Source of the DNA: an uncultured Bacteroidales bacterium
GTDB lineage: Bacteria > Bacteroidota > Bacteroidia > Bacteroidales > JALTDM01
NCBI GenBank assembly: GCA_964393715.1
Contig: CAYMVE010000004.1
Coordinates: 1-35,539 of the forward strand
Direction: 5' to 3'
Length of the DNA stretch: 35,539 nt
The number at the start of each line of letters is the position of its first letter. Within the stretch, counting starts at the first letter, position 1. Positions 1-35,539 of this stretch are shown one piece after another. Under the pieces are notes generated by a model, which was not told the origin of the DNA, searched no databases, and saw nothing but the letters and a program-made list of their open reading frames with translations. The translations under genes were made by a program, and so were the position numbers.

Positions 1-1
1 T

Positions 2-100
2 AATCAAATCATTTTAAGACCATCTTTGCCGCAAGGTGCTTATATGGTTAAAGTAACCGGGGAAGGTTGCAGTGTTGTTAAAAAGTTGATAATTCAATAG
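2..100 (+). CDS. 3' end of a T9SS type A C-terminal sorting domain protein (partial, runs off the window start)
   Basis: Frame 2 reads NQIILRPSLPQGAYMVKVTGEGCSVVKKLIIQ* (TAG 98-100), matching the LxxGxYxxK...KKxxx* pattern of Bacteroidota secretion signals. A terminator follows. Confidence 0.85.
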   Translation, partial: NQIILRPSLPQGAYMVKVTGEGCSVVKKLIIQ

Positions 101-112
101 GAAGTTTTACAT

Positions 113-145
113 AAAAGGAGGCGCCCAATAAGCGGCGCCTTTTTT
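113..145 (+). terminator. Rho-independent terminator
   Basis: AGGCGCC-caataagc-GGCGCCT hairpin followed by a T run, with an A run upstream. Confidence 0.8.
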
Positions 146-233
146 AGAATGTTTGGAAAGATTTTGGGGTGGATGATTTTGCCGTTTCTTATTTTTTACT
201 TTTCTTTGTGGCAAACAAATAAACACAAAAGTT

Positions 234-683
234 ATGAAAGCAATAAAAACAATTTTACTGGTAAGTTTTGCAGCATTGATGCTAGTGAATACCGGATGTA
301 AAAAGTATGAAGAAGGCCCGACTATTAGTTTTCGTTCCAAAAAAGCCAGAGTGGTAAACGACTGGAAAGTAGATAAAATTTTGGAAAACGGAAAAGAGGT
401 TACAGACGATAATTTGACTTTGTATTTCTATTTCAGGGATGATAATACGGGGAAGTCGGAACATATCATTTCTACGGTACTGGGAGATGTTACTTCAACA
501 GAGAATTTCAAGTGGGATTTTAACAGTGATAAAACCCAGTTGGTGGTTACTTGGCTGGATGATGACGGTAACGAAAGTACTACGGAAAAATACACCATAC
601 TAAAATTGTATGAGGACGAAATGTGGTGGGAATATAAACACGATGACGATACTTATGAGTATCATTTGATTCCGAAGAAATAG
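234..683 (+). CDS. Lipoprotein of unknown function, probably lipocalin-like beta-barrel
   Basis: 149 aa. Signal peptide II ending VNTG-C, followed by KKYEEG (charged, resembling a Bacteroidota lipoprotein export signal). Beta-strand-rich, acidic body with a WKV motif. Confidence 0.8.
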   Translation: MKAIKTILLVSFAALMLVNTGCKKYEEGPTISFRSKKARVVNDWKVDKILENGKEVTDDNLTLYFYFRDDNTGKSEHIISTVLGDVTSTENFKWDFNSDKTQLVVTWLDDDGNESTTEKYTILKLYEDEMWWEYKHDDDTYEYHLIPKK

Positions 684-705
684 TTTTTGAAACGAGATAG
701 AAAAG

Positions 706-737
706 AAAAAGGGCGTCCGATAAGGGGCGCCTTTTTT
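706..737. terminator. Rho-independent terminator, probably bidirectional
   Basis: AAAAAGGGCGTCC-gataa-GGGGCGCCTTTTTT, with an A run before and a T run after the stem. Confidence 0.8.
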
Positions 738-744
738 GTGAGCT

Positions 745-1026
745 CCATTTTAGCGTTTTTTTTACTTCAAAATTGTATAGCCTTTCTATTTTAATAGCGG
801 TATTTTTGACGACTGCTCTATAACATTGTCTTCAATGGTGTCGTAGTAATATCGGTAGTGGGGTAATTGCAAGATTCATGTACATCACCGTGTGCAAATA
901 GGTGTATGGGTGCCGGATTAATGTTTTCTTGTTCGTCGGCATCGATTTCGACATGTACGGTATTCCCTTGTTTTTCTTAGACTTTTTCCAGTGTAAAAAC
1001 TACATATAAACAGAAAAAAATTTCAT
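745..1026 (-). pseudogene. Possible decayed gene remnant
   Basis: A minus-strand TATCTTTG (1043-1050) precedes an ATG at 1026 that stops after 8 codons. Protein-like fragments continue in shifting frames (EKQGNTVHVEIDADEQENINPAPIHLFAHGDVHESCN / YYYDTIEDNV / YRAVVKNTAIKIERLYNFEV). No family recognised. Confidence 0.25.
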
Positions 1027-1042
1027 GGCTTGAAATTTTTTA

Positions 1043-1050
1043 CAAAGATA
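1043..1050 (-). promoter_or_regulatory. Bacteroidota sigma-A -7 element (TAnnTTTG), leftward
   Basis: CAAAGATA on + is TATCTTTG on -, 16 nt upstream of an ATG. Confidence 0.45.
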
Positions 1051-1123
1051 ATCGTTGTATATGATAGTTGAATCTACCAAAGAAGAAATCAAAAAATATA
1101 GGAGTTCATCCGGTTTTTTTGTA

Positions 1124-1131
1124 TATCTTTG
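1124..1131 (+). promoter_or_regulatory. Bacteroidota sigma-A -7 element (TAnnTTTG)
   Basis: TATCTTTG overlaps the TTG that the ORF track uses as start, so the real start is more likely ATG 1153. Confidence 0.65.
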
Positions 1132-1152
1132 CTTAAAATCAAATCTTTTAAT

Positions 1153-1752
1153 ATGAGAAAAAAGGTTTATTTACTGGCATTGATGCTTTTGTTACCTTAT
1201 TTTATGTGGCCGGTTTATGCCGGAGGTGACGGAGATGGTACTAAAATCGGAAACTTTCACAAGAGGGGGAGTCTATCGTTAGGGGTTTCTTCAGGATTTG
1301 TTATTGGCACAGGTTTTTCCGCCATGTATTTTCTGAGTGATAAATTAGCGCTGCAAGTTTCCGGATACGGTCCCAGAAAAAATGTTTATGACCATTACGA
1401 ATGTTGTTCTTACGACATGATTCTAGATGATGAACTGATCGGAGGTACCGTTTATTTTTATCCGAAAACCGACAAAGGGATGTTTATTTATTTAGGCGGG
1501 CGCTATCATAGCAAAAAAGTGCTTCATCGTAATTATGATTATTATTCCGGATATGGATATGAATATGAAAATACCGTTTTGAAAATCTCATTTAACTCAG
1601 GAGTGGGAGTTGGTTATTCCATTTATTTGGCCGATTTTGTCACTCTCAATTTGATGGCCGGCTATGCCTCATATTTTAAAAATTCCCAATTGGATATGTT
1701 ATTCTTTACAGTGGACGCTTCGTTGATGTTTTCTGTAAAATCAAAAAAGTAA
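1153..1752 (+). CDS. Outer-membrane beta-barrel protein of unknown function
   Basis: Signal peptide MRKKVYLLALMLLLPYFMWPVYA, then alternating Gly/aromatic amphipathic strands. Start moved from TTG 1129 to ATG 1153 because of the promoter position. Confidence 0.7.
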   Translation: MRKKVYLLALMLLLPYFMWPVYAGGDGDGTKIGNFHKRGSLSLGVSSGFVIGTGFSAMYFLSDKLALQVSGYGPRKNVYDHYECCSYDMILDDELIGGTVYFYPKTDKGMFIYLGGRYHSKKVLHRNYDYYSGYGYEYENTVLKISFNSGVGVGYSIYLADFVTLNLMAGYASYFKNSQLDMLFFTVDASLMFSVKSKK

Positions 1753-1758
1753 TGAGAT

Positions 1759-2253
1759 ATGAAAAATAAAAGATTATACACATTAATAATGTTACTATTT
1801 TTAGATTTTGCTTTGTGGGCGCAGGGCCCTGACCAACCCGTTGCGGAAAAACCAAAAAGTGTAAGTGCCGGAGCTTTTGGTGGTGGTGGGTACGGTATCG
1901 GATACCGTGTTTTTTTGAGTAAAAGAATAGCCGTAGAAGGCGTGTTGCTTCCACCGATTACTTTTAGCGATATAGATAATGCCGTTGCTTGCTTGGGGGT
2001 GCGAGGTCAATGGTTTTTTTCCGAAGAAAAGTATTTTAAACCTTATGTGTATTTGGGGACTTCCGCTATTTTTTCCATCAGCCGTACTCCCAGTTATGAA
2101 GCAGGATATGGTGGCGGTGTGGAGCTGAATTACAGCCGTTTTTTTGTAGATGTGAGTGTGGGGGACGTTATGTTTTTGCGTACTTCCTCTCCCGAGGATG
2201 AGCTGCATGTACGCTTCCCGATACCCGGACTCTCTTTTGGGTTTTATTTTTAG
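1759..2253 (+). CDS. Small outer-membrane beta-barrel protein of unknown function
   Basis: Signal peptide ending ALWA-Q, amphipathic strands, and a C-terminal beta-signal GLSFGFYF ending in Phe. Confidence 0.8.
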   Translation: MKNKRLYTLIMLLFLDFALWAQGPDQPVAEKPKSVSAGAFGGGGYGIGYRVFLSKRIAVEGVLLPPITFSDIDNAVACLGVRGQWFFSEEKYFKPYVYLGTSAIFSISRTPSYEAGYGGGVELNYSRFFVDVSVGDVMFLRTSSPEDELHVRFPIPGLSFGFYF

Positions 2254-2280
2254 TATTAGGATTATAAAGTTTTATGGGAG

Positions 2281-2317
2281 ATAATCCGGTTTTGATTTTA
2301 GGGCAAAGCCGGATTAT
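2281..2317. terminator. Long hairpin, possible terminator or RNA-stabilising stem
   Basis: ATAATCCGGTTTTG (2281-2294) pairs with CAAAGCCGGATTAT (2304-2317) with one G-U pair. No clear U tract. Confidence 0.4.
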
Positions 2318-2457
2318 TGCACCAGGAGCATTGAAATGCTGCCCTATCTTTCCAATATATTTCTTACATTGGAAAAAATACTTTGGAAATTTTAATTCCC
2401 TCACTTCCATTGCATACCTACATTTTGGTATTTTTTAGAATATTTAGATATGAAAAT

Positions 2458-2475
2458 TTGTGTTGTAAAACACAT
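2458..2475. promoter_or_regulatory. Palindromic operator candidate (TTGTG-N8-CACAT; Rex- or CRP/FNR-like spacing) upstream of the MBS-like operon
   Basis: TGTGTT-gtaa-AACACA at 2459-2474, about 20 nt upstream of an imperfect -7 box (TATATTTA, 2496-2503). Confidence 0.35.
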
Positions 2476-2531
2476 CGTCAATTTAACTAAACCATTATAT
2501 TTACGCCTGCAAAACAAATCGAAATTAAGAC

Positions 2532-3047
2532 ATGAAGAATAGTACATTTTCGTCGAAAGTGATGCACTTCTTCCTGAGTTGGGGGCTACTTTTCCTTGTT
2601 TGGTTGGCGTTTACCTCCACTACTCAGTCGCAAGAAGTGTTGGTTGGCGCAGGGGTGAGTATGCTTATTGCTTTGTTTACATTAAGGTTTTTTGATTGTT
2701 GTACTTTTTCGTTTTTATCTCCGGTAAGGCTGTTCAATGTGGTGTGGTACATTGTAGTGTTTATTATCGAGATGATAAAAGCGAACCTTGATGTAGCACG
2801 CAGAGTAATTGCTCCTTCGTTGCCCATTAATCCGGGAATTGTAAAAATTCAAACCCGGCTGAAATCCGATTATGCCAAAATGGTTTTGGCAAATAGTATT
2901 ACGCTTACACCCGGTACTTTGTCGGTGGATATAGTGGATGATTACATTTACATTCACTGGATAGATGTGAAAAGTACCGATCCGGAACAAGCATTTAAAG
3001 ACATTGCGGAAACATTTGAAAAAATCTTAATAAAAATCTTTGACTAA
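2532..3047 (+). CDS. mnhE: Mrp-type Na+/H+ antiporter subunit E (MbsA/MbxA of an MBS-like complex)
   Basis: PGIV and LANSITLTPGTLSVD motifs, YIHWID; first gene of the operon. Confidence 0.92.
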   Translation: MKNSTFSSKVMHFFLSWGLLFLVWLAFTSTTQSQEVLVGAGVSMLIALFTLRFFDCCTFSFLSPVRLFNVVWYIVVFIIEMIKANLDVARRVIAPSLPINPGIVKIQTRLKSDYAKMVLANSITLTPGTLSVDIVDDYIYIHWIDVKSTDPEQAFKDIAETFEKILIKIFD

Positions 3048-3316
3048 TGGAAGCATTTAAAGAATTAGCCATTTACATAGCATTTGGTTTTATCATCCTG
3101 GGGATGATATTTGCCTTTATCCGGTTTGTGAAGGGTTCTACGGCAGCAGACAGAACGGTTGCAGTTGATACTTTTACGACCATCGGTGTTGCGGGATTGG
3201 TTTTGTTGGGCTATCTGTTCCAACGCTTTATTTACATCGATGTGGCATTAGTGTATGGGGTACTTGGTTTTATAGGAGTATTGGTAATCGCAAGATATTT
3301 GGAGGACGCATTATGA
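3047..3316 (+). CDS. mnhF: Mrp subunit F (MbsB/MbxB)
   Basis: 89 aa, 3 TM; RFVKGSTAADRTVAVD, YIDVALVY and ARYL motifs; TAATG overlap with the upstream gene. Confidence 0.92.
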   Translation: MEAFKELAIYIAFGFIILGMIFAFIRFVKGSTAADRTVAVDTFTTIGVAGLVLLGYLFQRFIYIDVALVYGVLGFIGVLVIARYLEDAL

Positions 3317-3672
3317 TTCAGATATTGGAATTTATCGGTTTGGTGTTGATTATTATAGGTGCAGTTTTCCTGTTTTTGGGTGCACTTGGCATTTACAGAA
3401 TGCCCGATGTGTATAACAGGTTACAAGCCGGAACCAAGGCAACCACTTTGGGGGGGATGTCTCTAATTATAGGTGTAGGTCTTATCCAACCCGATTGGTT
3501 TTTTAAAACCCTGATTTTGGTTGTTTTTATAGCGCTTTCAAATCCTATTAGTTCACATGCTTTGGCAAGAAGTGCCTATAAGTCTAAAATCAAACCGTTT
3601 TTGAAAGGCGACGAAAACGAAATGGATGCTTATAAAGAAGTGGTTGAAAATAATAAAACTAAGGAGGCATAA
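3313..3672 (+). CDS. mnhG: Mrp subunit G (MbsC/MbxC)
   Basis: GIYRMPDVYNRLQAGTKATTLG and NPISSHALARSAY motifs; ATGA overlap. Confidence 0.93.
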   Translation: MIQILEFIGLVLIIIGAVFLFLGALGIYRMPDVYNRLQAGTKATTLGGMSLIIGVGLIQPDWFFKTLILVVFIALSNPISSHALARSAYKSKIKPFLKGDENEMDAYKEVVENNKTKEA

Positions 3673-3674
3673 AA

Positions 3675-3962
3675 ATGAGTATTCTACTGGTTAGTATCAT
3701 AATAATGGCCATTTTGCTTTTGGGGGCGGCTATTTATGCCGTTATCCAAAAGGATTTGCTTTATGCGGTGATTGCAACATCTATTATCAGTTTGATTTTA
3801 TCCATTATGTTCTATTTGTTGCAAGCTCCGGATGTGGCGCTTACCGAAGCGGCTATCGGTGTGGCTCTTACTACTATTATTTTTGTGATAACCATCCGGA
3901 ACACGGAAAGGTACGAAGATAAAAAGCATGTTAAGGTTGGAAATAAAATAATCAAAAAATGA
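3675..3962 (+). CDS. MbsD/MbhD-like subunit (DUF4040, MrpA C-terminal-like)
   Basis: 95 aa, 3 TM; LQAPDVALTEAAIG motif. Confidence 0.9.
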   Translation: MSILLVSIIIMAILLLGAAIYAVIQKDLLYAVIATSIISLILSIMFYLLQAPDVALTEAAIGVALTTIIFVITIRNTERYEDKKHVKVGNKIIKK

Positions 3963-4669
3963 AGAAGGTAATCGTTTTATTATTGCTTGCAGTTGTCGGG
4001 TATTATCTGGTAGATGTTTTTTCTCAAATATCATTTGGCGAAAACAGATATGAAGGTCAAAATGTAAGGGATTTCTACCTGGATAAATCTAAAAATGACT
4101 TGCAAGTTTCGAATAGTGTAACTGCCATTGTCGTAAACTTTAGAGGATTTGATACCTTGGGAGAAGTAACGGTTTTATTTTTGGCAGCTACGGCATTGGG
4201 AAGTATTTTGTACAGGCGTAGGGAGGATGCGCATGGTGGAGTGGTGCTTTTTAGTGCCAGTAGGATTGTAAGAGCCGGTTCGCATTTGTTGTTTGCTCCC
4301 ATATTGTTGCTGGGTGCTTATGTGTTTATACACGGCCATTTGTCACCTGGTGGAGGATTTCAAGGAGGTACCATTATAGCAACAGGATTTTTGCTGATGT
4401 TATTGGCTTATCATGATTACAAAGTTAGCCATGGTGTTTTGTCATGGGTAGAATCCTTGGCCGGTCTTACTTTTGTGTTTGCCGGTTTGGGCGGATTGAT
4501 TTTAGGCAAGACCTTTTTGGAAAATTTCCTGCCCGTTGGGACCATTAATTATTTGTTCAGCGGCGGTATTATTCCTATTATTTATATTGCTGTAGGGTTC
4601 AAAGTAGGGGCAGAATTGACGGGCGTACTTTATACTTTGTTGAATGAAAAAGAATATAAAAAACAATAA
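3959..4669 (+). CDS. mnhB: Mrp subunit B-like (MbsE; fused MbhE+MbhF equivalent)
   Basis: NSVTAIVVNFRGFDTLGEVTVLF and HGHLSPGGGFQGG motifs. Confidence 0.92.
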   Translation: MKKVIVLLLLAVVGYYLVDVFSQISFGENRYEGQNVRDFYLDKSKNDLQVSNSVTAIVVNFRGFDTLGEVTVLFLAATALGSILYRRREDAHGGVVLFSASRIVRAGSHLLFAPILLLGAYVFIHGHLSPGGGFQGGTIIATGFLLMLLAYHDYKVSHGVLSWVESLAGLTFVFAGLGGLILGKTFLENFLPVGTINYLFSGGIIPIIYIAVGFKVGAELTGVLYTLLNEKEYKKQ

Positions 4670-4672
4670 GTT

Positions 4673-5050
4673 ATGAATCTGGGAAATAATCTTGATATTT
4701 TGACCATTACCTTTTACGGGTCGGCAATACTGCTTATTCTTATAGGTTTGTATGCCGCACTGGTAAAAAGGTCTTTGATTAAAATCGTAATCGGATTGTC
4801 AATAATTGATTCCGGTGTGCATTTGTTGTTGGTATCCATAGGATATTTGCAAGGTGGTACGGCACCGATTTTTTCGCCGGCAGTTATTGACAAAAATCCG
4901 GTAATGGTTGACCCTGTACCGCAAGCACTTGTTCTTACGGCCATTGTTATTGGTTTTGCCGTAACAGCCGTTGCATTGGCATTGGTAATTAGACTTTACA
5001 GACATCATAAAACTGTTAATATTGACGAAATAAAGAATTTAAAATGGTAG
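4673..5050 (+). CDS. mnhC: Mrp subunit C / NuoK-like (MbsG)
   Basis: VDPVPQALVLTAIVIG motif; 3 TM. Confidence 0.93.
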   Translation: MNLGNNLDILTITFYGSAILLILIGLYAALVKRSLIKIVIGLSIIDSGVHLLLVSIGYLQGGTAPIFSPAVIDKNPVMVDPVPQALVLTAIVIGFAVTAVALALVIRLYRHHKTVNIDEIKNLKW

Positions 5051-6540
5051 GAACACCTGTACAACTGATAGCGATTCCGTTATTGGCAGCGTTTTTGATG
5101 CCGCTGCTCGGAAAAGCATGGAAAGAGTTAGTAAGAATAACTCCCGGTGTAGTATTAGTGTATTTGTTGTATTTATCGGTAAATTTGTTGAGCTACACCA
5201 TTGACAACGGAAGGATTGTGGAAATGATAGCCGGGTGGAGTCCACCTTGGGGAATCAATCTGGTATTTTCTCCTTTTAGCGGCTTTCTCGCCACACTGAT
5301 GCTTTTTATGGGGCTTATTGTGTGGATCTATTCTTACAGGTTCAAAAAAATTGAAGATTACGACGATTATGAACCGACTATCAAGTACTATTTGTTATTA
5401 ATGATGTTGATAACGGCATCCGTAGGAATAGTACTTACCGGTGATATCTTCAATTTGTTTGTATTCATAGAAATATTGGGTATTACCGCGTATGGCCTTA
5501 CAGCATTTTACCGAGGACGAGACGGTGCCGAAGCCGCTTTCAAGTATTTGTTTATCGGTTCGTTCTCTTCCGTATTGTTGTTGTTGGCCATTATGATTAT
5601 TTATTCCCAATTGGGCACCTTAAATATGGCTGATATTGCTCAGAAGGCCGGAGAATTGAAGCCGGTTTACAAAATATCGGCACTCGTATTATTTTTGGTT
5701 GCTTTGGGTATTGAGGCCGAAATGTTTCCCCTTAACGGATGGGCACCGGATGCTTATTCACAAGCTCCTGCACCGGTTGGTGCCGCTTTTGCCGGTGTTG
5801 TCGTAAAAGCCGGTCTTTACACAATTATCCGCCTGATATACACTTTGTTTGATGTGGGCGGTACTTACGAATACCTGATTGTCATGGGAATGGTGACAAT
5901 GGTCATTGCCGAATTTGCTGCTATCAGTCAAAACCGCCTGAAAAGAATGCTGGCTTATTCAAGTATCGGACAAATGGGACTGGTATTGGTAGCTTTCGGT
6001 ATTGGAAAAGAAGAAGGGGTATTTGCCGCTTTATTTCTGATGTTTAATCATGCTATCATAAAAGGGCTTTTGTTCCTCTCGGGAAGTTATTTGGTTTATC
6101 ATTCCAAAGATAAATATTTGTCGGAATTGAACGGTATCGGTAAGATTATGCCGCTTACCTCATTCTTGTTTGCGTTGGCCGCTTTTGCCATTGTAGGATT
6201 TCCGCCTTTTGCCGGATTTTGGAGTAAGTTGGCAGTATTAACTGCTGCGGCAGATTCGGGAATGCTGCTTATTGTTGGCTTAATTTTGTCGGTAAGTGTG
6301 ATTGAGGTGGTTTATTACCTGAGGGTAGTGAACCGAATTTATTTTGTAAAGAGGGAAACCGATGTGGAAATCCAAAAGCCGACACCTCAAGCAATGCTTT
6401 CTATGCTGGTACTTGGGGCAATTATTATTGCAGTAGGTTTTTATCCCGATGTTATTACGGGGATATTACACAAAGCCTCTGCTGCTTTATTGGATAAGAC
6501 AACTTATATAAATGAAGTATTAAGTCAAACCATAAATTAA
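5044..6540 (+). CDS. mnhD: Antiporter-like proton-translocating subunit, MrpD/NuoN-like (MbsH)
   Basis: GWSPPWGI, TGDIFNLFVFIE, WAPDAYSQAP, LKRMLAYSSIGQMG and GFPPFAGFWSK motifs. Confidence 0.9.
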   Translation: MVGTPVQLIAIPLLAAFLMPLLGKAWKELVRITPGVVLVYLLYLSVNLLSYTIDNGRIVEMIAGWSPPWGINLVFSPFSGFLATLMLFMGLIVWIYSYRFKKIEDYDDYEPTIKYYLLLMMLITASVGIVLTGDIFNLFVFIEILGITAYGLTAFYRGRDGAEAAFKYLFIGSFSSVLLLLAIMIIYSQLGTLNMADIAQKAGELKPVYKISALVLFLVALGIEAEMFPLNGWAPDAYSQAPAPVGAAFAGVVVKAGLYTIIRLIYTLFDVGGTYEYLIVMGMVTMVIAEFAAISQNRLKRMLAYSSIGQMGLVLVAFGIGKEEGVFAALFLMFNHAIIKGLLFLSGSYLVYHSKDKYLSELNGIGKIMPLTSFLFALAAFAIVGFPPFAGFWSKLAVLTAAADSGMLLIVGLILSVSVIEVVYYLRVVNRIYFVKRETDVEIQKPTPQAMLSMLVLGAIIIAVGFYPDVITGILHKASAALLDKTTYINEVLSQTIN

Positions 6541-6547
6541 AAAAGAT

Positions 6548-8398
6548 ATGAATATCATACACATAACCTTGGGAATATTGCTCGGCGGTGCGGTGCTTAC
6601 CTATTTTGCCCATAAGATTTCCGGTATTTTGAGAGATATTGTCTTTGCCGGTTCTCTTATTGTGGCAACTGTATTGTTTTTTATGCAAATAGCACCCGAT
6701 ACCGTAGCCAATTTTAGTTTGGGCGGTTGGCAACTCTTATTGAGTTTGTCCCATTTCGGATTGTTGTTTTCCTTTATCATATTGGGGCTGGGGGTGTTGG
6801 CAGGCATCTATGCCATTCCTTATATGAAAGATAAAGAAAATCTGGGGTTTTTTTACATGAATTTCTTACTCAGTATCTTCGGAATGCTGGGGATTGTGAT
6901 GGCACAAGATCTGGTTTCCTTTTTTATTTTTTGGGAAATAATGACTTGGTCATCTTACTTACTGGTAGTCTATAACGGTAATGATACCAACAAGATAGGT
7001 ATAAAATACATCGTGTTTAGTGCCATCGGGGCTTATTCGATGCTAACGGCTATCGTAATGATATATTCGCAACTACATAGCTTTAATTGGAGCATTTTGT
7101 TTACTCAATTTACAACTATGCCGGTTGCCTATCAAGTAACGGTAGCAGTACTTTTCACCATAGGATTTGGAGTAAAGGCGGCTATGATGCCTTTGCATGT
7201 ATGGGCACCGGATGCTTACAGTAATGCTCCCATGGCGTTTACTTCCGTGTTTTCCGGGGCACTCTCCAAAATGGGGGTGTACGGGTTGGTATTGGTTTTT
7301 GTAACCATGGTATCTTACTTGCCGGAAAATTTGCTGTTTAGAGAAATTATAGCATGGTTAGGAGCCATTACGGCTGTTATGGGTACCTTGTGGGCTATTT
7401 TCCAGGATGATGCGAAAAAGTTGTTGGCTTATTCTTCGGTGGCTCAGTTAGGGTATATCATTGCCGGTGTAGCTATTGGTACCGAATTGGCTATGATGGC
7501 GGCTTTGTTTTTAGCCGTAATGCACGGAATTTTCAAAGGTACTTTGTTTATGGCTATTGGTGCCGTAGAAAAGCAAGTAGGAACGACCGACCTGACTGTA
7601 CTAACCGGTCTTATCCGAAAAATGCCGCTTACTTTTATTGCTACATTATTGTCGATTATTGCATTAGCCGGCGTTCCGCCTCTTGCCGGTTTTGTTGGTA
7701 AGTGGATGTTGTACGAAGCCATGATTGCTAACGGAAATTATATTCTGGTTATTTTGATATTCTTTTCCAGTACGGCCGCATTTTTGTATTCTTACAAGAT
7801 TTTGTACGGTATCTTTTTAGGACAAGAAGAACCGGAATTTAAAGATGTGAAAGAAGCACCTGCCTTGATGGTAATTCCTATGTTGGTGTTGGCAGCTCTG
7901 CTTTTCTTCTTCGGTTCTTTCCCGGGATATCTTTTGAAATACATTGATAATGCTTTGGTTACCATGGGCTATCCGGTGAGTGAAGGCAAATGGTGGAAAA
8001 TGTCCACCTTGTTTAATGATTGGGGCAACAAAGTAAGCTTGGATTTGGTTTTATATGCTGTTATTACGGTTTTCATTACTCTGGTGGTAATATTGTTTTT
8101 CAGGTGGAAGAATACCCGTTATGTTTCTACAAAAGATATCAGTCTTTCCGGTGAAATGCCGAAAGAAGATGAGAATTACAGTTTCAAATTAGACTTTTTC
8201 AAGCCGTTTGAAAGAGCGGTTTCGCCCTTATTGAGATATAAAATTGAAACTTATTACAACGGATTGGCTTCGGGATTAGAAGCTTTCTTTGATTTTGTAA
8301 GAAGAATTTATAACGGGAATGCACAAATTTATGCCATTTATGTGATTACATTTTTGGTAATATTATTATTGGTTGCAAATCATATTTTTACTGTTTAA
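6548..8398 (+). CDS. Second antiporter-like subunit with C-terminal extension, NuoL/M/MrpA-like (MbsH')
   Basis: FFIFWE, KAAMMPLHVWAPDAY, KKLLAYSSVAQLGY and GVPPLAGFVGKW motifs. The long C-terminal amphipathic segment plus final TM resembles a lateral helix. Confidence 0.9.
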   Translation: MNIIHITLGILLGGAVLTYFAHKISGILRDIVFAGSLIVATVLFFMQIAPDTVANFSLGGWQLLLSLSHFGLLFSFIILGLGVLAGIYAIPYMKDKENLGFFYMNFLLSIFGMLGIVMAQDLVSFFIFWEIMTWSSYLLVVYNGNDTNKIGIKYIVFSAIGAYSMLTAIVMIYSQLHSFNWSILFTQFTTMPVAYQVTVAVLFTIGFGVKAAMMPLHVWAPDAYSNAPMAFTSVFSGALSKMGVYGLVLVFVTMVSYLPENLLFREIIAWLGAITAVMGTLWAIFQDDAKKLLAYSSVAQLGYIIAGVAIGTELAMMAALFLAVMHGIFKGTLFMAIGAVEKQVGTTDLTVLTGLIRKMPLTFIATLLSIIALAGVPPLAGFVGKWMLYEAMIANGNYILVILIFFSSTAAFLYSYKILYGIFLGQEEPEFKDVKEAPALMVIPMLVLAALLFFFGSFPGYLLKYIDNALVTMGYPVSEGKWWKMSTLFNDWGNKVSLDLVLYAVITVFITLVVILFFRWKNTRYVSTKDISLSGEMPKEDENYSFKLDFFKPFERAVSPLLRYKIETYYNGLASGLEAFFDFVRRIYNGNAQIYAIYVITFLVILLLVANHIFTV

Positions 8399-8414
8399 AT
8401 AATAAGTTGGAGTT

Positions 8415-9320
8415 ATGGACATACTAATAAAAATCTTAGGAGCGGTTGCCACAATATTTGTAGCATTTTTGGTTGGAATGCTGTATATGGGGCTTAGTAG
8501 GAAGATCACCGCAAGGGTACAAAATCGAATAGGTCCGCCTGTTTGGCAGAACTATATTGATGCCTTGAAACTCGTATCAAAAACCACTGCGGTACATCAT
8601 GGTATCATGCAACATTTGGCACCGGCCTTTTTGATGGTATCATCGATTGTTACTTTGATGTTCGTACCGGTTTTGAGGGATCACAACTGGTTTCCGAATT
8701 TGAGTTTTCACGGTGACCTGATATTTCTGCTTTATATTATGGTATTCGGTCCGTTGGGTATGGCTTTGGGAGCCGGACAAACCGGCAACCCAAATTCTGC
8801 TATCGGTATTACTCGTGGATTGAGTCAGCTTACCGGTTTTGAAATCCCCTGGGTAATGGCTTTGGTAGCTATTATGATTCAATATGATACTACTTCGGTA
8901 GCCGATGTAATGAAAGTACAGCAGGAACACGGTTGGTTGATGTTCCAAAATCCGTTTGCTTTCATTGCGGCCGTGTTGGCTATGTTAGGAATGTTTCGCT
9001 ATTCTCCGTTTGATATTGTCGGAGCACCTGCTGAATTGGCATCTGGTCCGGTATCCGAGTTTGGAGGTAAGTATTTGGGGCTTATGATGTCGTCCAAATC
9101 CATTTTTGCCTTTGCCAAATTGACTTTGTATGTTGATTTGTTTATGGGCGGTGCTTCCAATTTGATAGAACTGTTGGTAAAAACTTTTGCCTTATACCTT
9201 ATCCCCATGCTGTATGGCATGGTTAGTCCCAGATACAGAACGGAGCAAGCCATTCGTTATTTCTGGGGATGGCCTTTGTTTTTCGGGCTTTTGGCAATTT
9301 TGTATTCAGTAATTTTTTAA
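8415..9320 (+). CDS. nuoH: NuoH-like membrane anchor subunit (MbsM)
   Basis: RKITARVQNRIGPP, PFDIVGAPAELASGPVSEFGG and PRYRTEQ motifs. Confidence 0.92.
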   Translation: MDILIKILGAVATIFVAFLVGMLYMGLSRKITARVQNRIGPPVWQNYIDALKLVSKTTAVHHGIMQHLAPAFLMVSSIVTLMFVPVLRDHNWFPNLSFHGDLIFLLYIMVFGPLGMALGAGQTGNPNSAIGITRGLSQLTGFEIPWVMALVAIMIQYDTTSVADVMKVQQEHGWLMFQNPFAFIAAVLAMLGMFRYSPFDIVGAPAELASGPVSEFGGKYLGLMMSSKSIFAFAKLTLYVDLFMGGASNLIELLVKTFALYLIPMLYGMVSPRYRTEQAIRYFWGWPLFFGLLAILYSVIF

Positions 9321-9332
9321 ATATAGTTAGCA

Positions 9333-9884
9333 ATGATAAACGATAAAAATAGCCAAAAAATAGTTGATATAATCCAAAACTTTGCCCGTAAGCATTCTTT
9401 GTTTGTATTGGCTTACGGAACAGGTTGCGGGGCGATTGAAATACCTCCGACCATGACATCAAGGTACGATGCCGAGAGGTTTGGTATTAGAGGAGCCGCT
9501 ACACCTCGACAAGCCGATGTGCTGCTTATTACCGGATATTTGACCACCAAAACTCTGAAAAGAGTAATAAGAGTCTATGAACAAATGCAGGATCCCAAGT
9601 ATGTTATAGGGTTCGGTTCCTGTACCATAAACGGAGGAATGTATTGGGATTCTTATAACACCATAAAAGTGCTGGACAAATATTTGCCCGTTGATGTATA
9701 TATAAACGGCTGTATGCCACGACCTGAAGCCGTTATAGAAGGGTTTATCAAGTTACAAAAACTTATTGCGGAAGGAAAAGCCAACGGCGCAAAGAAATAT
9801 AAAGAAAATTTGGAATGGTATCGGGCTAATCAGAAAAAAGTATTAGGGCCTACTGTTCCGCACATTCAAGAATATAACTGGTAA
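9333..9884 (+). CDS. nuoB: NuoB-like Fe-S small subunit (MbsJ)
   Basis: TGCGAIE, RYDAERFG, PRQADVL, GSCTINGG and VDVYINGCMPRPE motifs; only three Cys (32, 97, 127). Confidence 0.92.
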   Translation: MINDKNSQKIVDIIQNFARKHSLFVLAYGTGCGAIEIPPTMTSRYDAERFGIRGAATPRQADVLLITGYLTTKTLKRVIRVYEQMQDPKYVIGFGSCTINGGMYWDSYNTIKVLDKYLPVDVYINGCMPRPEAVIEGFIKLQKLIAEGKANGAKKYKENLEWYRANQKKVLGPTVPHIQEYNW

Positions 9885-9896
9885 ACTTGCAAAGTC

Positions 9897-10472
9897 ATGA
9901 TGGAAGAAAAAAAACAATCAATCATAGAAAGATTGCAAAAAGCATTTCCCGAAATAGAGGAAACGAAGGTCGATTATCCTTATAATAGGGTGGACCTGCG
10001 AATTGCCAAAAATAAAATTCCGGCAATCTTGTTTTATCTAAAAGACGAAATGAGATTTATCCACCTTTCTCATATTACTTGTATAGACTGGATAGAAGAC
10101 GAAAAATTTGAATTGATTTTTATCGTTTGGTCGCCGGAGGAAAAAATAAAAGTTTTCGTAAGAACTTTCCTTGACAGGAATAATCCTGTTATGGAAAATA
10201 TTGACATGATATGGCGGCAAGCCAATACTTATGAAAGAGAGTTGAGGGAAATGTTCGGAATTCAATTTGAAGGATTGGTAGCCCCCAAAGAATTTATTTT
10301 GGAAGATTGGGACGATATACCACCTATGAGACGGGATTTTGATACAGAAGCTTATGCTAAAAAACGATTCTTTGAACGACCGGGCCGTGAAGATGCTCGT
10401 GATGTAAGGAAAACTATTGCAGAAAGAACCGGAGAAACCATACCTGAATTTGCAAAGAAATATTCAAGATAA
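9897..10472 (+). CDS. nuoC: NuoC-like subunit (MbsK)
   Basis: ANTYERELREMFGIQFEG and EDWDDIPPMRRDF motifs. Confidence 0.92.
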   Translation: MMEEKKQSIIERLQKAFPEIEETKVDYPYNRVDLRIAKNKIPAILFYLKDEMRFIHLSHITCIDWIEDEKFELIFIVWSPEEKIKVFVRTFLDRNNPVMENIDMIWRQANTYERELREMFGIQFEGLVAPKEFILEDWDDIPPMRRDFDTEAYAKKRFFERPGREDARDVRKTIAERTGETIPEFAKKYSR

Positions 10473-10483
10473 TTTTTGGAACA

Positions 10484-11602
10484 ATGGCAAGAGAAAAAGT
10501 AACAACATTATATTTAGGACCTCAGCACCCCGGTATTACGGGTAACATGATGGTCAGACTGAAGCTCAAAGGAGATACCATAGTCGGAGCAAGAACCGAA
10601 GTCGGTTATCTTCATAGAGGTTTTGAAAAATTACAGGAAAAAAGAAATTGGCTGCAATCTTTTACCATATTGTGCCGTTTCTGTGTTCCCGAACCCGATC
10701 CGGTAGAAGAAGCCTATGCTTTGGCCGTGGAAATGCTAGAAGGAAGAGAAGTGCCTGAAAGGGCAAAATATATCAGAGTGCTGGTGCTGGAAATGGCCCG
10801 TATAGCGTCTTATTTATTGTGGTACGGTGGACAATCGGGGTCTGCCGGACTTTACACAATCGGGCAATGGAGTGTAGGAGACCGGAACTATATACTCGAT
10901 TTGTTTGAAGATTTGACTGGTGGTCGTGTGTATCACATGTTTATCTGGCCGGGCGGCGTAAGACGAGATTTGCCCAGAGGTTTTAAAGATAAGGCCATGA
11001 AAGTAATGGATTATTTGGAAAAGCGTCTGGAAGATTACGATACCCTGCTTTTTGAAAATGCCATTTTCCAAAAAAGAGCACAAGGCGTGGGCGTGATTGA
11101 CAAAAACAAAGCCGTGGAATGGGGAGTAGTAGGGCCGCCGCTTAGAGGATGTGGCATCAAAAGCGATATCCGGATAGATGACCCGTACGAAGTGTATGAT
11201 GAGTTGTACGAAAAAGGTGTATTTGAAGTGCCTGCTTATGAAGGTGGTGATGTTTGGGCAAGGGCTTTGGTTAGAAGATTTGAAATAAGACAGTCCATAA
11301 ATATCATCAGGTATGTTTTGGATAATATGCCGGAAGGAGAATTTTATAACAAGATACCGAATCCACACAAATGGAAATTACCTAAAGGCGATGCTTACTC
11401 CAGAGTGGAAGCTACTCGTGGAGAAATCGGATTCTTTGTAGCAAGCGACGGAGGTATTTATCCGAGAAGGACACACATGAGAGGTGCTGCTTATGTACAC
11501 GGAGTAACACTGCTCGAAAATCTCCTTATAGGAGAAAATGTGGCAGATGTTTCTTTTATTATGAATAGTTTGGGAACTTGTCCACCTGAAATAGAAAGAT
11601 AA
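10484..11602 (+). CDS. nuoD: NuoD/hydrogenase-large-subunit homologue of the MbsL/MbxL type (no NiFe site)
   Basis: GPQHP and GYLHRGFEK motifs. The L1 position reads CRFCVPEPD and the C-terminus reads SLGTCPPEIER, leaving one Cys per hydrogenase CxxC motif. Confidence 0.9.
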   Translation: MAREKVTTLYLGPQHPGITGNMMVRLKLKGDTIVGARTEVGYLHRGFEKLQEKRNWLQSFTILCRFCVPEPDPVEEAYALAVEMLEGREVPERAKYIRVLVLEMARIASYLLWYGGQSGSAGLYTIGQWSVGDRNYILDLFEDLTGGRVYHMFIWPGGVRRDLPRGFKDKAMKVMDYLEKRLEDYDTLLFENAIFQKRAQGVGVIDKNKAVEWGVVGPPLRGCGIKSDIRIDDPYEVYDELYEKGVFEVPAYEGGDVWARALVRRFEIRQSINIIRYVLDNMPEGEFYNKIPNPHKWKLPKGDAYSRVEATRGEIGFFVASDGGIYPRRTHMRGAAYVHGVTLLENLLIGENVADVSFIMNSLGTCPPEIER

Positions 11603-11620
11603 ACATTAAAAATTAAGGTT

Positions 11621-13417
11621 ATGAGTTTTTTTAATTTGAAAGGCACATTAAAACCGCTAACTTCGTTAAAGCAATTTGCCAAGAAACCACATACCATAGA
11701 GTTTCCATTGGAAGCTCCGGAAACAAGCGAAAGATATAGAGGGTTACACTTTAATAATCTGGAATACTGTATTGGGTGCGGCAACTGTTCTACTATCTGT
11801 CAAAATGCGGCAATAGACATGATTCCCGTAGAAGGAATCGAACCTAAAAAAGGAGATTCCGGACTTAGGCCGCGAGTGGACAACGGAAGATGTTGTTGGT
11901 GTGCTTTGTGCGTGGAAGTGTGTCCGACCGGAAGTCTTTCTTTGACAAAGGATTATATATTTGTTTCGGATAATCCGGATGACTTTTTGTGGACGCCTGG
12001 TGTGGACAATCCTGACGGAATCAATTTGATTTCGTTTACTTCTTCGCCGGATACTTCGCTCAATGAATATGAAAGAGTTCCCATGCCGGAACTGGACGGG
12101 AAAGAAAGAGTCAAGTCGTTTGCCGAAGTGGTATTGGGATATCAGGAAGAAGAAGCCCGCAAAGAAGCACAAAGATGTATCAGCTGCGGATTGTGTACCG
12201 AAGCATGTCCCGACCACATGCATATTCCAGAGTATATCAATGCCATAGCAAGTGGTAACGACGAAGATGCCATCCGTATTATTTACGATAACAACCCGTT
12301 GCCGGAAATGTGCGGTAAGGTATGTACCCGCAGATGTGAAGAAGTGTGTGCTATTGCCAAACGAGGCGAACCGCTTGCTATTAGATGGCTCAAAAGATAT
12401 GCTACGGAAAGAGCGGAAAATGCCGATTTGATCAAAGAAATTGTGAATCCTGAAATATTGCCGCCCAATGGCTACAAAGTAGGTATTATCGGAGCCGGTC
12501 CGTCAGGTCTTACGGCTGGTTATTATCTGGCACTCAGAGGCTTTGATGTGACTATTTACGAAGCCCATGATAAGCCGGGCGGTATGACCATGTATGGGAT
12601 ACCTAAATACAGGTTGCCTCTGGAAAGCTTGATGAAGCAAGTGGAATACATGGAAAAAATCGGTGTTAAGATTCATTACAACACCAAAGTAGGTAAGGAT
12701 ATTAGTTTTGAAGAAATTTATGAAAAGTTTGATGCCGTATTTGTGGGAGTAGGTTTTGCCAAGCCATGGACCCTGGGTATAGAAGGAGAAGATTTGGAAG
12801 GCTCTTCGCAAGCGGTATATTTCCTCGAAAGAATCAATAGCGGAGAGAGAATAGATGTTGGTTACAGAGTAGTGGTAATAGGAGGAGGAAATGTGGCAAT
12901 AGACGCTGCCAGAGTATCGAGAAGGTTAGGGGCTGAAGTAGTAATGCTATACAGAAGAAGAATTGAAGACATGCCGGCCGACTGGGAAGAAATAGAAGGA
13001 GCGGAAGCCGAAGGTGTTCAAATTATCCCCCAAACCATACCGATTAAGATTCACGGAGAAAACGGTAAGGTAAAAGCCGTAGAATATTTGAAAGCCGAAA
13101 TGGTGCCAGATCCGAAAGGAGGAAGACCCAGACCTCAGCCGATAGAAGGTAGTAACACCATAATAGAATGTAGCTCGGTATTTGCGGCTATCGGTCAGCA
13201 AGGTGATTACTCTTTCATAGAAGAAAGCAAGTTCAAAGATGCCATTAAGATAGAAAGAGGCAGATTTGTTGTGAATGAAATGCAACAAACAACCCTTGAC
13301 AAAGTGTTTGCCGGTGGTGATGCTGTAAACAGAACGGCTGATGCTATCAGTGCTATTGCCGATGGTTATCGTGCCGTAAAAGGTATCGAAAAATTCTTGC
13401 TGGGAAAGAATAAATAA
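11621..13417 (+). CDS. NuoI-like 2x[4Fe-4S] subunit (MbsN) fused to a GltD/SudA/NfnB-type FAD- and NAD(P)H-binding oxidoreductase
   Basis: N-terminal SERYRGLH, CIGCGNCSTIC and CCWCALCVEVCP; then EAQRCISCGLCTEACP, CGKVCTRRCEEVC, GAGPSG (FAD), GGGNVAID...YRRR (NADPH-type) and VFAGGD. Confidence 0.9.
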   Translation: MSFFNLKGTLKPLTSLKQFAKKPHTIEFPLEAPETSERYRGLHFNNLEYCIGCGNCSTICQNAAIDMIPVEGIEPKKGDSGLRPRVDNGRCCWCALCVEVCPTGSLSLTKDYIFVSDNPDDFLWTPGVDNPDGINLISFTSSPDTSLNEYERVPMPELDGKERVKSFAEVVLGYQEEEARKEAQRCISCGLCTEACPDHMHIPEYINAIASGNDEDAIRIIYDNNPLPEMCGKVCTRRCEEVCAIAKRGEPLAIRWLKRYATERAENADLIKEIVNPEILPPNGYKVGIIGAGPSGLTAGYYLALRGFDVTIYEAHDKPGGMTMYGIPKYRLPLESLMKQVEYMEKIGVKIHYNTKVGKDISFEEIYEKFDAVFVGVGFAKPWTLGIEGEDLEGSSQAVYFLERINSGERIDVGYRVVVIGGGNVAIDAARVSRRLGAEVVMLYRRRIEDMPADWEEIEGAEAEGVQIIPQTIPIKIHGENGKVKAVEYLKAEMVPDPKGGRPRPQPIEGSNTIIECSSVFAAIGQQGDYSFIEESKFKDAIKIERGRFVVNEMQQTTLDKVFAGGDAVNRTADAISAIADGYRAVKGIEKFLLGKNK

Positions 13418-13444
13418 AATCCGTATAAAAATAGGTGTGTTTCT

Positions 13445-13479
13445 AAAAAGCCGCTTCCGTGTCGGGGAGTGGCTTTTTT
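13445..13479 (+). terminator. Rho-independent terminator ending the MBS-like operon
   Basis: AAAAAGCCGCTTCC-gtgtcg-GGGAGTGGCTTTTTT. Confidence 0.85.
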
Positions 13480-13562
13480 ATTGAAACGGGCAATTTTGAT
13501 GACTTTTTCATAAAAAGAAAAATCTTTTGAGTAATATTTGTTTTTTGATAACAAGTATTTGT

Positions 13563-13570
13563 TACTTTTG
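13563..13570 (+). promoter_or_regulatory. Bacteroidota -7 promoter element for the serC operon
   Basis: TACTTTTG 30 nt upstream of the ATG; TTTG at 13537-13540 is a possible -33 element. Confidence 0.65.
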
Positions 13571-13600
13571 TGGTTAAAATAACTTAAAAACGAATAAACT

Positions 13601-14668
13601 ATGAAACATAATTTTTATGCCGGTCCGGCTATATTGCCGAAAGAAGCCATAGAGAACAGTATAGAAGCTTTGAAAGACTTTGCGGGAATGGGACTTTCGC
13701 TCATTGAGATTTCGCACAGAAGCAAAGAATTCGAGGCTGTAATGAAAGAAGCTCAACAAACGGTAAAAGAGCTTTTGAATATTAGTGACGATTACGAAGT
13801 TTTGTTTTTGCAAGGAGGTGCCAGCACCCAATTTTTAATGGTGCCTTATAACTTTTTAGAAAAGAAAGCGGCTTATCTAGATACCGGTGCTTGGGCCAGC
13901 AAAGCGATAAAGGAAGCAAAACTTTTCGGAGAAGTGGAAGTGGTGGCTTCATCCAAAGATAAGAATTACAGTTATTTGCCTAAAAATTATCATGTGCCGG
14001 AAGATGCAGATTATTTTCATATTACTACCAACAATACCATTTACGGAACGGAAATCAAACACGATCCGGATGTGAAAGTTCCTCTTGTTGCCGATATGTC
14101 TTCAGATTTTATGAGTCGTCCCGTGGATGTTTCCAAATATACTTTAATATATGCAGGAGCTCAAAAGAATGTAGGTCCGGCAGGTGTAACCGTTGTTATT
14201 GTAAAGAAAAATGCTTTGGGTAAAGTATCGCGGCCTTTGCCTACCATGATGAATTATCAAACGCATGTGGACAAAGGGTCTATGTTTAATACGCCGCCTG
14301 TATTTGCCGTTTATGCAACTTTGCAAACCTTGAAATGGTTGAAAAATTTGGGTGGTGTGGAAGCCATAGAAAAAATAAACATCGAAAAAGCCAATATGCT
14401 TTATGATGAAATAGACAGGAACAAATTGTTCAAACCTACTGTTGAAGATGCCGAAGACCGTTCCAGAATGAATGTTTGTTTTGTGATGAACGAAGCCTAT
14501 AAAGATTTGGATAAGGAATTTTTGGATTTTGCAGCTAAGCAGGATATCGTTGGCATTAAAGGACACCGTTCCGTAGGAGGATTTAGAGCTTCCATATACA
14601 ATGCTTTACCTCTTGACAGTGTGAAACATCTGGTTAATGTTATGAAAGAATTTGAAAAACTTCACTAA
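13601..14668 (+). CDS. serC: 3-phosphoserine/phosphohydroxythreonine aminotransferase
   Basis: [35 protein letters not shown] (PLP Lys), SMFNTPP and [15 protein letters not shown] motifs. Confidence 0.97.
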
Positions 14669-14682
14669 AAACTTATTGTCTT

Positions 14683-15606
14683 ATGAAAACCATATTAGTA
14701 GCGACACAAAAACCGTTTGCTCCGGTAGCAGTTGAAGGAATTAAAAAAATTGCCGAAGAAGCCGGATATAATTTTAAATTGTTGGAAAAATACGAAAATG
14801 AAGACCAGCTGAAAGAGGCGGTAAAAGAAGCGAATGCACTTATCGTAAGGAGCGATAAAATACATGCGGGCATTATGGATGCTGCTCCCAAGTTGGAAGT
14901 AATAGTACGGGCGGGAGCCGGTTTTGATAATATCGATTTGGAAGCCGCTACGCAACGAAATATCGTAGTGATGAATACGCCCGGACAAAATGCCAATGCC
15001 GTAGCCGAATTGGTAATCGGGATGATGATTTATTATGTCAGAAACTTTTTTAACGGAAAACCCGGTACCGAACTGATGGGGAAAACCTTAGGGTTGCACG
15101 CTTTTGGTAATGTAGCCAGAAATGTGGCAAGAATTGCCAAAGGTATCGGTATGAAAATGTATGCTTACGACCCGTTCCTTACCGACGAGCAAATCAGGGA
15201 AGGAGGTGCGGAACCTGTTCATTCCGTAGAAGAATTGTATAGCAAATCTCAATATGTGTCGTTGCATATTCCTGCTATCAAAGAAACGATAAAAAGCATC
15301 AATTACGACTTGTTGAAGCGGATGCCGGAAGGGGCAACCCTTGTTAATGCCGCCAGAAAAGAAGTGATTGATGAAGACGACTTACTTAAAATTTTTGAAG
15401 AAAGGGAAGATTTCGGTTATATCAGCGACATTGCTCCCGACAATAAAGATATTATTGCCGAAAAATATCCCGGGAGATATTATTTTACGCCGAAAAAAAT
15501 GGGAGCACAAACGGCAGAAGCTAACATTAATGCCGGATTGGCGGCAGCAAGACAAATAGTGACATTTTTTAAAACCGGGGAAGCCAAATTTCAAGTTAAC
15601 AAATAA
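14683..15606 (+). CDS. serA: D-3-phosphoglycerate dehydrogenase, short type without ACT domain (Lys-type active site)
   Basis: RAGAGFDNID, VMNTPGQNANAVAE, SLHIP and VNAAR motifs; TPKKMGAQTAEA in place of TPHLGAST; adjacent to serC. Confidence 0.88.
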   Translation: MKTILVATQKPFAPVAVEGIKKIAEEAGYNFKLLEKYENEDQLKEAVKEANALIVRSDKIHAGIMDAAPKLEVIVRAGAGFDNIDLEAATQRNIVVMNTPGQNANAVAELVIGMMIYYVRNFFNGKPGTELMGKTLGLHAFGNVARNVARIAKGIGMKMYAYDPFLTDEQIREGGAEPVHSVEELYSKSQYVSLHIPAIKETIKSINYDLLKRMPEGATLVNAARKEVIDEDDLLKIFEEREDFGYISDIAPDNKDIIAEKYPGRYYFTPKKMGAQTAEANINAGLAAARQIVTFFKTGEAKFQVNK

Positions 15607-15620
15607 AAAAGTGTGAGCAT

Positions 15621-16874
15621 ATGGTAAAGATTAAAGCATTTAAAGCGTTGAGGCCGCCTAAAAATTTGGCGGATAAAGTTGCGGCAAGGCCTTACGATGT
15701 GTTGAACAGCAAAGAAGCCAGAAAAGAAGCGGAAGGAAATCCTTATTCGCTTTTGCACATAACAAAACCCGAAATAGACTTACCCGAAGGAACGGATGAA
15801 CACGATCCGAAGGTGTATGAAAAAGCCAAAGAAAACTTTGAAAAATTCAGAAAAGAAGGCTATCTGGTACCCGATGACGATGAATATCTGTATGTGTATG
15901 CACAAACTATGAATGGTAAGACGCAATACGGTTTGGTGGCTTGTGCTGCGGTGGATGATTATTTGAACGGTGTAATCAAAAAACACGAACTGACTCGAAA
16001 GGATAAGGAAGAAGACAGAATGAAGCATGTGCGAGTAACCAATGCCAATATGGAACCTGTGTTTTTTACATACAGGAAAGTAAATGAGATAGATGAAATA
16101 ATAAATGACACCGTTAGGAATAATGAGCCCGAATATGATTTTGTGGCGGAAGATGGTGTAGGACACCATTTTTGGGTGATAAAAGATAAAGAGAAAATAA
16201 ACAGGCTGGTTGAACTGTTTGAACAAATACCTAACACTTATGTAGCAGACGGACATCATAGAACGGCTGCAGCGGCATTGGTAGGTGCCGAAAAGCGAAG
16301 AAATAATCCGAATCACCGGGGAGATGAAGAATACAACTTTTTTATGGCGGTACATTTTCCGGATGATCAACTTACCATTATTGATTACAATAGGGTGGTA
16401 AAGGATTTGAACGGATTGACAAAAGAGGCGTTTTTGGAAAAAGTGGCTACACATTTTGAGGTGGAAGAGGTAGGCGAAAATGAATATAAGCCTTCCCGGT
16501 TGCACGAATTTTCCATGTATTTGGACGGTAAGTGGTATAAGATGACCGCCAAAGAACACACTTACGACGATAATCATCCGATTGATGGACTGGATGTTAC
16601 GGTACTTTCAAAATATGTGCTGGACGAAATATTGGGCATCAAGGATTTGAGAACCGACAAACGAATAGATTTTGTTGGCGGCATAAGAGGTTTGGGCGAA
16701 TTGAAAAGGAGAGTGGATAGCGGAGAAATGAAAGTGGCTTTTGCATTGTATCCCGTTACGATGAAGCAATTGATGGATATTGCGGATGCCGATATGATTA
16801 TGCCTCCGAAAACCACTTGGTTTGAGCCTAAGCTGCGTAGTGGTTTGGCCGTACATTTGTTGGACAAAATTTAA
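15621..16874 (+). CDS. DUF1015 family protein
   Basis: PYDV, IKKHELTR, YVADGHHR and MPPKTTWFEPKLRSGL motifs; usual third gene of serC-serA clusters. Confidence 0.92.
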   Translation: MVKIKAFKALRPPKNLADKVAARPYDVLNSKEARKEAEGNPYSLLHITKPEIDLPEGTDEHDPKVYEKAKENFEKFRKEGYLVPDDDEYLYVYAQTMNGKTQYGLVACAAVDDYLNGVIKKHELTRKDKEEDRMKHVRVTNANMEPVFFTYRKVNEIDEIINDTVRNNEPEYDFVAEDGVGHHFWVIKDKEKINRLVELFEQIPNTYVADGHHRTAAAALVGAEKRRNNPNHRGDEEYNFFMAVHFPDDQLTIIDYNRVVKDLNGLTKEAFLEKVATHFEVEEVGENEYKPSRLHEFSMYLDGKWYKMTAKEHTYDDNHPIDGLDVTVLSKYVLDEILGIKDLRTDKRIDFVGGIRGLGELKRRVDSGEMKVAFALYPVTMKQLMDIADADMIMPPKTTWFEPKLRSGLAVHLLDKI

Positions 16875-16902
16875 TTTGTTCATTGCTGATAATTAGTGGT
16901 AT

Positions 16903-16927
16903 AAGCACCCTTCGGGGTGCTTTTTTT
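16903..16927 (+). terminator. Rho-independent terminator
   Basis: AAGCACCC-TTCG-GGGTGCTT followed by a T run; UUCG tetraloop. Confidence 0.9.
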
Positions 16928-16978
16928 GTTGGTGCTGGTCTTTTGTTTTCAATGATAAGCGGGTACTTACTTTTTTAT

Positions 16979-16986
16979 TACCTTTG
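16979..16986 (+). promoter_or_regulatory. Bacteroidota -7 promoter element for pdxA
   Basis: TACCTTTG 21 nt upstream of the ATG. Confidence 0.65.
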
Positions 16987-17007
16987 TACAATTAAAATCT
17001 AACCATA

Positions 17008-18141
17008 ATGAATATTGCAATGAACGAAAAAATAAAGGTAGCTATTTCCCACGGAGATATCAACGGAATTAGTTATGAGGTGATGATCAAAACTTTTGCC
17101 AACAATGCCATAACGGAATTATGTACGCCGGTAGTTTACGGATCGGCAAAGGTGGCGGCTTATCACCGGAAAAACATAGGCTTGCAAAATTTTAGCTTCA
17201 ATCAAATATTATCTATCGACAAAGCGAATCCCAAGCGTCCCAATTTGGTAAATTGTGTGGATGGAAATATTAAAGTGGAATTGGGACAAACAACGGAAAT
17301 AGCAGGAGCAGCAGCCATTCGTTCGTTGGAGTGTGCATTGACGGATATTATGGAGAAAAAAGCCGATGTACTGGTTACGGCACCTATCAATAAGCATAGC
17401 CTGTATTCGGACAAATTTCCTTTTAAAGGTCATACGGATTTTCTTCGCAGTTATTTTAATGTAAAGAATGTGTTGATGTTTATGATAAGCGAAGAGGTGA
17501 AAATCGGGGTTGTCACGGCGCACATTCCTTTGTCGAGCGTGACCGAAAAAATAGATACGCAACTGGTGTATGACAAAATCAAATTGATGAACGAGAGTTT
17601 GAAGATAGATTTTAATATCCGGAAACCGAGAATTGCCGTATTAGGATTGAATCCGCATGCCGGCGATAACGGAATTTTGGGCGAAGAAGAAAAATATATT
17701 ATAGCACCGGCCATAAAGCAAGCCTTTGAGGAAGGTATAAAGGTGTTCGGCCCTTATCCTGCCGATAGTTTCTTTGGAGCCGGACATTATAAGAAATTTG
17801 ATGCTACCTTGGCTATGTATCATGATCAGGGGCTTATTCCTTTTAAGACATTAAGTTTTGGAAAAGGAGTGAATTTTACAGCGGGATTGCCTATTGTAAG
17901 GACTTCTCCCGATCACGGAGTGGGTTACGATATTGTAGGGGATAATAAGTCGGATCCCACTTCGTTTAGGAATGCTATTTATTATGCCATAGATATTTTC
18001 CGCAACCGGCAAATGAATAAAGAACTGGCTGCTGCATCGCTCAAAAAGAATTTGGATGCGGTTAATAAAGCATCGGAAGACGAAAACATCGACTTGACTC
18101 GTATAGACGATACCGACTCCGGTGAAACACTGATTTTGTAG
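17008..18141 (+). CDS. pdxA: 4-hydroxythreonine-4-phosphate dehydrogenase
   Basis: GDINGI, LVTAPINK, GHT, GLNPHAGD, GPYPAD, AMYHDQGL and RTSPDHG motifs; alternative start ATG 17020. Confidence 0.95.
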   Translation: MNIAMNEKIKVAISHGDINGISYEVMIKTFANNAITELCTPVVYGSAKVAAYHRKNIGLQNFSFNQILSIDKANPKRPNLVNCVDGNIKVELGQTTEIAGAAAIRSLECALTDIMEKKADVLVTAPINKHSLYSDKFPFKGHTDFLRSYFNVKNVLMFMISEEVKIGVVTAHIPLSSVTEKIDTQLVYDKIKLMNESLKIDFNIRKPRIAVLGLNPHAGDNGILGEEEKYIIAPAIKQAFEEGIKVFGPYPADSFFGAGHYKKFDATLAMYHDQGLIPFKTLSFGKGVNFTAGLPIVRTSPDHGVGYDIVGDNKSDPTSFRNAIYYAIDIFRNRQMNKELAAASLKKNLDAVNKASEDENIDLTRIDDTDSGETLIL

Positions 18142-18161
18142 CGGTGCGGAACCGGAAAATT

Positions 18162-19769
18162 TTACAAATCAATCGATTCTAATGGTACCTCGGTGACTGT
18201 CTCCGTGGCAATCTCTGCATCATCAGGGGTTGTGTAATCAAAAATAAATTTTACAAAAACATAATTGTTGCCGGTTCCTATTTTTATACGAGTGTTCCCT
18301 TTGGTAAATATGTTGTCCGAATCTTTTTGGTATCCCTCTTTTTGTAAGCGTGCTTCGACGGATTTTATGATTTCATTCTTTTTTTCCTTGCCTTTGCCGT
18401 ACAACCGGAATTTGTATTTGATAGCCTCTACATTTTTTTCGGGATTGAACAGGTATTCATAATCGGTGTCCCAGAAACCATGATAAACTTTTACATCAAA
18501 AGGATTGCCGTAAAAGATAATGTATTCTTTTACTTCTTTGTCCAAAATATAGTCTTTGTCCAATTTGTACCAGCCACCGTGAGAAGAAAAAAACTTTTTG
18601 TTTAGAGAGAATATTTGCATCAGACTGTCAAAGTTCATGGGAGATAAAGAGTAGTTGATAGCATTTACTATTTTTTGCGTATCGAAAAAGTCGCTTTCTA
18701 TTTCGGTAAATACCGGTTTGTTGTAGATGAGGCGGAAAAAAAGCGAAGGTTCGATGTCTGTAAACTGCGGGCGGGCAATGTATTGTCCTTGGAGATTTAT
18801 CATGCCGATTTTGCCGTTTTCCTGTACAAAAGCCACCTCATAATTAAACGGAGTGGCCTTATCGTATTGCGGATTGATGACTATTTGTCCTTGGGTATTG
18901 ATGTAGCCGAACCGGGTGCCTATTGCTACGGGGGCTAAGTCTTGTCCGTTGAAAGGATATGCTTGTGCATAAGCGCATTCTATCAGTGTTTTTCCGTCCG
19001 GGTCTATCCAACCCCACTTTCCAGAGGTGGCATTTTGTACCAGAAATTTATCGTGGTCGTGAATTATTTGGCGGTATTGCGGATTTACCGTAAATTTTCC
19101 GTTGCGATTTATGATGCCGTAATAGTTTTCGAATCTTACAATTGCCCGTCCATTATCAAATTTTCCTGCTTCATCGAATTGGTAATTGATGACCACTTTC
19201 CCTTCCAAATCTATGTATCCCCATTGGGTGTCTTTCATTTTTACCGCGCATAGCCCTTCGCTAAAATTACCAACTGCTTCATAGATGGGAGATATTTTTA
19301 TCTTTCCGGTTTTGTCTGCGAATCCCCAAAATTCATTTCCGACGGAGTCTCGGGTTGCTATTGCCGCCATTCCGTCTTGAAAGAAACGGACTTTTTCCAC
19401 ACCTTTTAGCATGAAAAGGGTTTTTCCGTTTTTGTTTATTGCTTCGGGGAAAGAGTTTTCTCTGACGACCCATGCCAGCCCGTCGCTGAACATGGTTGCG
19501 GCTTTGAAAAGCGGTTGGACGGCATATTGTCCGTTGGTGTTGATAAAGCCCCACCGGGTGCTGTCAGCAGGTTTTACCAGAGCCAAATGTTCGTTGAAAA
19601 CATCCGCCCGTTTATAGAGCGGGTTGATGATTATTTTTCCTTCACGGTTTACATATCCGTATTTGGAACTTCCGATTTTGACAGGAAAAAGCTCTATTTG
19701 GTTTACAAACTCTCTGTCACAACCCAATACGGACAAAATAATCCATGCAATAAATAGCAGTTTTTTCAT
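18162..19769 (-). CDS. WG-repeat (WG_beta_rep / KWG) lipoprotein
   Basis: Lipobox VLG-C; about 8 repeats of [WY]G[FY]I[ND]xxGxxxIxPx[YF]xxAxxFxxGxAxV; non-repeat C-terminal domain. Confidence 0.9.
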   Translation of the reverse strand: MKKLLFIAWIILSVLGCDREFVNQIELFPVKIGSSKYGYVNREGKIIINPLYKRADVFNEHLALVKPADSTRWGFINTNGQYAVQPLFKAATMFSDGLAWVVRENSFPEAINKNGKTLFMLKGVEKVRFFQDGMAAIATRDSVGNEFWGFADKTGKIKISPIYEAVGNFSEGLCAVKMKDTQWGYIDLEGKVVINYQFDEAGKFDNGRAIVRFENYYGIINRNGKFTVNPQYRQIIHDHDKFLVQNATSGKWGWIDPDGKTLIECAYAQAYPFNGQDLAPVAIGTRFGYINTQGQIVINPQYDKATPFNYEVAFVQENGKIGMINLQGQYIARPQFTDIEPSLFFRLIYNKPVFTEIESDFFDTQKIVNAINYSLSPMNFDSLMQIFSLNKKFFSSHGGWYKLDKDYILDKEVKEYIIFYGNPFDVKVYHGFWDTDYEYLFNPEKNVEAIKYKFRLYGKGKEKKNEIIKSVEARLQKEGYQKDSDNIFTKGNTRIKIGTGNNYVFVKFIFDYTTPDDAEIATETVTEVPLESIDL

Positions 19770-19867
19770 AGAAGTTTTTTTGCAAATTAAATGATTTTTT
19801 GTGTTTTTCTATATTTTCTTCCAATAAAAAAATATCGGGTACTTTTATCTTGTTCAATCTTGTTAAA

Positions 19868-19900
19868 TTTGCAATGATTGAAAAAAAATGTGTAAGTTTG
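19868..19900 (+). promoter_or_regulatory. Complete Bacteroidota sigma-A promoter (-33/-7) for clpC
   Basis: TTTG (19868-19871), 21-nt spacer, TAAGTTTG (19893-19900); a second TAAATTTG at 19864-19871. Confidence 0.75.
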
Positions 19901-19921
19901 TAATTGGCAAAAAGTGAGGTT

Positions 19922-22510
19922 ATGGATATAAAATATTCGCAGGAAATAAACAAAATTATTTCATACGGCTACGAAGAAGTAAGAAGGTTGGGGTATAAAA
20001 CTTTTGAGCCGGTTCATTTGTTTTTAGGGCTGTTGAGATTTTTGGAAAAAAACAATCAATCGCTTATTGCCGATTATTTGGCGAAAAAACAAATAGATAT
20101 TAAAAGTTTGAAACAAGCATTGGAAGCAGAGTTTTATCGCGACGATGAGAAAATAAGTTTGAGTAATATCAGAGTAGCACCGGAAACCGAGAGGATTCTT
20201 CGTTTGATGACTTTGTTGGCCGTATCGGAAAAAGCCGGAGAGGTAACTCCCGAACATTTGTTTAAGACAATCATTAAAACGGACTTTTTGAAACACGGAC
20301 ATTTTATCAGTACATTGCTTAAAGAATACAAGATAAACGAAAACGATTTTCAGCAATTTGTTATGAAAAAGAAAAATATAACCGACGACGAAAACAATTT
20401 GTTTTCGCTTTTGGATGATGCTGCCGATTTTGGCGATGAATCCGACGATATAGAAGATTCTGCAAGTTATGATGACGACAATGATGACGAACATGACTTT
20501 ACTTCGCGAAGAAGATATTCTTCGGGAGGGGCTTCGTCTCAACAAAAGTCCGATACGCCGGTATTGGATAATTTCGGAATTGACATAACCAAGGCTGCCG
20601 AAGAAGGTAAACTGGATCCGGTGGTGGGACGCAATAAGGAAATAGAGCGTATTGCCCAAATATTAAGCAGGCGTAAGAAAAATAATCCGGTGCTGATTGG
20701 AGAACCCGGAGTAGGTAAATCGGCCATTGTCGAAGGTTTGGCAATGCGTATTGTGCAGAAGAAAGTGTCGCGCGTATTGTTTGGCAAAAGAGTGATTGCC
20801 TTGGATTTAGCCTCTATCGTGGCCGGTACCAAATACAGAGGCCAGTTTGAAGAAAGGATGAAGGCTATTTTGAATGAGTTGTCCAAACACGACAATATTA
20901 TTCTTTTTATAGATGAAATCCACAATATTGTGGGAGCCGGATCGGCTACCGGAAGTTTGGATGCCGCCAACATGCTAAAGCCGGCTTTGGCTCGTGGTGA
21001 AATTCAGTGTATTGGAGCTACTACATTGGACGAATACCGCCAGTACATAGAAAAAGACGGAGCATTGGAAAGGCGTTTTCAGAAAGTTATGGTTGATCCG
21101 ACATCGCCGGAAGAAACCATAGAGATATTGCGAAACATCAAGTCTCGCTACGAAGATTTTCACAGTGTCAGATATACCGACGATGCTATTGATGCTTGTG
21201 TAAAGCTTACCGACCGGTATGTAAGCGACCGTTATTTGCCAGATAAGGCCATAGATGCTCTTGATGAATCGGGAGCCAGAGTGCATTTGTCCAAAGTTAA
21301 AGTGCCTCAAAAAATTGTGGATTTGGAAGCCACCTTGGAGAAAACGGAACAATTGAAACGGGATGCCGTTAAGAAACAAGACTTTGAAAAAGCCGCAAGT
21401 CTGCGTGATACCATAAGAAAAATAAAAGAAGAAATAGAATACGAAACCAAACGATGGGAAGAAAAACTGGAAATCGAAAGAGAAAAAGTGGACGAACAAG
21501 ATGTGGCCGAAGTGGTTTCGTTGATGACCGGAATACCCGTACATAGAATTGCTCAGGCGGAAGGCGAAAGACTTGCCAAGATGGAAGATGAATTGAAAAA
21601 ACGAATCGTTGGACAAGATGATGCTATCGTAAGAATTACAAAAGCCATAAAGAGAAACAGGGTTGGATTGAAAGATCCCAACAGGCCTATAGGCTCGTTT
21701 ATATTTTTAGGTCCTACCGGAGTGGGAAAAACCTATTTGGCCAAAATGTTGGCGGAATATCTTTTCGATTCCCAGGATGCCCTTATCCGGATAGATATGA
21801 GCGAATATATGGAAAAATTTGCAGTAACGAGACTCATTGGTTCTCCTCCCGGATATGTTGGATATGAAGAAGGCGGACAACTGACGGAACGAGTAAGACG
21901 CAAACCTTATTCGGTGGTTTTATTTGACGAAATAGAAAAAGCCCATCCAGATATTTTCAATTTGTTGTTACAAGTTCTTGATGAGGGACATTTGACGGAC
22001 GGACTGGGAAGAAAAATAGATTTCAAGAATACGATTATCATAATGACTTCCAATATAGGAACCCGGGAATTGGATGAATACGGTAGAGGTGTCGGTTTCC
22101 AAACAAAAGCGCGTCAAGCCGGAATGAATGATAAAGCCAAAAGTATTATAGAGAATGCTTTGCGGAAGGTGTTTAAGCCGGAGTTTTTAAACAGAGTTGA
22201 TGATATTGTCATGTTCAATTCATTAAAGAAGAAGGATTTGGAAAAAATTATTGATATCGAACTGCAAGGTCTTTATAAAAGGGTGGAAGCACTTGGTATT
22301 TCCCTATCACTGTCGCCTCGTGCAAAAGATTTCTTGATAGAAAAGGGATATGATGAAAAATTTGGGGCAAGACCCTTGAAGCGTGCCATTCAAAGATATG
22401 TGGAAGATATGATAGCGGAATACATTATATTGCATCCGGTAAAAGGGAAAGTGAATTTACAAATAGTATATAACAAACGAAAGGACGAATTGAAAGTGAG
22501 AGAGAAGTAA
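19922..22510 (+). CDS. clpC: ATP-dependent Clp protease ATP-binding subunit ClpC
   Basis: Clp-N domain, two AAA+ modules (GEPGVGKS, GPTGVGKT), short UVR-type M domain, RIDMSEY, PPGYVGY and a VGF ClpP-docking loop. ATG 19922 preferred over TTG 19904, which lies only 3 nt from the -7 box. Confidence 0.95.
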   Translation: MDIKYSQEINKIISYGYEEVRRLGYKTFEPVHLFLGLLRFLEKNNQSLIADYLAKKQIDIKSLKQALEAEFYRDDEKISLSNIRVAPETERILRLMTLLAVSEKAGEVTPEHLFKTIIKTDFLKHGHFISTLLKEYKINENDFQQFVMKKKNITDDENNLFSLLDDAADFGDESDDIEDSASYDDDNDDEHDFTSRRRYSSGGASSQQKSDTPVLDNFGIDITKAAEEGKLDPVVGRNKEIERIAQILSRRKKNNPVLIGEPGVGKSAIVEGLAMRIVQKKVSRVLFGKRVIALDLASIVAGTKYRGQFEERMKAILNELSKHDNIILFIDEIHNIVGAGSATGSLDAANMLKPALARGEIQCIGATTLDEYRQYIEKDGALERRFQKVMVDPTSPEETIEILRNIKSRYEDFHSVRYTDDAIDACVKLTDRYVSDRYLPDKAIDALDESGARVHLSKVKVPQKIVDLEATLEKTEQLKRDAVKKQDFEKAASLRDTIRKIKEEIEYETKRWEEKLEIEREKVDEQDVAEVVSLMTGIPVHRIAQAEGERLAKMEDELKKRIVGQDDAIVRITKAIKRNRVGLKDPNRPIGSFIFLGPTGVGKTYLAKMLAEYLFDSQDALIRIDMSEYMEKFAVTRLIGSPPGYVGYEEGGQLTERVRRKPYSVVLFDEIEKAHPDIFNLLLQVLDEGHLTDGLGRKIDFKNTIIIMTSNIGTRELDEYGRGVGFQTKARQAGMNDKAKSIIENALRKVFKPEFLNRVDDIVMFNSLKKKDLEKIIDIELQGLYKRVEALGISLSLSPRAKDFLIEKGYDEKFGARPLKRAIQRYVEDMIAEYIILHPVKGKVNLQIVYNKRKDELKVREK

Positions 22511-22626
22511 AAGGACTTTCGCTCCCTTCTACGGCTGGGGTGATGAAAAGAGCAAGAGCGAAAGCCCGGAATAAGCTTATGGGTCATTAATAAAGACAAA
22601 AAAATAAATAAAAGGTTGCTTGAATT

Positions 22627-25600
22627 ATGTCGTTAGTTTCAAAAAAAGTTTTTATCCTAGAGAAAGATCAAGCTCTGGTATATGTTTACCGTATTTTTTT
22701 GGAAGAGATTGGATACCAATTTATGGGCAGTGCTTCTTCGCTCGAAGAGGCTAGCAGGATTGTTTCCACCTTGCCACAAATTGATATTGTATTGTTAGAT
22801 GTGGATGTTGCCCGATCTACAGAAGAATATGTTGAATTTTCCACCCATTTATTTGCTAAGTACGATATTCTCGTGATTTATCTTATGGCGGATCTTACCC
22901 GGTTAGAACTGAAAAAGTTAATGTCCTCTAATTTTTATGGTTATATTTTGTTGCCTGCACAAACCGAAGTATTTAAGATGTCTCTTGAATTTGCTTTGAA
23001 AAAATATGAATATGAGCAAAAACATTTTATAGAGCACCGGATACTGAACAATATAAATCTGGGAACGGTTATTTTTAAGTTGGATGGTGAGGTAGTATTT
23101 GTCAATGATACGGTTGTCAAGCATTTTGGGATCCATGTAGGGGATAATGTTACGCAGAAATTAAAAGGCCGTTTTTTTAAGATAGATAATACCTTTATTA
23201 ATTCGCTTATCGGTAGCCGCTTCAAGGAAATTATTCTGGAGCGGGAAGTTGAGTATAAAACGCTTTATTACAATTTGCAGTTTTCGGTTTATAATGTAAG
23301 GAGAAGAGAGCCGCTTATTTATTGTTTTATTTATGATTTTTCCGCTAATAAGAATATTGTGTCCAAGAAGTCGGAAACGAATACTTTTCTTAAACGGGTC
23401 TTAAATAATATAGATGATGGGATTTTTATAATAGATAGAGGCCTCAAGTTGGTAGATTATAATGATATTTCGGAAGTATTTTTTTCCGAGACTTTTGATA
23501 TTTCCTTGAGTTTTGGGATGCATGTAAAGGAACTTTTCTTTTTTCTTTCACAAGATCAGGAAAAAGCTTTTACCCAAAGTTTGTTGGTGGTGTTCAAAGG
23601 GATTTCCCGATCAATGGTGAGACATTTTATTTTTAAAGATAATCCGTTTTGGTTCAGAATAAAATTATTTCCCGTATTAAAAAATGAAGAAACGGGTAAA
23701 TACGATCTGGTAGCCATAAGTATTCAAAATCTGACACGAGAAAAATTATTGGAACTGAAAATAAATGAACTGGAAACAGAGGTTAAGCCTTTGTTTGACA
23801 GTAGTTTTCAGCGTTTTTATTTATGTGATCTGGATTTTAAAATCATTTCGTATAACAAGGCGGCGTTTGATGTGATTTTGAAAGAGTTTAACCATAAATT
23901 AAAAAAGGGCGACTCGATTTTAAATTTTGTACCCAAGGAGGTAGGGATTGAAAAGTTTAAGGAATACTTTGACAGAACTTTAAATTACGAACATGTATTT
24001 TTTAAAATAAAGATTCATGCCGATAATGTGGGCGAATATTGGAATGAGACTCACATGGATCCCGTTGTAGACTCCAAAGGGGAAATACATGAAGTGTTGA
24101 TATGGACCATTGATGTTACGGAGCAGGAAAAAAACATGCAAGCCCTCCGTGAAAGTGAAGAGCGTTACTCTCTGATTGCCAATGGGGCTAATGACGGGTT
24201 GTGGGATTGGGATTTGAAAACCAACAAGGTGTATTTGTCTCCGCGCTGGAAGGCTTTGTTGGGATATAGCGATGATGAATTGTCTAACGAATTTGGGATA
24301 CATGACAGCCTTATCCATCCGGATGATAAGGAAAGAAGTCAGGAAGTGTTGAGAAAGTATTTGCAAGGCGAAATAGACGAATATGTAAATGAAATAAGAT
24401 TAAAACACAAGAACGGTCACTATATATGGGTGTTGGAGAGAGGAGTGGCTTTGAGAGATGAAAATGGCAACATTGTAAGACTTGCCGGCTCGATTACCGA
24501 TATAACCAAACAAAAGAAAATAGAGCAAAAACTCAAAGATGCTTATTTGCAATTGATGCAAGAGCGTCAGATGTTTATAGATGCGGACATCGTTATTTTC
24601 AAGATGAAAGTGAACAAGTCGCCCCAGATAACCTATATTACCAAAAATGTAAGTAAAATATTAGGCTATTCTGCCGAAGAAATTGTGTCGAACCGGGTGA
24701 GTTTGTATGATATGATTCATCCGGAAGATTTGCTAAGCTATAAAAAGAATCTTATTCAACTCCGTAATGCACCTAAAAACAGCCAAAGTTTTAAGCCTAT
24801 AAGGTTTAGAAAAGCGAATGGGGAATATGTGTGGCTGAAAAGTTTTGTGATAATCATCTCTAAAACGGATAAAGAGGTTGAGGTAAGAGGGCACTTTATG
24901 GATGTGTCCGAAATCCTTGAGGCCAGAAGAATTCTTACGGAAAGACAAAAATCCATATTGGAATTCATTTCGAATGCCAATGATGCTATCATAGGAATAG
25001 ATACCAATGGTAAAATATTGGATTACAATAAAAAGGCCCTTTCTTATTTCTCTTTGTCTGATGATAAAGAGCTGAAAGGCAGAAATATTAGTGACTTTTT
25101 GGAAAAAACCGAAACCAATAAAACATGGAGCGAAATTTTTGCCGAAGCAAGCAGGGGCGAAGCCAACCTTTATGTATTTAAATTAAAATCCCACTCAAAA
25201 AAAACGGATGCGACCGAAACGGAAGACAGGTATGTGGAAATCAGTGTAAATCCTATCAAAGTAAAAGATGTTACTTCGTATTATTTGATTATCAGGGATA
25301 TTACAAAAAGAAAACTTCTGGAAAAAGAAACGCTCAGAAATAAAATGCGTTATGAAGCTCTGGTAAATGCTATCCCAGACCTTATTTTTGTAATGGATAA
25401 AGACGGTTATTATGTGGATTATACGGCCGACAAGAACACCCCGCTATATACCGAACCGGAGAATATCGTAGGAAAGCATTTGAGAGATTTCTTCGAAGAC
25501 GAAGAAAAAATGAATGAAATTCTGGAAAAGATTCGTGACACTATACAAACCGGAAAGCTCAACAAGGTCAAGTATTCTATGAACTCCCCCATAGGACGCC

Positions 25601-25683
25601 GTTATTTTGAAGCAAGAATTAGTAAAATGGACGACGAAAGAATATTGTCTATTGTGAGAGATATTACCGATTGGAAACAATAA
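22627..25683 (+). CDS. Degenerate receiver domain plus seven PAS/PAC domains, no output domain
   Basis: N-terminal REC-like fold (ILEKD...DIVLLD...VIYLMA...GYILLP). PAS/PAC units end in YDFS, QNLT, IDVT, TDIT, MDVS, RDIT and RDIT; the protein stops 4 residues after the last DIT. Confidence 0.88.
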   Translation: MSLVSKKVFILEKDQALVYVYRIFLEEIGYQFMGSASSLEEASRIVSTLPQIDIVLLDVDVARSTEEYVEFSTHLFAKYDILVIYLMADLTRLELKKLMSSNFYGYILLPAQTEVFKMSLEFALKKYEYEQKHFIEHRILNNINLGTVIFKLDGEVVFVNDTVVKHFGIHVGDNVTQKLKGRFFKIDNTFINSLIGSRFKEIILEREVEYKTLYYNLQFSVYNVRRREPLIYCFIYDFSANKNIVSKKSETNTFLKRVLNNIDDGIFIIDRGLKLVDYNDISEVFFSETFDISLSFGMHVKELFFFLSQDQEKAFTQSLLVVFKGISRSMVRHFIFKDNPFWFRIKLFPVLKNEETGKYDLVAISIQNLTREKLLELKINELETEVKPLFDSSFQRFYLCDLDFKIISYNKAAFDVILKEFNHKLKKGDSILNFVPKEVGIEKFKEYFDRTLNYEHVFFKIKIHADNVGEYWNETHMDPVVDSKGEIHEVLIWTIDVTEQEKNMQALRESEERYSLIANGANDGLWDWDLKTNKVYLSPRWKALLGYSDDELSNEFGIHDSLIHPDDKERSQEVLRKYLQGEIDEYVNEIRLKHKNGHYIWVLERGVALRDENGNIVRLAGSITDITKQKKIEQKLKDAYLQLMQERQMFIDADIVIFKMKVNKSPQITYITKNVSKILGYSAEEIVSNRVSLYDMIHPEDLLSYKKNLIQLRNAPKNSQSFKPIRFRKANGEYVWLKSFVIIISKTDKEVEVRGHFMDVSEILEARRILTERQKSILEFISNANDAIIGIDTNGKILDYNKKALSYFSLSDDKELKGRNISDFLEKTETNKTWSEIFAEASRGEANLYVFKLKSHSKKTDATETEDRYVEISVNPIKVKDVTSYYLIIRDITKRKLLEKETLRNKMRYEALVNAIPDLIFVMDKDGYYVDYTADKNTPLYTEPENIVGKHLRDFFEDEEKMNEILEKIRDTIQTGKLNKVKYSMNSPIGRRYFEARISKMDDERILSIVRDITDWKQ

Positions 25684-25690
25684 CGAAAAC

Positions 25691-26950
25691 ATGAAAAAGA
25701 TTCCTCTTTGGGCTTCTATTCTGGGCGGGATGTTATTCGGTGCGGTTTATGTTTTAGTGGCACTTACATTCGGTTGGCAAGATTTTACGCATGATTACAT
25801 TCGACCGTTTGGAGTGGTATTTGTAAAACTACTTAAGCTTATGGCCATGCCATTGATTTTTTTCTCTTTGGTAAATGGGGTTGCCGGCTTGAAAGATTTT
25901 TCGGGTCTGTCGAAAATCGGGCTTAAAACCGTAGGACTGTATGTGCTTACCACTTTTATTGCCATAGTGTTGGGGTTGTCGTTGGCTAATGTGATTCAAC
26001 CGGGTAAATATGCCCATATAGATACGGAAAGGGTGGTAAACGCGGAAATAGGTGAAAAATTACCGGCACAAAACAACCCTCCTTTGGCTTTTGTGGAAAA
26101 TCTGGTTCCGGACAATATTGTAAAAGCTGCTTCGGACAATAGAAACATGCTTCAGGTGATTTTTTTTTCATTACTTTTTGGAGTGGCTCTTGTCAAAACC
26201 GGAGGAGAAAAGAGCGATATGGTGCTTGCTTTCGTAAAGCAAGTGAATGAAGTTATTCTGAAAATGATTGATATCATAATGTGGTATGCACCGTTTGGGG
26301 TGTTTGCTCTTATTGCGGATGTTGTTTTGTCATTTTCTTCGGATGCTTCCGTGGCCGATTTGTTTATGTCTTTGGTTGTTTATTCGCTGACGGTTTTTTT
26401 CGGGTTGCTGATGATGATTTTAGTAGTTTATCCGTTGCTGTTGAAAATTTTTACGGGAAGGTCTCCGTATCATTTTCTGCGACAGTTGTTTCCGGTTCAG
26501 TTGTTGGCTTTTTCCACCAGTTCCAGTGCGGCAACTTTACCTTTGACGATGGAAATTTGCGAAAAAAAGATAAACATTTCGAAAGAAATTAGTAGCTTTG
26601 TGCTGCCGATTGGGGCTACGGTCAATATGGACGGAACTAGCCTGTATCAATCGGTGGCAGCTCTTTTCATAGCGCAAGTGTATGGAATAGATTTGACTTT
26701 GTCGGCACAACTTACTATTGTCGTGACGGCATTGTTGGCATCAGTGGGAGCGGCTGCGGTGCCGGGAGCCGGTATGGTGATGCTGATAATCGTGTTGAAT
26801 TCGGTGGGATTACCGAACGAAGGTATTGCTGTAATATTGGCCGTGGACAGGTTGTTAGATATGATGCGTACTGCCGTAAATGTAACCAGCGATGCTACCG
26901 TGGCGGCAATAATAGATGCCACCCATAAAAATGCCTCCTTAGCTCAGTAG
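25691..26950 (+). CDS. gltP: Dicarboxylate/amino acid:cation symporter (DAACS, GltP/GltPh family)
   Basis: AFSTSSSAATLP, GATVNMDGT, SVGAAAVPG and VDRLLDMMRTAVNVTSD motifs (Asp/Glu-type binding residues). Confidence 0.9.
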   Translation: MKKIPLWASILGGMLFGAVYVLVALTFGWQDFTHDYIRPFGVVFVKLLKLMAMPLIFFSLVNGVAGLKDFSGLSKIGLKTVGLYVLTTFIAIVLGLSLANVIQPGKYAHIDTERVVNAEIGEKLPAQNNPPLAFVENLVPDNIVKAASDNRNMLQVIFFSLLFGVALVKTGGEKSDMVLAFVKQVNEVILKMIDIIMWYAPFGVFALIADVVLSFSSDASVADLFMSLVVYSLTVFFGLLMMILVVYPLLLKIFTGRSPYHFLRQLFPVQLLAFSTSSSAATLPLTMEICEKKINISKEISSFVLPIGATVNMDGTSLYQSVAALFIAQVYGIDLTLSAQLTIVVTALLASVGAAAVPGAGMVMLIIVLNSVGLPNEGIAVILAVDRLLDMMRTAVNVTSDATVAAIIDATHKNASLAQ

Positions 26951-27006
26951 GTCAGAGCGACTGTCTCGTAAACAGTAGGTCGGGGGTTCGAATCCCCCAG
27001 GAGGCT
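26933..27006 (+). tRNA. tRNA-Thr (anticodon CGT), CCA not encoded
   Basis: Acceptor GCCTCCT/AGGAGGC, D arm GCTC/GAGC, anticodon arm ACTGT-CTCGTAA-ACAGT, T arm GGGGG-TTCGAAT-CCCCC, discriminator T. Confidence 0.96.
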
Positions 27007-27120
27007 CTTAGGCATTTTATAAATTGTAGTTCTTCGATAAGAATTTTTAGAATAGTATTTATGAAAAACAAGATAATAACTCTTCTCCCGGGCATTTTTT
27101 ATTGAGTTTTTTTAATGTTT

Positions 27121-27711
27121 TCAAGGCTGGTTACGCAATGCTAAAAATTCTTTTTCCAATTCTAATAATTTTTTACTCCGCCTTATTAATTTTTTTGCCG
27201 GGTTGCCTTTATAAATATAGAATTCTTCACAATTTTCATGAACTAAGCTTAATGCTCCAACGGCGGCACCTGTCCCAATAGTTACTCCGGGAAGTATAAC
27301 AGTACCACTGCCGATTAAAGCATGTTTGAAAAGAACAACATCTCCACGGGTCACTCCTCTAAATTTATCAGGTATGGTTGGATTGGTCAAATACTCTCCC
27401 AAATAATCGTCATTGCTTGAATATATGGATACTCTTGAAGAGATTCCAACAAAGTCGTGTAATGTGATTTTACCGTCACCTTGTAATGAAGAAAATATTG
27501 CAATATGAACATAATTTCCGATTTCTATGCCACCCTCTCCGGCAGATAAAACGCAGTAATCATCAATTCTTACATTGCTTCCTATCCATATCCTTGATGT
27601 GCCGTAAAACGAAGCTTTGCGACTTATCAAAACATTTTCTCCAATGGCACCAAAGCCTAATGAAAACAATTCTTCTTTACTATAAAACGAAGTATTATTA
27701 TATCGTTCCAT
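27121..27711 (-). CDS. vioB: Hexapeptide-repeat acyltransferase, VioB-like (dTDP-4-amino-4,6-dideoxyglucose N-acyltransferase)
   Basis: IGENVLISRKASFYG, IGSNVRIDDYCVLSAGEGGI, ISSRVSIYSSNDDY, GAAVGALS and RSKKLLELE closely follow my recollection of VioB. Confidence 0.75.
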   Translation of the reverse strand: MERYNNTSFYSKEELFSLGFGAIGENVLISRKASFYGTSRIWIGSNVRIDDYCVLSAGEGGIEIGNYVHIAIFSSLQGDGKITLHDFVGISSRVSIYSSNDDYLGEYLTNPTIPDKFRGVTRGDVVLFKHALIGSGTVILPGVTIGTGAAVGALSLVHENCEEFYIYKGNPAKKLIRRSKKLLELEKEFLALRNQP

Positions 27712-28420
27712 TGTCTACATAAATATTTTGTCCGGTTATTGATTGGGCTTTATCTGATAACAAAAATACGATTGTTTCGGCAACAGAGGTTATGTTTACA
27801 GCTTGTTTTAAAGAGGTTCTTTTGAATATCCTGTTTTTTTGTTCATCGGAAAGGGTAGCACTCATATTGGTTTCCATAAAACCGGCAACAATACAATTTG
27901 AACGAATACCAAACTCACCCCATTCGCGGGCTGTGTTTTTTGAAAAAGCTTCTAATGCTCCTTTTGTTGATGCATACATTGATAGCCCTTTATAACCCGT
28001 ATGGACACTAATTGAGGAAATATGGACAATACTACCTTTTACATGATGCAATAACATTTGTCTTATTACATATTTTGTTAATATCATAGGAGTAAAAACA
28101 TTTACTCTGTACATTTTTTCAAGGGGAGACATATTTATGTTTGTAACTATATCGTCATACGCTAAAGCAGCATTGTTTACAAAGCCATGAATAGGAGTAT
28201 TTAATCCTATCCAATCTTTGAAAATATTTTTTCGTATGTTTTCGGAGTTTTCCAAATCGTATTGTAACCATTTTAACTTATCCGGATAGTCTTGTAGTAA
28301 TTTGTTTAGTTCCTTTGTTTTGTTGCGACTTATTCCATATATTGTCCACCCTTTTCTTAACATTAATTGGGATGTTTCCAATCCTAACCCTTTTGAAATC
28401 CCAGTTATTAGTATATTCAT
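27698..28420 (-). CDS. SDR oxidoreductase, FabG-like ketoacyl-ACP reductase
   Basis: TGISKGLG, NNAA, ISS, YASTK and ITGQNIYVDNG motifs. Confidence 0.9.
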   Translation of the reverse strand: MNILITGISKGLGLETSQLMLRKGWTIYGISRNKTKELNKLLQDYPDKLKWLQYDLENSENIRKNIFKDWIGLNTPIHGFVNNAALAYDDIVTNINMSPLEKMYRVNVFTPMILTKYVIRQMLLHHVKGSIVHISSISVHTGYKGLSMYASTKGALEAFSKNTAREWGEFGIRSNCIVAGFMETNMSATLSDEQKNRIFKRTSLKQAVNITSVAETIVFLLSDKAQSITGQNIYVDNGTI

Positions 28421-28422
28421 TT

Positions 28423-29661
28423 CTATTTTCTTTTAGTTTTTCCGGTTCTTGTTTTTTGTACTTCTTCTACAAAACGAATTATGCGAGGTATTTTAAATTC
28501 TTGAAGTTTTGTTTGAAGATAGTTTCTAATAGTAGATTCTTTGATAGTTTGATTATTTTCACAGACAATATCGCAACAAACGATATTTCCTAACACGGAA
28601 TTTTTTTTAGGATAAACTCTGACCTCTTTAACTTCAGGCATTGAAAGTATAGCATCTTCCACTTCTATGGGGTTTACTTTGTACCCTCCTACATTTATCA
28701 TCTCTGTCTTACGAGCGATAAAACGAAATTTTAGTGGGTGGGTTTCGATAATTTCAACTAAATCTCCAGTGTTATACCATTCCCCGATGTCAGTATTTGT
28801 GTCGCCCATAAGACTGTGGTGTATGAATAATATACCGTTATCAATCTTAATGAAATTTTCATATTCCGGTTTAACAATAAAAACATCATTTTCGGAAGCA
28901 AAAAGAGTTCCAGCTTCCGTCAAAGCATAAATATTCGTAATTTTGGCATTAGGAAAAATTGTCTTAAGTTGATTTATTACTTGTTCACTAAACCGTTCTC
29001 CTCCGGTTGTTATTCTTTGAACAGATGGAAATACTTTGGAAGAAGGTAATAACAGCCTGTAAAATGTTGGAGTTGCAGATATGTGTGTTATATTGTTTTC
29101 TTTTATTTCTCTAAAAATCTCACTGGGAGATAATCCAAATAAATTTACAATGCTATTTCCATTTAAAAGTGCTTGCAAAAAGACTTGAACGCCTGCTATA
29201 TGTGTTGGGTTGTATGCAAAACCCCATACAGCATTGGCATTTGTTTTTGAATATTTTACAAATCTGGTAATTGAATTAAAATCATGTACAACTTTTTTAG
29301 GAATTCCTGTTGTTCCCGATGTAAACAAAGTTATTTTCCAATTATTACTTGTTTGTCGGAGTAGATTAACCATATCGGTTTTATGTTCGAAAAATAGATT
29401 TATATTCTCGATAGACTTATTATATTTACTATAGTTCGAATTTCCAGTAAGTTTGATTAATTCTTCATTTGTAAAATCGGAATCTAGTAAGATTATCTCT
29501 TCTCCCAGCAACATAGAGAGAATTATGCATTTAAATACCTCATAAATATTATTCGATTTGCAATAAGGATTATATGATTTGATGTTTTTTAGGTCATGTA
29601 TAAGTTGGTTCCAATCAACAATTTGATGCGATTTTATATCTTTTAAAAAAAGTTCCGTCAT
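28423..29661 (-). CDS. ANL-family adenylate-forming enzyme (acyl-ACP/CoA ligase), short N-terminus
   Basis: FTSGTTGIPK, IYALTEAG, YNTGDL, RKTEMINVGGYKVNPIEVE and KTRTGK motifs. Confidence 0.9.
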   Translation of the reverse strand: MTELFLKDIKSHQIVDWNQLIHDLKNIKSYNPYCKSNNIYEVFKCIILSMLLGEEIILLDSDFTNEELIKLTGNSNYSKYNKSIENINLFFEHKTDMVNLLRQTSNNWKITLFTSGTTGIPKKVVHDFNSITRFVKYSKTNANAVWGFAYNPTHIAGVQVFLQALLNGNSIVNLFGLSPSEIFREIKENNITHISATPTFYRLLLPSSKVFPSVQRITTGGERFSEQVINQLKTIFPNAKITNIYALTEAGTLFASENDVFIVKPEYENFIKIDNGILFIHHSLMGDTNTDIGEWYNTGDLVEIIETHPLKFRFIARKTEMINVGGYKVNPIEVEDAILSMPEVKEVRVYPKKNSVLGNIVCCDIVCENNQTIKESTIRNYLQTKLQEFKIPRIIRFVEEVQKTRTGKTKRK

Positions 29662-29885
29662 TTTGATTTCAATTTTTCCAATATTTCACCTACAGTATTA
29701 ACAAGACCGTCTTCAAAGATGTCAATGTCAAATTCTGCTTCAATTCGTACGGTCAATTCCGCTAAATCGAGAGAATCAAATCCAATGTCGTTTCGTAAAT
29801 GCATCTGCGAATCTAATGTTGTTAATTTTTGTTTTGATCTGTTCTCCAATACCGTGTTTATGATTTCCAAAATCTTTTCTTCCAT
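29658..29885 (-). CDS. Acyl carrier protein
   Basis: 75 aa from ATG 29885 (MEEKILEII); GFDSLDL phosphopantetheine Ser motif; ATGA overlap with the ligase gene. Confidence 0.9.
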   Translation of the reverse strand: MEEKILEIINTVLENRSKQKLTTLDSQMHLRNDIGFDSLDLAELTVRIEAEFDIDIFEDGLVNTVGEILEKLKSK

Positions 29886-29978
29886 ATCGCTTTTTTGTTT
29901 ATTTTTGAATTTAAATGAGAATTTTCTTTGTTCCCAAAACAACAGGAGATGAATAATACAGTTGTTGTTTTATTTATG

Positions 29979-29986
29979 CAAAAGTA
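29979..29986 (-). promoter_or_regulatory. Bacteroidota -7 element for the ACP cassette
   Basis: CAAAAGTA on + is TACTTTTG on -, about 95 nt upstream of the ACP start. Confidence 0.5.
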
Positions 29987-30172
29987 GAAAAATATGCGAT
30001 TGGTTACTGTTATTCTGTACAAATTTTTCCGTGCTATTGAGATTATGTGTTTTCAAAAAGCTGAGCTGGAAAAGTGAAAACCTTTTGCTGCTTTCCCCAT
30101 CTTTGTTCTTGTGTAAGAATGCCTCTATACGGAACAAAAAACATTTAATAGACCATTGCAGAAAAAATCATT

Positions 30173-30180
30173 TATATTTG
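30173..30180 (+). promoter_or_regulatory. Bacteroidota -7 element for nadK
   Basis: TATATTTG 29 nt upstream of the ATG. Confidence 0.6.
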
Positions 30181-30209
30181 CCTTTTGAATTGAGTATGGA
30201 TTATAAATC

Positions 30210-31097
30210 ATGAAAATAGGAATATTCGGTTATCCGTTTAATGACAATGAAGTAGAATTCATTTACAACATTATCGATTTTATAGAGAAGCATGTGGACA
30301 AGGTTTATATATACAAACCTTTTTACGATTACCTGATTAATTCGTTTGATATAAGCATTCCTCATACCAAGCTGTTTACCGAACATGACGAGGTACCTTC
30401 TTGTCTTGATTTTATGATAAGCATAGGAGGTGACGGAACCTTTCTCGAGACTGTAGCGTATGTGAGAAATAAAGGTATTCCCATATTAGGTATCAACAGA
30501 GGGAGACTCGGTTTTTTGGCCAACGTATCCAAAGTGGAGGTGGAAAGAGCATTGTCTTTGATTAAAGAAAGGGATTACAGTATAGAAAAAAGAGTGCTTT
30601 TCATGCTTGAAACCAAGGACAGAACCAACTTGCATTCGGAATTCCCCTATGCATTGAACGAGGTAACCATTCACAAAAAAGATACGGCTTCCATGATTGC
30701 CATAAAAACATTTGTGAATGACGAATATTTAAATACTTATTGGGCAGACGGACTTATCATATCTACGCCTACGGGTTCTACGGCCTATTCGTTAAGCGTA
30801 GGCGGCCCCATTGTGGTGCCCCAGTCGAAGAACATTATTATATCTCCGATAGCGCCTCACAATTTAACCGTACGTCCGTTGGTATTACCCGATGATGTGG
30901 AACTTACCTTCAAAGTGAATAGTCGCAGCGGATCTTTTCTGGTTACCCTGGATTACCGTTCCGAAGTGTTTGACAACGAAATGGAGTTTTCCATAAAAAA
31001 AGCCGACTTTGAAGTAGAAATGATAAAATTACCCGGTAGTAGTTTTTTTAGAACTATCCGCAATAAACTGATGTGGGGACTTGACAAAAGAAATTAA
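30210..31097 (+). CDS. nadK: NAD kinase
   Basis: GGDGT, GINRGRLGFL, ALNE and ADGLIISTPTGSTAYSLSVGGP motifs. Confidence 0.97.
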   Translation: MKIGIFGYPFNDNEVEFIYNIIDFIEKHVDKVYIYKPFYDYLINSFDISIPHTKLFTEHDEVPSCLDFMISIGGDGTFLETVAYVRNKGIPILGINRGRLGFLANVSKVEVERALSLIKERDYSIEKRVLFMLETKDRTNLHSEFPYALNEVTIHKKDTASMIAIKTFVNDEYLNTYWADGLIISTPTGSTAYSLSVGGPIVVPQSKNIIISPIAPHNLTVRPLVLPDDVELTFKVNSRSGSFLVTLDYRSEVFDNEMEFSIKKADFEVEMIKLPGSSFFRTIRNKLMWGLDKRN

Positions 31098-32219
31098 ATG
31101 AGAATAGCCGTAAATACCCGCTTGCTACTAAAAAACAAACTGGAAGGAATAGGCTGGTTTTCTTATGAAACCCTCAAAAGGATAACACGCCGGCATCCCG
31201 AACATGAATTTTATTTTATTTTTGACCGGAAGTATTCGGACGAATTTATTTTTTCCGGTAATGTTACTCCGGTTGTGGCATTTCCGCCCACACGCCATCC
31301 CGTGCTTACGGAATTTTATTTCAGGCATGTGCTGCCGATTGTGATAAAAAAGATTAAAGCCGATTTGTTTTTTTCACCGGATGGCTGGGTGCCCGTAAAG
31401 TCTCCCGTTCCGGTACATGCGGTTATACACGATCTTAACTTTGAACATTTTCCGTTCTTTATGCCGCGATATGCACACAGACATTTTACCAAATGTTTTC
31501 CGCAATATGCCAGACGAGCTGACAGAATAGCTACTGTGTCGGAATATACCAAACAAGATATTGTAAGCACATACGGCATTTCTCCGGAAAAGATAGATGT
31601 GGTTTATAACGGAGCAAACGAATTGTATGTTCCGCTTCCCGGAAAAGAACAGGAAAATATACGGAAAGAATTTACCGGCGGAGCGCCTTATTTTATTTTT
31701 GTAAGCAGTATTCATCCTCGCAAAAACCTTGAAAATACCTTGAAAGCGTTTTTCAAGTTCAAGGATGATACCGGCCGTCATACAAAGTTTGTGATAGTAG
31801 GCTCCGTAATGTGGAAATCTTCGGCACTGAAAAAGATAATAGCGAATAGCAAGTATCAAGAGGAACTTATATTTACCGGTCATGTTCCGGTTGAGACTTT
31901 GCATAAGCTGATAGCATCGGCCGAAGCTTTGGTGTATGTGTCTTTTTTCGAAGGGTTCGGTATTCCTATTTTGGAAGCGATGCGCTGCGGGACACCGGTA
32001 ATTACCAGTAATGTTACCAGCATGCCGGAAGTTGCAGGAGATGCAGCACTGACGGTGTCGCCACACGATTATGAAGAAATTGCCCAGGCCATGAAAAAAA
32101 TTTTTAGCGATAACGACCTGAGAATCAACTTGCAGGCGAAGGGACTGTCAAGAAGCAAAGAGTTTTCGTGGGACCGGACGGCAAATTTGTTATGGAATTC
32201 CATTAACAAACTTTTGTAA
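31098..32219 (+). CDS. Glycosyltransferase family 4 (GT-B)
   Basis: IHDL, TVSEYTK, HPRKN, EGFGIPILEAMRCG and FSW motifs. Confidence 0.93.
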   Translation: MRIAVNTRLLLKNKLEGIGWFSYETLKRITRRHPEHEFYFIFDRKYSDEFIFSGNVTPVVAFPPTRHPVLTEFYFRHVLPIVIKKIKADLFFSPDGWVPVKSPVPVHAVIHDLNFEHFPFFMPRYAHRHFTKCFPQYARRADRIATVSEYTKQDIVSTYGISPEKIDVVYNGANELYVPLPGKEQENIRKEFTGGAPYFIFVSSIHPRKNLENTLKAFFKFKDDTGRHTKFVIVGSVMWKSSALKKIIANSKYQEELIFTGHVPVETLHKLIASAEALVYVSFFEGFGIPILEAMRCGTPVITSNVTSMPEVAGDAALTVSPHDYEEIAQAMKKIFSDNDLRINLQAKGLSRSKEFSWDRTANLLWNSINKLL

Positions 32220-32277
32220 TAAAAAAAATTGTAATATTGCAAATTGATATTAATCATATTTTGAAAAAAAAAGCAAC

Positions 32278-34119
32278 ATGGACGAAAAACACAAACCCAC
32301 TAGTTTAGAAGACGTTGTGATACGTTTTGCGGGTGATTCTGGAGACGGTATGCAATTGATAGGTACTTTGTTCTCCGATGCATCTGCACATTACGGAAAT
32401 GATATTGCAACATTTCCGGATTATCCGGCGGAAATCAGAGCACCCCAAGGAACCGTTGGCGGTGTATCAGGTTTTACCGTGCATTTCGGACATACGGAAG
32501 TAAACACTCCGGGAGATTATGCCGATTTATTGGTAGCCATGAATCCGGCATCACTCAAGGCAAGCGTAAAATACCTGAAGCCGGGTGCGACGATTATTGT
32601 AGATATTGATGCTTTTACGGAAAAAAATATTAAAAAAGCAGGTTACCAAACCGATGATCCGTTTAAAGAAGACGGGTTGGAAGATTACAATATAATTCCT
32701 GTAAAAATCACTTCGCTTACCAAAGAAGCGTTGAAAGATTTGAATTTGGACAATAAGTCGGCGGTAAGAAGCAAAAATATGTTTGTGCTCGGAATGGTTG
32801 ATTTTATGTTCAGCCGTCCGTTGGATTACACCATACAATTTTTTGAAAAGAAATTTGCAGGTAAGCCGACTATTATCGAAGCCAATAAAAGAGCCTTGAA
32901 GGCAGGCTTTAATTATGCGGAAAATTCTCATGCTATCTTCTCGTTTAAAGTGGCTCCGGCAAAAATAGAACCCGGACGCTACAGGAACATCAACGGAAAT
33001 GTAGCTACGGCATGGGGATTTATAGTAGCCGCAGAAAAAGCCGGATTGGAACTCTTTTGCGGATCGTATCCTATAACACCGGCATCCGAAATATTGCAAG
33101 AACTTTCCAAAAGAAGAGATTTGGGCGTTAAGACATTCCAAGCGGAAGATGAAATTGCCGGTATTACAACGGCCATAGGAGCCAGTTTTGCAGGCGATTT
33201 GGCTATTACCACAACATCCGGGCCGGGGTTGGCTCTGAAAACCGAAGCCGCCGGTTTAGCCGTAATTACCGAACTTCCTCTGGTTATTGTGGATGTGCAA
33301 AGAGGCGGCCCATCGACAGGATTGCCAACCAAAACGGAACAAGCGGATTTATTCCAAGCATTATTCGGTAGAAACGGAGAATCTCCGATGCCGGTAATTG
33401 CCGCTTTCGGACCTTCCGACGCATTTTATACGGCCATAGAGGCTTCCAGAATAGCCTTGGAGCACATGACTCCTATTGTCATGCTTACCGACAGTTATAC
33501 GGCTAACGGTTCACAACCGTTCAGAATACCCGATTTGAATGAAATACCGGAAATCAAACCTCCTATTGTAACCGAACCTCCTTATCAACCATACGAAAGA
33601 ATAGACAAGGAAAAAATGATAAGAGGTTGGGCAAAAGTAGGTGTGCCGGGATTGCAACACAGATTGGGAAGCCTTGAAAAAATGGCAGTAACCGGTACCG
33701 TATCTTATGTGCCGGAAAACCATGAAAGAATGGTGAAAGAAAGACAACAAAAAGTGGATGCCATTGCCAACGATATTCCGCTACAAAAAGTAGAAGGAAA
33801 TCCCGATTCGGAACTGCTAATAATCGGTTGGGGAAGCACATACGGCCATATCAGGAGAGCCGTTAATCAGCTGAAACGCGAAGGAATAGAAGTGGCCTAT
33901 ACGCAATTCAAGTATATCAACCCGCTTCCGAAAAATACCGAAGAAGTTATTAAGAAATACAAAAAAGCCGTTGTATTCGAACTTAATATGGGACAATTTG
34001 CCAACTATTTGAGAATGAAGTTCCCCGGATTTGACCCCGTACAATATAATAAAGTACAAGGATTGCCTTTTACGGTTCAGGAAATTGTAGATCACATTAA
34101 ATCATTGTTAAAAAAATAA
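32278..34119 (+). CDS. korA: 2-oxoacid:ferredoxin oxidoreductase alpha subunit (gamma-alpha fusion)
   Basis: GDSGDGMQ, YPITP, QAEDE, TTTSGPG, QRGGPSTGLPTKTEQ and ELNMGQ motifs; substrate specificity not determinable. Confidence 0.92.
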   Translation: MDEKHKPTSLEDVVIRFAGDSGDGMQLIGTLFSDASAHYGNDIATFPDYPAEIRAPQGTVGGVSGFTVHFGHTEVNTPGDYADLLVAMNPASLKASVKYLKPGATIIVDIDAFTEKNIKKAGYQTDDPFKEDGLEDYNIIPVKITSLTKEALKDLNLDNKSAVRSKNMFVLGMVDFMFSRPLDYTIQFFEKKFAGKPTIIEANKRALKAGFNYAENSHAIFSFKVAPAKIEPGRYRNINGNVATAWGFIVAAEKAGLELFCGSYPITPASEILQELSKRRDLGVKTFQAEDEIAGITTAIGASFAGDLAITTTSGPGLALKTEAAGLAVITELPLVIVDVQRGGPSTGLPTKTEQADLFQALFGRNGESPMPVIAAFGPSDAFYTAIEASRIALEHMTPIVMLTDSYTANGSQPFRIPDLNEIPEIKPPIVTEPPYQPYERIDKEKMIRGWAKVGVPGLQHRLGSLEKMAVTGTVSYVPENHERMVKERQQKVDAIANDIPLQKVEGNPDSELLIIGWGSTYGHIRRAVNQLKREGIEVAYTQFKYINPLPKNTEEVIKKYKKAVVFELNMGQFANYLRMKFPGFDPVQYNKVQGLPFTVQEIVDHIKSLLKK

Positions 34120-34125
34120 TGCATC

Positions 34126-35157
34126 ATGAACACAATAACTAAAGAACAATTATATAAGAAGGTTGCTTTAAAACCGATGGAATACAAAAGTGACCAAGAA
34201 GTAAGATGGTGCCCGGGTTGTGGCGACCATGCCATTTACAATGCCATGTTGAAAACCGGGTGGGAACTCGGCATACCGAAAGAAAAAATAGCCGTAATTT
34301 CGGGTATCGGATGTTCTTCCAGATTTCCTTACTATGTGGATGTGTACGGCTTTCACGGTATTCACGGTAGAGCCGGAGCTTTGGCTTCTGGATTTAAGGT
34401 GGCCAGAAGAGACATGTCTGTTTGGCAAATTACCGGAGACGGAGATTCTTTGGCTATCGGAGGAAACCACTTGATACACGAGTGTAGAAGAAACATCGAC
34501 ATTAATATCATCATTTTTAACAACGAGATTTACGGTCTTACCAAAGGGCAATATTCGCCTACCAGCCGTTTTGGACAAATTACCAAAACATCGCCTTACG
34601 GAACCATTGAAAGACCGTTCAATATCGGACAACTGGTGATAGGTGCCAATGTAAGTTTCTTTGCCAGAACAGTAGATGCTTACATCAAAGAATCCGTGGA
34701 AATCTATAAAGCAGCCGAATATCACAAAGGAACTTCGGTAGTGGAAGTTTTACAAAACTGTGTGATTTACAACGATGGTGCCCACGATGCCATTACCAAT
34801 AAAAAGAACAGAAAAGAGCGCCAAATATGGCTGAAGCACGGAGAGCCTATGATTTTCGGTGAAAATGAAGACAAAGGAATTGTGATGGAAAATAACGAAT
34901 TGAAAGTGGTAGAACTGGGCAAAAACGGTATTACCGAAAAAGATTTGTTGGTTCATGATGCCAAGTCGGACAATCTGGGCTTACACCTTATGCTGGCAAC
35001 TATGGAATATCCGTTGGCAATGGGAGTTATCCGAGATGTGGACCGTCCGACTTACGAAGAACTCATGGAAAGCCAAATCGAAGAAATCAGCAGCAAGTCT
35101 AAAATCAAAAGCGTGGAAGATTTGCTCAACTCGGGCAATACATGGGAAATTAAATAG
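34126..35157 (+). CDS. korB: 2-oxoacid:ferredoxin oxidoreductase beta subunit
   Basis: WCPGCG, SGIGCS, HGR, GDGD (TPP) and NNEIYGLTKGQYSPT motifs. Confidence 0.93.
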   Translation: MNTITKEQLYKKVALKPMEYKSDQEVRWCPGCGDHAIYNAMLKTGWELGIPKEKIAVISGIGCSSRFPYYVDVYGFHGIHGRAGALASGFKVARRDMSVWQITGDGDSLAIGGNHLIHECRRNIDINIIIFNNEIYGLTKGQYSPTSRFGQITKTSPYGTIERPFNIGQLVIGANVSFFARTVDAYIKESVEIYKAAEYHKGTSVVEVLQNCVIYNDGAHDAITNKKNRKERQIWLKHGEPMIFGENEDKGIVMENNELKVVELGKNGITEKDLLVHDAKSDNLGLHLMLATMEYPLAMGVIRDVDRPTYEELMESQIEEISSKSKIKSVEDLLNSGNTWEIK

Positions 35158-35176
35158 AATGGTCTTGTCAAAAATA

Positions 35177-35213
35177 AAAGAGCCGCCGGCAAATGGAGTC
35201 GGCGGCTTTTTTT
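35177..35213 (+). terminator. Rho-independent terminator after korB
   Basis: AGAGCCGCCGGC-aaatgga-GTCGGCGGCTTT followed by a T run. Confidence 0.88.
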
Positions 35214-35325
35214 ATGGCTGTCTTTTATTCCGCCTCAATTTTTAGGGTGCCTTTGTGCTATGGTTTCTTGATAAATCCTGTCCGGTTTTTTAGTGGTATA
35301 TTCTGCCGAATGCTTAAATAATAAG

Positions 35326-35333
35326 TATCTTTG
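35326..35333 (+). promoter_or_regulatory. Bacteroidota -7 element
   Basis: TATCTTTG ends 5 nt before ATG 35339. Confidence 0.6.
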
Positions 35334-35338
35334 CAAAT

Positions 35339-35539
35339 ATGAAAATAAGTGGAAAAAAGGAAATCATAACCGTAACCAAGCCTTCGCTTCCGCCTTTGGA
35401 AGAAATGATGACATCATTAAAGGATATTTGGGAGAACAGATGGCTTACCAATAACGGTAAGTATCATCAGGAATTCGAACAAAAACTTGCCGAATTTTTA
35501 GGAGTACCTTATGTTTCCCTTTTTGCCAACGGAACTATT
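35339..35539 (+). CDS. vioA: DegT/DnrJ/EryC1/StrS sugar aminotransferase, VioA-like (partial, runs off the window end; absent from the ORF track)
   Basis: MKISGKKEIITVTKPSLPPLEEMMTSLKDIWENRWLTNNGKYHQEFEQKLAEFLGVPYVSLFANGTI; VTxPxLPPL...IW..RWLTNNG..HQ is typical of the VioA subgroup. Confidence 0.75.
   Translation, partial: MKISGKKEIITVTKPSLPPLEEMMTSLKDIWENRWLTNNGKYHQEFEQKLAEFLGVPYVSLFANGTI

What the first reader, a model, noticed from the sequence alone, without database searches (positions are those of the whole stretch)
2532..13417. Complete MBS/MBX-type (sulfane-sulfur reductase) respiratory operon in a Bacteroidota genome
Seen: 13 tightly coupled genes, Mrp E-F-G-DUF4040-B-C, two antiporter-like subunits, then NuoH-B-C-D-I homologues, with no NuoA/J/E/F/G and no hydrogenase maturation genes in the window. 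The large subunit reads RFCVPE and CPPEIER. Established: this order and the two-Cys large subunit characterise MBS (formerly MBX) of Pyrococcus/Thermococcus, an evolutionary intermediate between MBH and complex I; similar loci are known in Thermotogota. The flanks are clearly Bacteroidota. Inference: energy-conserving polysulfide/S0 respiration in a lineage usually regarded as fermentative, which pipelines would mislabel as 'Mrp antiporter + NADH dehydrogenase'. I do not know of a characterised Bacteroidota example but cannot exclude prior reports.
Basis: partly seen in the sequence, partly recalled or inferred. Interest (0 to 1): 0.9.

Follow-up and report, generated by a model that had tools for sequence, protein, structure and literature searches.

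The report
Bacterial MBX/MBS-type complex with NADPH module
This is a 13-gene membrane respiratory complex of the sulfur-reducing MBS/MBX family in a Bacteroidales genome, but its last subunit carries a fused NADPH-binding flavoprotein, the usual bacterial form of this still uncharacterised enzyme rather than a copy of the archaeal one.

Summary
The 13-gene operon is real, at the stated coordinates. Its core is MBS-type. The large subunit matches P. furiosus MbsL far better than NuoD or MbhL. The NuoB-like subunit keeps exactly the three Cys of the MBS catalytic [4Fe-4S] cluster. Quinone ligands and two of the four [NiFe] Cys are missing.

This fused layout is the common bacterial form: 67 of 74 decidable related loci from many phyla have it. 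It was described in 2015 for Thermotoga and proteobacteria as "mbx-like".

Within Bacteroidota it is patchy: 41 of 300 sampled genomes of the same order, 2 of 400 of a phylum-wide sample. I found no paper reporting it for Bacteroidota, but one candidate paper was not readable.

Best reading: an ion-translocating NAD(P)H-linked (possibly also ferredoxin-linked) sulfane-sulfur reductase. The acceptor and the direction are inferred, not shown.

Contig chimerism is unlikely. Verdict: new member of a known, biochemically uncharacterised bacterial kind; moderate interest.

The parts
2254..2531 (+). Upstream intergenic region, presumed promoter region of the operon
   Evidence: A terminator-like hairpin plus T-run at 2223-2242 closes the upstream gene. 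The 278-nt gap is the only long non-coding stretch before the operon. No promoter was shown: the sigma-70 scan was at chance level (35 found, 32.4 expected).
2532..3047 (+). MbsA/MrpE-like subunit (171 aa)
   Evidence: PF01899 MNHE, E 1.8e-43
3047..3316 (+). MbsB/MrpF-like subunit (89 aa)
   Evidence: PF04066 MrpF_PhaF, E 5.8e-18
3313..3672 (+). MbsC/MrpG-like subunit (119 aa)
   Evidence: PF03334 PhaG_MnhG_YufB, E 1e-25
3675..3962 (+). MbsD/MbhD-like subunit (95 aa; former DUF4040)
   Evidence: PF13244 MbhD, E 2.6e-21
3959..4669 (+). MbsE-like subunit (MbhE + MrpB domains, 236 aa)
   Evidence: PF04039 MnhB E 1.3e-22 and PF20501 MbhE E 2.7e-10
4673..5050 (+). MbsG/MrpC/NuoK-like subunit (125 aa)
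   Evidence: PF00420 Oxidored_q2, E 4.1e-28
5044..6540 (+). MbsH-like antiporter-like subunit (498 aa)
   Evidence: Best PDB match is 6u8y_H (MbsH): 325.5 bits, residues 7-493 against 7-488. MbsH E138, E219, K250 and K393 are kept; H330 is Leu here (my reading of the alignment).
6548..8398 (+). MbsH'-like antiporter-like subunit with C-terminal extension (616 aa)
   Evidence: Best PDB match is 6u8y_X (MbsH'): 318.6 bits, residues 6-607 against 7-614. E128, K217, K248 and K399 are kept; H336 is Leu here.
8415..9320 (+). MbsM/NuoH-like membrane anchor (301 aa)
   Evidence: PF00146 NADHdh, E 9.8e-54
9333..9884 (+). MbsJ/NuoB-like subunit holding the proximal [4Fe-4S] cluster (183 aa)
   Evidence: 6u8y_J scores 235.8 bits against 141 for the next chain. 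C32, C97 and C127 correspond to MbsJ C28, C93 and C123 with the same spacing. MbsJ C25 is Gly29 here. The three Cys are kept in 69 of 69 homologues.
9897..10472 (+). MbsK/NuoC-like subunit (191 aa)
   Evidence: PF00329 Complex1_30kDa, E 5.5e-26
10484..11602 (+). MbsL-like large subunit (372 aa)
   Evidence: 6u8y_L: 361 bits, E 8e-107, residues 8-372 against 27-391. Nqo4 scores 233 bits and MbhL 153 bits. C67 and C366 correspond to MbsL C85 and C385. Nqo4 H38 and Y87 are T19 and V68 here.
11621..13417 (+). Fused subunit (598 aa): an MbsN/NuoI-like 2x[4Fe-4S] domain (res ~14-125), then an NfnB/GltD-like domain with 2x[4Fe-4S], FAD and NAD(P)H sites (res ~150-598)
   Evidence: Pfam: Fer4_9/Fer4_7 at 49-104, Fer4_20 at 163-267, Pyr_redox_2 at 285-582. 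NF010590, full length, 644 bits. PDB: 5jca_L (NfnI large subunit) 328.5 bits for 151-594; 6u8y_N 79.6 bits for 9-116. Sixteen cluster Cys are kept in 60 of 60 fused homologues. AF2 model: pLDDT 91.5, pTM 0.86. Foldseek top hit 5jca_L, TMt 0.90.

Best explanation
The operon encodes a bacterial member of the MBS/MBX branch of the complex-I superfamily. It has three parts: an Mrp-type Na+/H+ module (A, B, C, D, E, G), two antiporter-like pumps (H, H'), and a peripheral arm (M, J, K, L, N).

The catalytic site is of the MBS kind. It is a proximal [4Fe-4S] cluster in J held by only three Cys, with one open iron, facing a chamber formed by L, J and M that lacks the quinone ligands and the [NiFe] site.

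Unlike the archaeal enzyme, subunit N is fused to an NfnB/GltD-type flavoprotein. The most likely electron path is NADPH -> FAD -> two [4Fe-4S] (NfnB-like part) -> two [4Fe-4S] (NuoI-like part) -> proximal cluster in J -> a sulfane-sulfur acceptor such as polysulfide. The redox step would be coupled to H+/Na+ translocation. Ferredoxin may still be able to feed the same chain.

Shown here: gene content, family membership of each subunit, conservation of all cofactor ligands and of most pump residues, and the spread of this architecture. Inferred: the electron path, the nucleotide (NADPH, from the Y-R-R motif), the acceptor, the direction and the ion coupling.
For: (1) L, J, H and H' each have the P. 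furiosus MBS chain (6u8y) as best solved relative, aligned end to end: 361, 236, 325 and 319 bits, against 233, 141, 211 and 185 for the next different complex.
(2) J keeps the three ligands of the MBS catalytic cluster with identical spacing. The fourth, non-ligating Cys (MbsJ C25) is Gly here. Across 69 homologues the three Cys are invariant, while position 29 is Gly in 39 and Cys in 30. This fits the published result that the three-Cys cluster is the catalyst and that C25, C85 and C385 are dispensable (PMC7684303, passages).
(3) The quinone ligands of Nqo4 (H38, Y87) are Thr and Val here. They are never His and always Val in 80 homologues.
(4) N carries all 16 cluster Cys and both Rossmann motifs, invariant in 60 of 60 fused homologues. 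Its model is confident as one body (pTM 0.86), and the flavoprotein part superposes on NfnI-L at 2.0 A.
(5) The NAD(P)H site reads L-Y-R-R, as in the NADPH-binding NfnI/NfnB chains aligned.
(6) J and L are the best conserved subunits in nearly every related locus. In L040, for example: J 64, L 51, N 37, M 35, H 31, H' 32%. That is expected if catalysis happens at the J/L site.
(7) Four of the five named charged-axis residues are kept in each pump subunit.
(8) Link to sulfur: T. maritima mbxA rose 4.36-fold after S0 addition (PMC9431562, passages). Many carriers among the 80 best loci are titled as sulfur-cycling taxa such as Sulfurovum, Thiomargarita, Sedimenticola, Ca. Thiodiazotropha and Chromatiales.
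(9) This genome has no other NuoD-like gene.
Against: No activity, expression or structure exists for any fused bacterial form; the acceptor is inferred by likeness to one archaeal enzyme.

NADPH to polysulfide spans only about 60 mV at standard potentials (recalled values: -320 and about -260 mV). That is roughly the 12 kJ per 2 e- quoted for MBH (PMC8165549). Yet the complex has two pump subunits like MBS, which works with 42 kJ. This fits ferredoxin as donor better than NADPH.

The flavoprotein part is closer to the bifurcating NfnB/NfnI-L (328 bits) than to plain GltD (203 bits), so its clusters could be low-potential.

The vestigial Cys of L vary among homologues (C67 in 69 of 80, C366 in 54 of 80), so they give no extra support.

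The same genome has a Psr/Phs-like molybdoenzyme operon that could account for sulfur-compound reduction by itself.

H330 and H336 of the pump subunits are Leu here.

No named P. furiosus sequence could be put in my trees. Its place inside the clade is argued from bit scores only: 361 bits against 348-366 for in-clade representatives and 292 for the best full-length representative that the trees place outside it.
Confidence: 0.5

Rival explanations
1. Ferredoxin:NAD(P)+ oxidoreductase (the older MBX hypothesis). Reduced ferredoxin is oxidised at the NuoI-like clusters, NAD(P)+ is reduced at the fused flavoprotein, and ions are translocated, in the way Rnf works.
For: This is the function proposed in print for the mbx-like operons with a gltD-related subunit (PMC4758237, passages). 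The fused module is most like NfnB/NfnI-L, which connects ferredoxin and NADPH. Ferredoxin-reducing enzymes are present: a 2-oxoacid:acceptor oxidoreductase at 32278-35157 on the same contig and an [FeFe] hydrogenase. The ferredoxin-to-NADP+ span would fit two pump subunits.
Against: In this path electrons enter and leave at the tip of the peripheral arm. They never pass the J cluster or the L/J/M chamber, the only known coupling site of the superfamily. Yet J and L are the most conserved subunits and the three-Cys cluster is invariant. The genome already has two Rnf/Nqr-type clusters. For the archaeal enzyme the ferredoxin:NADP+ idea was replaced by sulfane reduction (PMC7684303, PMC8165549).
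Confidence: 0.2
2. The same machine with another acceptor or the reverse direction. Either the J/L site reduces something other than inorganic polysulfide (an organic persulfide or trisulfide, thiosulfate, or an unknown compound), or the ion gradient drives electrons from sulfide/polysulfide up to NAD(P)+.
For: Many carriers are titled as sulfur-oxidising autotrophs (Chromatiales, Thiomargarita, Ca. Thiodiazotropha, Sedimenticola), where reverse flow or reduction of stored sulfur would make sense. The small NADPH/polysulfide span makes the reaction easily reversible (recalled potentials). 55 of 80 homologues, the window included, have an extra Cys three residues before the vestigial Cys of L (C64-x-x-C67), which P. 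furiosus MbsL lacks. In T. maritima thiosulfate gave larger transcript changes than S0 in the analysed genes, mbxA among them.
Against: Nothing here points to a particular other substrate. The window's organism looks like an anaerobic fermenter ([FeFe] hydrogenase, Rnf/Nqr-type clusters, 2-oxoacid oxidoreductase), for which the forward direction is the natural one. The extra Cys is not universal: position 64 is Pro in 24 of 80 and Leu in 1.
Confidence: 0.15
3. A strict copy of the archaeal MBS. Ferredoxin is the only donor, polysulfide is the acceptor, and the fused flavoprotein plays no part in the main path (for example it is regulatory or vestigial).
For: Core subunits and gene order match MBS. 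Two pump subunits fit the large ferredoxin/polysulfide span. The NuoI-like domain aligns to MbsN (79.6 bits).
Against: A vestigial domain would not keep 8 cluster Cys and the FAD and NAD(P)H motifs invariant in 60 of 60 homologues from many phyla. Nor would it be kept fused in 67 of 74 decidable loci.
Confidence: 0.1
4. Assembly artefact: the operon comes from another organism and was joined to Bacteroidales flanks in a chimeric contig.
For: The flanks of the operon are not shared with the same-genus or same-family loci compared. Only 2453/2565-13407/13419 aligns to G003, L003 and G005, and none of nine flank proteins matches those loci. The genome is a 243-contig assembly.
Against: Operon and flank genes show parallel relatedness to the same genomes. 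N is 95, 93, 92 and 76% identical in G001, G002, G003 and G005. DUF1015 is 90, 92, 90 and 74% identical; ClpB is 87% (G001), 70% (G003) and 65% (G005). GC content (0.36-0.44) and positive GC skew run evenly through the operon and both flanks up to about 27 kb. An independent assembly of run X1 has contigs spanning 719-3190 and 13057-13824 with no mismatch. A second study (X2) covers all 30 bins of 1-18000. X1 may be the source sample, so that is another assembler, not another sample.
Confidence: 0.02

Closest known systems
MBS (membrane-bound sulfane sulfur reductase, formerly MBX) of Pyrococcus furiosus, PDB 6U8Y
   Same: Same 13 subunit types (the subunit list is in PMC7684303; that the gene order is the same is recalled). 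L, J, H and H' are each the best solved match. The three-Cys proximal cluster is present. Two vestigial [NiFe] Cys are kept. There are no quinone ligands. There are two pump subunits plus an Mrp module.
   Different: N is not a stand-alone ~200-aa ferredoxin-oxidising subunit but is fused to an NfnB/GltD-like FAD/NAD(P)H module. MbsJ C25 is Gly. L has an extra Cys (C64). One His of the charged axis is Leu in both H and H'. The organism is a bacterium and is not known to be a thermophile.
Bacterial 'mbx-like' complex of Thermotoga and proteobacteria (Degli Esposti 2015, PMC4758237); T. maritima MBX (PMC9431562)
   Same: An Mrp operon joined to NuoH/B/C/D homologues, with the NuoI position taken by a gltD-related flavoprotein. 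This is exactly the architecture here and in 67 of 74 related loci. A Thermotogae MAG locus (L062) has the fusion, cut at the contig end. T. maritima mbxA is induced by S0.
   Different: The window's L lies in a Bacteroidales/Ignavibacteriota/Fidelibacterota subclade, not next to the Thermotogota sequence. No Bacteroidota member is named in the passages I read. The Thermotogota-side sequences have Asn and Ala at the two vestigial Cys positions of L.
NfnB / NfnI large subunit (NADH-dependent ferredoxin:NADP+ oxidoreductase), PDB 5JCA_L and 4YLF_B; GltD
   Same: Residues 151-594 align at 328 and 313 bits, 42% identity, TMt 0.90, rmsd 2.0 A. There are two [4Fe-4S] motifs, FAD and NADPH sites, and the Y-R-R motif.
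   Different: No NfnA-like partner is encoded in the operon. The module is fused behind a NuoI-like domain and sits in a membrane complex. Whether its flavin bifurcates is unknown.
Respiratory complex I (Nuo/Nqo)
   Same: Homologous NuoH, B, C, D, I, K and antiporter-like subunits. By analogy, a nucleotide-oxidising flavoprotein sits at the far end of an FeS chain.
   Different: No NuoE/F/G, NuoA or NuoJ families were found in the operon. The quinone ligands H38/Y87 are absent. J has a single Cys instead of the tandem Cys. Mrp E/F/G subunits are present.
MBS of the bacterium strain 3DAC (Zhurongbacter) and MbsL genes in Caldisericota, Thermotogota, Thermodesulfobiota and Aquificota (PMC10356935)
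   Same: A 13-gene MBS cluster in a bacterium. Expression of 10 of 13 genes rose with S0, and growth was stimulated by S0 (passages).
   Different: That cluster is described as archaea-derived. Whether its N is fused is not stated in the passages I read. Bacteroidota are not among the phyla listed for its MbsL tree; its supplementary figure could not be seen.

Membership tests
MBS (P. furiosus type membrane-bound sulfane sulfur reductase) | Thirteen subunits A, B, C, D, E, G, H, H', M, J, K, L, N encoded together | tested here: met
   subunit list from PMC7684303.
MBS (P. furiosus type membrane-bound sulfane sulfur reductase) | Proximal [4Fe-4S] in J bound by three Cys only (MbsJ C28, C93, C123) | tested here: met
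   C32, C97 and C127 align without gaps to those residues. No fourth Cys is available (Gly29). Invariant in 69 of 69 homologues. Actual coordination was not observed.
MBS (P. furiosus type membrane-bound sulfane sulfur reductase) | L subunit keeps two of the four [NiFe] Cys (C85, C385) and lacks the quinone ligands | tested here: met
   C67 and C366 are kept. The other two ligand positions are E70 and E369. Nqo4 H38/Y87 are T19/V68.
MBS (P. furiosus type membrane-bound sulfane sulfur reductase) | Two antiporter-like subunits (H, H') with the conserved charged axis | tested here: met
   325 and 319 bits to MbsH and MbsH'. Four of five named residues are kept in each; H330/H336 are Leu.
MBS (P. 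furiosus type membrane-bound sulfane sulfur reductase) | Stand-alone MbsN with two [4Fe-4S] clusters that takes electrons from ferredoxin | tested here: not met
   N is a 598-aa fusion with an NfnB/GltD-like flavoprotein.
MBS (P. furiosus type membrane-bound sulfane sulfur reductase) | Ferredoxin-dependent polysulfide/DMTS reduction coupled to a Na+ gradient; induction by S0 | not testable with these tools
   Needs biochemistry or transcriptomics.
Bacterial mbx-like complex with gltD-type subunit (Thermotoga type) | Mrp genes plus NuoH/B/C/D homologues in one operon, with the NuoI position carrying a GltD-related flavoprotein | tested here: met
   The same layout is found in 67 of 74 decidable related loci. 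Definition from PMC4758237.
Bacterial mbx-like complex with gltD-type subunit (Thermotoga type) | L subunit groups with those of other carriers, apart from NuoD and group 4 hydrogenases | tested here: met
   FastTree, 116 rows: clade of 84 rows, support 95. IQ-TREE quick, 63 rows: clade of 41 rows, SH-aLRT 100, stem 0.58. No named T. maritima or P. furiosus sequence was in the trees.
Complex I (NADH:quinone oxidoreductase) | NuoEFG input module; quinone ligands in NuoD; tandem Cys in NuoB | tested here: not met
   No such families in the operon. T19/V68 replace H38/Y87. J reads G-T-G-C-G, a single Cys.
Group 4 [NiFe] hydrogenase (MBH/Ech type) | Four Cys of the L1/L2 motifs; Hyp maturation genes | tested here: not met
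   Two of four Cys are present. No HypD and no NiFeSe_Hases match in the 99.5% complete genome.
Nfn (NfnAB) transhydrogenase | NfnB-type large subunit together with an NfnA-type small subunit | tested here: not met
   An NfnB-like module is present but no NfnA-like gene is in the operon. The rest of the genome was not searched for NfnA.

The most novel reading that the evidence does not exclude
The fused form is a distinct, very widespread class of bacterial respiratory enzyme: a complex-I-like ion pump that oxidises NAD(P)H through an NfnB/GltD-type module acquired independently of complex I's NuoEFG, and that reduces sulfane sulfur at an open-iron [4Fe-4S] cluster. In organisms such as this one, which have no Nuo complex, it would be the main membrane NAD(P)H dehydrogenase. 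The family would have switched between NADPH and NADH several times (Y-R-R in 29 and x-L-E in 31 of 60 homologues).
Probability: 0.35. Interest if true: 0.7.

Novelty: new member of a known kind. Interest (0 to 1): 0.4.

Why it matters
Annotation pipelines name these genes 'Mrp antiporter', 'NADH-quinone oxidoreductase subunit D' and 'FAD-dependent oxidoreductase' or 'glutamate synthase small chain'. As a result a whole respiratory complex goes unseen in metabolic reconstructions of anaerobic Bacteroidales and many other phyla.

If the enzyme links NAD(P)H to sulfane sulfur with ion pumping, organisms read as plain fermenters in sulfidic sediments and vents would gain energy from sulfur reduction. 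The complex-I family would also contain a second, independent solution for feeding pyridine-nucleotide electrons into an MBS-like core.

The fused bacterial form has no published biochemistry that I could find. The value of this window is mainly as one more, well-preserved example. It also shows that the fused form, not the archaeal one, is what should be characterised.

Tried and rejected
- Survey with NCBIfam NF004739. It turned out to be a generic NuoD model: 344 of 401 sampled genomes and 10 of 14 control genomes scored over its cut-off. It says nothing about MBS-type genes. It was replaced by searches with P0002 and P0001.
A search with the DHVE2 archaeon's L protein listed no Thermococcales name among its best 120. 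The control line says one of 14 named genomes passes the NF010590 cut-off but not which one. So no named P. furiosus or T. maritima sequence is in my trees.
- Promoter scan: 35 sigma-70-like sites against 32.4 expected, so uninformative.
- Expression: no RNA holder was listed for the operon. No conclusion is drawn from this.
- Parts of 1-18000 without cover in runs X3 and X4: no conclusion.
- Literature on Bacteroidota and relatives:
  - 'Mbx' + 'Bacteroidetes' gave 22 papers; of the 20 listed, none is on this complex except a passing MbxL mention in PMC6085437.
  - 'Mbx' with Melioribacter, Ignavibacterium, Caldithrix, Cloacimonadota or Marinimicrobia: none of the 20 listed papers holds 'Mbx'.
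  - MbsL, MbxL, mbx-like, Mbx complex and sulfane reductase terms: 499 papers hold at least one term. Among the 40 listed, the relevant ones concern Thermococcales, T. maritima, strain 3DAC and reviews.
  - 'Sulfidibacterium' and 'VC2.1 Bac22' were also searched.
  - The M. roseus and C. abyssi genome papers do not mention Mrp, Mbh or Mbx in the passages searched.
  - Two papers that may bear on priority were not held: Wu et al. 2018 (PMC6204914) and Leng et al. 2022 on Ca. Sulfidibacteriales.
The MbsL tree of PMC10356935 (Supplementary Fig. 9) may include more phyla.
- Complex prediction was not used: the subunit pairs are textbook pairs.

Full report
**What is there**

Thirteen ORFs on the + strand run from 2532 to 13417. 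Neighbours either overlap or lie at most 18 nt apart. Pfam assigns them, in order, to MNHE (MrpE), MrpF, MnhG, MbhD (the former DUF4040), MbhE+MnhB, Oxidored_q2 (MrpC/NuoK), two Proton_antipo_M proteins of 498 and 616 aa, NADHdh (NuoH), Oxidored_q6 (NuoB), Complex1_30kDa (NuoC) and Complex1_49kDa (NuoD). The large subunit reads LCRFCVPEPD and ends in TCPPEIER.

It missed one thing. The last gene encodes 598 residues. Only residues ~14-125 are NuoI-like (two 4Fe-4S motifs). Residues 163-267 are a Fer4_20 domain and 285-582 a Pyr_redox_2 domain, which together form the GltD/NfnB/DPD-type module. NCBIfam matches the whole length to NF010590 'putative oxidoreductase' (644 bits, below its cut-off of 946). 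It matches the two halves to NuoI models and to glutamate-synthase-small-chain models.

**Which family the core belongs to**

Each core subunit has a chain of the P. furiosus MBS structure (6U8Y) as its best solved relative, aligned end to end.

| Subunit | Best MBS chain (bits) | Other complexes (bits) |
|---|---|---|
| L | MbsL, 361 (E 8e-107) | T. thermophilus Nqo4 233; MbhL 153 |
| J | MbsJ, 236 | next chain 141 |
| H | MbsH, 325 | MbhH 211 |
| H' | MbsH', 319 | MbhH 185 |

According to the MBS structure paper (PMC7684303, passages), the proximal [4Fe-4S] cluster is held by MbsJ C28, C93 and C123 only, and its open iron is the proposed catalyst. C25 of MbsJ and C85/C385 of MbsL are not needed for activity.

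In the window's J, C32, C97 and C127 align to those three residues with the same spacing, and C25 is Gly29. In L, C67 and C366 correspond to C85 and C385, while the other two [NiFe] positions are Glu. The quinone ligands of Nqo4, H38 and Y87, align to T19 and V68. J has one Cys where complex I has two in tandem. The genome, 99.5% complete in 243 contigs, gives no HypD and no NiFeSe_Hases match, and this is its only NuoD-like gene.

Of the five charged-axis residues named for each pump subunit, four are kept in H (E138, E219, K250, K393) and four in H' (E128, K217, K248, K399). H330 and H336 are Leu (residue mapping is my count on the printed alignments).

**The fused subunit**

The flavoprotein part is most like the NADPH-binding large subunit of Nfn: P. 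furiosus NfnI-L scores 328 bits and T. maritima NfnB 313 bits, against 203 bits for A. brasilense GltD. The NuoI-like part aligns to MbsN at 80 bits.

An AlphaFold2 model built on a 68-row alignment has mean pLDDT 91.5 and pTM 0.86. The only dip in confidence is around residues 111-120. Foldseek puts NfnI-L first (TMt 0.90, rmsd 2.0 A, 42% identity), followed by NfnB, Xfn, and the NfnABC and StnABC complexes in which the same module is wired into larger FeS enzymes. I could not measure cluster distances.

**How common the layout is**

There were 595 stretches, of which 590 were confirmed, and the best 80 loci were kept. By record title they come from:
- Bacteroidales MAGs (72-93% identity to L);
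- Melioribacter (71-73%), Neomarinimicrobiota, and Sulfurovum/Nitratifractor (57-59%);
- Spirochaetes, Synergistota, DHVE2 archaea, and many Gammaproteobacteria titled as sulfur oxidisers or symbionts;
- Cloacimonadota, WOR-3/Hydrothermota, Calditrichaceae, Acidobacteriota, Anaerolineales, a Thermotogae MAG and others.

Mapping the window's 13 proteins on these loci shows the same gene order almost everywhere. Of the 80 loci, 74 allow a decision on N:
- 67 have the fusion: 62 complete and 5 cut by the contig end after the fusion point;
- 7 have a short NuoI-only gene: four Campylobacterota, one Synergistota, one DHVE2 archaeon and one Chromatiaceae;
- the other 6 end too early to decide. Six rows that one search printed as 'noN_found' are fused; my distance filter had missed them.

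This is the layout that Degli Esposti described in 2015 for 'Thermotoga and proteobacteria', with NuoI 'substituted by a flavoprotein related to gltD' (PMC4758237, passages).

**Trees**

A FastTree of 116 rows (the window, the 80 loci and 35 representatives) puts all loci and the window in one clade of 84 rows (support 95). This clade is apart from NuoD-like representatives and from the CxxC hydrogenase-like outgroup. An IQ-TREE 'quick' run on 63 rows gives the clade SH-aLRT 100 on a stem of 0.58.

Inside it, the window sits with Bacteroidales MAGs. These are sister to Ignavibacteriota and Fidelibacterota, and then to the unfused Campylobacterota/Chromatiaceae group. The unfused DHVE2/Synergistota pair branches separately.

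No named P. furiosus sequence could be included. Its 361 bits to the window compare with 348-366 for the representatives inside the clade and 292 for the best full-length representative that the trees place outside it. That is my reason for placing it inside.

**Conservation across homologues**

- J: the three ligand Cys are kept in 69 of 69. Position 29 is Gly in 39 and Cys in 30.
- L: C67 is kept in 69 of 80, C366 in 54 of 80, V68 in 80 of 80, and position 19 is never His.
- N: all 16 cluster Cys are kept in 60 of 60 complete fused homologues, and the glycines of both nucleotide-binding motifs are invariant.
- The strand after the second Rossmann motif reads Y-R-R in the window and in 29 of 60 homologues. 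It reads x-L-E in the other 31. By the general rule for Rossmann folds (recalled), this suggests NADPH and NADH forms respectively. NfnI-L and NfnB, which bind NADPH, read Y-R-R in the alignments.

**Distribution in Bacteroidota**

The fused protein has more than 120 clusters at 73-95% identity and 595-605 aa in the protein collection. Where named, they are called Bacteroidetes, Bacteroidales, Chlorobi or Ca. Sulfidibacterium hydrothermale, with the products 'FAD-dependent oxidoreductase', 'oxidoreductase' or 'glutamate synthase small chain'.

| Sample | Genomes with the feature |
|---|---|
| 40 nearest relatives | 9 have a full-length or cut fused N |
| 300 genomes of the same order | 41 match fused N at E <= 1e-120 (35 of 209 genera, G000 counted in) |
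| 400 genomes across the phylum | 2 |

With L as the query, the order sample is bimodal. Hits are either at least 46% identical and at least 333 bits, or at most 40% identical and at most 267 bits (NuoD type). By my count of the listed rows, 46 of 300 genomes have the first kind: 17 with the window's subtype (at least 71%) and 29 with only a second subtype (46-51%). In loci such as L076 that second subtype has H and H' in one ~1045-aa frame. Thirteen of the 17 subtype-A carriers show no NuoD-type hit, against 122 of 254 non-carriers that do. These genomes are related to one another, so this is a weak trend only.

**Is the contig sound?**

The operon aligns at 69-77% nucleotide identity to a same-genus genome (G003), to the same-family genome G005 and to a related Bacteroidales MAG (L003), but the flanks do not align. 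None of nine flank proteins matches those loci.

The flank genes do exist elsewhere in those genomes at matching identity. DUF1015 is 90-92% identical in G001-G003 and 74% in G005. ClpB is 87% (G001), 70% (G003) and 65% (G005). N is 95, 93, 92 and 76% identical in the same four genomes. Composition is even across the junctions.

Contigs of run X1 (a hydrothermal vent metagenome, possibly the source) span 719-3190 and 13057-13824 without a mismatch. A run from a second study covers all 30 bins of 1-18000.

I conclude that the operon belongs to this lineage and that its position has moved between species.

**Mechanism**

The conserved parts define a chain of one flavin and five [4Fe-4S] clusters. 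It runs from an NAD(P)H site to the open-iron cluster in J, which sits above a chamber that cannot bind quinone or nickel. I therefore favour NAD(P)H (here NADPH) to sulfane sulfur, coupled to ion translocation, with ferredoxin as a possible second donor.

For a sulfur acceptor:
- the MBS-type J cluster;
- the 4.36-fold rise of T. maritima mbxA after S0 addition (PMC9431562);
- S0 induction of MBS in strain 3DAC (PMC10356935);
- the many sulfur-cycling carriers.

Against, or left open:
- the small standard span between NADPH and polysulfide (recalled potentials) compared with two pump subunits;
- the closer likeness of the module to bifurcating NfnB than to GltD;
- a Psr/Phs-like molybdoenzyme operon in the same genome;
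- the complete lack of biochemistry for any fused form.

The older ferredoxin:NADP+ reading would bypass the J/L site. Yet J and L are the best conserved subunits in the related loci, and the genome already has two Rnf/Nqr-type clusters.

**Novelty**

The kind is known: archaeal MBS, the bacterial mbx-like operons described in 2015, T. maritima MBX, and strain 3DAC. A Bacteroidota member is not mentioned in anything I could read. However, Leng et al. 2022 on Ca. Sulfidibacteriales, whose genome carries a 77% identical N (P0028), was not held, and supplements were closed.

I rate it a new member of a known kind. The more interesting general point is that the fused, NAD(P)H-linked form dominates in bacteria and has never been characterised.

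Noticed in passing
Own genome, G000:C3:20375-24156 (L086:1376-5157, minus strand); not in the window: A Psr/Phs-type operon. It has a molybdopterin subunit of 747 aa (best NCBIfam hit is thiosulfate reductase PhsA, 503.7 bits, below the cut-off of 694), a 177-aa NrfC/TtrB/DsrO-like FeS subunit and a 331-aa NrfD-like membrane subunit. The organism may therefore have a second, quinone-linked route for reducing sulfur compounds.
   Followed up: partly
window 9417-9419 (J residue 29) and 10673-10675 (L residue 64): Among 70 rows where both positions are known, J position 29 = Gly goes with L position 64 = Cys in 39 of 40. J29 = Cys goes with L64 = Pro in 18, Cys in 11 and Leu in 1. So 69 of 70 have at least one spare Cys near the proximal cluster. 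The pattern follows one large clade, so it may reflect a single event.
   Followed up: partly
window 12950-12958 (N residues 444-446): The nucleotide-specificity strand reads Y-R-R in the window and in 29 of 60 fused homologues. It reads x-L-E in the other 31, mostly Pseudomonadota and Spirochaetota. The two forms are mixed across the tree, which suggests repeated NADPH/NADH switches.
   Followed up: partly
L076, L064, L072 and other loci; G030, G565, G584, G521, G452, G677: A second Mbx-like subtype occurs in Bacteroidales. Its L is 46-51% and its N 42-47% identical to the window's, and H and H' read as one ~1045-aa frame. It lies in a different subclade. Six sampled genomes carry both subtypes.
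   Followed up: partly
window 2453-13419 against L083 (G003), L003, L085 (G005): The operon is conserved as a block, but its neighbours differ in every same-genus or same-family genome compared. It seems to move, or the genomes are heavily rearranged.
   Followed up: partly
window 12732 / 14395: Table 5c of the read-laying output lists one contig of run X2 that joins 12732 to 14395 with 29 other letters between them (depth 4.3). It could be a variant lacking the 3' end of N and the 5' end of the next gene, or a chance short match.
   Followed up: no
Own genome G000:C2:47673-49167: The cytochrome bd subunit I match is split in two pieces with one in-frame TAG.
   Followed up: no
G595:C106, G584:C54, G521:C177, G471:C223: Four N homologues in the order sample carry one in-frame stop (TGA once, TAG three times) inside an otherwise full-length match.
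   Followed up: no
window 234-683, 1129-1752, 1759-2253: Three ORFs upstream of the operon (149, 207 and 164 aa) have no Pfam or NCBIfam match.
   Followed up: no
window 30210-31097 and 32278-35157: The same contig carries an NAD kinase (NF002521, 395.9 bits) and the alpha and beta subunits of a 2-oxoacid:acceptor (ferredoxin) oxidoreductase. These would be sources of NADP and of reduced ferredoxin.
   Followed up: no

Follow-up and report, generated by a model that had tools for sequence, protein, structure and literature searches.

An MbsJ-like subunit with glycine at the place of a non-ligand cysteine, encoded in an MBS-type operon of an uncultured Bacteroidales bacterium

The operon and its genome

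The stretch of DNA analysed here (hereafter, the window; 35,539 nucleotides, positions 1 to 35,539 of the forward strand of contig CAYMVE010000004.1, assembly GCA_964393715.1) derives from an uncultured Bacteroidales bacterium. Between positions 2532 and 13417 it contains 13 genes on the same strand, with short gaps or overlaps between them, and their order and families, deduced from the open reading frames (ORFs) and from Pfam matches, are those of mbsABCDEGHH'MJKLN:

2532-3047, + strand: MbsA, MrpE-like (Pfam MNHE)
3047-3316, + strand: MbsB, MrpF-like (Pfam MrpF_PhaF)
3313-3672, + strand: MbsC, MrpG-like (Pfam PhaG_MnhG_YufB)
3675-3962, + strand: MbsD, MbhD-like (Pfam MbhD)
3959-4669, + strand: MbsE, MbhE/MnhB-like (Pfam MbhE+MnhB)
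4673-5050, + strand: MbsG, NuoK-like (Pfam Oxidored_q2)
5044-6540, + strand: MbsH, MrpD/NuoN-like antiporter subunit (Proton_antipo_M, E 8.8e-64)
6548-8398, + strand: MbsH', MrpD/NuoN-like antiporter subunit (Proton_antipo_M, E 4.5e-60)
8415..9320, + strand: MbsM, NuoH-like membrane anchor (PF00146, E 9.8e-54)
9333..9884, + strand: MbsJ-like (NuoB-family) subunit, ORF of 183 aa, predicted carrier of the proximal [4Fe-4S] cluster (PF01058, E 1.4e-24)
9897..10472, + strand: MbsK, NuoC-like (PF00329, E 5.5e-26)
10484..11602, + strand: MbsL, NuoD / [NiFe] large-subunit-like (top PDB match 6u8y_L, E 8e-107)
11621..13417, + strand: MbsN, 598 aa, NuoI-like part (two [4Fe-4S], roughly residues 1-130) joined to a GltD/SudA-like Fer4_20 plus FAD/NAD(P)-binding domain

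The last gene product is composite, with Pfam matches to Fer4_9/Fer4_7 at residues 46-104, Fer4_20 at 163-267 and Pyr_redox_2 at 285-582. NuoI models match residues 9-125, and the NCBIfam model PRK13984 covers the whole length with 644 bits, under its cut-off of 946 bits. Being fused to Fer4_20 and Pyr_redox_2, this MbsN does not have the free form found in the ferredoxin-fed archaeal MBS. Of the 55 related loci having an N homologue (from the best 80 of 598, see below), 47 carry the fusion, including loci of both the glycine and the cysteine types described in the following sections, and MbsN is unfused in Thermococci (L047, L064), three Clostridia and three other loci of the same set. Fusions of the MbsN-GltD type are already in print for Thermotoga and proteobacteria, in whose 'mbx-like' operons NuoI is replaced by a gltD-related flavoprotein (Degli Esposti 2015, PMC4758237); likewise, a putative Mrp-Mbx complex has been reported in a Riftia symbiont (PMC11636981).

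The genome containing the window is 2.2 Mb in size and 99.5% complete. The MbsJ gene is its sole PF01058 match and, since this is the only NuoB-family gene of the genome, a conventional Nuo complex is absent. The genome encodes a single [FeFe] hydrogenase and has two genes of the RnfD/NqrB family, along with four matches to POR_N, one of which lies in the window itself (33055-33687); no match to PF00374, the [NiFe] large subunit, was found in it.

The cysteines of MbsJ and the cluster of the archaeal enzyme

Among all PDB chains, the top match of the window's MbsJ is MbsJ from P. furiosus (6u8y_J; E 3.1e-69, 235.8 bits), followed by plant and cyanobacterial NdhK (E 3.2e-40, ca. 140 bits); comparison with MbhJ (6cfw_J) gives an E value of 1.2e-32. 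Identity with the MbsJ proteins of Thermococci is 55–59%, and residues 12-173 align without gaps with residues 8-169 of the 6u8y_J chain, which pairs G29 with C25, C32 with C28, C97 with C93 and C127 with C123. The translated ORF contains only these three cysteines, the first of them in the motif L-A-Y-G29-T-G-C32-G-A-I-E. The translation and the PDB search thus bear out the original prediction of an MbsJ-like protein with three cysteines and a glycine at position 29. The corresponding codons are:

9417..9419, + strand: codon GGA for G29, aligned with P. furiosus MbsJ C25 (non-ligand cysteine)
9426..9428, + strand: codon TGC for C32, equivalent of P. furiosus ligand C28
9621..9623, + strand: codon TGT for C97, equivalent of P. 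furiosus ligand C93
9711..9713, + strand: codon TGT for C127, equivalent of P. furiosus ligand C123

Three sequence patterns around the first ligand distinguish the related families, and all three were as the original prediction had described them: the tandem CC of NuoB, seen as GLACC in 86 of 150 representatives; the CxxC of hydrogenase small subunits, seen as SCNGCD in the hydrogenase-type sequences from Thermococci; and the CTGCG of archaeal and Thermotogota MbsJ, seen in P. furiosus, Thermococci and Thermotogae (L032, L063). The window's MbsJ lacks the tandem CC, as C32 is followed by G33, and also lacks the CTGCG-type cysteine (C25 in P. furiosus), having G29 instead. In the alignment, its loop ahead of the first ligand is net three residues shorter than in the hydrogenase type (AY----GTGCGAIE in the window versus HVNTGSCNGCD-IE).

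The equivalent site has been studied in P. furiosus MBS, whose proximal cluster, as isolated, is a [4Fe-4S] with only three cysteine ligands, C28, C93 and C123; C25 lies beyond binding distance of the cluster, and the loop of MbsJ is three residues shorter than that of MBH, so that C25 cannot take part in ligation (PMC7684303). With dimethyltrisulfide (DMTS) as the substrate, MBS carrying C25A shows wild-type activity, as does MBS carrying C85A/C385A in MbsL, two residues located at ca. 12 Å from the proximal cluster (PMC7684303). Treatment with ferricyanide converts the cluster into a [3Fe-4S], with a loss of about 98% of the activity that is reversed by Fe2+, and polysulfide was proposed to bind at the unique iron of the cluster and to undergo reductive cleavage there (PMC7684303).

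Because it keeps exactly the three ligands, and because the cysteine it lacks is the published non-ligand, the window's MbsJ is, by its sequence, a natural "C25G", the counterpart of the C25A experiment already done. The original prediction had reasoned that loss of the first cysteine opens an iron site and provides a natural test of the proposed mechanism. This reasoning assumed that the first cysteine of CTGCG ligates the cluster, and it fails with the published data on P. furiosus, in which C25 is already a non-ligand and can be replaced by alanine with wild-type activity (PMC7684303); the natural variant corroborates the published mechanism and does not constitute a new test of it. The prediction had also considered that GTGCG could simply be the normal state of characterised MbsJ proteins: taken literally this is not so, because the P. 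furiosus protein has CTGCG, although functionally the ligation by three cysteines is indeed the characterised state. We thus treat the cysteine at the C25 position, which according to the published work does not ligate the cluster and is dispensable for activity, as a variable and not as a defining trait of MbsJ. By the same comparisons, the window's gene is best described as encoding MbsJ, the iron-sulfur subunit of a complex-I-like membrane enzyme of the MBS type, and as an ordinary member of a known family, within which it falls on an old, bacterial branch.

Distribution and phylogeny of the glycine at position 29

An alignment of homologues, which the original prediction had proposed as a check on the spread of GTGCG, indicated that this motif is common. 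Homologues (2780 proteins at E ≤ 1e-20) were clustered at 90%, and among the best 120 clusters listed, with identities of 80–99%, all 120 contain GTGCG and 118 contain exactly three cysteines, the fourth cysteine of the other two being in an N-terminal extension or a C-terminal tail. Likewise, glycine was found in all seven species-level Bacteroidales loci (L002-L008, 79–87% identity). This conservation across relatives refutes a sequencing error at codon 29, which the original prediction had named as a possible flaw. Additionally, both the reading frame and the operon are intact, and the codon at 9417-9419 was checked on a Logan contig of 803 nt from run X1, corresponding to 9129-9931, which has 0 differences with the window, run X1 being possibly the source sample and, if so, not independent; the coverage of run X2 does not include this codon. 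We can therefore practically discard that G29 results from an error of sequencing or assembly, or that the gene is decaying.

For a wider comparison, species-representative genomes were scanned and, from 598 relatives, the best 80 were kept, ranked by how closely they match a query alignment that itself included G-type sequences; L002-L066 are MbsJ-type and L067-L081 are NdhK/NuoB. Leaving out L037 and L052, which are short matches, 63 loci remain and make, with the window, 64 MbsJ-type rows, in which position 29 is glycine in 35 and cysteine in 29, a proportion that is biased toward the relatives of the query and in which one of the two search patterns admitted only G, C or V. Residues C32, G33, C97 and C127 are kept in all 64 rows from these best 80; C32 is also invariant in both alignments A1 and A2, and C97 and C127 in A2. 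In a representative library of 1.84 billion proteins the MbsJ-type group is small, with scores dropping from ca. 197 to ca. 150 bits at the onset of NuoB/NdhK, and the nine full-length MbsJ-type representatives inspected have cysteine (five), glycine (three) or valine (one) at position 29. The MbsJ-type representative P0125 reads V-T-G-C-G and has three cysteines, and P0137 and P0138 belong to a more distant group with F-x-x-C-G, three cysteines and a GCPPKPE motif.

Both types are found in cultured hosts: Celeribacter ethanolicus NH195 (L066) has the G type, and Clostridium tepidiprofundi DSM 19306 (L028) and Caloramator sp. (L035) have the C type. Within the order of the window's bacterium, MbsJ-type matches of at least 60% identity occur in 14 of 61 genomes, including six of six from its family. 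Two genomes of this order (G034 and G059) contain two MbsJ-type genes each, with 76–87% and 60% identity to the query, and in metagenome-assembled genomes of different Thiodiazotropha species one locus (L015) is G-type and another (L052) is C-type. Together, these two cases suggest that there are two paralogous enzyme classes able to coexist.

A phylogenetic tree of MbsJ alone (87 rows), rooted on the hydrogenase-type small subunits of Thermococci (SCNGCD), separates the MbsJ family (SH-aLRT 97) and NuoB/NdhK (98) as sister groups, with the window inside the 64-row MbsJ clade (97). The 35 G rows form a clade (98), which is nested (90) with two CTGCG clades, one comprising Thermotogae, Clostridia and Brevinematales and the other Spirochaetes and Gammaproteobacteria; Thermococci, a Synergistota row and a clade with YFCTGCGIIE fall outside these three. 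In a tree of concatenated MbsJ and MbsL (59 rows, trait columns masked, quick IQ-TREE search), the 31 G rows again form a single clade (SH-aLRT 99), which comprises Bacteroidales, Spirochaetes, Aminicenantes, Thermoanaerobaculia, Rhodospirillales, Cloacimonadaceae, Gammaproteobacteria, Burkholderiales and Celeribacter ethanolicus. Both are quick searches with SH-aLRT support only, with a weak outgroup join in the tree of MbsJ alone (68) and flagged long branches, and as such they support that one old, derived change from cysteine to glycine would define a large bacterial clade. They also support that this glycine probably arose independently of that of NuoB in the same column, since the G clade branches from within the MbsJ family and not as a sister group of NuoB. 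Separately, the MbsJ of L055, a contig labelled Bathyarchaeota, falls inside the gammaproteobacterial CTGCG clade, which reflects either a mis-binned contig or gene transfer.

Position 29 is the sole column of MbsJ that separates the G type from the C type at a threshold of 90%/10%. Comparison of columns and counts of cysteines did not reveal a compensating ligand within MbsJ: no extra conserved cysteine was found in the G-type proteins, and no other cysteine column exceeds 4 of the 35 rows. The suggestion in the original prediction that another residue supplies the ligand thus finds no candidate inside this subunit. Sites with three cysteines often carry [3Fe-4S] clusters, and a native cluster of this kind, instead of a [4Fe-4S], would be an alternative for the G type. 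The conversion of the P. furiosus cluster with ferricyanide agrees with this alternative, but that cluster has the same ligands, is a [4Fe-4S] as isolated and loses nearly all its activity as a [3Fe-4S] (PMC7684303). Besides, nothing in MbsJ other than position 29 marks the clade, and we consider a native [3Fe-4S] very unlikely.

The partner subunit MbsL, predicted function and relation to known systems

MbsL from the window retains two vestigial Ni-Fe cysteines, C67 (10682-10684) and C366 (11579-11581), which align with P. furiosus C85 and C385, and has E70 and E369 at the remaining two Ni-Fe positions. It contains an extra cysteine, C64 (10673-10675), that together with C67 forms a C-x-x-C (C64-R-F-C67, 10673-10684). 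A reading of C64 as a Ni-Fe ligand, with three of the four cysteines kept, was ruled out from an alignment with the hydrogenase large subunits of Thermococci (L1 motif), which places C64 on the Glu that precedes the Arg in ER[IM]CGIC, C67 on the first Ni-Fe cysteine and E70 on the second. Among the loci from the best 80 of 598, C64 occurs in 26 of 31 of the G type versus 7 of 26 of the C type. It is absent from five G-type loci, including the closest relative of the window on both trees (L002, with P there), and C67 is lost instead in five, which have CAYE (four) or VAYE (one) and, hence, Ala at the equivalent of C85. The other vestigial position varies as well: in many G-type loci (L011, L014-L018, L023, L025, L030, L036, L040, L042, L060 and L066) the C-terminus of MbsL reads SLHTYPPEIER, with Tyr at the equivalent of C385. 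Since Tyr or Ala substitutions occur across many G-type loci, the vestigial Ni-Fe cysteines of MbsL would be dispensable within this clade.

The distribution of C64 raises the possibility that the fourth iron is ligated from outside the three MbsJ cysteines, by MbsL C64 or by a non-cysteine residue, in which case the cluster would only relay electrons and catalysis would take place elsewhere, for example at the C64-x-x-C67 dithiol. The enrichment of C64 in the G type, its pairing with the conserved C67 and the existence of six clade-specific positions in MbsL (M22, V40, M152, R328, N352 and E371, at the 90%/10% threshold) are in line with this scenario. Nevertheless, Cys and His are both absent from these six residues, conservation of the pair is contradicted by the five losses of C67, and the five G-type loci devoid of C64 include the relative closest to the window; moreover, the P. 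furiosus residues C85 and C385 are some 12 Å away and their mutants are active (PMC7684303). The association of G29 in MbsJ with C64 in MbsL corresponds to one event on one branch and is not a statistical correlation: C64 appeared on the same branch as the loss of the MbsJ cysteine, and position 29 changes only once on the tree of both proteins. Ligation from outside MbsJ is, in our opinion, quite unlikely, and C64 is better regarded as a putative labile accessory thiol than as a cluster ligand, although its presence in the branch that lost the MbsJ cysteine could reflect an altered chemistry of the chamber.

Taking all this into account, the locus probably encodes an MBS-type, Mrp-linked enzyme fed by NAD(P)H, in which C32, C97 and C127 would hold a cubane [4Fe-4S] and leave its fourth iron free of cysteine ligation, as in P. 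furiosus. For the G type, the predictions of cluster type, fourth-iron state and substrate are based on homology to Thermococci MbsJ (55–59% identity), and on the same grounds the unique iron would act on sulfane sulfur in the way proposed for P. furiosus. As judged from the domain content, electrons from NAD(P)H would probably enter through the GltD-like domain fused to MbsN and reach the cluster of MbsJ via the two in MbsN, and turnover at the J/L/M chamber would drive ion translocation by the Mrp-like arm. According to midpoint potentials, NAD(P)H provides, in comparison with ferredoxin, a small driving force for the reduction of polysulfide. For this reason, the physiological acceptor or the direction of the reaction may differ from those of P. 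furiosus MBS.

Another alternative is that the enzyme is not a sulfane reductase and uses another acceptor, such as a quinone or an organic disulfide, or operates in reverse, with the ion gradient reducing NAD(P)+. In this respect, NuoB/NdhK likewise have glycine at position 29 (GLACC, GTACC), the genome has no second NuoB-family gene, the hosts of G-type loci include sulfur-oxidising Gammaproteobacteria and a cultured isolate of Rhodobacterales (L015, L066), and the fusion with a GltD-like domain is indicative of NAD(P)(H). Against this, the tandem CC is absent, with G33 in its place; MbsL lacks equivalents of H38 and Y87 from the quinone site of T. thermophilus Nqo4, having T19 and V68 in the alignment with 2fug_4; NuoB is not the sister group of the G clade, which belongs within the MbsJ family; and the three-cysteine site, tied to polysulfide reduction in P. 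furiosus, is strictly conserved. Altogether, a different acceptor or a reversed reaction seems unlikely. We give a similarly low probability to the GTGCG clade, which extends from Bacteroidales to sulfur-oxidising Gammaproteobacteria, being a separate functional class, linked to NAD(P)H by the fused GltD-like domain, in which an accessory thiol close to the catalytic chamber has moved from C25 of MbsJ to C64 of MbsL, as a C-x-x-C with C67. If true, this class could show an altered handling of the substrate, or it could run in reverse, the ion gradient driving the reduction of NAD(P)+ from sulfide or polysulfide.

Under the preferred reading of an MBS-type enzyme with a three-cysteine [4Fe-4S], the GTGCG clade adds no new mechanism and fits the published one. 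The claim that a bare iron of a [4Fe-4S] catalyses sulfane reduction in MBS is based on one archaeal enzyme, and a clade devoid of the only nearby MbsJ cysteine, with its three ligands invariant, provides independent comparative support that C25 is irrelevant and that ligation by three cysteines is selected. The enzyme family and its proposed mechanism were known, and the novelty resides in the large GTGCG clade, apparently undescribed before: we found no mention of a G variant of MbsJ in the literature on MBS, MbsJ and Mbx (PMC7684303, PMC8165549, PMC4758237 and PMC11636981), whose supplements could show it (e.g. Supplementary Fig. 6c of PMC7684303, in which MbsJ sequences are aligned). The cultured hosts of both types, Celeribacter, Clostridium and Caloramator, offer study systems for the bacterial, NAD(P)H-linked form.

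Among known systems, group-4 [NiFe]-hydrogenase small subunits such as MbhJ share with the window's MbsJ the family and the position of the proximal cluster, but they have a CxxC (SCNGCD) in which both cysteines ligate, in a loop net three residues longer (PMC7684303), and the four Ni-Fe cysteines are all present in the large subunit that partners them, versus two of four in the window's MbsL. NuoB/NdhK, the subunit of cluster N2, has in common with it PF01058, the three conserved cysteine columns and the glycine at position 29 (G-x-x-C-C); however, its fourth ligand is the second cysteine of the tandem CC, at the place of G33 in the window, and it forms a separate clade (SH-aLRT 98) with a score of ca. 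140 bits, versus 236 for MbsJ. The 'mbx-like' operons resemble that of the window in that homologues of NuoH/B/C/D come after the Mrp-type genes and the terminal subunit is GltD-like, and in the vestigial Ni-Fe cysteines of the NuoD homologue (PMC4758237), although the sampled Thermotogae loci (L032, L063) have CTGCG and the window belongs to the GTGCG clade. Finally, P. furiosus MBS, from a hyperthermophilic archaeon and not from a Bacteroidales bacterium, differs by its cysteine at the non-ligand position C25, where the window has glycine, by the lack of the extra MbsL C64, and by a free MbsN that receives electrons from ferredoxin (PMC7684303), instead of one fused to GltD; both systems share the three cluster ligands, the short loop, the absence of a tandem CC, the operon order and the two vestigial cysteines of MbsL.

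Follow-up and report, generated by a model that had tools for sequence, protein, structure and literature searches.

A putative non-bifurcating NADPH input module fused to the N subunit of an MBS/Mbx-type complex in an uncultured Bacteroidales bacterium

The DNA considered here, referred to below as the window, is a stretch of 35,539 nucleotides from an uncultured Bacteroidales bacterium (contig CAYMVE010000004.1). It contains an MBS/Mbx-type operon of 13 consecutive genes on the + strand (2532-13417), as recognized by Pfam. The operon begins with an MnhE-type gene at the MbsA position by gene order (2532..3047; PF01899, 1.8e-43), followed by MrpF-type (MbsB position, 3047..3316; PF04066, 5.8e-18), MnhG-type (MbsC position, 3313..3672; PF03334, 1e-25), MbhD-type (MbsD position, 3675..3962; PF13244, 2.6e-21), MbhE/MnhB-type (MbsE position, 3959..4669; PF04039, 1.3e-22 and PF20501, 2.7e-10) and NuoK-like (MbsG position, 4673..5050; PF00420, 4.1e-28) genes. 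Two antiporter-like genes come next, one of 498 aa at the MbsH position (5044..6540; PF00361, 8.8e-64) and the other of 616 aa at the MbsH' position (6548..8398; PF00361, 4.5e-60). The remainder comprises a NuoH-like membrane anchor (MbsM position, 8415..9320; PF00146, 9.8e-54), an MbsJ/NuoB-like gene for the subunit with the proximal [4Fe-4S] (9333..9884), a NuoC-like gene (MbsK position, 9897..10472; PF00329, 5.5e-26), an MbsL/NuoD-like gene retaining two vestigial [NiFe]-site Cys (10484..11602) and the gene for a fused N subunit (11621..13417). This order, Mrp-like A-G, antiporter-like H/H' and then M, J, K, L and N, is the MBS layout. A promoter/terminator scan gave 33 promoter-like sites against 32.2 expected.

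The last gene starts with ATG 18 nt after the gene before it and is an uninterrupted ORF of 598 aa, which, as judged from its sequence, is an MbsN/NuoI-type domain joined to a complete NfnB/StnC-type flavoprotein. The N-terminal domain (aa 1-125, 11621..11995, +) matches MbsN (6u8y_N) over aa 9-116 and includes a NuoI-type dicluster domain at aa 46-104 (Fer4_9 1.4e-9 and Fer4_7 2.7e-9 in Pfam). A connector (aa 126-162, 11996..12106, +) follows, which includes an NfnB-like N-terminal stretch; its alignment starts at residue 7 in 5jca_L and at residue 5 in 4ylf_B. The flavoprotein then continues with a Fer4_20 domain with two [4Fe-4S] (aa 163-267, 12107..12421, +; PF14691, 2.6e-29) and with FAD and NADPH Rossmann domains (aa 285-582, 12473..13366, +; PF07992, Pyr_redox_2, 7.8e-28). 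In a sequence search of the PDB, the N-terminal domain matched MbsN 6u8y_N (E 1.4e-21), and the flavoprotein half matched the NfnI large subunit 5jca_L (E 5.9e-97), Thermotoga maritima NfnB 4ylf_B (E 2.5e-92) and GltD 6s6s_G (E 4.7e-59).

All four of the Fe-S motif sets noticed in the initial annotation are present, and their ligands can be aligned with those of known proteins: C50/C53/C56/C60 and C91/C94/C97/C101 correspond to C61, C64, C67, C71 and C96, C99, C102, C106 of MbsN (ligands as listed in PMC8165549), and C186/C189/C192/C196 and C235/C239/C243 to C39, C42, C47, C51, C90, C96 and C100 of T. maritima NfnB (ligands as listed in PMC7596348). The reading of intact FAD and nucleotide folds with a preference for NADPH likewise agrees with the motifs found, GAGPSG at aa 291-296 for FAD, GGGNVA at aa 421-426 and LYRRR at aa 443-447, within which YRR occupies aa 444-446 (12950-12958). 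In T. maritima NfnB the 2'-phosphate is held by the YRR motif, which also marks the strictly NADP(H)-dependent DsrL-2 (PMC7596348). An AlphaFold2 model of the fused protein has a mean pLDDT of 88.1 and a pTM of 0.83 and superposes on 5jca_L at 1.9 Å with a TM-score of 0.90 (normalised to target). The connector is modelled as ordered, since the pLDDT block means over aa 121-160 are 90, 88, 84 and 88. A complex prediction in which aa 1-150 and aa 151-598 were folded together with four 4Fe-4S returned no answer (score 0.00, mark 0.32).

The core subunits of the operon are, by their sequences, closest to those of Pyrococcus furiosus MBS. The best PDB match of the J subunit is MbsJ 6u8y_J (E 3.1e-69, gapless over aa 12-173). 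Only C32, C97 and C127 are available for the proximal cluster, G29 standing where MbsJ has C25, so that the proximal [4Fe-4S] would be held by three Cys, not four; these four residues show no variation across 67 of 67 related loci. A three-Cys proximal cluster is a proposed catalytic feature of MBS (PMC7684303). The L subunit, encoded by the sole NuoD-type gene of the genome, matches MbsL 6u8y_L best (E 8e-107), followed by Nqo4 (6e-68) and MbhL (1e-43). MbsL has lost the [NiFe] site while retaining two of its four Cys, C85 and C385 (PMC7684303); these align with C67 and C366 of the L subunit, which are kept in 73/73 loci.

Is the fusion real? The initial annotation had itself named an assembly artefact as one thing that would refute it. 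Among the 120 homologous protein clusters listed, all 120 are 595-605 aa long with 99-100% coverage. In 76 of 80 related loci the gene immediately before the fusion, in the same orientation, is MbsL-like; in the other four the sequence available upstream is shorter than 600 nt. All 13 genes occur in the window's order in 46 of 80 related loci that reach that far. In 77 near-full-length homologues, the eight MbsN-type Cys, the seven NfnB-type Cys, the FAD/NADPH glycine motifs and YRR are invariant, except for C50, which is kept in 76 of them. Recurrence of the full-length fusion, its fixed position in the locus and the conservation of these residues thus rule out an artefact.

The initial annotation had also proposed a phylogeny against GltD and NfnB. 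In two trees, both with GltD as outgroup, the 21 fused sequences all fall in one clade together with five or six stand-alone ones (local support 99 in FastTree, SH-aLRT 98 in IQ-TREE), and this clade stands apart from the NfnB clade. The IQ-TREE input consisted of 79 of 159 rows chosen by hand, comprising every fused sequence, the neighbouring clades in full and a sample from the large long-fusion clade; L085 and the three rows P0134, P0137 and P0157, whose matches cover <330 query residues, were left out before the trees were built. The stand-alone archaeal relatives P0140 and P0136 in the fused clade (labelled Aciduliprofundum and Thermoplasmatota) were considered as split-off subunits encoded next to MBS genes. 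This idea found no support at the single locus L086, which has 99% identity to P0140: over 6.5 kb upstream and 2.3 kb downstream there is no gene of MBS type, and the genes around it are those for gyrase, DUF488 and POR.

The residues around the flavin were compared with those of NfnB and StnC. Lys258 (codon 12392-12394) occupies the position of Glu117 in T. maritima NfnB and of K170 in StnC. Glu117 is a ligand of the FAD-proximal [4Fe-4S] in T. maritima NfnB (PMC7596348), whereas in StnC, which "shuttles electrons from NADPH" and has "lost the ability to bifurcate," the proximal cluster has Lys coordination (PMC10482914). Lys is found at this position in all 21 fused sequences and in 77/77 loci, and also in 112 of 123 other NfnB-like representatives, while Glu is found in eight of the eight sequences of the clade to which the NfnB of this genome itself belongs. 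At the position of Arg333 in PfNfnI-B there is Asp454 (codon 12980-12982), and Asp occurs here in 77/77 loci; Arg is present in none of the 21 fused sequences, compared with seven of eight in the own-NfnB clade, and a distant fused locus, L088, does have Arg. An nfnA-like gene immediately upstream and a conserved Arg333 have been given as criteria for NfnB (PMC12221290). No nfnA-like gene adjoins the fused ORF, the upstream gene being MbsL-like. A canonical nfnA-nfnB pair is encoded on another contig of the genome, and this NfnB is only 41% identical. The absent nfnA neighbour, the replacement of Glu117 by Lys and of Arg333 by Asp and the separate nfnAB together rule out that the flavoprotein half is a canonical NfnB, and the same four points count against the bifurcation that had initially been envisaged.

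In its operon, the fused ORF can be assigned as the N subunit of a bacterial MBS/Mbx-type complex, in which an Mrp-antiporter-like membrane arm is combined with a NuoB/C/D/H/I-like arm and which is related to the membrane-bound sulfane-sulfur reductase of P. furiosus. The explanation that we consider probable is that the fused flavoprotein serves as a built-in, non-bifurcating NADPH input module for an ion-pumping sulfane-sulfur reductase. An outline of the proposed process is as follows: a hydride would be transferred from NADPH to FAD, from which single electrons would leave through the two [4Fe-4S] of the flavoprotein without bifurcation. The FAD-adjacent cluster probably has a Lys ligand, by analogy with StnC as the single solved relative. 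The two [4Fe-4S] of the MbsN-like domain would then carry the electrons to the proximal cluster of the MbsJ-like subunit with its three Cys. Sulfane sulfur (polysulfide) would be reduced there, and the membrane arm would use this reaction to translocate H+/Na+. What the sequences show is the architecture, the cofactor motifs, their conservation and the family placement; from homology we infer which way the electrons run and what accepts them, and we also infer that their flow is coupled to energy conservation. Ferredoxin may dock on the complex, and bifurcation at the fused FAD is unlikely.

The genome also encodes PFOR, RnfC and a [FeFe] hydrogenase besides the separate NfnAB, and therefore NADPH can arise from ferredoxin and NADH and then be respired. 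The potential of NADPH is about -320 to -380 mV and that of polysulfide about -260 mV. From these potentials we calculate a driving force from NADPH to polysulfide of ~12-23 kJ per two electrons, which is small. The corresponding values are 42 kJ for MBS with ferredoxin and 12 kJ for MBH (PMC8165549). Expression of mbxA in T. maritima rises 4.36-fold on S0 (PMC9431562).

An older reading of "Mbx" makes the flavoprotein an output module: the complex would oxidise reduced ferredoxin and the FAD would reduce NADP+, so that the whole would be either an ion-translocating or a simple ferredoxin:NADP+ oxidoreductase. It accords with the NADPH-linked FNOR reactions catalysed by NfnB-like proteins without NfnA (PMC12221290), with DsrL relatives that work in both directions (PMC7596348) and with the 2-oxoacid:ferredoxin oxidoreductase genes adjoining the nearest stand-alone archaeal relative at L086. 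Nevertheless, we regard it as unlikely. Flow from ferredoxin to FAD would bypass the strictly conserved J/L/M catalytic pocket, the site at which redox chemistry is linked with pumping in complex-I-type machines (PMC7684303); P. furiosus Mbx has been re-assigned from such an activity to sulfane reduction (PMC9431562, PMC7684303); and Rnf and NfnAB are already available in the genome for such balancing. It is much less probable still that the complex works as an NADPH:menaquinone oxidoreductase, in effect a complex I whose N-module is of another kind, and is not a sulfur reductase, even though NCBIfam names the L subunit NuoD (NF004739, 403.7 bits, over the cut-off) and the J subunit NuoB, cytochrome bd genes in the genome imply a quinol pool, and menaquinone as the acceptor would provide ample driving force. 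The J subunit has only one Cys at the place of the tandem CC motif of complex I, the L subunit is far nearer to MbsL than to Nqo4, and MenA (TIGR00751) was not found in this genome, which is 99.5% complete. In the alignment, moreover, Thr19 and Val68 of the L subunit occupy the positions of Nqo4 His38, which we take to have a role in complex I, and Tyr87. The role of Nqo4 Tyr87 has been described (PMC4758237).

A bifurcating or confurcating FAD, as in NfnB, would split the electrons of NADPH between sulfane sulfur, via the complex, and ferredoxin. Such behaviour might be expected from a flavoprotein half that is 42% identical to P. furiosus NfnI-L, superposes on it at 1.9 Å and includes the NfnB-like N-terminal stretch. 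R331, which corresponds to NfnB R201 close to the flavin N5, is also kept in 77/77 loci; R201, however, is conserved in StnC too and therefore does not discriminate. Only a single Fe-S path leads out of the FAD, because the operon has no NfnA-like [2Fe-2S] partner; the low-potential Glu ligand is replaced by Lys as in the non-bifurcating StnC, Arg333 by Asp, and the fused sequences group apart from the NfnB clade. We consider bifurcation here highly improbable.

If NADPH does enter through the fused flavoprotein, NADPH would be respired directly with sulfur and the energy conserved, metabolic models of fermentative sulfur reducers would change, and a nucleotide dehydrogenase would have been grafted onto a NuoI subunit a second, independent time. 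A wider reading can be put forward tentatively, in which the fused complex would act in respiration as an NAD(P)H:sulfane-sulfur oxidoreductase, a complex-I-like pump with its own non-homologous, non-bifurcating dehydrogenase module, and the family comes in two designs. The NADPH form, to which the window would belong, would combine YRR with a two-Cys L subunit and occur in Bacteroidota, Ignavibacteriota and Calditrichota, and a predicted NADH form, in relatives from Thermosipho and WOR-3, would combine x-L-E with a Cys-free L subunit. The clade containing Thermosipho has x-L-E in place of YRR, and NADH is therefore predicted for it; the L subunits lack the two vestigial Cys in four of four x-L-E loci, whereas they retain them in five of five YRR loci. 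If this holds, the electron donor would have changed in evolution jointly with the catalytic pocket. The residue signature (Lys258, Asp454 and YRR versus x-L-E) provides concrete predictions for tests with mutants. Many anaerobes of sulfidic and hydrothermal habitats have bacterial Mbx/MBS complexes, which in automated annotation usually appear as complex I together with a "glutamate synthase small subunit" or "FAD-dependent oxidoreductase."

Among known systems, P. furiosus MBS shares with the window thirteen genes in identical order, L, J and N domains that each match the corresponding MBS chain best in the PDB, and, as predicted, the three-Cys proximal cluster and the two vestigial Cys in L. 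The two differ in MbsJ C25, which is Gly in the J subunit of the window, and in MbsN, a free 208-aa subunit accepting electrons from ferredoxin, the C-terminal part of which is replaced in the window by a 450-aa NADPH flavoprotein.

GltD, the small subunit of GOGAT, has the same overall fold and the same cofactors (31% identity; TM-score 0.85, normalised to target). A GltD identity was rejected on the score for TIGR01317 (214 bits against a cut-off of 447.7) and the lack of a GltB partner: Pfam finds no gltB in the window, as had been noted initially, and the whole genome gives only one partial match to PF01645, of 28.8 bits. NfnB/SudA (NfnI large subunit, 4YLF, 5JCA) is nearer, with the same fold (TM-score normalised to target 0.89-0.90), seven Cys, FAD site and YRR, the window's protein differing in having no NfnA partner and in its Lys and Asp at the Glu117 and Arg333 positions. 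StnC of the Sporomusa ovata StnABC transhydrogenase (8OH5) and NfnABC (9N5U, 9BOV) likewise have an NfnB-like NADPH/FAD module fused to an Fe-S chain, with Lys at the ligand position of the proximal cluster, and the window's protein would share their role of non-bifurcating NADPH entry. The fusion partner in StnC is a NuoG/formate-dehydrogenase-like domain, and the module supplied by StnC is a bifurcating one of HydBC type. In the window's protein no NuoG/FdhF-like domain was found by Pfam, and the partner domain is N-terminal, NuoI-type and on a membrane complex; StnC and the fused sequences form separate clades in both trees.

The closest counterpart is the fused N subunit of Thermotogota "Mbx" (NF010590/PRK13984; Thermotoga maritima, Thermosipho melanesiensis), which has the same domain order and the same position in a 13-gene operon. 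NF010590 aligns end to end with the window's protein (model positions 9-609 of 611), the score of which, 644 bits, is under the equivalog cut-off of 946, suggesting the same architecture as the NF010590 members in a diverged lineage. The precedent in Thermotogota mbx loci named in the initial annotation proved correct: NF010590 is over its cut-off in T. maritima, which was compared via the model score only, and the Thermosipho melanesiensis member is in the same clade as the window's protein. The Thermotoga fusion is reportedly discussed by Schut et al. in 2013 (FEMS Microbiol Rev). The fused layout has been in print since 2015 (Degli Esposti; PMC4758237), where the module is read oppositely, as a site of NAD(P)+ reduction. 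The novelty implied at the outset thus falls away: the fusion is a known architecture, covered in print and by NF010590 of NCBIfam, to which the window adds a further member. Literature searches on MbxN or TM1217 found nothing relevant, that on Mbx in Bacteroidetes gave only a review with one passing mention, and neither Mrp nor antiporter nor glutamate synthase is named in the C. abyssi genome paper. The records under the names C. abyssi and M. roseus among the related loci are MAGs.

Finally, the description of the module as an independent N-module is fair as a functional analogy. Like NuoEFG, the N-module of respiratory complex I, it would be a nicotinamide-nucleotide dehydrogenase set on a NuoI-type subunit to feed an Fe-S chain. 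The two are, however, non-homologous: NuoEFG consists of three separate subunits, is NADH-specific and holds FMN in NuoF, whereas the window has one FAD flavoprotein fused to NuoI.

The fused N subunit is encoded at 11621..13417 (+ strand) by an uninterrupted reading frame of 598 aa, which opens with ATG 18 nt behind the preceding gene. Pfam recognizes three parts: aa 46-104 form a dicluster domain of the NuoI type, aa 163-267 match Fer4_20 (2.6e-29), and aa 285-582 match the FAD/NAD(P) domain Pyr_redox_2 (7.8e-28). Eight Cys of the N-terminal domain correspond one-to-one with those of MbsN (PMC8165549), and seven Cys of the Fer4_20 domain correspond to those of Thermotoga maritima NfnB (PMC7596348). 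The GGGNVA and YRRR motifs noticed in the initial annotation were located at aa 421-426 and, as LYRRR, at aa 443-447. In an AlphaFold2 model from a 32-row alignment (mean pLDDT 88.1, pTM 0.83), low confidence is confined to aa 1-36, and the connector joining both halves is ordered, with block means of 84-90 over aa 121-160. The model superposes on the large subunit of Pyrococcus furiosus NfnI (5jca_L) at 1.9 Å with a target-normalised TM-score of 0.90.

An assembly artefact, which the initial annotation had named as a possible origin of the fusion, was ruled out. The best 120 protein clusters are all 595-605 aa long, with identities of 73-95% and coverage of 99-100% against the fusion. A scan of species-representative genomes, from which the best 80 of 187 confirmed relatives were taken as loci, placed an MbsL-like gene directly upstream on the same strand in 76 of the 80, the other four having less than 600 nt of upstream sequence. 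The full 13-gene set is present in the window's order in 46 of these 80 loci, and the rest end at a locus boundary. By name, the loci are from Bacteroidales, Lentimicrobiaceae, Marinilabiliaceae, Rikenellaceae, Lutibacter, Melioribacteraceae, 'Chlorobiota' MAGs and Calditrichaceae, and many isolate names indicate hydrothermal or sulfidic-cave samples. Only three of 301 genomes evenly sampled from the phylum, including the window's own, have a full-length match to the NCBI family model NF010590, and thus the complex is patchy in the phylum. Of the 150 top-ranking representatives of the flavoprotein half at 50% clustering, 12 carry an N-terminal NuoI-type domain; among the members of such clusters that bear names are Thermosipho melanesiensis, candidate division WOR-3 / Hydrothermae and a Spirochaetaceae MAG. 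Metagenome contigs supplied eight more fused operons, complete or partial.

Among solved structures, the flavoprotein half matches 5jca_L (E 5.9e-97), T. maritima NfnB (4ylf_B, 2.5e-92) and a StnC-type chain (8oh5_C, 8.6e-90) more strongly than GltD (6s6s_G, 4.7e-59). Likewise, the NfnB/SudA-type model TIGR01316 scores 361 bits, and the true GltD model TIGR01317 reaches 214 bits where its cut-off is 447.7. NF010590/PRK13984 is the only model covering the whole fusion (positions 9-609 of 611); its score of 644 bits lies below the cut-off of 946. The same model is above its cut-off in T. maritima among 14 control genomes; together with the T. melanesiensis member, this bears out the Thermotogota precedent given in the initial annotation. 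A FastTree phylogeny of 159 domain sequences (147 representatives, the window, eight named loci, the own genome's NfnB and two GltD outgroups) grouped all 21 fused sequences and five stand-alone ones in a single clade (support 99). A quick IQ-TREE analysis (LG+C20) of 79 of the 159 rows recovered the same clade with one additional stand-alone row (27 rows, SH-aLRT 98). In this phylogeny, which the initial annotation had proposed as a check, the own genome's NfnB falls in a separate clade with 41% identity to the flavoprotein half; its gene lies on another contig, directly behind a PyrK/NfnA-like gene. One stand-alone member of the fused clade is a 460-aa protein at the locus L086 (6531-7913; labelled Aciduliprofundum / Thermoplasmata), which has no adjoining MBS genes at that locus. 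The genes downstream of it encode DUF488 and the gamma and alpha subunits of a 2-oxoacid:ferredoxin oxidoreductase, and the protein could be a soluble ferredoxin:NADP+ oxidoreductase.

The residues around the flavin, a further check proposed at the outset, were read out. The ligands of the FAD-proximal cluster in T. maritima NfnB are C51, C90, C96 and Glu117 (PMC7596348), whereas in non-bifurcating StnC a Lys (K170) occupies the Glu position and coordinates the cluster (PMC10482914). This position is Lys258 in the fusion, and Lys in 21/21 fused sequences and in 77/77 near-full-length homologues from the best 80 of 187 loci; it is Glu in 8/8 sequences of the own NfnB's clade and in both GltD sequences. 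Three traits set true NfnB apart from its monofunctional relatives: nfnA lies upstream, Arg333 (PfNfnI-B numbering) is conserved, and the N-terminus is long (PMC12221290). The 13-gene operon contains no nfnA. The Arg333 position is Asp454 in the fusion, and across the 21 fused sequences it is Asp in 16 and never Arg; Arg is found in 7/8 sequences of the own NfnB's clade. A distant fused homologue at metagenome locus L088 has Arg and those at L087 and L090 have Ser, so Asp is typical of the window's lineage without being shared by the whole family. An NfnB-like N-terminal stretch is kept within the connector. R331, equivalent to NfnB R201, is also retained, but it is not discriminating since StnC keeps it too. 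YRR contacts the 2'-phosphate in NfnB and is the hallmark of the strictly NADP(H)-dependent DsrL-2 (PMC7596348); it is present in the fusion, in 77/77 homologues (best 80 of 187 loci) and in 14/21 fused sequences. Together, Lys258, Asp454 with the missing nfnA, and YRR argue for an NADPH-specific, non-bifurcating module. The NADPH preference first read from the motif is thereby strengthened, and Lys258, Asp454 and the operon content speak against the bifurcating flavin that had been considered.

The remaining 7/21 fused sequences have x-L-E in place of YRR and form one clade (support 99 in FastTree, 100 in IQ-TREE), which includes Thermosipho (melanesiensis) and WOR-3 representatives. In Rossmann folds, the x-L-E type generally predicts NADH, and these forms are predicted to use it. 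L subunits lack both vestigial Cys in all four x-L-E operons from metagenome loci (L110, L116, L128 and L133), and keep both in all five YRR operons (L087, L088, L090, L092 and the window, 10484-13417). With such small counts of related sequences, this pairing is a lead rather than a result.

The fusion is the last of 13 genes in a + strand run (2532-13417) assigned by Pfam, in the order MnhE, MrpF, MnhG, MbhD, MbhE/MnhB, NuoK-like, two antiporter-like, NuoH-, NuoB-, NuoC- and NuoD-like, and fusion; P. furiosus MBS has its genes in the same order (subunit list in PMC7684303). The NuoD-like protein matches MbsL at E 8e-107, well ahead of Nqo4 of complex I (6e-68) and of MbhL (1e-43), and its C67 and C366 correspond to MbsL C85 and C385, so that both vestigial [NiFe]-site Cys are retained. 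The NuoB-like protein aligns with MbsJ without gaps (E 3.1e-69) but has Gly in place of C25, a dispensable residue that is not a ligand. Therefore only three Cys remain for its proximal cluster, and a three-Cys cluster is the catalytic feature proposed by the MBS authors (PMC7684303). Just 5' of the operon, three + strand ORFs (234-2253; 149, 207 and 164 aa) match no Pfam or NCBIfam family and have no counterpart in the best 80 of 187 related loci; a terminator-like hairpin (2223-2242) separates them from it. Downstream, genes for a class-V aminotransferase, a 2-hydroxyacid dehydrogenase, DUF1015 and PdxA (13601-18141, Pfam) look like an unrelated serine / pyridoxal-phosphate biosynthesis cluster and are not conserved beside the operon in the best 80 of 187 relatives. 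Further along, Pfam recognises no output domain in a 1018-aa protein of several PAS domains (22627-25683).

In the proposed path, NADPH would reduce the FAD of the fusion, from which electrons would pass first along the two [4Fe-4S] clusters of Fer4_20 and then along the two of the MbsN-type domain, arriving at the MbsJ-like subunit's three-Cys [4Fe-4S]. The chain would end in a substrate pocket built by this subunit with L and M, and ions would be translocated in the Mrp-like arm. Because all 13 genes and the residues of the pocket are strictly conserved in related loci, the end of the chain should be in use; a ferredoxin:NADP+ shunt alone could do without it. From the MBS-type features of J and L we infer sulfane sulfur as the acceptor. 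T. maritima mbxA is 4.36-fold up on S0 (PMC9431562). A quinone, which would make the complex an NADPH:menaquinone oxidoreductase, is improbable: the own genome does encode cytochrome bd, but the J subunit lacks the tandem-Cys motif, MenA (TIGR00751) was not found in this 99.5% complete genome, and the alignment places Thr19 and Val68 of the L subunit at Nqo4 His38 and Tyr87, two residues with a quinone-related role (for Tyr87, PMC4758237). The cytochrome bd subunit I gene, outside the window in the own genome (G000:C2:47673-49167), appears as two overlapping matches, the first of which contains a TAG; a frameshift, a pseudogene or an error of assembly would account for this.

The main weakness of NADPH-driven polysulfide reduction is its tight energetics. 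By our calculation from assumed potentials, it would yield roughly 12-23 kJ per electron pair; MBH works with 12 kJ and ferredoxin-driven MBS with 42 kJ (PMC8165549). The yield is thus close to that of MBH and well under that of MBS, feasible but tight. The own genome also encodes PFOR, RnfC, [FeFe] hydrogenase and NfnAB, so a fermenter could channel its reducing equivalents into NADPH for use in respiration. Two genes for a second 2-oxoacid:ferredoxin oxidoreductase (fused gamma/alpha, then TPP-binding beta; 32278-35157) place a ferredoxin source about 19 kb from the complex. An NAD kinase gene, whose product makes NADP+, lies at 30210-31097, probably by coincidence.

The fused architecture has its own NCBI family model, and the Thermotoga-type fusion was reportedly also discussed by Schut et al. 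in 2013. In the literature searched, no assay was found for a fused complex of this kind. The paper describing the fused layout takes the flavoprotein as the NAD(P)+-reducing site (PMC4758237). The window gene is therefore a Bacteroidota representative of an already described architecture; the Lys/Asp signature linking its module to non-bifurcating StnC-like relatives, and the split of the family into YRR and x-L-E forms, may be new here.
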